DNA from: Phoronis australis
Taxonomy: Eukaryota > Animalia > Phoronida
Direction: 5' to 3'
DNA: 64,000 bases
Assembly (NCBI GenBank): GCA_002633005.1
Contig: NMRA01000511.1
Span: 77,716-141,715, forward strand
Notes under the pieces: generated by a model
What the model was told of the DNA's origin: nothing
The model's database searches: none
Seen by the model: only the letters and a program-made list of their open reading frames with translations
Translations under genes and position numbers: made by a program
Shown here: one piece after another, positions 1 to 64,000 of the stretch
Position numbering within the stretch: position 1 is the stretch's first letter
How the letters are laid out: each line of letters starts with the position of its first letter

Positions 1-88
1 TTTCTCTCTAGAGGGTGTCACAATTCGCACGAGAGTGAGAGACCGGTGGACGGGAAAAAACGTGGAACCAGCGAAGAACTGCGTACCG

Positions 89-264
89 TCAAAAGGGGAT
101 GAATGCAGAGCACTTGACGGAGTGTGCTCGCATGCGATCGGCTCGTGTGAACATGCGCTTGCAGTAGATGCACCTGTAAGCTGTGTCTGTATGCTGTTGC
201 TTCATATGAGTGCGGGTGTTGTTCCAACTGCGAATCACTGTGTTGCACAGCGTACAACGGAAGC
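89..264 (-). CDS. Zinc-finger gene, alternative terminal exon B (one C2H2 + one C2HC finger)
   Basis: Acceptor gatgtcttgcAG at 266/265. The phase-1 frame reads (G)FRCTLCNTVIRSWNNTRTHMKQQHTDTAYRCIYCKRMFTRADRMRAHSVKCSAFIPF*. This frame is not in the ORF track. Confidence 0.85.
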
Positions 265-1807
265 CTGCAAGACATCAACAAGCACGTCTTAGACCAGTAA
301 CAACGGCCATCGGACAGGACGTGCATGCAAGCAACTCTAAACAAGAAGACCAGATCCTTCACAATGCTGTCCTACAGTACATGTATGTTAACAGACCACT
401 TGCGGTTTTCCGTCGCAATAACGATAATAAGTTTTCATGATTTTAGTGAAGAAAACAAGACACTGGTTTGAATACAATCCCCATTTCAGACAACTGACAG
501 TACACTGCCGACTACAAAAATGAAATAGATGAAAAAAAAAATAAAATAATACTCATAACCCCACCCCACACCTTTCTGGGTGGAGCTACTCTTGACAAAA
601 AACAGAACTTAATCACTAATTCGCTATATCAGATATCACTGAGTAAGATAAGGAGAAAGCACTGCCAAAACAGAACGTATCAGTTACCAGAAACCCAAGT
701 CTGCACTCCTCTTCATGGAGGTAGAAAACCACATTGTATGACAGACTTAATATCCACACTTCTGAGCAGAGGAAGGCTGTAGAAGACTGAAACACCACGG
801 CCCACACACATGTTCAAACACTTTATGTCCGCACTGAACTTAACTATGGTCTTTCACTATATTAGAATGGTATTTGAATACAAATTCATTTGATAAAAAA
901 CAAGGATTACCACTACTGCAGCAGAATGAGTCATTTATGTTGGAGTCAGCACTAGTGCGTATAATCTCACTAACATACAGTCAGACCATGTCCATAGGTA
1001 TGCATTATAATCAGTTGAAGAATAACATGACATTATGTTGTAACACTGAGCATCAACAACACTGAAATGTGACCACTTCTACATTTGGCAACTCTTAAGC
1101 CCCTTTCTCTTAAATTTTCCGGTCGCTAAACAGTTTTTGAACAGGCTCACGAAATGCCGCAATGCACAACATGTTATTTGGCAGTTCTAGGTTAACAGAG
1201 TCGTGAACCAGATAGTTTCGCCACCTGGTGATTGTGAGACAAGTCCCATAGTCCTACTGACATGCTACATAGTGGGTAAATACCGCATACTGTCCATTGC
1301 TTAATATCTAAGCAGAGAGAGAATATATTAACATGTATAAAATGCAGAATCATAGAGGGCGTTGTTGGTATGTCAGAAAGTGACCATTCTACACAAACAC
1401 CATTCCCTGCTACAAGTGTTAAACATGGAAGACAATATGAACCACAACACAGACAGTGCTTGCTATCAACCTTCACTTCATCACACGACTTGACGTCAGA
1501 GGGAACAAGTGTTGAACACAAGAGAACGACCATTTCATGTGAGCCAGTAACATCAACCAAGAGTCCATAGCAGCAGGCTTGGTATGCATTATGCAACCAT
1601 TCAAGGTAAGGTCGCTGACATTACTATATCATGTGTGCAGTAAAAAGGTGCCCTGTGAACAAGTGACTCCTGGCTCGTTTTCAACTACCTGACCATACAG
1701 TTCAATTGTAACTAGCTGTAGACTACCATGACCACTTCGACTTGACAACATCCACACTTTCTGTCAATAAGAATTAAATCCATCAAGTGGAGACAACTCC
1801 TCAAGTG

Positions 1808-2124
1808 TCACTGGAAGTGCAACTCCGGATTATGAGGACACTTTTTCTCATGAGTCTTGGCATTGTCCGGCCGGCTAAACACCTTGCGACAATGGCGGCA
1901 CTGATACACATGTCGCACGTCCACTGGCCGTGCGTCGCAATACTTTTCATGACGCACGTGAGAGTCACGCCGGGTGAACCGTGCTGCGCAGTACCGGCAC
2001 GACACGTTCCGACCACATACTCCCTCGTGCTTGGTGAGGCTGGCTGCATTGTGGAACTTATTGCCACAGTTTGGACATTGGAATCCAGTGCCTAGTAAGC
2101 CTCTGTCAGACATGTACGCCAACC
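1808..2124 (-). CDS. Zinc-finger gene, alternative terminal exon A (three C2HC fingers)
   Basis: Acceptor tttctgttgtAG at 2126/2125, phase 1. Fingers CPNC-x12-HEGVC, CRYC-x12-HEKYC, CRHC-x12-HEKKC; stop at 1808. Confidence 0.88.
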
Positions 2125-5100
2125 CTACAACAGAAATAAGCCGTCGTCACCGCGCACCGCCTCACCAGACCCGATGACTGCATCAGAACAGACACACATC
2201 ACGAGAGTCTTGACAACCCCAACACACTTGAGTCAACTGGCAATCACTGGTAGGCATGCTCTTCTTCAGTAGTTTCTCAAATGAGGCGGTGACCATGAGA
2301 GTTTTAATCTTAGCAATGTTTCTATTTTGTTTCAATATACTTATGATCATAGGAAGAGATATTTAAGCATTTTGATGTAGTAAGACTACCTTGCTGATAT
2401 TTAAAAGGCTACTCAACTATAACAGTGTTAGAATCATTATGCCTCAAGGCATGATATCCCAGGACATCACCCATTTGTAGCTATTTATGACCCAGTCATA
2501 TTCAATATTTATGCATATAATTGTCAAGGTATCACACACAGTTTGTTTATATCTCATGTTCACACACTCTATTGGGCTATTTACACGTTCGTTCTAAACC
2601 TCAATTACTTGGACCCTGTTTTGGAAGCCAACAAGTCTATCATTGGTAACCCGTAAATTATGCTTGTAAACTACAGGCATACTTTTCACAAAGCGTTTTA
2701 CGAGCGTAACCACACTTCCCAATGAGACATTTGGTTGTAGGTCACGTGAGCCCTAAAGAACTTGAGCGCTCGTAAAATTACGTTCAAAAAGACAACCACC
2801 AATTACAATAGCCTAACTCATAACTGTGAAAATGGCCAAACTTGGCTACAGTGGGATCATCATATCTCAGATATGGCTGAATGGAGTCATGAAAAACTTT
2901 CAGACACCGTGCTTCGTGCACTGTTCTCAAAAACAATTAGGTATTGTTTTCAAAGTGTTTCACTTTTGCTTGAGATGCTATCAAAAATAAGGCTTTGATG
3001 ACATTCCAGAAAAACATCGAAAGTTGAATAAAACGAAAACAAAGTCATAATTTAGAAAACTATCATGCTGACACTCTTGGTTTTAAGAGCATGATACAGC
3101 AGCGTAATTTATGTGCATAATTGACAGGTGACATTTTCCTCCAAGTGGCCAATGATACAGTCAGAGCAACCCTTCTCTCTCCAGCCTGTTCCACACTATC
3201 CACTCAATACACTAAGTGTGTCATATACAGCCATAATGTGAAGTATGTTGCATCACATGCCTACCAATATAGCACATCAAGTGAAGTTTGTTGCATCGCA
3301 CGTCAATCAGCTCAGGCATTGACACTTCAACACAAAGCAAAGGTATGAACTCTGTGATTAATGAGCCCTGTTCGGCTACGACTAGTAGGGGTTATACAAG
3401 GAACTGCTGTCAAAATACACCGCGACCAAGCAAAACTTGTTTCATAAGGGGCTCACAGTGCTGCCTCGGCTGAAAAGCAAGCGTTCTTGTGTCAAGGATG
3501 ACAACGGGGAGACATAGCAATTTAGGGAGTAGCAAACAACAGATGTATTCCCACGGGCACTAGAGGTCTCCTCCTTCCACACTCAACAAGTTGAACATGA
3601 CACAGAAAGTTTCAACACACAACACGTGCAAAACGTGCCACTTCTGTTTCACTGATGCCTTTGTGTTTGATGAATTACCCAATAATGTGAAGCAATTTGA
3701 CTGTCAGGCACGGACACAGCACAATAGTACTGTGTGCGCCCGTCCTAGTGTGGTCAAAGAAGCTATAAACCTACGTTCCTGCAAAGATTTAGCTTTTAAT
3801 TCCGACCAATTAAAACTATAAAATTGATCTCAACTTGTTTCTACCTCAGATGTGAAGTGCCTTGGTTATAATTGCTAAAGACCATGCTCAGCTGACTACT
3901 GACACGCCCCCTAGCGGAGCCTGATCTTAAACAACTACAAGAAACCAACTTTGAGACCAATTTTATAATGGCAAATTGTGTTAATCAAAAGTTTCTGCAA
4001 ATGAAGGCCAATTTGTAGCTGCATCAACGGACTGTCACACACGAATCACTCAAGCCACAGTGTATATGTATGAGGTCAGTGGTCAGATTAACACAAACGG
4101 GTATTGATGGTACACTAATGGTACACTACCAGCATACAGGAGGCAAGGTGTGACCAAAGCTCATCAACAGTCCGTGACCACATATTTACACAACCTTGGT
4201 CTTGCATGATAAATTGTTAACGCACAGAGAGTGAATTCAAACTAAGAGAGGGGTTTACAATAAATGACTGCAGACAGACTGCGGGCCTAATTACAAATTC
4301 AAGTACAATAAACTTCGCACAAGTCAGAAACAACCACATAAAGAGTTATTCTTCAAGTGAAATACAACTCAACCTATCAGAAGAGACTAGAACACACAAG
4401 AACAACGGAACTTTGTCCGTGTCAAGCAAAGATATGACTCAGGCACCAGTGCTTTCTACAACCTGACTCGACTTGTAGTAATAACAAGTTTGGATTTTGC
4501 AGTAGTGAGTTCAGCTTTCCCGCCAGCATATCCAAAAAAAAAGCGAGTAAGAACAAAATAGATTATCCCTTTCTTCAGACACATTTTAAAAAAAATTGGC
4601 GACCATTCAGTGTTCAATTATCCCGAGGCCTCACATACGTTGAAACGTCTCACAAGTGGACATGTCAATAGACTTTGTAATTTCCAATGAAAATGCGTTT
4701 TCTGTAGTGGAGAACACAGTGCTGAGTACATCTACGCCAGCTTCATTGCATGCATGATATGTAATGAAGAATACAACTCAACCTGACATGTCAAGTGCTT
4801 CTTGTGTACAAGTGCGCATATCTGGAAATCATCATTTGGTGATCAGTTTCACCAAGGGTCCATTCAGGAATAAAGTAATGGATACAGTGGCGTTCAAGAA
4901 AACAGTCAAAAGTACAAATTCCAAGTTTCAGTATGCGTTGACCTTGAAGACACCCTAGTTTACCCATTTTTAAAAACAAAGAATTTTATTCCCCAACATA
5001 AAATTCTGTTTCGTAAATTGTCAAATTCAGTTTTACTGTTATGAAATGGTACACGACAAAAAAGATTCGAGAATTCCCTAACTATTACCACTGAGAAGGG

Positions 5101-6458
5101 TCCCAAGTCAGTTTCTCCAATGCCATGTTGCACGCCATGTATATTGTTTCTCAAAATTGGAAAAGAAAAAGCAGCAACAGAAACAAAGAGTAGCTAAATA
5201 GCTGGATTATGTAGAATTAGATAGATCGCATTCATAGTTTTGGGTTATTGTTAGACAAACATATTAGAACTCTGGTACCCTTTATTGAAACATGGAAATT
5301 CCGCTTGAAATGTCAACTGAACCTCTTCAAATTTTAAGATCATTTTCCAAACACGAAAAACAAGGTATAAAGTACTAAGAATGCACAGGCAGTAGACAAA
5401 ATAATCACAATCTTTTTCTCAAAAAAAAAAAATGAAATACTAAGCTGACAATGAAAAGTAAAATAGATAAATCAAATTCTTCAGTTTTATTTCTCAAAAC
5501 ATTGGTTCCAAAATGGCACTATCATGAAGTCAATGTCCATCTTTGAGGCCAAAGACTGTGGACTTGAAGTGAACACAGGGACAGTGGTATCAAGTTGACA
5601 ACTACTCAAACCTAGCAGAGGTCTTTGTTTTTTATTTTAGTGGCAATACATTCAAAACTTATGTCAATATAGAAAGCATATGTGGTCTTTGGCAGAAAAA
5701 TTGTCATCTCACGCCCGGAAAGTAGAATAGGTAACTATTTTCAAAAAAGGCATACCAACCCTTAACACACACACACACACACACCTGAAGTTGTGACAGC
5801 AACACCAAAAAAAAAAAAAAAAAAAAAAAAAAAANGATTACTGAATGCAATGGTGCAAGCAGTTAATCTCTAAGGAAAAGGAACTTTGCACAGTTGATTC
5901 AGTAAGAGGTGCATATGCAAGCCTAACATGGCCATACAAGTAAGTTTGAAGACACTTGGCGAGTCAGGTCAAGTATAGAAACACCAGAACAGCACAGTAT
6001 CCATGTTGACGCTACAGAAGACAGTGCCCCCTACCTGTTCACAATCAAACCAGGTTTCTGGGTGCACTATTGACTTGTAAACAAATACTGTTAAAAATAA
6101 GAAATTGTGGCTCAGGACCAGGGGTACTTAATTGGCTGGGACTGCAAGGTTCCAGGTTTAGTTGGAACAGAGGACAACAACAGTGAGGTCATGAAGATGT
6201 CATCCACTGGGTCAGCTTCCAGATCAAGATTGAAACTGTCTTCATGAAGATTACTGCATTGTGAGAGTGTAATGTCAAGACAAAAGGACATGATATTAGG
6301 CTCATGACAAAAAATGGTACAATTGTTTCTATGCACCAACCTTCCAACTTCTTTCCTGCACCTTTTCTCATATTAACCTGTCTGCAAGTGGTTGAGGAAG
6401 CGACATGCAGATACTGTACTGTTCTGCCATCTAGTGGTGAAAGCAAATGAGTGCTTAC

Positions 6459-6550
6459 CTGAATCCGTTTGAACAGTGTGTGTTTCCAAAAGTTCTGTAA
6501 CTGAGTCGCGTGCACCGGGTGTACGTTTCGCTGACAATGGAGATGGGCCG
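6459..6550 (-). CDS. Zinc-finger gene, last constant exon
   Basis: Acceptor tttacatttccttgcAG and donor G|GTAAGC. 92 nt, phase 2 to phase 1, GPSPLSAKRTPGARDSVTELLETHTVQTDS. Phases match both neighbouring exons. Confidence 0.8.
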
Positions 6551-7206
6551 CTGCAAGGAAATGTAAAGCTTAGCACCACTTGTACCAGAAGGCTGCCCTA
6601 AGCCCAACATCTGCAGCCGAAAGGATAGCACTTTGTGGCGCTTAGGAAAACATTCACAATGATTTTCAGGGCATCAAAATAAAATTGAAAATTTAGACTT
6701 TGCCATCAAGTGCAAATTGAGTGAATCTCACTGCATACTATTATTAACAATACAATTCACATGTGTAAATATTAGATTAAGTTTCTAAAATTAAGTCAGA
6801 TTTATGTGATACCGTGATAAGGCCCAATTCGAATTCTTTGAGGCTAAATGGTTCACATGACATCACCCAACTGACGGGCAAAGTAATCTCCTTTAACAAC
6901 AAGCCAAGTAAATGTACCTGGCGTGTGGGAGGAAGCAATACAAAACCCTTTTCTATGGCAACACACAACTGGGCTGTGTGTTGGTGTATCAACTAAATGG
7001 ACGGAACTTCCCAGTGCAGAGACCACGGTGAAGAAACTTAAAGTCCCTGATAATTGTCCACTATGGGAGAATTGCGAGACTGCTTACGCGTGGAATACTC
7101 GGGCGATTAAGTACAGTATCACTGGTGCACTTTAAACCCACCATACCTAGATATAGTGCTAATGAATACCTAGGGCAAGGATATTAGTTAAAAAGTGCAT
7201 AATTAC

Positions 7207-7942
7207 GTGGATGGTCCGGCGCGTGGAGTTGTGGGTGTGAGCATGGGTTTATGAACTGGTCTTGCAACTTGTGGTGACATCATGTGAGGAACAGGCATGC
7301 CTGGAACCAAGTGCGACACACTGGTCACAGGTTCCCCTGCTGATACGCTGGCGCCACCACCATACCTATCCAATGTACCGGCGGACTCACTGAGCCACAA
7401 ACTACTGTCACCGGCCTCGCTCACTGCTGGCTTCACATCCTCTCCCTCAGAGTCTGAATCTAACATAACAATGTTTTGGTCCTGCTCCATTTTTATTGCC
7501 ACTGCTGACTGTTCTGCAGAGCTGGCATCAGCCACAGCCACAGTCGCCACCGTTGTGTTCAAAGCAGAGTCAGATGCTGAGGTTGTTAGTGGACTAGATT
7601 CCATCTGTTGCGAAGTCGCTATGCTTGCCGAAGGTGTCGGCGGCAATGCAGGTGTCCTCACACTACGTGATATGGCATTTTTTAATATATTAGCCACGAC
7701 ACTCTTGGGTCGCGCTGGTCGGGCCCTATTAACCCCGCCACGACCCCGTCTAGCGGCTGTCCCGTGATTACCACGCCTGTTGAACGAGAGTCCAGAGTAG
7801 CTCCTAGGCTGACTAGCACCAACAGTGGAATTATGTTGAGAAAGAAACGCTGCACTTCCCAACTGCACATTGCCGCCCTCCTTGCTCCGTGGCCATTGTG
7901 ACGGATCATTGCCTGCTGACCACGATGCTGAGTTTTCATCAC
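7207..7942 (-). CDS. Zinc-finger gene, large constant exon (low-complexity linker)
   Basis: Acceptor ttatcttcAG and donor AC|GTAATT. 736 nt open, phase 1 to phase 2. Contains a basic RRGRGG tract, a SUMO-type motif IKME and a SIM-like NIVMLDSDSE. Confidence 0.82.
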
Positions 7943-9002
7943 CTGAAGATAACACCATGTTAGAACACAACAAATATACCCAACGCAGCAAACAACTGCA
8001 GCGGGGAATGTAAAAGCAGATGTCAACCAAATGTGAATGAAATCAAACACAGCAGTGTAACATGGATGGGCCCAGAAAGTGTAAGTACTCCACAAACCTT
8101 CTAATCAATGCACACAAATAACCTCAAGCTCTTAACACATCGCATTAACAACATTAAACTTCACCCAATGAGTTTGGATCACTTGAGTGGAGTTTGATAA
8201 CTATTGTAAGAATGTTTAAAAATCAATGCTTCAGCAGATCAGAATCTTGTGGAGTTGACAAAATCAACCTAACTAGAAATGGACCTCATGTCACGGGGCA
8301 TTCTGCTATAGGGCAACAGTCGGATATGACGCGTCCACAATTTGAGAACCAATTTCCTCAACTGAATAATGGACTGGTTCTCAAAACACGGGCACTTCAT
8401 ATCCCGCTGTTACCTGTTGCATTGCTTTATTGCTGTCTTTGTGGGATGTTGAATCACTACTGTGAAGCAGGTGAAACTAGTAAGACTGTGTGTTCCTCAG
8501 CCTACAGGCAGTTTGGTAGGCTTGAAGAGCGCAAGTAAATGGCATGCCTTCATTTGAAACTGAGATATAATGATGCTGACCAGCCACTGAATTGTCTCTG
8601 TTCAGGTGAAAACTGTGATGGTGTTCACACTGTGTTACACATGTACAATTGACCTCATAATGTTCCTTGTCCATATGACTTCATTTCTGTTGCCAAACAA
8701 AAACATTGAAACTATCAGCGACACCAGAAAAGGCTTCAAAGTTAACTGGGGTTAGCCAAGCCTGGGTTAGCCAAGCCGACATTGCCCATTTGAAAATGGT
8801 GCATGTGCGCATTGCCTCCTCTTACTCGAGTTATTAGTTCATGTGCCAGTAATTTAAGATCGATGAGCTTGGCAATTTTCTAACCTCAAAGGGTTTCGCT
8901 CAAGAATTCAACACTGACAGCGTAACAGGGGCAAAATGCAACTAATGCACATGGCCTTCCAAGAAATGCATGTGAAAGCTGCAAATATCATCAAGGATAA
9001 CC

Positions 9003-9135
9003 CCTTACTGTCTGTTAAGAGTCATGTGACCATACGCACAAATGACTAACCACTTATTGTCTGTTAAAGAGCCATGTGACCATACACACATAAAGGCTAA
9101 CCACTCACTGTCTGTTAGAATCATGTGACCATATA
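9003..9135. repeat. ~50-bp tandem triplication spanning the exon end and donor site
   Basis: Three copies of (c/t)tgtctgtta..g(t/c)catgtgaccata at ~9008, ~9058 and ~9108. Confidence 0.8.
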
Positions 9136-9247
9136 CTTTATACTCTGCCACCTTCAGGTCTAACCAGGCCACAAAATGAGATATAGTGTCGCCTTTGGCT
9201 TGTAGAATCATGGAGCAGAAGTTGACGCGAAGCCTGTCTGCATCCAT
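9109..9247 (-). CDS. Zinc-finger gene, first coding exon (short helical N-terminal domain)
   Basis: Acceptor tttgcAG at 9295/9294, ATG at 9247, MDADRLRVNFCSMILQAKGDTISHFVAWLDLKVAEYKVYGHMILTD. Strong phase-1 donor A|GTGAGT compatible with the exon starting at 7942. Confidence 0.72.
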
Positions 9248-9819
9248 CTTGAATGTTCACCACACTGTTGAAGTCACCCAGGGGTAGCAGAGTCTGCAAA
9301 GCACAAGACTACACTTTGGTTTGAGTAACACATAACCTCGGATTCAATAACGTTATGCCAATACATAGCAGGCCTTGACAACAAGCAGCAGCTTGTATTC
9401 ATAACCTGAAATTTGGAAATAAGAGCTGCGATTCTGACAGACTCACATTAGTCGTATATTAGCCAAATATGCTACTTTCTGAAGGTGCAACACACACACT
9501 CGCTATGCCATGAAAATATCCTTCCTCATATGACACACAGCGAAGTTGACTTAAGATCATACATCACAGCTATACTGCAAGAGTAACAAAAAAAAAACAA
9601 AAAAAAAACGTGGCGCGTGAGTACACATTTTCATGTGTTTTCTCTAAGGCAACACTATTCAAAAGCCCAGGAAAGTCTATGTTTTTATACATTGCAGGGT
9701 TTCCCGTGTGTAAACTTCTGGGAGGCCCGCCACGCTCCTGTTTGGCCACACCACTCGTAAATCATACTCAAATTGACCGCCACACACCTAATCATGACGG
9801 GTAAACTTCACTGCCACGC

Positions 9820-9960
9820 AAAAATCGCTAGTAAAAATGATCGCTAGTGATCGCTAGTAAAAATGATCGCTAGTTAAAAATGATCGCTAGTAAAAATGAT
9901 CGCGAGTAAAATGATCGAGAGTAAAATGAATCGCAAGTAAAAAAATGATTGCTAGTAATA
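9820..9960. repeat. ~16-bp minisatellite (aaaaatgatcgctagt)n
   Basis: About 8-9 imperfect tandem copies visible. Confidence 0.9.
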
Positions 9961-10439
9961 ATGAATAAGTACAAGTCACAAGGCACCTTTCGCTGTTTGT
10001 GGATCGAAAGGTAAAAATAATAATTTTACATTGGGATCTTGAATTGTGCCCCAGTTAAACACAATCATCCAATCCCCAATCCCTTTTTGTACCTCGTTTC
10101 TGCCTGGTTATCTGACAATGCATATAAACTTAATACAGCCGGGGACCAGGCAACGACCTCGATACGAATTTTCTAACATGTGCCAGGGCTGGCTAATGAA
10201 GTAAGAAACAGTATGATTTCTGCTTCATTAATTTTATTGTGTCCGAGTTTACAAAAGACATTATGAATTATACTGCAGGGCATGACATCCAACTGTTCAA
10301 TCAACAATAGCCCCGCGCCAAAATGGCAATATTGAAGGTATTCTCAAACTCGTCTGCATCATGTGGACTGGATTATACATCGTCTGCTACGCCGGCCAAC
10401 GCCATTCCACTATCGTTGATTTATGTTTAGGTGTATTCC

Positions 10440-11450
10440 ACAGTATTCGTTTTGTTACAGATGTGACATTCAGACACTTTAAATTCCAATATAAAATTAG
10501 TGAAACATCACAGTAGTAAGAAATTTTAAGTACACATTACACACTTGATGGAAGCACTTCAGGTATCAAAAGTTTTTAATTCTGCACATTATAAGTGTAC
10601 TAAAATTTACTTTTAATTAGTGTTACAGATGTGACCGAAAATGCCATGGTTAATATGCTAATGGTGGTTTGTCTAAAAACTCTGTTCTGTCTTTCATATT
10701 ATGGAACTAGTTTCCCTATAGATAATTTAACTATTTATTTGGCTATAACATGAAGAAAAGGTTTTTGAACTAAAATCAAGTCTTTGTATAATTATGAGCA
10801 ATTTAAAAAAACCACGTGCGTTACAGATGTGACTGTTACAGATGTGACTATTTGGCACTTGCACTATACAGAGTTGTAGAATGCAATTTTAATGAAAACA
10901 AAGCTAATAAAATCACATTAAGTGTATGTAAGGGTTGTGGGTAAACTATTTTAGTGTTTTTGATAGATGGAGTCTTAAAATTTACTTTGCTTGTTTGCGT
11001 GCACCTGTGTTTTGAGCTTCATTATGAAATTGTGGTCACTGAGAGAAAAATACAACAACTATACCAAGTAAGTCCTTAAACCACCTTGAAAAAGTTGAGT
11101 TTAGTAACAGGAGTAAATCAGGTACAACTAACTAAGACCAACATAAACACTCATGCAGGTATAATTACGAAGTGACGTGAAATGCTGACATCACGTACTG
11201 AGCTAAAATCTTAGGATTAAATTTTGTTTAGGCTGCGACAGTTGGTTGTCCTTGTAAATTATTCTGAGCAATGATTGATATGCAGAACAGGCAGTTTTTT
11301 GATTATTTGGTCCAAGTCGATCCATGTGGTGTCGTCTTGTGCTGGTAAACTGAACGCAGTCTTGTTACTATCTGTTTTTCTCATGACAGTGACTTTGATA
11401 CCATCTCTTTCAACCATCATGATCTATGCAACGTTTGAGCTCCTAGGACA
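10440..11450 (-). mobile_element. Probable DNA transposon relic with repeated GTTACAGATGTGAC motifs and a decayed coding fragment
   Basis: The motif occurs at 10454, 10622, 10820 and 10835. The minus-strand fragment IKVTVMRKTDSNKTAFSLPAQDDTTWIDLDQIIKKLP (~11295-11410) resembles C-termini of pogo-like transposases (recollection, unverified). Confidence 0.4.
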
Positions 11451-11454
11451 CAAT

Positions 11455-12292
11455 TGTTCCATCAAAATTGGAATCCTAGCGTGAAACAAATATCCCGGAG
11501 TCTAAACAGCTAACCAGCCCGAAAAACAAACCCGGCTTTTAAAACGCGAACCCCAGTGATCAAATAGGGAACCTTGACAATTTTTCAAATTTTCTAAGAC
11601 AACGTCAATAGCCTCAAACTGAGCATTTTCTAGTACTTTCCATTTGTTTTCTGAATTTGTTAAAGATTAGCATTAATAAAACGTAACTTACGTTATGTTG
11701 AATTGTTGCTTAAACTCGTGCAATTTGTGGTCACCAACTCTTCTGTTCTTGTCTTCAAGAAGAGTTACTTCAACTTCTCAATGATCACTAAATTTGGAAT
11801 CGGAATTTCTGAACTCCACGCATTCACATGCTTTTTTGGTAGATAATCCCTCAGAATTCTGTGACCATTGTGGCATCCACCACTCAAGCACATGCCATTT
11901 TTCATTGTGCACCCTGTCTAGTACACTGTACACATCCTCGATTTAAGAATGAACACTTTTTGCTACAGATCAGTCCTAAGTTGTTTAAAACAACATATCA
12001 CATCAACTATTTAAAATAGGAAGATTTATTGTTTCATCAAAATGTGAAATTGATACAAGTCGTATGAACACAGAGTGCTAATAAAGGCACTATTTTCTTG
12101 CGATAAACAATGTTGGAAAGCAAGTACAGGAGTGGTGTTTCGGTCCGGGGTGTCCTGTCTGATCCCCAGGGTTTCTGTTTTAGAGGTCGGGGTTTGTGTT
12201 TTTCGGGCTGGTAAGCTGTTTTGAAGGTGCGGTAGTACGTTTTTGACTCTGGCCTATCTGCTTAACACCGTAATACCAGTTTTGATGGAACA
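11455..12292. mobile_element. Foldback/MITE-like element with ~110-130-bp imperfect terminal inverted repeats
   Basis: TGTTCCATCAAAA..cagctaaccagcccgaaaaac at 11455-11561 mirrors 12161-12292. No clear TSD. Confidence 0.7.
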
Positions 12293-12459
12293 TCTTGCTT
12301 GAAACGAATACCTCGGAACTCANTGCCTTGCCTAGACGTCATCTTGAGTCATTGAGCATTCAGTGCCATAAGTTGATGTCAACAGTTAAACTAATGACCT
12401 AGTTTGTACTTGAATGCCACTGGTTGATTTAGAAATGAGACTGAACCCCGAGATCTTAA

Positions 12460-12727
12460 TGTGGAGGATGCAGATGTCGAACTCGCCAATTTCACTCATA
12501 CCTTCCACCCCTACATATTTCTAGATCACGTAATTCCCACTCTCATACCTTTGAGAGATCATACATTCGCACTGCGTACTATGCTAACTCTTTCTTCCCA
12601 TCTACCATTCACAATTCATCATCTCGTCAGAAACAATAGAGATGTTCTCAGGTCACATCTTGAGCATCAATCTTACACAGTAAACAATAAAACCTGTTTT
12701 TATCCAGGCTCTGTTGTTATTTCCACA
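12460..12727 (+). mobile_element. Possible solo LTR
   Basis: TGTGGA...TCCACA termini and an AATAAA ~40 nt before the end. No matching TSD. Confidence 0.35.
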
Positions 12728-13276
12728 GTCATGCACAGTTCAGTTTATTATTAACATGCGCCAAAATGTAAGGATCGATATTACAATTGTAAATGGAAAG
12801 AAGAAGCAAATTCTTGTGCAGAAAACGTGAAACGAACAGAGGATGATCAATTTAAACTCCAGGTATGTTTTTGAACTATTGTGAACGTCACACATTTCAC
12901 AAAATTTCTTTGACAACCGCCGCTTGCAAAAACTGCAAGCAAAGCCAGCACTTTTGCAATGTTGTGTGATTACATAACCTCGGTAATTACAATAGTGTAC
13001 TGCTTATGCAAGTACAAAATAATGTCAAAAGGTGTCGAATATGGGTACATTAAAGTATTCATGCTGTTTCTGGCACACTGTTTTTCACATTTTATTCTAT
13101 CAATAATGAAGTCCCAGGCCAGGGTTAGTGGCCTCGCCCTCGCTCGCCTGTGCTTTGTTTGCCAAGGTTTTCTCGCAAGAATGAATTTTTATTTTCCGCT
13201 ACGATACAAATATCCACATAGTTTGTACTTTAGATTAGGCACTTAGAATGACATTTTCAGAAAATAGTTTACTCAC

Positions 13277-13350
13277 CTGCGAAGAATGAAAGGGCACGAA
13301 ACGTGGTTAACATTCACCTTCTTGAAACATAAAGAATAAAATGGCGGCCC
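13277..13350 (-). promoter_or_regulatory. Probable non-coding first exon of the zinc-finger gene with a YY1-type motif
   Basis: Strong donor CAG|GTGAGT at 13276 and GCCGCCATTTT (plus strand aaaatggcggc, ~13338-13348). TSS not determined. Confidence 0.5.
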
Positions 13351-13964
13351 TTCCCAGAGTTCATTGCGCGGCGTCTCTAAAAAGAAGTTTTAATAATTAT
13401 CCAGTTTGTATACAACAAAGTTACTCCTTGATATCAATGTAGTAAACATTTAACATTAATATGCTTTTGATTTTCACTGATCTAGACATTTTCCAGTTTG
13501 TAACTATCACGGCACCACAGAACAGGTGAAGTCACAATCAATTTAAATAGACCTGTAGCGATGAAGTGGTTCTCGAGAGACAAAATCATCTACATATGAC
13601 CGACGCTCATCGGACTGAAAAAATGTCGATTTTCCCGCCGTTGAACTTTTGCTAGTTTGGCATTTAGTAACACGACCTGACATTAAAATATATGTTGTAA
13701 ATGGCGTCATACTAGACAATAGGCATTTTCAAGTGCAGCCAGAGGTGTGACTTGATTAGAACGGCAATTTTGAATTTATTTAGAGACAAAACTCCTATTT
13801 TACTCAGGCTGGCCATCCTTTTGAAATGGCGGCTTATTGGTGAAGTGCAGGGGCTGTAATCAGGATTTTAAAACTGACTTGTATCTGAAGAGATCAAAGG
13901 ATTTTTGAGCTAAGATGAAAACGACTGAAGTCGGAGACCGCTAAATATGTTGCTCATGAAAAAC

Positions 13965-14448
13965 ACGATGTTCAGCCTCAGTAACAGGCTAAAAACTGGT
14001 CATGTGAAAGATTCCTGGATCCCTCTCAGTGTTCAGCTCTATTAATGGTCTCTTCAAGTTCACCAGTGTTTATATACCAGGACACTGTGGCATCTCAGTC
14101 AACGTCAAGGCGGATGAGCTTGCAGGCATCGCAGAACCGATTGCCAACCTGCTCCTCACACCACGGCAGCAGATGTAATCTCCAGAGTGCGTGAATCGCT
14201 TGCAGATGCCAAGATTGTACGACAGCAGGAGAGATGGGCAACAAAGCGCCTCATAGAGCGAGGATGGCAATACGGAGATGCAGCAAAAACTCGTATCAGG
14301 GGAAAAGCGGTCGAAGAGTGTGTAACCAGCACGAGCTTGTTTGCATCTCCAAATTTACATTGCGTGCGATCACTGGAAGGAGGAGGGCCAGAGACTATCC
14401 CGATGCCTACCCTCTGACGTCAGTCACCACAGAAACAGAAACAGAAAC
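13965..14448 (+). mobile_element. 5'-truncated non-LTR retrotransposon 3' end (Ingi/I group) with RNase H relic
   Basis: YIPGHCGISVNVKADELAG (RNase H PGH..N..AD motif) at 14071-14127, then RLIERGWQYGDAAKTRIRGK..RRVCNQ with frameshifts, then a (CAGAAA)3 tail. Confidence 0.75.
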
Positions 14449-16059
14449 ATTGAAATATAATAACACAAATTTGAAAGTAAAACGTGTGATAGTGTGGACT
14501 TGAAATACGGGTAGTATAGTGAGATTTAATATGGAATGACGGAATTACTTTTCTTTTTTCAACGCGGGTTAAATACGGTTGCCTTATTTCTCGCCAAAAT
14601 TCCCACCTAAGGACACAATACACTACAACTAGTAGAAACATGATTATATATATAGCATCAGTTTGGGTTCAGCTCCGTGAGCAATATTTTCTGATGCCAA
14701 TACTATGATACGAGTACTGGAAACTAAACGATAAAGTGAAATAAAAATATTGTTGTCAATGGTTCTTAATAGATCTGAAATTTTGTTCCCGATTAGAACA
14801 CTTGAATCACAAAAAGTCTCTAACTTGCTACAATATATTTGGGATTAGGAAAGCAATATACATGTACATTACAAATGCATGCCTCCTTTTGGTCACCGGT
14901 TGCACTACACCAGTTGATATTCTTTACGGTCAAATACGAGTCAATTTTTAAATTCGTTCTCAAAACATTCAAAATACGCCGAGCCCAAAAGCAAAACCGC
15001 AAGTTCTTTAAACACTGTACTTTTGTCAATTTACGATAAACTTCGGAATACTTTCTACCTAAAAATAATAAGAACGTACCGCGCGCAAGGAGCATTTGTA
15101 AAAAGCGTCTGAACGTGCATCAGCCACAACCGTTTGGACCGTGGTCCTGCACAGATATTACTCAACGAAGTCAAGAAAAATCGTCAGAACAGGAAGCAAA
15201 CTTTAACTAAGAAATAAGATTTAGCTCAAACTCTGACGAAAATAACGAAAATAGCAGATATGCACCCCAAGCCTGTAGCTGCTGTAAAATACAACTTGAA
15301 CTGTCGTCTCATGCAGGCAGCAAAAAAAAACTCCATTCATGAAAATAGGCCTATTGCTTCGCCCTCGTTCAAATACTTTTGCACATCACGAATCTTGATA
15401 TAATAACCACTGGTACAAACACGTACGTTGTATAACCTATATTTAAAAATAATGGTGTAATTTCTGTTCAACAGCCAAAAACATTAAAATAAGAGATATT
15501 CATAATCCAGAAACACACATTTACTTGCGATGACGTAAGATTGAAAATCAGTAACCGCAAAATATATATATAAATACTAAAGCCGAGGTCAAAACAATTA
15601 AGTCTAAGAACTGTCGGACATCGTACAACAAAACTAGTCAGTGGATTTTCGTCAACCCATGAAAATTACATTACGTCAGTGGCGCTTTGATTGTTTAGGC
15701 AGTTGTAAATAATTAAACGTTTCTCAGTCGTAATTTTCAAAGTAGACTTCGAGTTCTGATTGGCGTAAATGCGTGGTTATCATTCCTTACAATGTGTTGC
15801 AGCCCAGTATCATGGCGGGCATTTATTTGGTGTTACAACTTCTGGTGCCAAGTGTCCAGATGGTGGGGAGTTTATTCAGAAAATTTCCTCTTAAAAGTCC
15901 ACTTTTAGCCACAAATACTCTTTTGAGAAGCATTTATCGTGTATAAAAATGAGAAGTGTTTGCATTGGCGTAGCCAAAACTATGACTTTCCGAAGAAAAC
16001 CATTTAAAGACTATTAAGGAAAGATACATACGAGTACGGTCTAAACTTCATGCATAAAC

Positions 16060-16410
16060 CTACGTGTCGTAGTACTCTATCTGGGCCGCGGTCGAGGATC
16101 TGGCATCACTCGCTTTAGAACGGAAGCAGTTTGTTCGATATTTATAAAATTTGCAAATATACTTATAAGGTGGTGAGTCCTTCATTGTAACACTGCTGTT
16201 GTGTGTAGTCGAAAAAAATACTTCGAAATGGGCCGAAAAAAGTGTGGCATCCGACTGAATCGCATGTTCCACGCTGACATCCCACACTCTCATGCAGCGC
16301 ACAAACCGATGCCATTTCTGTGCAGCTTTCGCATAATTACAAAATTTGAACACAGATACGTTCTTAGTCAAGTTGTTGTTACCACAGTCTCCACAAACCC
16401 ACCTGTTCAT
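16060..16410 (-). pseudogene. Degenerate THAP domain, likely from a non-autonomous DNA transposon
   Basis: MNRWVCGDCGNNNLTKNVSVFKFCNYAKAAQKWHRFV...DATLFSAHFE follows the THAP C..C / F-P / W / CSxHF pattern with substitutions. Confidence 0.65.
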
Positions 16411-17642
16411 GTCTGAAAGAAGTCGGCTCTCCACGGGCTTTCCTCACAACTCCGCACTGGTAAAAACAACGGCAGAGACCGTCTTCCATCCGTTGCTTAC
16501 AAACCCGATAACATAAAAAAAATACATTTTTTTAATTTTTGTTTTTTTTTTCTTAGGAACAGATGTACTAAAGGCTGTCAAATCTCTCAAGATACGTTAA
16601 TAGAATTTCTTTTGAGACACAGGGTCATAGTGGTCCTTTTGCGACATATCGCGTTACTGAAAAAATGGAAATGTCACAGTCGGAAAACTGATTTCGAACT
16701 TCCGCGTTAGGTCACGACTTCGACATGCGTCACTCCCCATCTCACCGTGGTTGAAAACTTGCCAGCTCGTTGAAAACAAAGTGGGTAAGGGGGTCATTTT
16801 CCACGGCTCTCTATTACTGCTAAATCAGGGCGTTTCCAGATGGTCCTGGCTGTTCTCAAGATCATCGTGTAATAGATAAACATGTAACGTTGGACATGCT
16901 CTTCCGTGTGTGTTTTTTCGGGTTTAAATTTCAATTTGCCTGTCCGTAGGACAACTGCGCACGCTCCGTTACTTTTGAAAACGCTTGTTTCAATCATTCT
17001 GATATTTTTGCTGGTGCACTCGTCACTATCAGATGGGACCGCAAGAAAATAAATAAGCTGTATTTAAAATACATGTATAATTAGAAAGATGCCCAGAAGC
17101 GACTTCCAGTAACCGTATGTATTATTCTCCTTCAATCAAGAGTTTCCAGGATAAACGGCAGTTTTTGTATAAATGGCGCAGGCTTGCATCCAGAGGAGGG
17201 GTTGGAGGAGGTGGAATCTCTTGCTCAGCTAATTTCGTATTTTTATTGATGGAAGAAACAAACCGGCATCTGGTCCTTACTATTCCTTACTGTTGCCATG
17301 TTGATGATTGGTTTCCACAAAATAATTTCAATCAATCAATCGATCAGCTTTATTTATGATTTTCGTTCAAGGAAATCGCCACGACTGGCACGTATTTGTT
17401 TTTGAGTGTTTCATGAATCAGTTTCGCGCAGTAAGCGATCACGTGATGCCTATGGCGTCGGTTCCTAATAAACACGTGACGAGTAGGCAGAGGAGGTAGT
17501 CCCTTCACCTGCGGTACCTGAAAACATAAAATCGACGCTTAAAGTGATGATAATTTTAAAGTGATTTTTGTAGGGTATGACGTCCATATACAAGACCAAG
17601 TATAAGCTCGATATAGATGCACCTTTATTTGAGCCCAAAGAC

Positions 17643-17710
17643 CATGGGTGGTGCAGCACTGAACAAAATGGCAGTATAGCCCCCAGCCCCCTATGGTGCA
17701 CCGCCTATGA
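17643..17710. mobile_element. Tiny MITE, copy 1 (CATGGG(T/C)GG(T/C)GCA-type TIR)
   Basis: catgggtggtgca...tgcaccgcctatg; related copies at 19499-19567 and 19571-19629. Confidence 0.6.
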
Positions 17711-19117
17711 TATTACTACAGAGAGAACTACTTCATACACAGAGGGTGTTGTTACCACGGTGGATAATGATAGGATACTACCACAAATTTCTCAAAACAA
17801 CATATATAAAATGGAGTTCAAGGTACCGCGTGTGCATTACATCTAACAGAAATTGTAAACGTGTTATAAACCCCTACTTTGTAAGAATAATTATTAAGGA
17901 ATGTAGGTCACCCTTTTGGTCATTTTACGATACCAGTTGTCAACCAAATTGGTCTGATTTTTTTACTAATAATAGAAAATCGATGATTTCCTTTGAGGAG
18001 TTATCCATATTTTTATTTGTCAACAAAATGCCCCAATCATAGAAATACTTGTCAAAGCAATGATTAAAATACAGACAGGCCAACAAACTTATTCTTTTCT
18101 GAATGCTCGAATAAGCTATAAATGGAATACTTTTTCTTCGCTGTTGCATGCAGCCAACTTTGTAGCGGTAAACTGGTCGAAATTAAACTTCCGTTTTGTA
18201 GCCGCTTTTCAATGACATCTAGCGCAATGTTACTGTAACGTATGCGCACGCATGAGGCTGAAGGCATCTACATTTGTGTATATGTACGTACATTTTTACA
18301 AGAAGCTGTGCCTATATCCAGACATAAGTGCATCAGCCTATATGCTAAACGTTTGAGTAAAATCGAGGTACAGTTTTTAAAACAAGCTTTAATTAAAATC
18401 AAAATTAACTTCTGCGTTGAAAACGAGTGCAGATGTTGAAAGGAACCTAACTCGCCATGTTTCAGAAGAATAAACAGTACTAAAACGTACAAAAGCACCC
18501 GGTGTAAGACCTACACGTTAACAACACACTGTGTCCAAGTGGGCCTACTACGAGGCGTACACAGTCAAAGTGTGATGAAACTGACTTGTTTAAAATAATG
18601 CAGAAACATTCAGACATTTCTAAGGTTGCCCAAAGACGACATCGCGCTTTTCTTTTTTAATTATCTCAGGATCTCGAGATCCCGGGATGAACAGGAGGGC
18701 CCACAACGCGGGGGCCCGTGGCAGTTAAGGGGGCCTGTCGGTGAAGGAAAAAACACAAAAAAAACGGCAAAACAAAAAACAAAAGTTCCAAAGGTTTGGG
18801 CCGGTCGGCCTCAGTTGGAGAAGGATAATAACACAGAAACCCACGAGGGGCCTTCAAAATTTGACAGCAATGACAACTTTTACGTTTAGAACTTCCATCT
18901 GTCAACAGTCCAGATAACATGAACTTAGATTTATCACTCCACAACAGATTTACGTGTCTGATGGGAAAATTCTAAAGATACTTTTCCGCTTAAAACTGCA
19001 GTACTACTAGTTTTGGTGGCTGAAAAAATAGAGCTCTTACTGCTATAAATTTTCCAACAATTATTCAGACATCGATGATGTGATTGATTTCATTGACTGA
19101 CAAATATCGATGTCAGT

Positions 19118-19629
19118 GGCCGGTTGCATGAAACAATCCCAAATAGGGACTCAACTAAATATTTTTGAGTATTTGTGTCTTTATGGACGCACAGATGCAA
19201 TATTTTTCTATCATTTCTTTTTTATTATGAACTCCTCTTAGATTAATGACATCTTATAATAATAATAATACTAAAAATTGAGCCCGGATTTCATTGAAAT
19301 AAATAGGGTGTTGCATGAAAAGAGCGATAATTGTTTTCGATAATATTGACAATTCAAAGTAGAATATACTCTCGATTTGTGTCAAAGTCAAAAGTTGACT
19401 TGACTTAATGATGAAGATAAAATAATACAAGAAAGGGCAATCGATGAATTCATAAGTTCAAAAATACGCAGTAGATTTAGGTAACTTTGTTGAGTCCCTA
19501 TGGGCGGCGCATCAATGAAAAAGTGGGGGACTAAAACCCCTCAGCGACCTGTGGTAAACCGCCCATAAACCATGGGTGGCGCAACACTAAAAAAGAGGGG
19601 CTATAGCCCCCTATGGTGCGCCGCCCATG
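19118..19629. mobile_element. MITE (ggccggttgcatgaaac-type TIR) whose right end is interrupted by two tandem tiny MITEs
   Basis: The left TIR 19118-19157 is complementary to the family right end seen at 23755-23792. Shared aaatacgcagtagattta at 19462 and 23728. Tiny MITEs at 19499-19629. Confidence 0.55.
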
Positions 19630-22600
19630 CCTGCGCGAGATTCGCAACAAAGTACATAAGAATGTAGTCGTTGCTTTACATTACGATGTAATTTGGAAGA
19701 TTACCGTTTTGATTGCTATCGATACGTACTTCTGTCGTCATCCGATTCCGAATACGAGTCGTAAAATCGGTAGCTTCTAAACACTGCAAATAAATGAAAC
19801 CCGATGATTTACTCGATGGATGAACACAGACAAACGAAAGTCTGTAGACCCACTTGCGTTTATTGTAGGATTGCTAAGGCTTGAAATTTAGAAAACGATA
19901 TTAGAAGAACGACCTGTTTACATTTGAAACTCTTTTTTGCGTTCACCTAGCTCTAAGTCAAGGATAGACAACTACCTGTTTAACGTCTTACACACTTATT
20001 CAACAATGATACACACTTATTCAACAATGACTTTCAAAATAGGCTTGGCACTTGTCATGTGCAAAATACGAAAAATGAAAGATTATCTCATCAAAGATCA
20101 AAAGTAGACAATCGGAAGAAGCAGCTGCGTCCCAGTGTGTCGGCATAAAATGAGCTTCAAAGTATTGGCGGGATATACAGATACACATCCTGTTGTTCAA
20201 AGGTTGTAGAATTGTTTCAGTACATTGGACCTTGGCGCGTGAAGTTGTAACAAAAAGCGGCAATAAACAAGCATTCAACCGAGGAAGCTAACTTTGTACT
20301 TACACAATTCGTTACGCTAAATATGGGTCTTAACTTGGTTCTTACTTAGATAAGAACTTATTTTTGGTCTTGCTGACTGTTCGCCATTGTTCGAGACCAT
20401 GATCGATAAAAAAGACGGCGTGGCAAGTCAACTTACTAAATCAATGTTTCAAGTAACAATGAGCTGTCAGTTCTTTGTGAGACCGGAAATGACACCTATT
20501 TTGACAAAGGAACAATCTGAGACGAGTTTGATAACAATAAGCGGTCTTTGTCACAAATGTTTAGTTTATTATATTTTAAATAGATTAAATAAGCTTTTGT
20601 ACCACAAGATGGCGCTCGAGAGTTTTTAGTGGTTTTGGACATGGACGACAGGTTCACTCGGCACCGACAATCCAAACTTTGTAGATTGCAACATGGAAAT
20701 ATGAAGAATATGTTTTGACAGAAACTCTGTTGACGTCAAAACGAATTGATTTCTAAGTGAAAGTCACATCTGTTACCAAAGGTAAGACTGACCGCTGCAA
20801 ATACACAAACGTGGAAATTTCCGTTAACCACGATACATAAGCGGAAACGACAGCCATTACCGAGAGGCGTGCTCGTACACTACACTTCTCAAAATGGGTG
20901 GTCATTCCCGAGTTCCATCCCAGTAGCAGCCATAACGGGTGGGCACATATACATTATAATCAATTGCTGCATTACCCAAATATTTAGTGCGCACGTTTTA
21001 AAAATCGTCAAATAATCAGTGGAAGCGTCTCACATCCGTGATTGCATGGCCACGTCCATCTGGAATACCTCGGGTATTTCCGTAACGTCAGTTTCAACCT
21101 AGGAGGTGTTTCATGTCTGTGCAGGGTGCAAACTTTAACCAAACAGCAAATAGACCAAGAAACGGTCAAAAGCCATGACTTAGAGTACGACGTCTTTCTC
21201 AACCGCCCCGATCGCCTCCTTAAACGTAAATATTGTTAATTTTTGTTATTTTTGAGGGGGGATTAAAGCTGAAGCCTTCTAAAAACCTTCCTTCAATCAC
21301 CACTTGCCCTTAGGAGATTAGTCTCAAGTTGTTCTTTTCTCAAACTGGAAGTAATGTTATCGTTCCAAAACACTAACCAGGTTCCGCAGACCGGCTCACT
21401 CATGGCCTTGTCATTGAATGCTTCTAATCATTTCTTGAGTCCACTGCCAGTTCGCTATGATAGCGAACTGGCAGTTATTTGTACATCCATAACGCACTTC
21501 TAACTTGAATAAGGAACAAGGTGGGGCCACTTCAATAGCGGAAAGTGTTCTAAATTACAGATTCGGAGACAACGAGATAAATGTAGCTCACGGTTTGGAG
21601 CTTCCTTAACGGAACCCGTGTTTATGTTACGTCAGCCATTTTGTAAGTCACGTGACTTGCTGAGAGGAGTAGAGTTAGAACATATGCAGATATGAAACAC
21701 TTCCGAGGGGGATTTTAGGTTACGAACATACAAGAGAAGTTCCGGATGGGTCTTGTCTGGTTTCTTCAAGCTCGCGAGAAACTAACGGAAATGTCCGCAG
21801 TTCCCATAAGGTGGCACTGAACAGTTAGACTGCGGCCGCGGCCAATTTGCACTCCCCAAAATATTAAAATCTAGGGGTACGCCAGGCTTGGGGGCATTTT
21901 TTAGTTAGGTATTGTATGTAGGCAAAGTGAATTTGGTTTGTTTGTATTTGTGAACATGCTGAGAATTAAAAAAAGGCCACTTTCTTGGCTGTAGTTGCAC
22001 TCTTCTTCAAGATGGTGGCCCCCTGTTGCAGTTGTGCATTGCTGTGTATCAACTGAGAAATTGGCCGCGATTTCAGGTAGTCCTCTAACAAGCCAGATTT
22101 GCAAAAAAACTAGTTGGTTGACAATACTTTTGGACCACATTTTTGGAATTGGTAGGAAATTTGCTTTCGGAATCTAATGTTGGCTTTAGTCGATCATCGG
22201 CAGAGAAGTGGTGGTTTTGGGGTGAAATGTGCCGATTTTGTATTTTTTGTCCTTATTTTTCTTAGTCTAGCTTGGTTTCCACTGGGAGTGAAAGGGTCAA
22301 AAATACAAGAGAGAACAAAGATTTTGTGCTCATCTGTAGGGATTGTGATGTGAAATGACTCAAAACGTTTCTTTATTTGCATGCAGTTTTTGACAGAGTG
22401 AAGAAAGGGTGAAGAGTACATTGACGTGTGTTCTGATAGGCAAATCCCTGTGTGAACTGTTCAGTCCCTCCTAAGCCATTTTACGGATAAACGAAAACAG
22501 GCGCGTACGCATCCCATGATAGATATTTTAATGATATGGTTACTTTTCACCATCTGTTTCAGGATAATGGGAAAGTTTGGCGTTTCATCTTTTAATCAGA

Positions 22601-23122
22601 TGCAGCTGTGACACCTCTCTCATATCGAGGTCAAACCTTCCCACATAGCGGTCCCAACGCCACATCGGCCCCCGGATTAACAGAAATGACTGTCAAAATG
22701 AACACAATTACCTTCGGGGACTGGTCCAAAGATCCAACACATCGAAGACAAGATGAAGAAGAAGAGAAGAGCGGAAGAAATTGCTATGGACAAAATCTGA
22801 ATGTCGGAACCATCAAAGACTTTCACTTCTACTTTCACGCTTTCCACTGGAAACAACGAGTCAAACATGGCAGCTATAGGGTTCACTTTCAGAACGAGCT
22901 CTAAAAATCCTGACCGTGCATTGCGAATACTAGGCACATACATGTATGCATGTAAAATTGAATCGAGCAGCGTTTTTCTAAAATAAACCAAGGAATTGTT
23001 AGACGCTACCTGTTCAATTTGCTTAAAAATGACCTGGTTTATTGTATTGTTCTTAGGTCAACATTTATAAGAAATGACAATATGATAATCATATGATAAT
23101 TATAAGACTGTCAAACAGTTAC

Positions 23123-23213
23123 CAGATTCCTGAAGCGTGAGCACATCCGCTAATTGCGTCTTAATGTCGCATAATTTTCCTTCATACCCGTCGGGGCACC
23201 AACATGAAAAACT
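23123..23213 (-). CDS. EGF/FN3/mucin gene exon (end of EGF domain)
   Basis: cAG...G|GTAACT; SFSCWCPDGYEGKLCDIKTQLADVLTLQES; phase 0 to 1. Confidence 0.82.
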
Positions 23214-24527
23214 CTGCAGTGAGAAATTAAAACGGTTAAAATAACAATTTGACAGAACGAACGAAAAAGACGTGCTTACAGAATGCATACATGTACCATA
23301 GACGCCGAATGACGTACGGCGCTGCTGATGCTTGTGATATGCATTGTAAGACAGTTTTCGGTTCATAAACATCCGGTGACATCGTTTAAGTAACTTGCAT
23401 ATCCCGAATCTTGATATAATAGCCCACAACGTATTTGTTTCGTTCTTTATTCACAAATGTAATATTTTTCTATCATTCTATCTTTGTAATGAGCTTGTCT
23501 TTGACTAATAGAGTTTTCTAATAGTATAAGTAAATACTAAGCTCTTAATTATGTCAAAATAATTAGGGACTTAGTTCTTAAATTAGGGGCGGGGCATCAA
23601 AATATCCCAACTTATTTTCAATAGTGAGTTCAACGTACATGTATATTTAGAATTCACTTTCGTTGTCTTAGTAATGGTACTAAAATTGCGCAAGAATAGA
23701 CAATCGGTTTTCTCACAAGCCCGAGACAAATACGCAGTAGATTTAAGGAACTCGGTTGAGACCCTATTTGGAACTGTTTCATGCAAGCGAGCACACTCTC
23801 CCTCAGACGGAATCCACACAATTTTCATGAGAATTAGCGTACATGTATGCGCAAAAGCAAAATCGATGTTCAAAGCTGTAAAGAGCGCCAAGAATCAGAT
23901 GGCCTGGAAGTGGCCGATAAAGCTTTACCTTATGTGATTCAAATCAATTAAAGTCGTCCTAAACAACTTCCACATTTAGCAGTTACACAGATGCATTTAA
24001 AGTAACGTTACATATAATGAAAAACTCAAAATACGCAATATTGTCCAAAATGTGAATATTACAGTTATGAAGAAGAAAAAATCAAGAAAACAGTCATCTT
24101 AAGTTTGCCAACCAAGTGCATTTACTCGGCGATTATAGTCCAGCTACAGGTGTTGTAACCTAGCACTTTCCAAAAACCAGACTACTTCCATGTACCACAT
24201 GAATCTGAACTTTGCCACCGTAATTGAAACACAAGTTTCCCGCATGGACTTATAATACGGAAAAGATGTTTAATTTTACCAAGAGGCCTGAACTACTGGT
24301 ACAGGTACAGTATGCACGTTCAGTCTCCAGGGTAAGTGTTGTTGGGGAGTACTTAAACATGTCAGAAACTAGGTATTCAGTATTCCTGCAGTGCGTGGTA
24401 AGTGTTCGTGGACAGCGGAAAGGATCGCCACCTCGTGGTAAGTGTCCCGTTCCACGTGTTCTGCAGCCTGTAGCAAGGGATCAATTGGTTACCCTAAGGT
24501 TCACCTATGGTACAGTGTTGTACGTAC

Positions 24528-24642
24528 CTTAAACCAATCCGTGCACAGTGCCTGGTGCTTGCACGGTGACGATTTGCACTCATCGATGTCCACTTCACAT
24601 CGTGGTCCCTCGTATCCCGTAGCAGTGCAGTCACATGTAAAC
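24528..24642 (-). CDS. EGF/FN3/mucin gene exon (EGF end + calcium-binding-type EGF start)
   Basis: [38 protein letters not shown]; phase 2 to 0; donor AAG|GTACGT. Confidence 0.88.
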
Positions 24643-25572
24643 CTGCAGTATACAACAATGGACAGCGGGTTTTGAGTCAGAGAACATTTCTATGGGAGCA
24701 CTCTCACCTGGCAGTTTACGTCCTGGCTCCTTGGCGAGATACACGATGCAAAAAGTTCTTACTTTTTCAAATGCCTATTTTCTTTCCCAAACAGGTTTTC
24801 ATACATTAAACACATCAAATTGAAGAACATGTGCACAAGCACGCGATGACGTTGCACTACAGTAGCAAACAGGTCTTGGAACAAAGCTGTTTATAACACC
24901 ATGCTGTACAACGTTCGTAGTGACTTAAGGGTAATGCATAAAAAGTTGCTTTCTATTTCTTATAGTGGTCGGTGATAGAGGCAGCAGTCTTTAAACTTTG
25001 ACAAGTTGTTCGTAGAAACGCAAACGACTACAAAACTGTCTCATTTTATCAATATCTTCCAATGAGTAAATTATATTGGTGAAAACCAAGTAAACCTTAC
25101 TTTTAATATAGATTTTCAAATGTCTGACTACGCTCGTGAAGAGAAATTTCTGCCTACGAGTGTTTACATTACTTGGTTTGCCCAAGTACGTGTGCAACAG
25201 GTTTGGTAAGGCTTTGTGAAAAATGAAGAGAATCTGCTTCGTCAGAATGCCGGATCACATATGTACAGATGAGCTACATGGTAAGTGCCTCACACAATTG
25301 ATCGGCAACACATCATAGCCACAGGGGCTGCGCTTGTTTAACATGGAAAAAAGTATGGCGTCCCCATTGGAGGAGAACAGTTTTGACGACCAGAGTACCC
25401 TCAAACGTAGTAACTTTTGGAGTGTAAAAATTGTACGTGGCGAACAGGGGAATGCTTCAATTACTAGGTGACCCAAACTTATTATATATTGAGGCTGGAA
25501 CATTTAGATTGTAAATGTAAGTAGTAAAACAGGTCATCAGGAATATGCGCAGGCTTTGCTTCCGGTTCTTAC

Positions 25573-25657
25573 CCGTCTTCATTCTCTTTACATCGACCTT
25601 TGTTCTTACACGGGTTGGGCTGGCATCCGCGTACAGCTGGTGCATGTCCACTTATAT
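25573..25657 (-). CDS. EGF/FN3/mucin gene exon (EGF start)
   Basis: tttcAG...GG|GTAAGA; DISGHAPAVRGCQPNPCKNKGRCKENEDG; phase 1 to 2. Confidence 0.85.
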
Positions 25658-26289
25658 CTGAAATAGACGAACTGGTTGGTTCACGGACCTCAGGTTATAC
25701 CGTCTACACACTTTGCAATAACTAGTGGTGCTTTTATAACTAATACCTCCGTATAAGGGAGGCCTCTCTGTCGATGATAGTTGCACTCGACCAGTCAATG
25801 ATGAGGTTTTCTTAGAGTTGATACACATCAGAAAAACGATGTCACCCATGAAACGTGAAGAGGGCGGATATAAACTCGACGCAACATAAAACAACTGCAT
25901 GTCCACCAAGGGGTAGAAGATACGCCGGTATCACTCACCAGCATAAGTTTTATCACTGGTTGATGTAACCTCGGCAGTCATTAGTTAGCTTTTCAACAGA
26001 GAAAGGAAATGGCAGAGTGTGAACTATTTTGCTAACAAAGTTTTCTCCCTTCCGCAAATATTTCGTTTCTGCAGTTATGTTCAATAGCCGCGTGACTGAT
26101 TTAATCGGTGTGATATTCATACTTTGTAAAAATAGGGCAGTAACTTAAGCAAAAGTCAGCAACAGTAGAAAGATGCACACCGAAAAGGCGCAACCACAAC
26201 TTCCCGATACACATTTCTTGAAGATATCCCAATTAAGCATCAATTTGTCTGCACAGAAGACACCTCATTGTTCTGGGAAAAATTGTGTG

Positions 26290-27690
26290 GTGGAATCTTT
26301 ATTATTGCTAAAGCTTGACACATATTTGTTAAGACTCCTATCAGACAACTGGAGAAAATATTTTTTTTTCAGTTCATTAGGTGTAACAGAAAGATAGAAT
26401 AGACAATGCTTCAGAATTATAAAAGTTGTCTCAACATAATTCATCTATTTTCATTTGTTAACGCTCTTAAAGCAAAATGGCTAAAAAAGATTGTAGATGG
26501 ACAAATTAATTTGGCCTGGATAGAAGTTATAGATGTTTTGCAGAATTAAAGTCAAACTGACGTTGAAAAAATGTTCAACGGAGGAAAAATGTTAGCTCAG
26601 TCCACAGGGAATCCGTTTTGGAAGGATATGTTTGTTTCAAAATATGAGTTGTTAAACGAAATCAAAGAAGAGGACAGGATACCGTCCCTTCCTTTATGGC
26701 ATAACAAAAGTTCAAATTGGAGGAAACCTAATATATTACCCTACTTCGAATGAAAACGGTGTGATATTCTTAGGTGATTTATTTGACGAAAACGGAAATT
26801 TCTTGTCACACAACAGTTTTCTAGACAAATTTGGGTTTAAACCCTTTTTACACTCTATTGAAGATTGAAAAATTGCTTGAAATCAACTTTCAGAAGTATA
26901 ACGTTTTCAAGTGCAAAAGTGTCTCAACCAGTTATCCCACAACTTTATTCGCAAATTTGGTGAAAAATTCGAAAGGTAATCGTGATATATACGATATTTT
27001 TGACAACTTTGTTTCAAAAAACAAAAGGATTAGAAAAACTGGAAAATACTCTTGCTTTTGCAAGATTAATGACCGTATGGAATTTATGTTTTCAATCTTC
27101 TGTTTTTGTACTTCAGACGGTTTCAAATGAGAATTGTACACAGAATTTTAGCAACAAATAACTGTTTAACGCGAAGTGGTATTTCTACAACTGACCATGT
27201 ACCTTTTGTACGAATGAAAGTTTAGAACATTTGTTTTAGGAGTGCACTTTTGTTAAGTCTTTTTGGAAAAGATTAGCTGAATATTACTGTATATCAATGC
27301 AAAACGTTCATGTATCCATAGATTTTCAAGCTGTTGTATTTGGCAAAACTGGAAAAGCGAATGGATGTTGAATCTTTTCATTCTCTTTGCCAAAAAGCAT
27401 ACTGTAGAAAGCTGAAAGTAGAACCTCCATCTACAGTCTGTATAATGCTTTTCACATTTCGAAAAAATATAACTATAATAAAAATGGATTAGGAGACCTA
27501 TTTTTCCAAAGGTGGTCTGGTATTTTCACTTTTTAAAAAGTAATACTGATTAGAAAAGTACATTTGTTTTTTTGGTTTGTAAAATTGAGATTTCTGTGAA
27601 ATCTGTTCTTGTGCGAGTGTGTGTGCGTGTGATGTGTGTTTAGTCATTTGTGTCCTTGTACAGTGTTGCAATAAATGTTGTAAAAAGATT
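26290..27690 (+). mobile_element. Degraded Tx1/L1-type LINE ORF2 3' region
   Basis: Fragments ALKAKWLKKIV, NPFWKD, LPLWHN, FQMRIVHRILATN and a broken zf-RVT-like C..C..LEHLF.EC..VKSFW, with many stops and frameshifts. AATAAA plus an A-rich end near 27670-27690. Confidence 0.75.
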
Positions 27691-28146
27691 GGTCAGCACA
27701 TCAAACTACAAACTGTATCCACACTTACTTTTCCTCCATCAATCATGCCAGTTTGTTTACGTAAAGCGCTACCTGTTGACAATTTGAACAGATGGTTTAA
27801 AAAATCCCGAGGAAAATTAAATGATACCTGCGTGTCCTCTACCACCTAGCGGACACGCAGAGAATCAGCGAGAATAAAACAACATCCTGTGTAAAGCACC
27901 ACCTAGTATACACTGAAGAAGACACCAGGAATGGCAGATGTCGAAAACAAGTTATGTACTACGTTTTGGATGGAAATGAATTTCCTTGTATCAATATTGT
28001 TTGAAGAAATGGGTATTTAGTTGCAGTGTTGTGCAGCGAAAAATTATCAATGTTCGATGTCGTCCAATTTCTTTTGAAAACTGTTGTACTATGAGTCACC
28101 ATATATATGAGTGACGTCAATCCCAAGCTAATAAGTCCGCTATTAC

Positions 28147-28434
28147 CTGACGTTGTCGATCCACCAATCATCATGGATCTTACTTTAGTACCAACTGTTA
28201 CACCTGCCGCTTGTGATAATGTTGCATTTCTTAAGGACCTCGTGGCAGTTTCGGATGACCCTGAAGTACCAACTGTTACATCTTCCGCTTGTGATAATGT
28301 CGTATTTCTTAAGGACCTCGTCGCAGTTTCGGATGACCCTGAAGTCAATGTTGTGGGACTGGGGATCGCAACTGCTTCCATTGTGGATAGTTTGGTCGTC
28401 GTTGCTACAGAGACTGATGCCGTTCCTAAGGATG
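28147..28434 (-). CDS. EGF/FN3/mucin gene, Ser/Thr-rich exon with an internal 72-bp duplication
   Basis: ataactgttttAG...G|GTAATA; 288 nt, phase 1-1; repeated 24-aa unit TSGSSETATRSLRN(T/A)TLSQA..VTVG. Confidence 0.72.
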
Positions 28435-31009
28435 CTAAAACAGTTATAAAGGAACTGGAAATTACTGGCTGCACTAGACTGACGTGCGTTCGGTAGACGC
28501 TACTACCTACGCTAGGACCTAGTCAAAGTCACGTGTTCTTTAAAATACACGACAATATCTCATGTAATCTCGCGAAGTCTTGCTTTTTAGCGAGGTCCTA
28601 GCGTTACTGAACGGGAGGCTACCTACCGGTCAAGCGGCTAAGACATCTGATTGGTCTGTAATCCGGAAGTTGTCATCAAGAACCACTCAGACTTCTTAGC
28701 CACTCATGACCCAGCGGAGTCAATCAAGTACATCCACTGCTTAGTTTGCTGCATTTACTGTGATTTGTGGGCCTGCACTTTGACGCCTTTGGAAAGAGCA
28801 TCGTCTGTTCTGAGCTATTATGACCTCTAGATTGTTCTCACAGAGAAAATACATTAGAAGATCTGCACATAAAACCAAAGTTCTTCCATCCCACAACTCG
28901 AGTGACTTCATGCCAGCCGGATGTCCAGTGACCATTAAGGTGAAATCATCGCCGATGCATCGTTGGGTTTTGTTACTTGACAGCAAATACCTTAGTTAAG
29001 GAGCCAAGTAGTAAACAGGGTTTTTCTTCTCTACAAATGTCAGTAAAATAACACGTGCTTATTGCAGCATTCTAAGGACACTGCTCTATGCTTTATTTAT
29101 GTCAATCGGTTAGACCATTCTATCACGAAATGTTTGCAAAAAGCTTGGTTGAAAGTTTGTATATAGAGGACAATCTTGTCCAGGAGTTGTGCTTGGCTGA
29201 AACGTTACCTTTTTAACCTTTAAGGTTGTCAATTATCATCTTGAACCTTTGTAAGTTGTTTGGTTTCTGTCATCATTACAAAATTAACCTCCAATCTGGG
29301 TTAATGTCCTGGTCGACTTTATAAAACGTATCCTGGACATATGCAAACCATTTTAATGATAAATTTAGGCGATTTCTTTATGCCGCTGAACTGCCAAACT
29401 CTTCAGTTAGACGTAACAAGGAAAACAGAGGACATCAAGAAGAAAGCCATGGGCTATACTACGGAATTAAAGCTTCAGTCAAGGGTACCAGAGTGCTTGT
29501 GTGGAAACCACAGGGACCATACAGTAGCTTTAAGTGTTTCATGGTACACGTACATGTATGGTATTAGTTTTGATACTGGTTAACTTCATCTGGAATTACA
29601 ATATCACTTTATCTTGAATACTCTGTATTGTAATACTGGTTAGTAAAGGTGATTGTTATGCAACGGTCATACACAAATGTGTATTTAATGAGAAATTAGA
29701 TGGTGCATTACACTATTATTAGACTTGAGTTAGCAATTCATTATGAATTGTAGATTCACAGTGAAATTAGTCATATTGGAAATAATCTATCAGCAGCAGT
29801 GAATGAATGGTTATACTACAGTGATGTCTTTATTTCGCATAAGCACTATTACCTATAATAAGTGAAAACATTGTAGCTATTGTTTTATTACACTAAGTTG
29901 CCATCCTTGCAGATCTCCGTCACGAACATCATAACCATGTACATGTGTACATGTCGTACAAGTACTCTTCGTATCCAAGTGAAGCTCAATGGTTCGTTGG
30001 AACACGTTTCTCAGCCAGGGTCGACCGCCCACCATGTTAAAGATGAAATGAACAACAATCACACACCAATGCCATTTTACACGTATATGCCCTGGCACTT
30101 AACTTTCTCATAATTTCCGATATTCTCGTTAAAAGTTTCATTAGCCCTGTTTTGGTGATTTCAACACATTCCCATTCTGCCACCAGATTATGGGTCATGC
30201 ATGGGCGTCTTACATGAACAATAAAAACAGGATTCGGTTAAAGTGTCATAATCGCCGTGCCACAGATTTTACATTATGATTCTTTGTGGGTGTTCTCAGT
30301 ACTCTACAATATTTCGCTTAAAACACGGGTCACGTCTGCCTGTCGAGCAAATATGAAAGGAGATTCAAATTTTGTTTAAAACTTTTGAGGGTTGTGAATA
30401 TGTGACACACACACANGTCAGCTACTACACGCACCCGCGTTCTTCGATTTTTGTCTTTGTAATAACATTTGTGTGTCTCGTCGCACCTACATGTACCTCG
30501 GCCATATTGCCTAAGATATTGTTAGTTCGCTCAAAGACAACGCAAATGTCCCTAACAAGTGATTATATTCGCCAGCACAATAAACGTGAACAGTCCACCA
30601 ATATGGACGCTCTGGAACGCACCTCCAGCCAGTGGGGAGAGGTTAAACACCAGAGACGCCTGGCGGCTAATACAAAGCTTAACACCAACAGGTATTAACT
30701 TATGTGTATGAAATTCACATGCATGTTGCAATGCAATGTATTGACGGGAGTAGTTTGGTTGGTAGGCTTGTGGTCGTATCTGCAGTACTTCATTAATCAC
30801 AAAGTTGTCGTCACCAAACAGCATGGTCCACTCGAATCTTCAAATCTCGAAGTCAGACAAAAATTAAAAAATGAATTTTCGAGTTTTGAAAGAGCAAAGC
30901 AATCAACATACCACTGACGCCAAAATACTAAGAGTAATACAGGCAAGGATCACAAAAACACACTTATGGCTGGTAAACAGGCTGATAGGGTAAATTATAG
31001 GCTGCATAC

Positions 31010-31218
31010 CTTCACAATTCGGAATCTTGACAACTTCTGATTGGTTTCCAGGACGACCAATAATTTTCTTGTCGTCCTCTTCCCTGTTAGCCACCACACG
31101 AAACACCAGTGACGTCATTTCCGGTATGTTCGTCACTGTATAAGAGTATTGATCCTGTGAACCTCTTTGGGTTATATCAATGATATCACGCCATTGGCTT
31201 GTGTCGTTTTGTTGCAGC
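31010..31218 (-). CDS. EGF/FN3/mucin gene exon (second half of FN3)
   Basis: LQQNDTSQWRDII...YSYTVTNIPEMTSLVFRVVANRE...GRPGNQSEVVKIPNCE; phase 2 to 1; donor G|GTATGC. Confidence 0.85.
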
Positions 31219-32407
31219 CTACAAAAGTGCTGTATTTTGTCACAGCTGATGCGTTGCAAAAATCGACTTAGACCTGTTACGGTATTGAAACTTTGACCCA
31301 ACACGGTCCTTACTTGGATTGAAGCAATTTCATGGCTTACAAAGAACTAACAATCGAATAGCAAGCACTAGTATGTTATCGGTGCGATCCAAGTCCAGAA
31401 ACACCTTCCATTCTCAATAAGGAATTTTATGACCTCAAGTGATGTCCTAAAATAGAAGGCGATTTTATGGTATATCTAATACTAAAATATCTCTCACATT
31501 CTCAAACATTTCTACCACAATGCCTTACAACCAACCTGCAGGGACAGTGCACTGAAACACACTATCTTTTTTCGTACCATAACACCCTCTATCGACATTC
31601 TGGTAACAACGTTAACAACAATTCTTGAGTTCAGTTACCAAGGGAATTAAACAAGGCAAATCGGCGAATAACATGAGTCACACGGGTAGGTATCGTGAGC
31701 AGATACATTCTAGTCAAGTGAAATAAAAAATAACATACGTGACATTTTTAAGATGGTCTTTCTGATTCGTTTTAGTTGAAACCATCATGTAACGGATTTT
31801 AACGTAATACAGTCCAGTCAAAACTTAATGCTCATCTAACACAACTTCCAATATTTTAAAGCTTAATATGAATTTTAGGCCAATTTTCATGTTTAGTGGT
31901 GCACGCTGACTCGTGCATTATGGGTACTCACTCAGCTGATGCCATATGAACTGAGGTTTCCGCGGAAACTACACTCAACAAAAAAAAAAAAATATTAAAA
32001 AGGCAAGCGCAAACAGGGCAGCTACGAAATTTATAAATTTTAGTGATACCTTTCGACTGACGATACTCAGCTTGTGTTCTAAGTTGGAGACTGTGAAGGA
32101 AAGGGTATACTTAAAACTACCAGTTATTTTAGACAGTGTCAGTTCAGGCTACCAAAAAACACGGCTCACGCGCTCATGAATCTAGCCCCGGACTTACGAA
32201 CACTACTCACGAACCTATAAACTCAGTTCGGTAAAATAATAACTTCAGTTTGTAGTAGGAACTGTACGCCTAGGTTTGGAATTTTGTTAAGAGATGTAGT
32301 GCACGTATGTGTGATGTGCACCATAGTCATTGGGCATAACCCGACTCTATAAATACATTAATTTGAATTCAGTTATAGTTTTCTACTTTTGGTCTTCCTG
32401 TACGTAC

Positions 32408-32528
32408 GTGTATCCATGCAACGGGGGGTCTCCAATATCGATCTGATATCTCCAAGCCAGCCACGTGACAATGACTGAAGAGCACGTGACGTTGGACACA
32501 AGCGGCGCAGAAAGTAGTCTTGGAAGAC
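32408..32528 (-). CDS. EGF/FN3/mucin gene exon (first half of FN3)
   Basis: LPRLLSAPLVSNVTCSSVIVTWLAWRYQIDIGDPPLHGY; phase 1 to 2; frame not in the ORF track. Confidence 0.85.
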
Positions 32529-33309
32529 CTAAACCGAATGAGAAGAATTACCAATAACAGTAGCATTGAGACCACTGTACTTACGTTCACTCATTACTAT
32601 ATTCCTGTGTGCTGTAAATCCGCATTAGGTCAAAAACGGGCATTAAATTCAGGTTACTTCCCGTTGTTTAAAGCTATTTTAAACAAATACAATGCTTCAG
32701 AAACCTTTAGATGTGTTTTTAAACATGGGTAAATTAGGTACATGTTCAAATTGAGCCAATTTTTGAAAGATTAAAAGATAACGTTTGAAAGAGGCAGATT
32801 CATAGATGCTCCAAGCACTTAACAGACCCTCCAATACGTATCTGTAACGCCCTTCCATTGGGAATGTATTTTGATTCTAAAACAAGCACGAGGTTGAAAC
32901 ACGCACGTGCTCAACCCAGCAGATGCCTTATTCAACTGAAATAAACGTTTACCAACATGTTCTCGTTACATGTTCGCGAGTGTGTACAATGCCACTCTTT
33001 ACGAAACATGGACACACCAAAAGCATTAGTGCATACACTCTACAAATATATAGAATCTTTTCTAGCCATTTATTGACATATAACAAAGGGACTTCAGTGT
33101 TTGTAATTCCTTAATATACGGCGACTATCAGCTCATAGTCGCCAAAATAACAATTTTTCATTTCTCAAATGCCGAATGTAAATGCTATTAATAACAGAAA
33201 CTTTACCAGTTCTGCCTAATCTGCTCAGAACAAGCCATGCTCGTGACAAACCAAACTGTTCAAAAGTTTCACACTGAAATTTAAGCAAAAAATCGAAGCT
33301 TTTGTACTA

Positions 33310-33829
33310 CAAAATAGGCCCGCAGTAGCACCGAGCAAGAACCTCAGTGGAAATGCCATTGCCGACAAGCACCTCAATAACACCGCCAAATTTTCTAGAA
33401 TTGCTCCCTGGCTCCGCAGTGCTCCTTTGGTAGTGCAGTGGTATCATCGTCATAAACGCAGTAGAACCGTAGGGTCGCCAGTCTACGTTTTCGGTGATTG
33501 CACGACGGTTGTACTGCGGAAGCACGGCGGTGATTGAAATGCTTGTGCGGTCCTTGTACGGTGCCTGGCGGCCATGACGGTGTCGTGGCGATCCCACTGC
33601 GGATTGGCCCAACCCGCGGTGTCACTGCGGAAATTTTGAACATGTTCAAAGTTTCCGCTGTGCCACTGCGGAGGTCCGCGGTTTTCACAGTTTTCCACGG
33701 TGCTACGGCGATCAATGGCGGAACCATTGCGGAACCATTGCGGAACCAAGGCGATCATGGAGGTGCCATAGCGCTTTATGTCGTACAAGCACCGCAGTGG
33801 CATCGCACCTCTGATGTGACGGGGGTATG
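33310..33829. repeat. GC-rich interspersed repeat (MITE-like)
   Basis: Abrupt GC-rich block with recurrent c(a/c)(c/t)tgcgg / ccgcagt motifs ending in tgtgacgggggtat. It produces overlapping spurious ORFs on both strands. Confidence 0.55.
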
Positions 33830-34240
33830 AAGTTTAGCACTATATCTGTGTGAAGTGGTCTAAGCGGTATTTATTCGTGTGCAACACGTGCAAAAATCTT
33901 TTCATTCAATGCATGTGCTTCCTGATTCACCGGAGGTCCATTTGCACAGGCTTTGACACAGAGATGGCATGTACATGGTGATCTGTACAACCAAAATTGC
34001 AATTATTCAACCAGGTCCACCAACTCCACTGTTTCCAATTTGACATCCACACAAAACTATGTACGACAGGAGTTGACACAGTTATCAGATTTGTGCCTCT
34101 GGTAGGGAACTACCAGTTCCTAGAATTAGGTAAATAGACCAATTCTTAATTTTAAGGTAAGCAATAAAACAGCTCCCTTACTATATAGAATTTGAGAAGT
34201 TGAGCAATTACTTGAGTATCAGCGCGAAAGCAACTCTTAC

Positions 34241-34375
34241 GTGTCTGGCAACCGGATCCGGTCCAGTCTACGTGACATGCGCCGTCGCACTGGCCGTTGA
34301 TGTGGATGCAAGTGAGACTGGACTGACAATGACACAGAAATTTGCAGTTCAGTCCGAAGGTGCCGGGAGCACATT
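34241..34375 (-). CDS. EGF/FN3/mucin gene exon (8-Cys MEGF/Tie-type EGF-like repeat)
   Basis: CAPGTFGLNCKFLCHCQSSLTCIHINGQCDGACHVDWTGSGCQT; 135 nt, phase 1-1. Confidence 0.9.
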
Positions 34376-34921
34376 CTGAAGGAAACAATAAACGCTACAC
34401 AAACGTAACAAGTATTCGTCAAAGTTACACATTAACTAGTATCAGACTTATAAGCCAAACAGGGCTGGGGCTGTATTGCATAAAAGGTAATAATTGTTTT
34501 TGTATTGCATGCTGTGAGGTTTCCATGCCGCTATAAATAATAAATATATTATCTAAGAGAATCAAGTCATCTGAGCTTGTCCGTCAACAGCAAAAAAATT
34601 AACTTATTGACACATTTTCCGTACACCATTTCCAACAAATGCTTATGATTTAAAACACTATCAACATGAAGAAAACAACACGCAAGTCGGTTGAAATTAG
34701 AACGTATCCTAATATTGGTTCTTAAGATCTTTTAAGCTATAAATCAAGCATTTGGTTTGCGGTATTAGTAACAACATAAACGATATAAAACATATATTAC
34801 GAAAAATTATAATCTTAGTCTTGAATTAACCTTTTATGATGCACTAAGCGGAACACCTGTACATGTATGCTTGTAACTGTGAAAATGTAAAGAAAACAAG
34901 AAACTATTTGAAAAGACACAC

Positions 34922-35053
34922 TAGTTTGACACTGCGGTGGACTTATGTATCCCGCGGCGCAAAGCATGTCTGTACATCCGGTGGCGCTGCAAGCACCCTT
35001 ATTGAAGCAATGGCAAGGTTTACACGGAGACCCGAAGAATCCGGCATCGCACA
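34922..35053 (-). CDS. EGF/FN3/mucin gene exon (8-Cys EGF-like repeat)
   Basis: CDAGFFGSPCKPCHCFNKGACSATGCTDMLCAAGYISPPQCQT; 132 nt, phase 1-1. Confidence 0.85.
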
Positions 35054-36448
35054 CTGAAATTAACAACACAAGGAATATTTAAATACCTAGGTCACACAAA
35101 AGTATCATTGTGTTGGTGTAGTTTTTGGTAAGATCTCCCTTGAATTCGCTCTGTTAAACGGTGAGTTATCGCCTTTCTTTACACAAATGTATGGAAATAT
35201 AGTGTTGAGTGTTTCAAAGGGCAAAGCCATGTTCACTGCCTCTACATTTCATTGATTTATTACATTTTGATATCTTCTATGTTAGCTGAAGCCTTGACCT
35301 ATTCAACGATCTGTGGGACTTTAAAAATATATAGCTAGTTTTCCTAGTAGAAATACATGTGCATGAACATTCAGTTATGTGAAAAATATTGAATGTGGAC
35401 CTTTTACTAAAAACGTGCACCTTTTACAAAAATGGCTCAGAGCTGTGACTTATGCACTCGCCAAATTTTGGTAGTTTCTGCCTTTTTAGTAGATCTTTTT
35501 TCGTTTTCACGGGAGGAGCAAACTGGAGGAAGGTCTTTTGTTGAGAATGGCGGCCGAGTTTTCGATTTTTCAGTAGAACCATTACAACTAATACACTTTT
35601 CTCGGGGATCACATAGAACAATAAAGTTGCAGCAACAACGCAGCGCCATGTTGTTGTCTTGTCGCGTGTCAAAAGATTGAAATTATATGGAGCGTACGCA
35701 TTGCCGTTACGGTGCTCACGATTGTTCGCCAACGGGAATAGGAAAACAAGTTCCGTGAACATAGGACATTGCAATCAAAGTGCTGGGAATGTGTTTTTCT
35801 ATACCATCATTCCTAGAAGTTGGTGCGGTATTGGTTACGATGTGTTGTTGAGAATTTGGCGTTCATTATAAGTTAAATTGACGTGCTGCCAATAATTTTA
35901 ATAAAGTTGTTACTTTTACAACACTGTCTTCCTCATCACAAGCCTGTCCTTTCCATTTCGTATCCGCCTTTCCTATTTTGGGACCGTCTTTCCATTTGAA
36001 GTCCCCTCCTTTCACCCAAGGTCCCTGCATGGCCAGTCGCGTTTTCCGTAGACATGAAACCCACGCGAAAATGCAAGGCTTCGCGAGATACCGCTTTATC
36101 ATTACACGAAAAGCACGTGATCATACTACTGCCCTCGCGAGATTCTTCTTCTGTTAGCCTGAACTCAACCAAGGGTCCCGTTTAATAAATTTTTGTCTGT
36201 TCAAATGTAAACCAAAATCGCCGGGAATAACTCCAATTGCAGAATACACGGGCAATGAATTGCAACTACGTGTACTCTGACCCAAAAAATGCAATTGGTC
36301 CAATCCCAAGCTCACTGGAAGCGCTGGGTTATCATAAATCCGCCATTGTGGGGGGTTATAATATAGTAAATTCGCCATTGATGGGTTGGATAATAATGAT
36401 TCTGCAGTGGACTGTCCTTGGCCATCTTGCAGTTACCACTAGACTTAC

Positions 36449-36613
36449 CTATAGGTGTCTTTGTTGGTTGTGATGATGCATTTCTTAAGGACCTCCTGAC
36501 AATTGCGAAGGAGTCTGCGGAAGTTAACGTTGAGTGACTGTGCATCTCACCTGCTTTCGCTGTTGATAACTTGATTGCCGTTGTCAAAGAGCCTATCGCA
36601 GTTTGGAATGTCA
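36449..36613 (-). CDS. EGF/FN3/mucin gene, Ser/Thr-rich exon paralogous to 28147-28434
   Basis: ataactgtttcAG...G|GTAAGT; 165 nt, phase 1-1; shares KLST and RSLRN motifs with the 28 kb exon. Confidence 0.6.
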
Positions 36614-37738
36614 CTGAAACAGTTATTCAGGAACTGGGCCTCAATGCTGATGTTGAATTCCCTGCGGTTAACTTAGTTGGCACCATAGACATCTGAATAC
36701 TATGGTTAGCGCTATGTATTGACCGTTACTACTTTCGTCTGTTTCCGTACTGTACGGTTCCGTGCAAACCAAATTTGTAATGGATGAACTGTTTTGGTGA
36801 CCCGCCAACTTTTAAAGCCCCGTACTACTCACTGTCATTTTGGTAATCTTCGCTATTGCATTTCCGTTCATTTCCTTCACAACATATTCCGCGTTTACGT
36901 TTAAGTTTATGTTTGGCTCAGGCGTATTATGTACAGCCTAAGAAATGGCATACACTGTATTATGAATCCGTGGTACATCATATAATAGTTATAAACACAT
37001 TCGTTTCTTGGTATACACACAGACAATGCAAGACAAAGGTAACATGCGCACGTAAATCTAAACATGTTACGGGCGATGTCCTCAAAGAATCGGGTCCAAG
37101 CATGCGCCAAGTTCGGCTTTTAATGGTTGTAGTTCACTTACAATATGACAACAGAATGTGAGGTGAAATAAGACAGCTCATAACTGCAGGTAGGCTACGC
37201 CTTTAACTGTCCGTGTGTCTTCATAGCTAGAGTACCAGTACGCCTTCATTGCTGTCGGTGCTTCTTCGCCAGCGCACTTCGTATATCGCAAATGTGAAAT
37301 CACGTGAAAACTGAGATGATTTCCCAAATCTCTGGATACATGTACAAAACGTTCCGAGAGTGGCGTACATGAAGTAATATCCCACGAGACATTATTCCGC
37401 GTATCGACCGAGACAACAAAAACCAAACTGACAAAGCTATTGGTAACACAAAATGTAACAAATCTAGATGCAAAATGTGTAACTTTATCAACAACAATGC
37501 TTTCTTCCAGTCTTCTCAAACCAATGAACACTTCGAAATAAAACATTATTCTGACTGGACACCAACAATACCATTTACCTAATAAAATGTAGAAAATGTC
37601 CCATTCAGTAAATAGGACAACTCAACATAATCGACAAACTCGGTTTCCCAATCATAGGTTTAACTAGCCTGCCAGCTAGCGGTATGAAGACTTGTCTATA
37701 TATCGTCAAAATACAGCCAGGTGCTAGTGTGTGTGTTA

Positions 37739-38523
37739 CAGTCAAGTGACCTAATTATCGGACGTTTTGGCACATTTTGCATTATATTTAAATGAAAATA
37801 CTACGGATTGTTGTAAATTCTTTGCTGAAATAAAGACTTATCTTTACGAAATTGTTCTGTTACTATATCTTGTCACCGAAGGCCACATTTATGTCTCGGC
37901 TGATCTTAAAAAAAAACTAGCTAACCTTCGGAGACCCTAAATATCGGACACCATGTTTCCCCATACGCCACACCACGGAAAACTGACTAACCAAGTAATG
38001 GCCGCGGGCAGCTTGTAGCCAAATTTCAGCTCGAGTGTTTTGACATATATTCTGCTAGAACACAGCTCCATTCGCAACAAAATTATCCAAAAAATGAAAT
38101 CTGATGAGAGCGCCAAGACCTTCCGATGAATCAGTGCAGACGACTAAAGCCCGTGCAAACTCACTTCAGTTTTTAGTATCTCTTTGCCTTCTTGATATGA
38201 GTTTAAGAACAAATAAAAAAAAGAAACAGTGACATATTGTCAGTTCAACGAGATGATTTCATTGTGGAAAAAGATATTGTTTTCGACATTTGTAAACGAT
38301 TTATACGATCGTCCATTTTAGGCCGACTTGGGGATCTAAATTGCACCCTCTCTCGGTGAAATCAAAACGAGGCAGCGCTAGAAAAAACGAGACAGTGCCG
38401 GATACTGAATGCATTACAGCGGAACAAAAATTGGTGTCTTTTATTTCTCAGATTATGCTTCAAGTAAGATTTTATGTAACGTCCGGTACTTAGGATCCGT
38501 CCGATAATTAGGTACAATATGCG
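37739..38523. mobile_element. Tc1/mariner-pogo-type MITE
   Basis: TA-flanked. The 16-bp perfect inverted core acctaattatcggacg / cgtccgataattaggt lies 10 bp inside each end. Confidence 0.65.
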
Positions 38524-39224
38524 TAATCTTCCATAGACCCCGAAATTGCACACAGCCAGGGTACTTCTGCGCGTCATCTCGCGGTGAAACTTGTGATAGC
38601 ATGTAGAGCTCAACTGACAGGGTGCATGCAAAATCTGGAAATCAACCGACACTCAACTTGCCCGTTACAGCTGTTTAAGTGAAAAACAATATAATAAACG
38701 TCATTTTCTGGCGCAATTCTTCGCCTTTTGTAACAAAGATGAGCCTGTCTTCGTTTTGAAAACATTTCGCTCGTGACACGCACACGCAGCATTTCCAACA
38801 TCTCTCGGCAGATAACGACAGCTTCGCAACAGAAAAAATGTGTTCTGAAATCTGGTTTGCTGGTATTAAAATACTGAAAGCTTGTAACGAAATGAAACCA
38901 CTTTCACTAATTTGTTGTGGCATGTACGCAAGCTCGTGGAATACGAACTTTTGAATGAAGAATGTACAAAACAAAAAAAAAATGGCCAATAGGTGACGCA
39001 ATATTTCATGGTGTCGAAAGCCGACGCATTAGATCGCCCCACAACTTAAGCTGCAGAATAACGATAAAAAGCTAATTTTCAAACACCGGTAAATAATTTA
39101 GTGTACTCATGGTGGGGTGTAGTTTTTAGTGACATTAGTTTTGTGTCAGATTTATCTGGTCAGTTTTTACCAACATCGACGAAAAGCTGTATGTTTAGTA
39201 CACAGCTTTACGCCAAGGCTAAGG

Positions 39225-39420
39225 CTTAACATAATACATAAAAACACTTCTGATGCTATAGGTAATCATTTCAATTCCAAAAGCCATAATCTACAAGATC
39301 TCTTTGTACAAATAATAGAGAAAATCCAATACCCTAGTACCCTCAGACTCAATAGAGAACAATTTTGGATAAATAAGCTTAACACACTTGAACTCAACGG
39401 ATTAAACATAGAGTTCTTAA
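39225..39420 (+). mobile_element. Penelope-like element relic, GIY-YIG endonuclease C-terminus
   Basis: AIGNHFNSKSHNLQDLFVQIIEK...RLNREQFWINKLNTLELNGLN matches the characteristic HF..H / RE..WI..L....GLN end of PLE ORFs. Confidence 0.8.
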
Positions 39421-39541
39421 ATCATATCCTTTACTTTTTCCGCAACAAACTATCATGCTCATTACGCCATATATCAGATGACATTTGTCATATCATGTTT
39501 GATTTTACTTTATTTCTACTGCTGTTGACAAAGGATATATA

Positions 39542-39699
39542 GATTATTACATGACGAAGTCGTTATCTCCCGTTATCTAGAGCCCGAGTGGATTTTGGAG
39601 AATTATCACCTGAGGGGCGTTAGCCCCGAGGGTGATAATTCTTCAAAATCCACGAGGGCTCTAGATAAGGGGGATAACGACTGAGAACATGTAATAATC
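39542..39699. repeat. 158-bp imperfect palindrome (hairpin repeat)
   Basis: gattattacatg..agtcgttatc..ttatctagagccc..gtggatttt..agaattatcacc mirrored around ggggcgttagcccc. Confidence 0.85.
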
Positions 39700-40248
39700 C
39701 ATTTATACCACATACTGAACGAGAAACATTACAATGAATCGATCTACCTTTCTCGACTCGCCTCAGCTTTGTAACTACTTTCTATGTCAGAGGCCCGGGT
39801 CGAAGGTCATGACCTTTTAAGAAAAGCCGAGCTAGTTTTGTCAAATAATGCTTTTACTCAAAACCAATTGAAAATTTAAACAAAATAGAAATAAAATGAA
39901 TTTATAAACTAAGGTTTAGCAACTATTATAGCTTACTACACATTTTATCACGCTAATCTTCGACCGGGAAAATATCGTCTGCTAAAGTAGGTTAACAATA
40001 GTAACTGAGTATAATGCTCAAGTAAAAGGATCCTGACGACACTATACCCGCATTCAAATTGGAAATCGGTGATTCACAAGTGAGAGAACTCTAGAGAAAA
40101 ATTTCCCTGAATTAAAATATCGTTTTTATGGAAATTATGCGTCTTATGTTTCGTAGCGTATAAATGTCGGTGCAATGCCCTTTGCTGGACATGCGAATGT
40201 TGCGCGTGCTCATTTAAGTATTCTATTTTCACGTTCCATGACGTCAGC

Positions 40249-40320
40249 GGCTGAGTGGTGTAGTGGTAAAGTCGGCGACTCGAAACTCTTGATACCCGGG
40301 TTCGAATCCGGACTCGGTTT
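40249..40320 (+). pseudogene. tRNA-like sequence (tRNA pseudogene or SINE head)
   Basis: A box TGGTGTAGTGG, B box GGTTCGAATCC and a pairable acceptor stem. The anticodon stem does not pair. Confidence 0.7.
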
Positions 40321-41379
40321 CCCGCCAAAATGTTATCTCAGTGAAATAACATTGTGGGTTATTACACAGTTGTATCTGTCATTCGAGGCTAAAACTGTGG
40401 TTTAAGTGATTATATCCGAAAATTTCAGTTGATTTCAGTTCATTATTGTTGTTTTATTTCAATATATATATTCTACATTTCGCCAAGCAATAGTATCACT
40501 TTAGGGGATTTGGATCACCTCTTTTAGTTTAAGATTAATTTTCTTTGTTATGTATATGTATATATTGACAAATAGCACTTATACATGTAGATGTTGTGTA
40601 GATTTCACTTTGTCATTGGATTCTCAATAATATAAACTGTATAAACTGTATGATCAGACGTATTGCTGATCTTCTGTACTCAGTGACCCTACAGCTAGGA
40701 TGATGACGTACTTACTATTCCATGTATCTCATGGTACTTTCATTTCATTACATGGATGTGACTTGAATGGTATTCAGCACTTGCTTTTTTAATGTATATA
40801 TTATCCTGATAATGTCTTCTGAATAGACCTGACGACACGTTGAGTGAACATGAACTTTTTTTTCGGCGATTGTCCGTTTTTTAATATTTTGTATGGCCAA
40901 AAATGAAGTAATTAACTACTGTTATACTATTGTATTTCATCTAAAATAACTGTAGCGTATATACAACCAGGTTACAGGGATGTGTCATTTTAACAAAATT
41001 TGTTCGAATCAATGTAACTACGGTATAGGAGATTTCTGACTGTCTTCCGTACAAAAATCGGGGTCAAAAGGAAGGTTACAAGTAGTTCTATTCAGCTTGA
41101 GAATGTTACGATGCCTTATTAACTGAGGCATTCCAGCCAGCTGACTCTCTATTGTGTTGGCATGGAATATGGTAATTGAAACTTGCACTTGAGTTAACAA
41201 ATCTAGTTGAGTTTTGGCTTGAATTTTCACCAGTACTAGGTTCGTCATGTGAAATACGCATAAACACAGATCTTTGCACAATATGATAAAAATTTGACCA
41301 AATGGTCTTGTTTTCGAGATGTTCAACAAACTGTAATGGTGCTTGAGCGCAGATGCGAGGCTGTCATTCCTCAACATCA

Positions 41380-41481
41380 ACCAATCAGAGTGTCCGAATG
41401 TTACATGTATTTTCCCGCCAATTAGAAAGTCTATGTCTGTTTATTCGTTCACTTAACCAATGATACCCAGTCACGTGATCG
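41380..41481. promoter_or_regulatory. Candidate SLC22 proximal promoter elements
   Basis: CCAAT at ~41381 and ~41457 and E-box GTCACGTGA at ~41470, ~250-340 bp upstream of the ATG. Motif-only evidence. Confidence 0.35.
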
Positions 41482-41717
41482 TTTCACTGTGCTATCCCTG
41501 ACACTGGGAAGGAATGTGCATAACATAAATGAAGCCTTGAAATATACGCAGTGTGACTTTGTAAGGTTTGGCGTGAATGGAATGCAATGCTATTGCCTGC
41601 TGATTTACCGCTCGGCGGACAGAAAAGTAATATACTCTAACCCAAGTTGAGGACACCTCGTCGTCCTCAAATTTTCAGTTAGGGTTTTCTACATTGTTTC
41701 AACCTTGACCAAGTAGA

Positions 41718-42140
41718 ATGAATGTTGAGGAATTTTTCAAAATAACTGGGGGATTTGGAAAATTCCAGAAACTACATTACAGTCTGGTGTCTGTATGTGG
41801 GCTTCTGGGAGCATTTTCTACGATGTCTTACGTCTTTGTGGCCGCCGTTCCCGATTACTGGTGCGCTTCTCCGGTAGAATTCACGAACCTAACACTTGAA
41901 GAGAGAAAAGCTCTAACCATACCAGTCGATAACTCGAACGAATACAGCAAATGCACCGTGTTTAACTGGTCCGGAGTGAATATCAACTCTACACAATACA
42001 GTAGATCGTCGTCGCTTGGGTTGAATCTAACAAAGTACGACGTGTTGGCAAACTTGGTAAATGTCTCGTCCTTACCGATTGAGAAGTGTTCTTCGTGGGA
42101 ATACGACAGATCACAATATACGAATACAGTTGTTATGGAG
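41718..42140 (+). CDS. SLC22/organic cation transporter family, exon 1
   Basis: MNVEEFFKITGGFGKFQ..TM1..PDYWC..C..CSSWEYDRSQYTNTVVME; donor GTAAGG. Confidence 0.95.
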
Positions 42141-42392
42141 GTAAGGCCACATTAAACTGCAAACTTATTGATTTGCGCGGGTTTTTTAGCTACGGAATCG
42201 AGCTCCATCACGTGCATATACGAACCATGCTGGAATCTCGCCTAAACGTCCGTTTGTTATCTTTTTCGGTGAATATGGTGCATAGCATGACGGCATCAGA
42301 GTACCTTATGTGTATACTTGTCATGGAACTCATCCTGTCTACAAGTGTGCATTTACGCTGCATATGAAGCGCCAAATGATTCCTAACCGAGT

Positions 42393-42960
42393 ACGCGTAG
42401 ACATGTGCTTAATCTACGCATACTTTTGCTTAATCTACGCGTACTTTTGCTTAGCTACGTGTACTTTTAGTTCTTAAACGATCAACGTTCTGCTCTTAAT
42501 CAACTCGTATACTTTAGACAGTGCCACCGTTTCAACTGGCCCTAGTAAAGACGGTGTAGCTCCTATAGCAGCTTTATACGCGGAAACGTTTCGGTGAATT
42601 ATGCCCCACACTGCTTAGAACATCTAAGTCACGTTGTTATAAATATCTTTTGCGCAAAGAAGGACACCTTAGGAGGCCGTCGATGACTTTCATTCCTTCC
42701 TACTCCAACAAAGTCCCATTATTTCGAGCAGTCTATCATTCAGTTGACCAAACCGGCAACTGACCATTTTTGACAATGGACGCGCGTGATTGAACAATAA
42801 TGAACTGATTAAAAGTACGCGTTGATTAGATAAAACTACGCGTATAATAAGCAAAAGACTGTGTTGAATAAGAGAAGGACGATGATCGGTTAAGAACTAA
42901 AAGTACGCGTATAGTGAGTAAAAGTACGCGTAAATATGGATTGAGCAGATTTCTACGCGC
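42393..42960. mobile_element. MITE with long inverted ends containing tandem aaaagtacgcgt units
   Basis: ctacgcgtacttttgctta repeats and tacttttagttcttaa at 42410-42478 mirror ttaagaactaaaagtacgcgta at 42890-42935. Confidence 0.65.
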
Positions 42961-43372
42961 AGAAAGATACTTTAAAAAACCCTTTGGCACTTCGTCGTAT
43001 ATTGCACAGCCATCACCGGCTTCACCACTGCGAAATCTTTCTACAGTTGTACAGGGAAATACTTGTATCCCGTTTTCTTTCAGGTCACAAAGACCGTAAG
43101 TTTAATCTGCGCTCTTGTGACCTGATGGTGGTTTTCAGTAGAAAGTTCGTTGACTTTATGGAAGTTGTGCAACATGGCTCCTTTGTGTAAGGGAAGTTTT
43201 GTGAGATATTGCCAAGTATTATAAAGCGAACCACGAGATCAGACTAATTTCACTAGCGCGTTTCATAACGCACCCCATGGTAGACGGACTTATTAGCTGG
43301 TCGGGTTAAGGTACTTGTAGCACTTCGCATGGACCTAATTCACGCCGACATGAGGCGAGTTCCAATACGAGG

Positions 43373-43522
43373 CTCGCTACGATAGCTGTATTCCGCGTTG
43401 TTCGAACGGCTAGGAAAAATACGGACATTCAACTGTCTGTTTTACAATCTCTGGCTAAGTACGCTGAGATTCGGAAGCGTTGGGTCGTTGCCATACGACG
43501 CGACGAAAGGAAATATGTCCGT
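43373..43522 (+). pseudogene. Degenerate THAP domain fragment (transposon-derived)
   Basis: SCIPRCSN*...AEIRKRWVVAIRRDERKYVR followed by a GT donor-like site; stop and frameshift present. Confidence 0.6.
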
Positions 43523-46499
43523 GTAAAGTTTATAAATGTTTTCGAAAAGTTAGATCATATTTGATAGCATCTCGTTGCCGAGTAATGACGAACGGAGAAT
43601 CTTCGGCCAGTCAGGCTCAGTGTGTTTTCATGATGCATTTTTTCTTTCCAAAAAGGACAAGCCCCTCAATCCCTCTCTTTGGGGGTCTAATATCGGCTCT
43701 ATTCCGCTCTAAAAATATTAAAAATCACACCAGGCCTAAAAAGTGATTGGGAATTTCTCTTCGAAGTTCAAATCACCTGGAGTGTAACCACACAGGTGAC
43801 AATTTGAAAGAGCACAAAATGCTATTTGATTCATAGCCTATTAGAGCTTGCAACAGGGCGGGGGTCCTACTGATGGTGATCGGGAACTAGATTTTTCCGG
43901 CTACTCGGCGAAAAATCCCCCTCTTGAAGGCACAGGCATCTTTCCCCTCGGATGAACGAACGAGGCCCCTGAAGAAACATGATAACTATGCTTGCTCTGT
44001 CCAGTTAACTGAAATTGAGCTCTAAAACGAGGTTATGCTTTAAACGAATGAGTTAGGCACGTGTTTTATTTTTAAAATTCAACTTGGTACAGATTGATAT
44101 TTGAAACTTAACACATGCAATAGACGTAAGAATTATTAAAACCAAGAAAGCAGAATTGATGGTCAAATATTTTTTATTTTCAATTACGAGCCAGCTTTTT
44201 ATTTTAGTAAAAATATTACATTAATTATTCTTTCAGATCAACGACAAATCAATTGTTAGTCCCGGTAGTCCCTACCTCACCAGGACCTATGCTATGCTTG
44301 ATGTTAATATTCTTGATTAACAAATTAAGCCAGATGCACATGACAGCAAAATGCTGTCGAATATTTCATCAACTCGTCAACAATAAGAGCAGACGAACTG
44401 GTTCGTGTAGAAATCAGCATTTTTATCAACAAATTACAAGAAGAAACGTAACCCTGCATTCAGCATAGTACCTAGTAGCCGTAACACGTCAATCGCCGCA
44501 ATTTGGTCATATTTACTTTTCATGTTTTGAACCTAGTTTTCCGAAAAAAACTTATGCCCTTTCGCCAGACAACTCTTTGGTGCGTTGACTTGTTCTCTAA
44601 TATATTTTCCACGTCTCTGTGGTTAATTATCGACACATTTTTAAGATTTAATATCCAGGTTGGACTCGAAAGACCGGCAATGTCAACTTCGGCTTTGTTT
44701 ATCGCAGTGAGCCTCACTTTGGATTTTAATGTCTGCCGCGTGAATTGGGTCTATAGTTAGTCTGTATATAGCCGCGGCCATATTAATATATTTAGGGTAG
44801 GCCAGGTTTAGAGGCGATTTTGAGGTAGGCATCACAACCAGTACGTTCAAAGATCCGGTTTATTTGTATGTGTTATCATTTTGGGAATGAGAAAAAAATT
44901 CTATAGTTCGGCTACATATACGTTTTAATTTACAATGGTGGCCCCTAACAGAGTTATTGCTTTTCTGCGTAGTGACTAACAAAACTGCTGCGGCCTCAAA
45001 ATAACTTAGACTTTTGAACCATATTTTTTGGAACCTGAATTAAATTTTCTGTCAGAATCTTAGTCTTATGCAGGGAAGTGGTGATGTTGGGCTGAAGACT
45101 GCCTGTCTTCCTAGTTGTTTCGGTAAAAGTGAAAGGGTCAAAGCTATGAGGCAGAAAGACGTTCCTGTGGTCATGTGTAGCAGTTTTGATGTGAAACGAA
45201 GCTAAACTTTTCATTTTGTTGATAGAACTTTTGGCAGACTAGACGACTCAGTGGTGTGTGCACAGCCAGGCAAAACCCAGTGAGATCAGAGTCTCGTCCA
45301 ATACCGTTAGTGTCTCGCTAGAAAAGCAAGGTCTCGCAGGATTTCATGAGATAGCGACGTGTGTTTTCGAAGGGAGCACGTGATTTTGGCTAGATTTTCT
45401 CGCCGTGAGACACTTGATTAAACCCGACCCTCCTAAATTGCCTCTTAAGTGATGTAGAGCAGACGAAAACATGTGTCATGTTGCTGTTGAAGAACAGTAC
45501 AGATGAGGTTATGGAATTTAACAAAATATCGGTTCTTCCTAAACTCAGAAATGACGTCTTTATCTGAGGAAGAAACAGACTGAGAGGCAGACGCTTAGAC
45601 TTTTAAATGGAAGTTTATTTGTAGCGATAGAATGTGTCCGGGCTCATGTAGCAGCTTATAGATCTGTGACTGAAATAGCAAGTTGTCGTCAATATAAATT
45701 GGCCAGGAGACTGGCTTAGACATAAAAAATATACCAAAAATATATGCACTGAAAAGACGAGATGACAGCGTGCTGACGTCACATCTGGTGTTAACGTTTG
45801 GACTCCTTTCTATCTACAGACCATCATGACACCAAGTATAATTACGTATTTGCCTTTAAAGGAACATTTGTGAAGTGTTGTTGGGAGAAAATTGGCTCTT
45901 TGGACACCTATAAGATAGTTGGGCGTCAGCGGAATTCCTTGATATCCCTGGCACTCCACTAACACCTTACTTTATTTAATTAGCAAAGCTTATTTTTTGC
46001 ACTTTGTGAGGAAATTAACGGCTCTCAGGGAGTCTCCATCTCTGTCGGCAAATATGTATTTGACCTGTAGCAGCTCGAGTAGACTTGAAGCCCTGTTTCG
46101 TGAACGGCTATGCAATGTGTGGAATGTCTTATGGACATCAATGCTATGATAACTTGCCCTGTAGCCGACAGGTGTTATAGAGTGATGCAGCTGTACTCAG
46201 ACTGTGACACCACTGACCATAGGCAACTATTATTGGATGTCTCCGCCACTAACGCTCTGATAATAGTCTAAGCCGATTGGCAGACTTCAGTTACTGCGAA
46301 TCGGAGTACTCGTTTTTCTTGCACCAAATGACTGTTTTTTAAGGTAAAAGAAACTAAATACGCAACATATTTAATCCTGAAAATTACGCATAGTTTGAGA
46401 AAAGCAAATGTGCAGTCGTAAGCGAAAAGAAATTATATACATGTATATAACTATAATACCGTTATATTTGGGTTTACATGAAACACACGTCTGTTGCAG

Positions 46500-46606
46500 T
46501 GGGACCTCGTATGTGGGAGAGAGTGGATAATCGCTTCTTCCGTAGGTGCCGGTATGGGAGTAGGCAAGATGATGTGCGCCATTGTTGTTGGGGTGTTGAG
46601 TGACAG
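46500..46606 (+). CDS. SLC22 exon 2
   Basis: WDLVCGREWIIASSVGAGMGVGKMMCAIVVGVLSDR; ttgcAG / AG|GTAAAC. Confidence 0.93.
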
Positions 46607-48174
46607 GTAAACAAAACTAAAAATCACCATTTAGGTGTAGCAATAAATGAAATCAGGGGTATTTGGTAGATCAACGTCACCGGGACCACGAGCTTATTGA
46701 TGTACTTCCGCAGAACAACACCGACAACGCGCGATTATTTGGACAATTTCTTGTTTAGTATACACTGGGCCATAAGAAAAACATCCATGACAATTATAAT
46801 TTATATTTTTTAATTTTCAAAGAGATTCCATACGGTCGTATTGAGCGAAGGTTTTTTTTTTTGCTGTGCTTATTGCTTTTTTGACCAGGGCTGGTTTTAA
46901 CCTCAGCTGCTTACATGTATCAGAACTATAAAACAACGTTTAAGCACAGTCTTGTACAGCAGCTGTATTCAAAGCACGGCTCGCTTCGGTTTGGTTACAT
47001 CTATTTATTGATGGAGACGCCAAGTTCGGATTCGCCATTCAAAATGTTACACAGGTGCTTTTGTGAGCAAATGCAGGAGTTTAACTATTGTTTCCTTTCT
47101 GGAATATTAACCCTCAAAGTTGTTTGAATGAACTTTTACTTGACCCTGTGCTTGAGAGTGTTGGGGATTGGTCACAGTATCGCAAAGAAACAATCAAAAC
47201 TGACCACAATAATAATGAGAAGTTTGACATAAAAAGGGACGAAACCTGGTACAAACACAGGTTTCATAAAATATTTATACCAGGATTTGATACAACACTA
47301 CGTTTCGTTCTCGTCCCTTTTAAGTCAGTTTTCTGTTTACCCAGTTACGGCAGCTCTGTTTTAATTAATTTTTATCTAATCTAAAAGGTGCTCTTTTCTA
47401 AAAATGTTGTCCGTATCGTACGCTTCTAAAGAAAAAAATCGTCGTATTTAATTTTTTCCTCAAAGTGATCGTATTGCGGGTCAGACGTACTCTCTGGTAC
47501 TTTCCACAGTCGTGTGCAATAAAATAATATTGTATATATTTTCTACAGAGAAATCATCGCTCGACGCTTAGCTTAACGCCTAGTCACATTTGGCGACTTG
47601 GGCAAAATCTGGGGCCTCCAAAACTGAAAGTTCCAGGTCAGCAAATGAAATATGAGTTCGCCAAAAATATATAAAGGTCGTACCGCACTTTGTGCTCAGA
47701 ATCTAACTCGTACCTCTGCAATTCCCTCACTCTCAATGTACATTCGTTCGTCATTCCCTAACTCAATTATTCCGGCCAACGAACGGACATATAATGCAGA
47801 AGATCGCATCCACTCGTTGCGTGTGCCCGATTTTTTTCCGAACAATTCCGACTTCCGTCCGTTCACTTCCTGCTGTAATTTGAGTGTGCTTCATGTCTGC
47901 TGACTGCTGTGGTGGCAAATGAACTGATTTCACGAAATAAATGGAACAACTGTGAACCGGAGGTAATAAAGTTAAATTGTTAGTGATTTAAAGTTCGGAA
48001 AACAACACAAATTTTGAAACGAATTTAGGGGGAAAGGGGAATTATTGTCTTACTTTGATACTCGCAGTGGCGACTTTGTGGCGACTTGAGATGTTTCCCA
48101 AACACGCACTGAGGTCGCAATGGCCAGATCGAGCGCTGGGAATGCTTGAAGTCAAATCTTACATATTCGTTTAG

Positions 48175-48329
48175 GTTTGGCCGGAAAAGGACACTGGTTG
48201 GCTTCTTGCTAGTGCAATGCTTGTCTGGTGTACTGAGTGCTGTGTCTGTCAATCCGACAATGTTTATCATTTCCTATGCCTTTTTGGGCGGTGCGTCTAT
48301 GGGTAGCTATGCTATAGCCTTCGTTCTCG
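48175..48329 (+). CDS. SLC22 exon 3
   Basis: FGRKRTLVGFLL...SYAIAFVL; 155 nt; donor GTAAGT. Confidence 0.93.
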
Positions 48330-50091
48330 GTAAGTCGTTTAGTGTCTCTATTACATGTATGTAAGTGCATACCGACCTCAGAGCTTAGAAAATAATTTGC
48401 AAGTATGAATGATGATAAAGATTAATACGCATGTTCATCTTGCTTTGACAGTTTTGTTTCAAAGTTGTTAAACAACCAAAACCAAGCGACTGCCCAGTAT
48501 TAGACTACCTCTAGTCACGTGACTATCCAGTATCAGAATGCCCTCTTGCCACGTTGAAAGAAATGCAACTGTGACCATAAAATACGCCTCGTTACTTTTT
48601 TAAATTTCCCACTTCTACCCTCTGATGCTATCTACTAACTGAAAATTTCCTATGATGTACACCAATATGTCGAAATGACACTATAACTGGTTGGGACTTA
48701 ACATGCCATGTCGAAAAATCTCGTTGTGACACAACACCATAAAGCTTAACTTCAACAGAATTTTTGTTATTTTAGGTGTATTGAGCTAACCAGGTAATCC
48801 TAGCAAAACCTTAGAAAAATAAGAAAACGCGAGTTTAATCACGCAAATGTATGCCCGTCAAACGATAGGCGAAGCTGTCTTTTCGCGCCGCATTGCGTCA
48901 CGGCGAGATCCCTGCACAAACAACAAAAGGTCAGTAACAGTTATGTGGAATAGGGGTCGATCTGGGTAGAACACCGTTGCGTGCGGATGTTATTCGCAGC
49001 CGTTTGAATCAAAAGGTGATTCTCGCGGTGACGTAGACAAGACAAAACCTAACAATTCGTTACATTTTACAATTTATGGAACTACAAGTGGGCTCAGAGC
49101 GATGCTCATAATATACTGTAGGCCGCAACCAAATTTACAAGTGTTACCGTTCAATATAGGCTTGAATATGAGAAAGTCATATGACGTAAATGCGACATAA
49201 TGCGGCGGATGGCCACCGCACTTTGTCGCAAAACACATTGCGATTGATCGTGGTCCAACTTGGCTGCAAAATTATTTGACTCTTAGCGGGAGAGTTTTGG
49301 GTGAACTCATTTGGAGATACTTAGGTCACGCGAATCTATATTTTAACAACAGTTTGTATTTTCGTTTTATATTAAATGCTACCAAAAACAGATGGATGCG
49401 TTTCTAGATACGACGTCAATGTGCAATTGCGTGCATGTACTTGACAACACCAAAATTTCACCGGACAATGACAATTGTCTTCGTTTTAATCAGTATCATC
49501 TGATCAGTACTTGTGGGAACCCTACACAAACTACTCATCAGTTTCACTGGCACGTGTATTTCTGGTATGAACATCACGTACACCAGGAGAGCCTGAAGCA
49601 AAAGTCTAAAATACATTTTTATGAAATCACATTTACGACACCTTAGTTGGCTAGGACGGTTATTACCACCATTGTATTGAGTTCACTGGTGTGTCAGTCC
49701 AGACCTAAAATATGTCTAGAAAACTATTTTTAAAGGCCTAGTAGCACCCGTTTTTAACCCTACTTAAATGGTTCGAACACGTTGTAATTAACGAAGCCTT
49801 CTGTACCTACAGGTTAATCCTAACGAAATAACTCATAAAACTCCCCACTTGTCATGAACTAAAGCCGGGTGACACTCCACCATTTTAGATTATGCACTAA
49901 GTCGGAAGTGAGATTCATTAAAGAGGCATGGATCGCGAAAACTCGTAAAAACTACATTTTAAACAGATCGTGGCGAATCTATTTATCGGGAATCCAAAAC
50001 TGAGAGATATTTACTTTGAATAGTGTAACAATTTCTAGAAAAAATCGTCAGCTTCACTATTTTTGCAACACAGAGGAAAAAAAACTCTTTC

Positions 50092-50560
50092 AATACCTGT
50101 GATGCCTGTAATACCTGTCACGGACAGGATCATTGGGGATATGCTGGTGCATTAATCGCCTCCCCAGACCATCCCCGTAACAGCAGAAGGCGCAGAACTC
50201 CAGGGCTGACGTTGCCTGTCAACATCTGATTTGACAACACTCGGGCACGACTCTTTTTGTGACTATTAGCAGCATGGCCATAAATAATACCGGCTTCGAG
50301 CAGTCGGCTACCGTCATTGAACTCAGCCAGTTGGGACGAAGTTTGAATGAGGATGCGTTAGTGAGCCAGCACCTTAACATCAGCAGAGGGGTTGGTTGGT
50401 GGTACATGAGCCAGGGAGGTAATCTGCACGCTCATTAATCAATACACCGGCGTGGCCAGGTACGAAAGACCAGATCACTGTATGGTGAGGGTGGCGTGAT
50501 CGGAAGACACCCCAGTTGGCTGGGAGATTTCCAGACTCAACTTTCATCAACAAAACCCTT
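50092..50560 (-). mobile_element. Second 5'-truncated Ingi/I-group LINE 3' end with RNase H relic
   Basis: VIWSFVPGHAGVLINERADYL, then RLLEAGIIYGHAANSHKKSRARVLSNQMLTGNVSPGVLRLLL, then an (ACAGGTATT)-like tandem tail at 50092-50120. Confidence 0.78.
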
Positions 50561-51689
50561 TCATCTCTATGCAGACTTCATATTTTCCGCCCCTAATGAT
50601 GTATGTGGGCGTATGCAATCAAAGAGGACAACCTGCTGTTAGAAGTTGCTAGTTTTGTTTACATCAAAGTTCAAAGGTCATACTTTACATACGCCAGTAA
50701 ATAAGCAGAGGTGATATGCCAAGTGACAACGTGACGAACAGTTGACATCGTTTTCTTGAATTTTTTGAAAGGGAAAATGCTTTGACATATGCAAAAACTT
50801 ACAAGCTTTACGAAAAAACCGTGAATTTGCCTGTCCGAACAGTTTGATTTCGGTTTCAGTGGCAGAGAGTCACTTTAAATAAAGCAATTTAGTCTGTTTT
50901 TCACGTTCTATGCCACTTTAAGGAACGATTGAATAACAAGACCGTCTATTCGACTGTGCTAAGCGTGTTCTATAGGGAGTGATGAACTCTTGTGAACAGT
51001 ACAAACATAACAACGAACATGCTATATCAGAATAATTAAGTAAAATTGCTTTACAGTAAGATTATTCTGACCACTTCAGAAAATGTTGAAAATAAATTTA
51101 GACAGGGAAATTTTAAAGTACAGGTGGACTTCGGCGATTTTGTTAGGCGGCCGACGGCCAGAATTCTTATAGAATAGCAACTGGTGGTCATAATAATCCT
51201 TACAGTGATAGGATTGTATTTCTATTGCCAACAAGAACACCAAAACCATCAGCGCCTGCAGAGTGTATTGAGGTTGACCAACAGATTCGAAAGTGGCGCA
51301 TGTAGCCATTCTTGCTACCGGAGTTGTCTGCCTATTCGGTAACAATCCAAAGTCAAACGAGCGTGGTTATGTTTTAAATCCAAAGACAATTCGGTAAATA
51401 ATTCAACATTGACAAATAATCAGCGTCCATCATTGGGATCAGTAGTGGGGCGTGTGATGACGCTCAAACATATGTTCACATATTTGTAACATCTCCGAGA
51501 GATAGCTTGCGGAAGCCAAAGCACCCGAGATTTTCCGAATGGTCATCGGAGTTGTTTCAAAGTATCTGCGCTTTCTACAAAGCTGTGCTGTTTCCTTCAC
51601 TTTATTTCTACCCTTGCACTATTACTCTGCGACTGATTGTTTTGTAGTCTACTGCACTGCTGTGCAAGTTGATTCTTTACTCGTTACAG

Positions 51690-51861
51690 GTCTTGAACTA
51701 GTTGGCGTGACACACCGGGCTGAGGCAGGCCTTGGAATATACTATGTTTGGAGCGCAGGACACCTGTTGGTGGCTTTAGTAGCCTACTTCATCAGGGATT
51801 GGGTTACTTTGCAACTGTCACTCCATCTGCCGATTTTGGTTTTCGTAGCTCTTTACGCCTG
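51690..51861 (+). CDS. SLC22 exon 4
   Basis: LELVGVTHRAEAG...AYFIRDWVTLQL...LYA(W); 172 nt. Confidence 0.93.
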
Positions 51862-52450
51862 GTTTGTAAACGTTTGTATAAATGCATGCAAAACCTCTAC
51901 AGATATGACATGATCTTTCAGATTTGGATTTATTCAAAAAGCATTGGGACTAAGGAAAATATTATATTGGTTAAATATCTCGTTCAAATTAACTATTTAT
52001 GCAAGTTTCAGTAACGCGGTTGAGCCCTACGTCATCAGTTTTCGACCGGTATTAGGTAACCAATTCATCAATTGCAGCGGCACTCCCTGCTGTAAGTGGA
52101 AAGTTGGGCATGGATAACGCTTTAAACTGTGATTTCGACAGTAACCAGCTGTACCTCCGCGCGAACTTTTGTCAATTTTGTCAAGAGTTTGGAATAGAGT
52201 TAATACAGCAAGTTAGTATTCACATTTTCATACAATTACTCTATTACGCAAATGATAGTCTTTAAGTTGAAGCTGGACATTTTGAATTGCTCTTTGAGAG
52301 TTACAGGAAGATGAGAACACGTCTATTACGTAGAAAACCTTATCATTTTGAGCAATATTCAATTCACGATAACCACAAGAGAAACTTATCTGTACTGCTA
52401 AATATTGAAAATTGATAAAAATGTTCATTACAATAATAATCTTATGTTAG

Positions 52451-52647
52451 GTTGACGCCCGAGTCTCCAAGATGGCTGCTTCAGCGTCATCGTGTTGCAG
52501 AGGCAAAAGCCGTATTGAAAACAATTTCCAGGATGAACGGTGTTGAATGGAACGCGGAGATGGACCAACTGACGGTCATGTGCAAGGAACGCGAGAAAAA
52601 AGTTGTTCGAAAACGAAATTCACCCCGTGTGTTGTACTGATATCTTG
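52451..52647 (+). CDS. SLC22 exon 5 (apparent 1-nt frameshift)
   Basis: PESPRWL motif. The entry frame stops at 52640, while the shifted frame ends VVLISW at a phase-2 donor matching exon 6. Confidence 0.75.
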
Positions 52648-53367
52648 GTTGTGTTTGTGCGCACACTCAGTCCGCATTATTGTCTCATTGACGATACACT
52701 TCCACTTAACATATCAATTATTCGAGAGACTTTGTTTTTAGTAGAAAACGGACGGAATGTGGCGCTGTGACTTCCATTCAAGAAAAAGCAGAATGTGGTA
52801 GTGTAGCTCCACCGTCCGTTAACGGATTTGTCTGGAAATTGGAGTCGGTGAATGAATCTTGTTAAGTGCTGTAAGCAGTGCGCGTTCACCTTTTCTCTAC
52901 CGTTTCTGTGTTACGTGAGAGTTTCCGATGTCTGTCCCTTTATTGCGTGATTCTTCCCAGCCATTGTGTTCATAAATACGTTACTCTGTATTTCTTGCCC
53001 GATTGACATGAAACGTAAGTACGCAAAATGTCTTGTAAATAGCTCGGGGTTTATTGATTGAAATCAGTCACTAGATGGCATTGTGCCAGTCTCTTTATAC
53101 AGCATTGTTTCAGAGACCAGCGTGCATTGGCAGATGAAAATGGAATGACCTTAAAGTTGAGAAGATGAAAACTAAAATTTTCCGTATAACTACAGCGTCG
53201 CCGCCTTCTTTCTTTTTCAGGGTCTGAGTGTCACCAGTTGTCGCTCCTTGAAGCACTCCTTTTTCTTTATTATATGTTTTGTCTTGTATGAACTAATAAT
53301 ACATGTTATATGTCAGTTTTGTTTGCAAGTAAGTAATGTACATGTAGCAGTTGAACGCCCAAAGTAA

Positions 53368-53564
53368 GATAACACTTAACACTTAACAGCCTCTAGATAA
53401 CACTTAACAGCCTCTAGATAACACTTAACAGCCTCTAGATAGCACTTAACAGCCTCTAGATAACACTTAACAGCCTTTAGATAACACTTAACAGCCTCTA
53501 GAGAACACTTAACAGCCTCTAGATAACACTTAACAGCCTCTAGATAACACTTAACAGCCTCTAG
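53368..53564. repeat. 21-bp minisatellite (gataacacttaacagcctcta)n
   Basis: About 9 near-identical tandem units. Confidence 0.95.
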
Positions 53565-56399
53565 AAGCAAACTACAAACTTAAGTTCAAATTCATATCCG
53601 TAGCTTTGGTACTGAGGTTATTATGAGGAGCTAACTTAAAGCGTAATGCACATGAACTTGTGTAAAAAGTACTGATTACTCGAGTTTAAAAATACTGATT
53701 GCATGTACGTCTACCGACTGAAATGAAATGTCAATCACAAATTAGAGTACGAGTTTAAGTGAAAAGTTCCGTGACTACGTCGTTTGATAATGTACAACGA
53801 TATTTCAGATTTTGACTAGAAAACAGGGCAGTCGACAGTACGGCGTTCCTTTACGCAGTTGGACAAAGTGTTATTTTCATGTCACACAATTATCGATCTT
53901 TCTCAGTCACTGGAATTCTAATATTGTTTCAGAGCAACAAAGCTCTACTAATTTCTCTCGTGAAATCAAGAACCATGCTGCTCTACACAGCCGTTAATAC
54001 GATGCTTTGGTATGTACACAGTATTTCCAGCATGAGAAAAGCGTTGAGAATATAGAAGAACTTATCGAAAAGTTTGTGCATTTATCCAAACATTTACACA
54101 ACTATAAAAATAACTCTGTCGGTAAAAGTATAAACTACTCAAAGTAGAAAAACTCGTTCGATTTCAAAGTTATGCCAAATTGTTATAAATTGGGTCACGA
54201 GACCATGTTTTGTTAGCAAAACTTAACAAAACCGAAAGGTATATTCATTTCAATGACATGGCCGATTTTTATTTGATAAAAATGTCCCAGATGAAATATA
54301 AAAAAACTGTGTTAAAGTTTTCGTTTTCGTTGAGGCAACTTTTGATTTTCTTCACCAAAATCATAAAAATCGTATTTTTGATAGTCTTTGATGCAACTGT
54401 GAAATGTCTTAATAAGTCTTATCAGCATTTTGATGGAAATTACACAATTCATTGCATGTAAAATTTTCATTTGAATCCGATAAGAAATTCCTGAAATATG
54501 TTGTTCCAAAGTTAGTCAAAGTTAACATACTTCTAGCGCGCATAAGCGTAAATTTGATTTCCCCTTATGAAATTACACTTGAGCAGAAACTCCCAAGATC
54601 ATAATTTAAAGCGGCTACAAACCCTCTTTCCGTCCAAGAAGGGAACTTTTGATTCAGACAATTTGCCACATTAGTGTGACTTTTCCCTTACTAAAATGAG
54701 AAGGGATTCCCGGATTGTCGAGTAACGTCCAGCTCGTTGTACATGTACATGTACCTTGAGAACGTGCTCGGTGCATGAAATGACACGCCGTGTTAATGAG
54801 ACTTGTCGAGACTGGTCAAAGCAATAACGAAATACCTGCTCTTTTGAAGACCTGAAATCACCTTCAATGTCACCAAGAAACATTCAAGTAAAAATCAAAA
54901 GTCTCTAACAGAAGTCATTTTTTAAGTGTTGGGTTCATTGCCGATTTACGCTTGAAGTGCAAAGATGTTTCTGTCCTATCACGATAACTTTCATTGTAAT
55001 TCACAGCCATATTCCAATTTATCTGGCCTACCGTGGTCGCTATTTTACACGTCTTCATACATGCATAAATATGTGGGTGCGTGTTTTTGTCTGCCTTCAC
55101 GGGTGACCAAGTGGTCAGATGTGTGCTCGAAATCTCAAAAAGACAGGTTGGATCTAGGTGAAACTTGGCACAAGGGCGAGGAACATCATTGGAAAGGGGC
55201 ATGCCTCTTTTCAAACTGAACGCTTCGGGGAACAAGGAGACAGGGCTTTTCAAAAAATTCTGGTCAAGGTCGTCTCCAGACGAAATCTAAAAGAAAGGAC
55301 AGACGAGTATTACTAAAACTTGACACAGAAAGCTACGCATGCCACGGCACTGAGCCGTGAGCGAAATGGACCACTGGGTTTTGGCCAATTTGGTCTTGAC
55401 GGCGGCTTTTTCAATATTTTTACGAAAAGCACAATTGCGGATGATACCTAGATAACCGGTTAGCAAATTTCAATGAAGCTTAACACAATGTGCCGGCAAC
55501 AATCGGTTTTCGGGTGGTACTGACTTCTGCAGTGGCATATTTGTCACGACAAAGGGCTTGTTTAGAATGTTTTTGGGGCGAAGAGTTTTATCGGATGATA
55601 TCTAGACATTCAATTGAAGGATTTTCAAATGAACTTAAAACAGAGGAATATCATGGACATGTTCTATAACCAGTTTATTTCGATATCTTCTGAATACCTA
55701 GCCAGATTTTAACGGGAATTTCACAGGGATGTAGGTCAACTCTTGGACGGGGCACGTTGTTTTTCGTGCTGCCTTGCAACCCCGTGCCAGGGTGCGGGAC
55801 TGTTCGGAGATGATTCCTAGACACCCTGGGAAACTTGACACAGTATTGTGTGGGGACAGTATGACGGCACCACTCAAGATTAGGACGGATGCAGCTATTG
55901 GAAATTTTGGTCTCGATATTGTTTTTTAAGTATTTTGAATGAAAAATCGTTTACAGATTATATTGAAAATCCTTTCTAATGATGTACTGCCGAAGAACCG
56001 ATATTGCTTCTTCGTCTGGGTAGGAAAATAGCAAGTCTATGGCAATTCCAGTCCCTCCAGTCCTTAGATGGGGAGAGTGTTATTTTATACGATGTTCTTA
56101 GAAATAAACCTTCTGATGAATTTTAAAGCTGTACTTTTCGAATTTAACTGCACTCACTCAGAGTTTCACTAACGCCACATTCTGTGTGCAAAAATGCATT
56201 TAATGTATTTTTAAACTCATTAAAGTTGTACCTATAACCGGAACACCGCCCGCACCTAATTACGGAATTTAGGCGCATGCGCTAACATGCGGAACATTTT
56301 AGCAAAAAAACGTGATTTGCGTTTAGGCGCATGCACCTAATTGCGTGGCTATACGATAAACCTCCATGCACCTGTTTTATTTCTATTCTGAAATTCCAG

Positions 56400-56617
56400 G
56401 TTTTGCGCCAACCTATTGTTTTTCGGCCTGTCTTATAACACTTCCAACTTGGTCGGTGATCCGTACGCCAACTTTGCCATATCAGGCGCGGTAGAGTTCC
56501 CAGCATTACTATGCACGCAGTTCCTGTTGAAAAGTCGACTGCGCAGACGTGGCACCACCTTCCTTACCTTGATAGCGTCTGCTGCGTTCCTGTTGGCCAC
56601 TATGCCTATTCGTGGAG
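56400..56617 (+). CDS. SLC22 exon 6
   Basis: FCANLLFFGLSYNTSNLVGDPYANFAISGAVEFPA...RLRRR...; ccAG / G|GTATTC. Confidence 0.9.
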
Positions 56618-56682
56618 GTATTCATTATGTAGAGTCTTGGCGTGAAGATCGTGGTAATGGTGATTGTGTCGGTCGTGGTGGC

Positions 56683-57216
56683 GGTGGTGATGTTAGAAGT
56701 GGGGTTGGATGTGATGTTAGGAGTGGTTTGGGTAGTGATATTAGAGGTGATGTTGATAGTGAAGTTAGAGATGGTGTTGTTGGTGATGTTAGAGGTGATG
56801 TTGGTGGTGATTACATAGGTGGTGTTGGTGGTGATGTTAGAGATGATGTTGGCAGAGATGTTAGAGGTAGTGTTGGTTGTGATGTTAGAGATGGTGTTCT
56901 TAGTGATGCTAGAGATCGTATTTGTGGTGATGTTATAGGTGGTGTTGGTAGTGATGTTAGAGATGGTGTTGGTGGTGATGTTAGAGGTAGTGTTGGCTGT
57001 GATGTTAGAAATGGTGTTCTTAGTGATGCTAGAGATCGTACTTGTGGTGATGCTAGAGATGGTGTTGGTGGTGATGTTAGAGATGGTGTTGGTGGTGATG
57101 TTAGAGATGGTGTTGGTGGTGATGTTAGAGATGGTGTTGGTAGTGATGTTAGAGATGGTGTTGGTGGTGATGTTAGAGATGGTGTTGGTAGTGATGTTAG
57201 AGATGGTGTTGGTGGT
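56683..57216. repeat. 24-bp intronic minisatellite (ggtggtgatgttagagatggtgtt)n
   Basis: Over 20 degenerate-to-perfect units; source of the repetitive ORFs in four frames. Confidence 0.95.
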
Positions 57217-57564
57217 CGTCGTGTTGGGAGAAATGACATCTGCCGCTATCGAAGATGGAGCAGAAGCAACAGACTTAACCCACACAGTTTTGCCAGTCAC
57301 CTTTATGGTGCGTTTGAGTACGGCAGTTCATGCCGAGAGAATCTTATAGACCATTTACAAAGTAGTCTGTGATCGGAATTACGTGACAATGGCTTCTGAT
57401 TTTAGAGTGACATGTCGCTTTTACTTTTGTTTTTCGATTGTGCCACTGATCAGCACATGGCTGGCGGCTCTAATCAGTAACTGAACTTGTTCACTTACTG
57501 ATAAGTAACTGGCCGATGCGTGATGTTACGACATACTCACTGTAAATGTACCTTTCACTTGCAG

Positions 57565-57746
57565 AGTTTGGCTGGCTGGTAACCACACTAGCAATGTTTG
57601 GCAAGTTCACCACTACCGCCTACTTCGCCACTGTGTTCCTCTATACCCCTGAAATGTATCCGACCGCATTTAGGTCAGTTGGCTTAGGAACGGCTGCTAC
57701 TGGTGGCAAATTAGGTGTAATTGTTGCGCCGTACATTGCTATTACG
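57565..57746 (+). CDS. SLC22 exon 7
   Basis: LAMFGKF...LYTPEMYPTAFRSVGLG..GKLGVIVAPYI; donor GTAAGA. Confidence 0.95.
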
Positions 57747-58282
57747 GTAAGAAATGCGTGTCATTAATTTGCAAATAAGCCAAATGAAAGCTAAAATAAA
57801 GGTCTTTTTACAGCGTTTTACTGCTCCAACCTCGTTGTTGACTATTCTGTACTCTATAATTGGATCACCAACAGAGTTCTGGGCTATTACACTCGTCTGG
57901 AGATTAACAGAGGAAATCCATCTTGCACATGTACCATCCTGCGTTTGAACGTTTGTCCCGCGTCCCACCACACCATCAAAAAGTCGTATTTGTTGAAACA
58001 CGGCAGGCTCCACTTATTATCATATTCTATTGTCATCCTCTACGCGATACACCCCTATATTGCTGTTCGACTACTAAAAACCGCTGTAAGAGCGTTTTTG
58101 GGTTTTGCGGCGGACATAACACCCTTGTGCGTATTGTCGTAGACACAAATGTTTTCCTTTATATCCGGATGCACTTTTTTAACTAATATGTCTCGTTTTT
58201 CATCCTTGAATGTTGGCAGCAACGGAACTGGTGCAGCAAAGCTCTTCTCCATCAATACCGTCATTTATTGAGTCAAACATCC

Positions 58283-58439
58283 TAAAGATGTACAGTAGTA
58301 GTACTTTCTAAAAAGCGCTCCCTATACTGCTTCAATGTGACTCAATCGAATGCTAGAGTGTCGTTTGACAAGACGTGCTTGTGGTTTTTGAAGTGAAAAA
58401 AGGGCTACCAAATATTATGTTCTACAGTGTACATCTTTA
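58283..58439. mobile_element. Small MITE (Kolobok-like termini)
   Basis: taaagatgtaca...tgtacatcttta inverted termini. Confidence 0.55.
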
Positions 58440-59634
58440 CATGTAGTTGTATAGAGACGGATTCTTTTAGAGAAAATGCATTCGAACACCTAAGCTTTGA
58501 AAAGTATCCCGTTATTAGCAACAACATTCCAACTTCTCATTGAGTCGGAGCAGCACTAGGTGGATATTTTGATTGCCATTTCCTGTATCATAAATAACTC
58601 ATAAGCAATATAACGAGTCCTTTTCGTGACCTGTTTGAGCAGGATCTTGGTCAAATGGCAAATCACTCGTCACAAATCAAATCTCAATAGTGAATCCGGA
58701 ATTGACCTCATCTGCAAAGCGGAAGGAAATTACCGATGAATTACGGATACACGGCGTTATCGACATCGTGACTTTACGCGACAAACCGGCAATTTCCGTG
58801 CCCTCCTTGACCTCAAACCGTCAAAGTGCGAAGTGTGTTTGGGCATTTTGGGAACATTTTTGTGCTTTCACAGCTATTTTTTTTGCGAACTCGCTGGAGC
58901 AGGACACCGTTAGTGGTATCATAAGGAAGAACAATTTCACATGGTTTTGTGTAAATTTATTGAGTTACGTCTTTGATATGGACGGCTGAATTGAAGCACC
59001 CGTGGAATTTCTAGTCCCGAGTGTCATACCTTGTAGTATTATATGTCGTGCATTGGGGACGCGATAAAAAGCTGAGGTTGCCTGTGCTTCCAGTTAGCGG
59101 GTGGAGTCGCTTACGCATCCGTCTTTGACTTTTGACCCCCTGACATCTGATCTTTGACCTATAAGATTTGACCCAGGTCAACGCGTCACGATAACGACTC
59201 GCTATACTATACTCCCATACATTTTCCCCCCATTTGTTTATTATTGGCTCAGCTGATTATACGTCACAAGTCGTTTTGTTGGATATGGAAGGGGAATCTG
59301 TGGAGACTGTCGTGCGCGTGTTGAAGTTCTACTTTCAAATGATAGTTAAACAAAACTGCAAGACACTCCGAAATTCAGCATTTTTAGACATTAAAGTGAC
59401 ATCGATGAGCGTGCTTACAAAATCCTCAAAGAACTTATTTGTTTGAGGATTCGGTAAGCACACAAATTCAGATTAAATTTCGTGTTCCATAGTGTTATTA
59501 GTGTCGTACTACTGCAATCTGGATGTCTGATTTTTACTGCAAGAACAAATGAAGTTAGATTATGTTAAAAATAATAAACATGACCTGCATACTCACACAG
59601 CTGCTGTACATTTTATCAGTGTTCGTACTTACAG

Positions 59635-59795
59635 GGGCAGATATACTTCCGGGAACTTCCGCTGATGATTTTTGGACTGGTATCACTAGCTGTATCCGGG
59701 ACAACATTCTTGCTTCCCGAGACTGGGTCCATTTCATTGCCAGACACGTTAGACGACTTGAAAAACCTAAAGAAGCACAGAATATCGTGCAGACG
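59635..59795 (+). CDS. SLC22 exon 8
   Basis: ELPLMIFGLVSLAVSGTTFLLPETGSISLPDTLDD (LPET..LPDT motif); donor CG|GTGAGC. Confidence 0.93.
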
Positions 59796-60043
59796 GTGAG
59801 CTGAAGATAATTATCATATATTAAATATTTTCAGTTGCAATTGTTTGTGGCAAGAAAGACACATCACTCCACTTAGTTATAAGTATCTTATTTGATGGAA
59901 ATAATGGTTTTAATCGGTCGTTTTGAAGAGTAAAGAAATAACATGCATGTCATTTTGGAACGATAAAATCCCCATCCACCATTTTTGAGTACAACCCGGA
60001 GTCACCTGTCGGCTTTCTCAAGATGTTCTGTCGCAACTAATAC

Positions 60044-61157
60044 CACAGGCGCTTGGGTTTATCGCAAATGACTTCACTCAATAATATATATAAGAAAACA
60101 TAAAGGTTGGACACTTAAACTTTGCCAAGCCGAGGCTCCCAACTTCAACCGTCCAAAATCCAAATAAAATCTGCGTGCACCTCCCTCAGTCTGGTGTTGC
60201 ATAAACCTTCGAAGCCTAATCTTTCCTAGATCCCATTAACTGTCTTCGTGAGTGGTGAATTGGCGATGGGATTTCCATAACAATCTCAAAATTCTGAATT
60301 CAAGGACCTGAAATAGTAAACATGGCGGATTTCAGTTGTGCTTCAACTTGTACGCCTGTCGTAGGTGAAACTTCGAGTTTGAGAAAGCAACCTATATTTC
60401 AAATTCAATAATTCTAATCCAAAACTCAACTAATTGAGAAAGTTAAAGTTAGTATTTTAATGATTATTTGTAACTTTATTCCACTGACGGCTCATTTTAG
60501 CCCTTAACTTAGAATTTTATTACATAAACTGGCGTATCTTGTTTCTCATCTTGACATCACGCACTTTTTTGATTGAAGCACAACACACACTTGGTCAGGA
60601 AACGCACTCCGTGCAAATATTAAATGCGCGTGGCCGACGAGTTAACTCAATGGTTTTGGCCAAAAGTAAAACCTTCATAAGAAATCACAGTACACAAAAA
60701 ACTTCACATATCAATACAGTATCAGGATAATTTATATTTGACACAAATATGTGAGTAATTACATTTATTTGGCAATAAAGTCCCTCTGCTTCTCATGATC
60801 AAGTAGTCGATGGATTGACGGCGAAAGCCGCGCGAAATTAGACTTTCGGATTTAGCTCGGGAGCGTCTGTCAAAACCCGGATGTGCGAAGATCGTCTGCC
60901 ATGACATCACGGAATTAGGTCCTTAAATTTGTGATTTTGGCATTCTTTTGGCAGTTTTGTCGCCAAATTACCACTTGAAGGCAATTTGAAGAGATCGAAT
61001 GAAAGAAAGCATTCTAAAAGTTGTTCGATGCTAGTTTCGTGGAGTTCCATGCACATTTGAGTAGAAAATTCTGAGCAAACAGATTTCGAGTGTAAAACCT
61101 TTATGTTTTCTTATATATTATGAGTGACGTCATTTGCGATAAACCCAAGCGCCTGTG
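60044..61157. mobile_element. Non-autonomous DNA transposon (P- or hAT-like) with 8-bp TSD
   Basis: 29-bp perfect TIR CACAGGCGCTTGGGTTTATCGCAAATGAC extending imperfectly to ~70 bp. Identical ACTAATAC at 60036-60043 and 61158-61165. Confidence 0.92.
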
Positions 61158-61271
61158 ACTAATACGTGCTTTTCCAGTACTTGCTCCTACACTGTAGTGC
61201 ATAGTCGAGAAATCTCTACGGATCGAAACAGTAGCTGACGTGACTTCCTAAAACCGCTCCGAGGTGGTGGC

Positions 61272-61478
61272 GTATTACAACTATTATTAAAATCTCTTGG
61301 TCTATTTACTCGCACAAAAAATCACAACATGAGTGTGCGACGTATCCGTGCTCGTTCTTCTAAGAACGCGGGAACACCTGACGATGGCCGGATCGAGAAG
61401 AGACCGACCGAAACGTCGTGACAATAGACTATCGGTCGGTGTAAATAGACCAAGAGATTTTAATAATAGTTGTAGTAC
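61272..61478. mobile_element. Short Penelope-like (pLTR-derived) element bounded by 34-bp perfect inverted repeats
   Basis: 61276-61309 is the exact reverse complement of 61441-61474 and encloses a hammerhead motif. Confidence 0.7.
61375..61420 (+). ncRNA. Minimal type I hammerhead ribozyme motif (Penelope-type)
   Basis: CAC-CTGACGA-T-GGCCGG(loop)CCGACC-GAAA-CG-TC-GTG: both conserved core boxes, stem I CAC/GTG, palindromic ACGT stem III and a GUC cleavage triplet. Confidence 0.75.
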
Positions 61479-61559
61479 CTGACGTGATGTTAAATCTGGT
61501 TACTTAGGGCAAACATCACGTGTTGAAAGGTGTCAGTTGCTTTTGTTGTCTCGTTTCAG

Positions 61560-61629
61560 AAAACCCGGGAAAACGTCAGCTACACCGTGCAACGCAGAAG
61601 AACTAAACACCCTGGAGATAGAGAAGTAA
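61560..61629 (+). CDS. SLC22 exon 9 (terminal)
   Basis: tctcgtttcAG, phase 2; KPGKTSATPCNAEELNTLEIEK*. Confidence 0.78.
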
Positions 61630-62189
61630 CATGTGACGTCTAAAGATTGAAACTTGAAACCTGACCTTTCTCATTTAGTTCTCATACGTGTGCAAGCCGG
61701 ACTACATTTCACAGTTGTACAGTGCCGTTTTAAAAATACAATTTTATTCGGTAGATTATCGTGTTTTTAATGACTTTGGTTCGACCTTGGTCATTTTCAT
61801 GTACAATTGGGTAGACCTAAATCTGATCGTCTATTGACAACAGTGGTAACTTGTGGGGCGCCGTTTTATAGTGGTCAATTGTACTGAGAAATACTTTACG
61901 AGGAGGAATTAGCTTGCCGTAACAGTGAAACAAGGGGTTCGTTTTATGAAACTTGTTTGGTCGCAACAAAGAATTATTGAAACTTCATCAATAAAATACG
62001 CGGCAGACAGCAACAATCCTCTTATCCAGTCATCAACCATAATGGTAACCTAGCCTCAAGTGTGACCTGTTTCTCGAATTGTTCACGAACAAAAGCCACA
62101 TTACACCAACTGAAGTATGAGTTAACTTTCCCTTTCTTCACGAACGTTGTCTCAATCAACTGTCTGACATCCCGGCTAATCAAACTGAT

Positions 62190-63000
62190 GTCCGGAGGTA
62201 TCTCAATGAAATTGACCCCAATCAGAATGATGGCACAGCTTTAATAACCAGCAAGATGATCAAAATGATAGCCAATAAAATTACCATGCCCCTGACCAAT
62301 CTGTTTAACAAACTTCTTCAGCTAGGTATGTTTCCGTCTTCTTGGAATTATGTTCCTATACACAAAAAGACTCCAAAACTTTAAGACCCTGTACAAAATC
62401 TTCGAGAAGATCATTGCTCAAAGCATTCTTACATTTCTCAAACAAAACAACTTGATCTATCATCGTCAATTTGTTTTTTTTTGCGTGGGAACAGCACCGT
62501 GGCACAACTTGGTGAAGTAGTACATAAGATTCATTTACATTTTGAGAAGGGCGAGAGTGTCAGGTCCAGTTTTCTAGATATAGCTTCTGCTTTCGACTGT
62601 GTCCCTCACGACCTTCTACTTCACAAACTTCGATCCTATGGCATTACTGGTAATCTTTTAAACATGATCACCTCATATCTCTCCGAAAGAACATACAGTA
62701 ATCGTGTCGACGGCGTACTTTCAAATTTATCCCCTCCTGGATTTGTAAACGCAGGTGTATAGCAGGTTAGCGTATTGGGCCCTCTTCTCTTTTTGGTTTA
62801 TATTAATGACCTTCTGGATAACCTATCATGTAGCACATACCTTTATGCAGATGACACGGCGCTTTTTTACCCCTTCACGGGGAGCAGCCCTGAATGCTCT
62901 TTGCAGCTTCAACACGACTTAAATAAACTCAACTATTGGTCAAAAAAATGGAGAATAAATTTCAAACCAGAAACTAGAAAGATTATTGTCACGGCGTGAC
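62190..63000 (+). mobile_element. Degraded CR1/L2-type LINE reverse transcriptase fragment
   Basis: PLTNLFNKLLQLGMFPSSW, FLDIASAFDCVPHDLLLHKL, GV*QVSVLGPLLFLVYINDL, LYADDTAL; stops and frameshifts. Confidence 0.88.
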
Positions 63001-63039
63001 AATAACGGACTCTGCGCGTGCGTATTACTGGAATTATTA

Positions 63040-64000
63040 TGGGAAGTTACTGACAGCAACCCGTTTACCAATATGAAAAGGAATTCTTTAAAATTGTAGG
63101 AGAAATTACATATTAATTTTTGATGACCTTTCCACTAATTGACCTCTTCCGGTTCATTATGAGCCCCGATGAGGGAGTAATTGTTAACTCGATTAAAAGT
63201 TTGGTTAATGCTAAAAATCAAAGATGTTTTAATTTAAGCACTTCAGAATACAAGATGAATGAATTGGTCAAACTTTCAGAAGAAAAGTGCACCTAATTAC
63301 CCAATGGGTGCACCAAATTACCTGAAAATTTAGAATTAAAACTCAATCGCACTTAGTAAACAGACATGTAATTTTGAAGTCTCTAGCTCAAAATTTTAGT
63401 TTGCACTCAATGACTTTTGACCTATTTTTCTGATTGGTCAGGTCTATTGCGAAGTAAAGTAGGGTGTTAATTTGGAATCTTAACTTACACCAGTGTGCTG
63501 AAATTGAAAAGAATTCCTTAAAAAACGTAAGAGATATAACATTTTGAACGTTACATGACCTTTGCACTGATTGACCATATCCGGTGCATTATAAGCGTCT
63601 TAAGGAGAATTATTGCAAAGCCCATAAAAAGTGTGTTTAATGCTGAGAATCACAGATGTCTAACGGTTGACACATCAGAATACTTGCTGATTAAAAAGGT
63701 CAAATTTTAAGAAGAAAAATGCACCTAATCACCCAATGTTTGCACTAAATGACCTGAAACTTTGGATTCCAAATTGAATTACATGTGTGAAAAAGATAGC
63801 TTTAAAACTGAAGGAGGAGTAGCATTTTGAAAATTATATGACCTTTGCACCAAACGACCTCTTCCGGTGCAATATGGAATATGATTATATAACCAATCAA
63901 AATTTATATACTGTCAAAAGTTATATGCTGAATTTAAAAACCGTACCTGCACCCAATTTGGAGTTATTAAGCCTCACAGTTGGTCGGAAGAACAATAAGA
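63040..64000. repeat. Interspersed repeat with ~430-bp internal duplication
   Basis: atgacctttgcact..gacc..ccggt(g/t)ca recurs at ~63123, ~63555 and ~63838; gcacctaat(t/c)acccaatg at ~63289 and ~63721. Confidence 0.7.

What the first reader, a model, noticed from the sequence alone, without database searches (positions are those of the whole stretch)
89..9293. BTB-less lola/mod(mdg4)-like gene: one constant body, interchangeable zinc-finger terminal exons
Seen: exons 9247-9109, 7942-7207 and 6550-6459 splice in frame (phases 1, 2, 1) into a 322-codon constant region. Two separate downstream exons (2124-1808, 264-89) each have a pyrimidine-rich AG acceptor, are phase 1, encode different zinc-finger sets and end in their own stop. 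They cannot both be coding in one mRNA, giving 427-aa and 380-aa isoforms. Established: Drosophila lola, mod(mdg4), fruitless, broad and tramtrack use this constant-plus-variable-3'-exon design, but with an N-terminal BTB domain. Inference: this may be an independently evolved DNA-binding specificity cassette in a non-insect invertebrate, with more variable exons left of position 1.
Basis: partly seen in the sequence, partly recalled or inferred. Interest (0 to 1): 0.82.

Follow-up and report, generated by a model that had tools for sequence, protein, structure and literature searches.

The report
One gene head, swappable zinc-finger tails
This animal gene splices one fixed front part onto either of two zinc-finger endings in the window and onto further endings outside it, so it likely makes a set of regulators that read different DNA sequences, the design of the fly gene lola but built on a small unnamed domain shared with mollusc genes that swap their endings too.

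Summary
Confirmed and extended. All exons, phases and the 427-aa and 380-aa products are as stated. RNA-seq shows both joins from donor 6459: 20 reads to 264 and 8 to 2124. About three quarters of reads leaving that donor go to sequence outside the stretch, one of them a clean third zinc-finger exon. There is no BTB domain: the leader exon splices straight to exon 1, with a stop just before the ATG. Exon 1 encodes an unnamed 46-aa two-helix domain (no Pfam or PDB match), predicted to homodimerise, found at the N-terminus of a mollusc protein family. Annotated isoforms of several family genes swap C-terminal modules: 15 different last helices in scallop, conserved between scallop genera; 14 BEN-like ends in mussel; two zinc-finger ends in octopus. 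It works like lola/mod(mdg4) but is not a member, so probably convergent. Untested: DNA binding, dimerisation in cells, cis versus trans splicing, and the species. No paper found in ten searches. This scan noted the same design before on other DNA (probable annelid and snail).

The parts
13277..13314 (-). 3' part of the non-coding leader exon (5' end not mapped); GT donor after 13277
   Evidence: Loose ends at 9301 in 27/45/27 reads, agreement 1.0; the motif occurs once in the window, at 13285-13314
9109..9293 (-). Constant exon 1: 46-nt 5' UTR with an in-frame TGA three codons before the ATG at 9247, then 46 codons + 1 nt (phase 1)
9110..9247 (-). Unnamed 46-aa N-terminal domain, predicted two helices (3-16, 19-39), predicted homodimer
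   Evidence: 22 N-terminal homologues among 29 hits; profile search 107 proteins; AlphaFold2 pLDDT 90; complex score 0.45 against best control 0.00
7207..7942 (-). Constant exon 2: low-complexity linker with a basic RG-rich patch and an acidic stretch (phase 2 end)
   Evidence: no homologue found; 6 of 9 listed RNA-versus-DNA differences in it are synonymous
6459..6550 (-). Constant exon 3; its donor at 6459 (phase 1) is the switch point
1808..2124 (-). Variable last exon A: three C2HC fingers (positions -1,2,3,6: N-A-S-K, R-D-S-R, R-D-N-T), own stop
   Evidence: joint 6459>2124 in 3/2/3 reads
89..264 (-). Variable last exon B: one C2H2 and one C2HC finger (S-N-N-T, R-D-R-A), own stop
   Evidence: joint 6459>264 in 10/3/7 reads
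5977..6445 (-). Predicted intron stem: an arm 15-50 nt past the donor (about 6406-6445) pairs with 5977-6003; role unknown
   Evidence: 17-nt arms 94% complementary; -32.5 kcal/mol against background -18.6 +/- 3.0 and a best outside control of -26.5

Best explanation
One gene splices a constant 322-codon front, which begins with an unnamed 46-residue domain predicted to form a two-helix homodimer, onto one of several alternative last exons with different short zinc-finger sets, and so likely makes a panel of transcription factors that share a dimerising head but read different DNA sites. Shown: the exon structure, both joins in RNA, further joins to exons outside the window, no BTB domain, and homology of the head to a mollusc family whose annotated isoforms swap C-terminal modules. 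Inferred: at least four further tails (six or more in all); DNA binding by the fingers; head-to-head dimerisation, which would also let two isoforms pair and read composite sites with only two or three fingers each; ordinary cis-splicing by competing acceptors; independent origin from the arthropod BTB genes.
For: Joins 6459>264 (20 reads) and 6459>2124 (8 reads) in 3 of 3 raw RNA runs. 76 more reads leave the donor with mixed sequence (agreement 0.57-0.61); the three run consensuses differ at 6-8 of 30 positions, and two exons would give such low agreement in at most 1.5% of simulations. Four reads in X4 give a clean third exon start reading V-Y-Q-C-G-I-C-G-T, absent from the window (best match 11 mismatches of 30). 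Three of five fingers carry Arg at -1 with Asp at +2, the guanine-reading pair of classical DNA-binding fingers (recalled knowledge). Family tails are recognised DNA-binding folds: C2H2, HTH_psq (E 1e-8), weak BEN. In four scallop genera one gene has 9-15 listed ends that diverge exactly where the last predicted helix starts; ends average 35-37% identity within a gene, yet 13 of 14, 14 of 15 and 8 of 9 have a match of at least 80% in Pecten, which indicates selection on each. Homodimer prediction: score 0.45 in three runs, best of 3 controls 0.00, contacts agreeing at least 97%, pLDDT 80; the mark was reached by 21 of 30 solved homodimers and 0 of 23 monomers in microbes, 17 of 29 and 0 of 30 in eukaryotes; the interface uses invariant F10, F25, W28, L29.
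Against: No binding, protein or phenotype data. All junction reads come from one study. The window's tails have no orthologues in hand, so selection on them was not tested; the selection evidence is from paralogous scallop genes with a different tail fold. Mollusc isoforms are database models, and their genomic layout was not seen. Some family genes do not swap ends (Mercenaria: 3 isoforms, one C-terminus; an Argopecten zinc-finger gene varies internally). The fingers are mostly C2HC and lack canonical linkers. The dimer test was passed by only 1 of 7 eukaryotic homodimers without an older solved relative, and amphipathic helix pairs may be modelled as dimers readily. The window's domain is a long branch (0.72) in no supported clade, so orthology is unresolved. 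No AATAAA or ATTAAA lies between the stop of exon A and exon B, so the 3' end of isoform A is unmapped.
Confidence: 0.66

Rival explanations
1. The exon swapping is real, but the short C2HC finger sets bind proteins or RNA, so isoforms differ in partners rather than in DNA sites.
For: Four of five fingers are C2HC and the linkers are non-canonical; two or three fingers give short sites. One mod(mdg4) tail is described as a protein-interaction domain (PMC13490949 passage).
Against: Arg(-1)/Asp(+2) pairs in three fingers; sister genes place HTH_psq, BEN-like and basic-helix modules in the same slot.
Confidence: 0.15
2. The tails are joined mainly by trans-splicing from separately transcribed variable regions, as in mod(mdg4) and partly lola.
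For: Constitutive introns have almost no reads (depth 0-0.8), whereas 2400-6400 has depth about 1-12 on the gene's strand in X2 and X3, and these two runs show no read over 6443-6451 just past the donor.
Against: Both exons lie downstream on the same strand, as cis-splicing needs; X4 has 2 reads running from exon 3 into the intron; falling depth toward the 5' side fits retained-intron pre-mRNA with 3' bias; the peak at 6001-6400 may be a repeat or a separate exon.
Confidence: 0.12
3. The tails are stray or transposon-derived zinc-finger fragments picked up by leaky splicing, without selected function.
For: Each in-window exon takes a minority of joins (20 and 8 of about 108 donor reads); no orthologue of either tail was tested.
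Against: Both are intact, in phase, closed by their own stops and used in 3 of 3 runs; no single dominant tail exists; the family shows conserved arrays.
Confidence: 0.05
4. The zinc-finger exons belong to separate genes with their own promoters.
For: RNA depth between the exons is not zero.
Against: Direct splice joins from 6459 to both acceptors; both exons open on a phase-1 acceptor.
Confidence: 0.02

Closest known systems
Drosophila longitudinals lacking (lola)
   Same: Constant N-terminal part plus alternative C-terminal exons with different zinc fingers (20 isoforms, 17 with a unique finger motif; bioRxiv 10.1101/132027 passages).
   Different: lola has an N-terminal Tramtrack-type BTB domain, reported not to occur outside arthropods, with Mollusca and Annelida searched (PMC11426971 passages). 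Here a 46-aa unnamed two-helix domain takes that place. lola uses mixed cis/trans-splicing; the mode here is unknown.
Drosophila mod(mdg4)
   Same: Common exons joined to one of about 30 alternative 3' exons (PMC13490949 passages); in the mollusc relatives the switch point can fall inside the DNA-binding domain.
   Different: BTB head, mostly FLYWCH tails, exclusively trans-spliced from independent promoters. None of these is shown here.
Unnamed mollusc family (e.g. Pecten maximus LOC117322409, Mytilus californianus LOC127730005 and LOC127730008, Octopus sinensis LOC115213480, Potamilus CHS0354_022052)
   Same: Homologous N-terminal domain (42-53% identity in alignment A1), a phase-1 intron right after it, a long low-complexity linker, and isoforms that differ at the C-terminus.
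   Different: The window's domain is a long branch with no assignable orthologue, its intron lies two codons later, and its linker has no detectable homologue. The family has only automatic names in the databases.
BEN-domain factors (Insensitive, NACC1, BEND3)
   Same: They read DNA with the C-terminal helix 5 region in the major groove (PMC8887127 passages); mussel relatives swap the C-terminal part of a BEN-like domain.
   Different: Applies to relatives only, the Pfam match is below cut-off (16.5 against 23.2 bits), and the window's tails are zinc fingers.

Membership tests
Tramtrack-group BTB factors (lola, mod(mdg4)) | N-terminal BTB domain | tested here: not met
   Exon 1 has no Pfam match at E<=1; leader reads join 13277 to 9293 with agreement 1.0 and a stop precedes the ATG; 0 of 51 minus-strand frames of at least 45 aa in 9248-20000 match BTB
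Tramtrack-group BTB factors (lola, mod(mdg4)) | Constant region spliced to mutually exclusive 3' exons | tested here: met
Tramtrack-group BTB factors (lola, mod(mdg4)) | Variable exons encode different zinc-finger modules | tested here: met
   Pfam zf-C2H2 above cut-off in both; best finger pair 38% identical
Tramtrack-group BTB factors (lola, mod(mdg4)) | N-terminal domain self-associates | tested here: inconclusive
   Model supports a homodimer (0.45 against 0.00); prediction only
Tramtrack-group BTB factors (lola, mod(mdg4)) | Trans-splicing from independent promoters | not testable with these tools
   Short reads without phasing; coverage pattern ambiguous
KRAB, SCAN or ZAD zinc-finger proteins | Named N-terminal effector or dimerisation domain | tested here: not met
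   None of 18 aligned domains matches such a family at E<=1
Unnamed mollusc head-domain family | Homologous domain of about 45 aa at the N-terminus | tested here: met
   22 of 29 phmmer hits; 205 of 218 stored proteins with the domain, many of them isoforms, have it within the first five residues
Unnamed mollusc head-domain family | Phase-1 intron directly after the domain | tested here: met
   GT follows the domain in phase 1 in 3 of 3 metagenome loci; window intron is phase 1, two codons later
Unnamed mollusc head-domain family | Assignable orthology group | tested here: inconclusive
   46-column tree, long branch, no supported clade
Docking-site/selector splicing (Dscam1, PGRP-LC type) | One intron element complementary to a site before each alternative acceptor | tested here: inconclusive
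   Before A: -23.9 kcal/mol, reached by 4 of 88 control windows and spotted after the fact; before B: -19.4, reached by 25 of 88; no cross-species conservation available
Sequence-specific C2H2 DNA-binding proteins | Demonstrated DNA motif | not testable with these tools
   Only residue pattern

The most novel reading that the evidence does not exclude
Lophotrochozoans independently evolved a lola/mod(mdg4)-type specificity generator on an uncatalogued dimerisation domain: a whole gene family swaps zinc-finger sets or single recognition helices by alternative last exons, and isoforms pair through the shared head to read a combinatorial set of composite DNA sites, possibly chosen per cell by RNA pairing or trans-splicing.
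Probability: 0.4. Interest if true: 0.88.

Novelty: new variant of a known kind. Interest (0 to 1): 0.72.

Why it matters
The constant-plus-variable-tail design has been described as a trait of arthropod BTB factors. Finding it, with RNA support, on an unrelated and unnamed head domain that spans bivalves, a gastropod and cephalopods suggests convergence on 'dimerising head plus swappable DNA reader'. It adds a candidate dimerisation domain to the short list of BTB, SCAN, ZAD and KRAB, and points to a hidden layer of transcription-factor diversity in non-model invertebrates. The scallop and mussel relatives, where only the last helix changes across about 15 conserved versions, are a natural library for testing recognition codes.

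Tried and rejected
No whole genome was held, so the region left of position 1 could not be read. Single-sequence word searches with exon 1 and exon 2 found nothing; the full HMMER scan did. Seven of its 29 hits were set aside as multi-stretch matches to part of the query; two were examined (a repeat protein and a bacterial secreted protein), five were not. ESM Atlas gave only scores under 0.8. The head domain had no PDB sequence match, no Foldseek match and no VIA match at Z>=5 (best 4.5); for a two-helix model this neither names nor excludes a fold. The scallop tail domain gave at best Z 5.4 (capicua HMG-C1, rmsd 3.0, 61 aligned) and several homeodomains at Z 4-4.5, and no real PDB sequence match: inconclusive, BEN not recovered. 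A shared docking/selector pairing was not supported for exon B. Rfam found nothing. A six-frame finger scan of the window found only exons A and B and one weak motif at 33838-33978. Nine other phase-1 acceptor candidates in 1-6458 encode nothing recognisable and none is among the listed joints. The species was not identified. Literature: ten searches, including five locus ids and the core motif, showed no description of this family in listings; the library lacks most subscription papers and supplements were not searched, so a mention may exist.
Full report
Observation. The minus strand carries the exons as described. Exons 9247-9109, 7942-7207 and 6550-6459 have canonical splice sites and give 322 codons plus one base. 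Either 2124-1808 (exon A) or 264-89 (exon B) completes an open frame of 427 or 380 aa. Both tails pass the Pfam zf-C2H2 cut-off. A has three C2HC fingers; B has one C2H2 and one C2HC finger. Their best-matching fingers are 38% identical, so they are not a recent duplicate.

RNA test. Four public runs with the same species label were laid on 1-12000: one contig set and three raw stranded runs from a single study. The constitutive joins have 31-59 reads per raw run. The donor at 6459 joins exon B in 10, 3 and 7 reads and exon A in 3, 2 and 3 reads. A further 31, 23 and 22 reads leave the same donor for sequence that is not in the stretch, with median loose lengths of 48-66 nt and consensus agreement of only 0.57-0.61. 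A second lay on 6380-6620 showed four reads in run X4, agreement 0.99, starting a third exon that reads V-Y-Q-C-G-I-C-G-T, a zinc-finger start; one further row was not shown. None of the four loose-end motifs matches the window on either strand (11-12 mismatches of 30 at best). In all, 28 of about 108 donor reads use the two in-window exons. The three mixed consensuses differ from each other at 6-8 of 30 positions and each holds a C-x-x-C; in a simple simulation two exons gave agreement of 0.61 or less in at most 1.5% of trials and three in 3-17%. I infer at least three outside exons in that pool plus the clean one, so six or more tails in all.

No BTB. Loose ends at the 5' side of exon 1 (27, 45, 27 reads, agreement 1.0) map to a leader exon ending at 13277 that joins the acceptor at 9293; an in-frame TGA lies three codons before the ATG. 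None of 51 upstream minus-strand frames matches BTB.

The head domain. A full HMMER scan with the 46 aa of exon 1 gave 29 hits, 22 of them matches at or near the N-terminus; the named members of the ten clusters looked up are molluscs (one cluster also held three unrelated 54-aa entries). An 18-sequence profile found 107 proteins among 7993 scored candidates, and every row with a species name is a bivalve, abalone or cephalopod. The profile was seeded with molluscs and the search is word-limited, so this is not the family's range. The domain has no Pfam family and no PDB relative. AlphaFold2 gives two helices, pLDDT 90. The complex tool supports a homodimer: 0.45 in three runs, best of three controls 0.00, contacts agreeing at least 97%, pLDDT 80; that mark was reached by 21 of 30 microbial and 17 of 29 eukaryotic homodimers and by 0 of 23 and 0 of 30 monomers, but by only 1 of 7 eukaryotic homodimers lacking an older solved relative. 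The interface is built from invariant F10, F25, W28 and L29. A phase-1 intron follows the domain in 3 of 3 metagenome loci, as in the window. In a tree of 74 domains the window is a long branch in no supported clade: it is a family member, orthology unknown, and the animal is probably a lophotrochozoan.

The family swaps tails too. Using database isoforms: Pecten LOC117322409 has 15 listed isoforms (of 16 cluster members) with a common 485-aa prefix and 15 different ends; Argopecten 14, Mizuhopecten 15 (of 16) and Ylistrum 9 behave alike. The divergence point is the first residue of the last predicted helix of a four-helix domain, a basic amphipathic helix with near-constant arginines. These ends average 35-37% identity within a gene over 20 aa, but 13 of 14, 14 of 15 and 8 of 9 have a match of at least 80% in Pecten; none of 6 mussel ends reaches 80%, though 5 of 6 are reciprocal best matches at 50-75%. 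Mytilus californianus LOC127730008 has 14 ends switching inside a weak BEN match (E 0.01, below cut-off), and BEN domains read DNA with their C-terminal helix region (PMC8887127 passages). LOC127730005 has two tiers: two penultimate modules, each with its own set of ends. Two Octopus species have two zinc-finger ends each, Potamilus CHS0354_022052 has C2H2 and HTH_psq ends, and an unnamed pair (P0002, P0030) shares a body with two unrelated tails. Against generality: Mercenaria's three isoforms share one C-terminus, an Argopecten zinc-finger gene varies internally, and many members have one entry. These are annotation models whose genomic layout I did not see, and the fold of the scallop domain is unresolved.

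Mechanism. Most likely the donor at 6459 chooses one of several downstream acceptors, each exon supplying its own fingers and stop. The head would dimerise, the linker would recruit cofactors, and the tail would set the DNA site; three of five fingers carry Arg(-1)/Asp(+2), a guanine-reading pair by recalled knowledge. Dimerisation would offset the short finger arrays and allow mixed pairs. How the tail is chosen is open. An element 15-50 nt past the donor forms a strong predicted stem with 5977-6003 and pairs moderately with the region before exon A, but not notably before exon B, so a docking/selector mechanism of the PGRP-LC type (PMC6191721, abstract and outline only) is not established. 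Coverage inside the last intron with a gap just past the donor in two runs leaves trans-splicing possible.

Comparison. It works like lola (constitutive BTB, 17 of 20 isoforms with a unique finger exon; bioRxiv 10.1101/132027 passages) and mod(mdg4) (about 30 trans-spliced ends; PMC13490949 passages). It is not a member: the BTB test fails, and Tramtrack-type BTB is reported absent from Mollusca and Annelida (PMC11426971 passages). Ten literature searches, seen as listings only, showed no description of this family.

Earlier scan notes, consulted after the above was reached, report the same design in a probable annelid and a snail, a ten-exon finger array elsewhere in this genome, and an overlapping window whose finding extends about 10.6 kb left of position 1. 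They are unchecked; look-ups by sequence found no look-alike, so whether the annelid head domain is this family is untested. One note prompted the RNA-pairing test.

Verdict. A real, RNA-supported alternative-last-exon zinc-finger gene on an uncatalogued head domain with family-wide tail swapping in molluscs: a new variant of a known design, probably convergent. Interest 0.72.

Noticed in passing
window 6112-6252, minus strand: AG at 6253 followed by a protein-like acidic 46-aa frame ending in a stop; it fits the phase of exon 2's donor, not exon 3's. The 6001-6400 bin has RNA depth 11.8 and 4.2 in X2 and X3, but no joint into it is listed. It lies inside the loop of the predicted 6406-6445 / 5977-6003 stem. 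Possible extra last exon, repeat or separate transcript.
   Followed up: partly
window 5835: A single N beside a poly-T run inside the last intron; it may mark an assembly gap that could hide further exons. Other Ns are at 12323 and 30416.
   Followed up: no
window 265-1807: RNA depth of about 7-12 in X2 and X3 over 401-1600 and no AATAAA or ATTAAA on the gene strand; isoform A may carry a long 3' UTR running through exon B.
   Followed up: partly
proteins P0085-P0110 (Mytilus LOC127730005 and orthologues): Two-tier choice: one of two different DNA-binding-like domain bodies, then one of several last helices for each.
   Followed up: partly
rows sharing a contig length (Solemya 144309086, Mytilus californianus 140809528, Pecten 55138983, Sinanodonta 112683785): Several paralogues of the head-domain family appear to sit on one chromosome in each bivalve; one Solemya member ends in DUF3504/QRICH1 instead.
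   Followed up: no
window 16063-16443, minus strand: Frame with a weak THAP match (E 0.0016, below cut-off), probably a P-type transposon remnant upstream of the leader exon.
   Followed up: no
window 41709-57369, plus strand: Exons that look like an SLC22-type transporter (recalled resemblance; no Pfam hit at E<=0.01 on the pieces tested), with a tandem repeat at about 56500-57330.
   Followed up: no
window 22680-31346, minus strand: Frames resembling a receptor or secreted protein with a mucin-like internal repeat (27962-28522); unidentified.
   Followed up: no
window 39123-39539 and 62385-62759, plus strand: Retroelement fragments: a GIY-YIG-like piece (recalled resemblance) and a reverse transcriptase piece (Pfam RVT_1, E 8.6e-7).
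   Followed up: no
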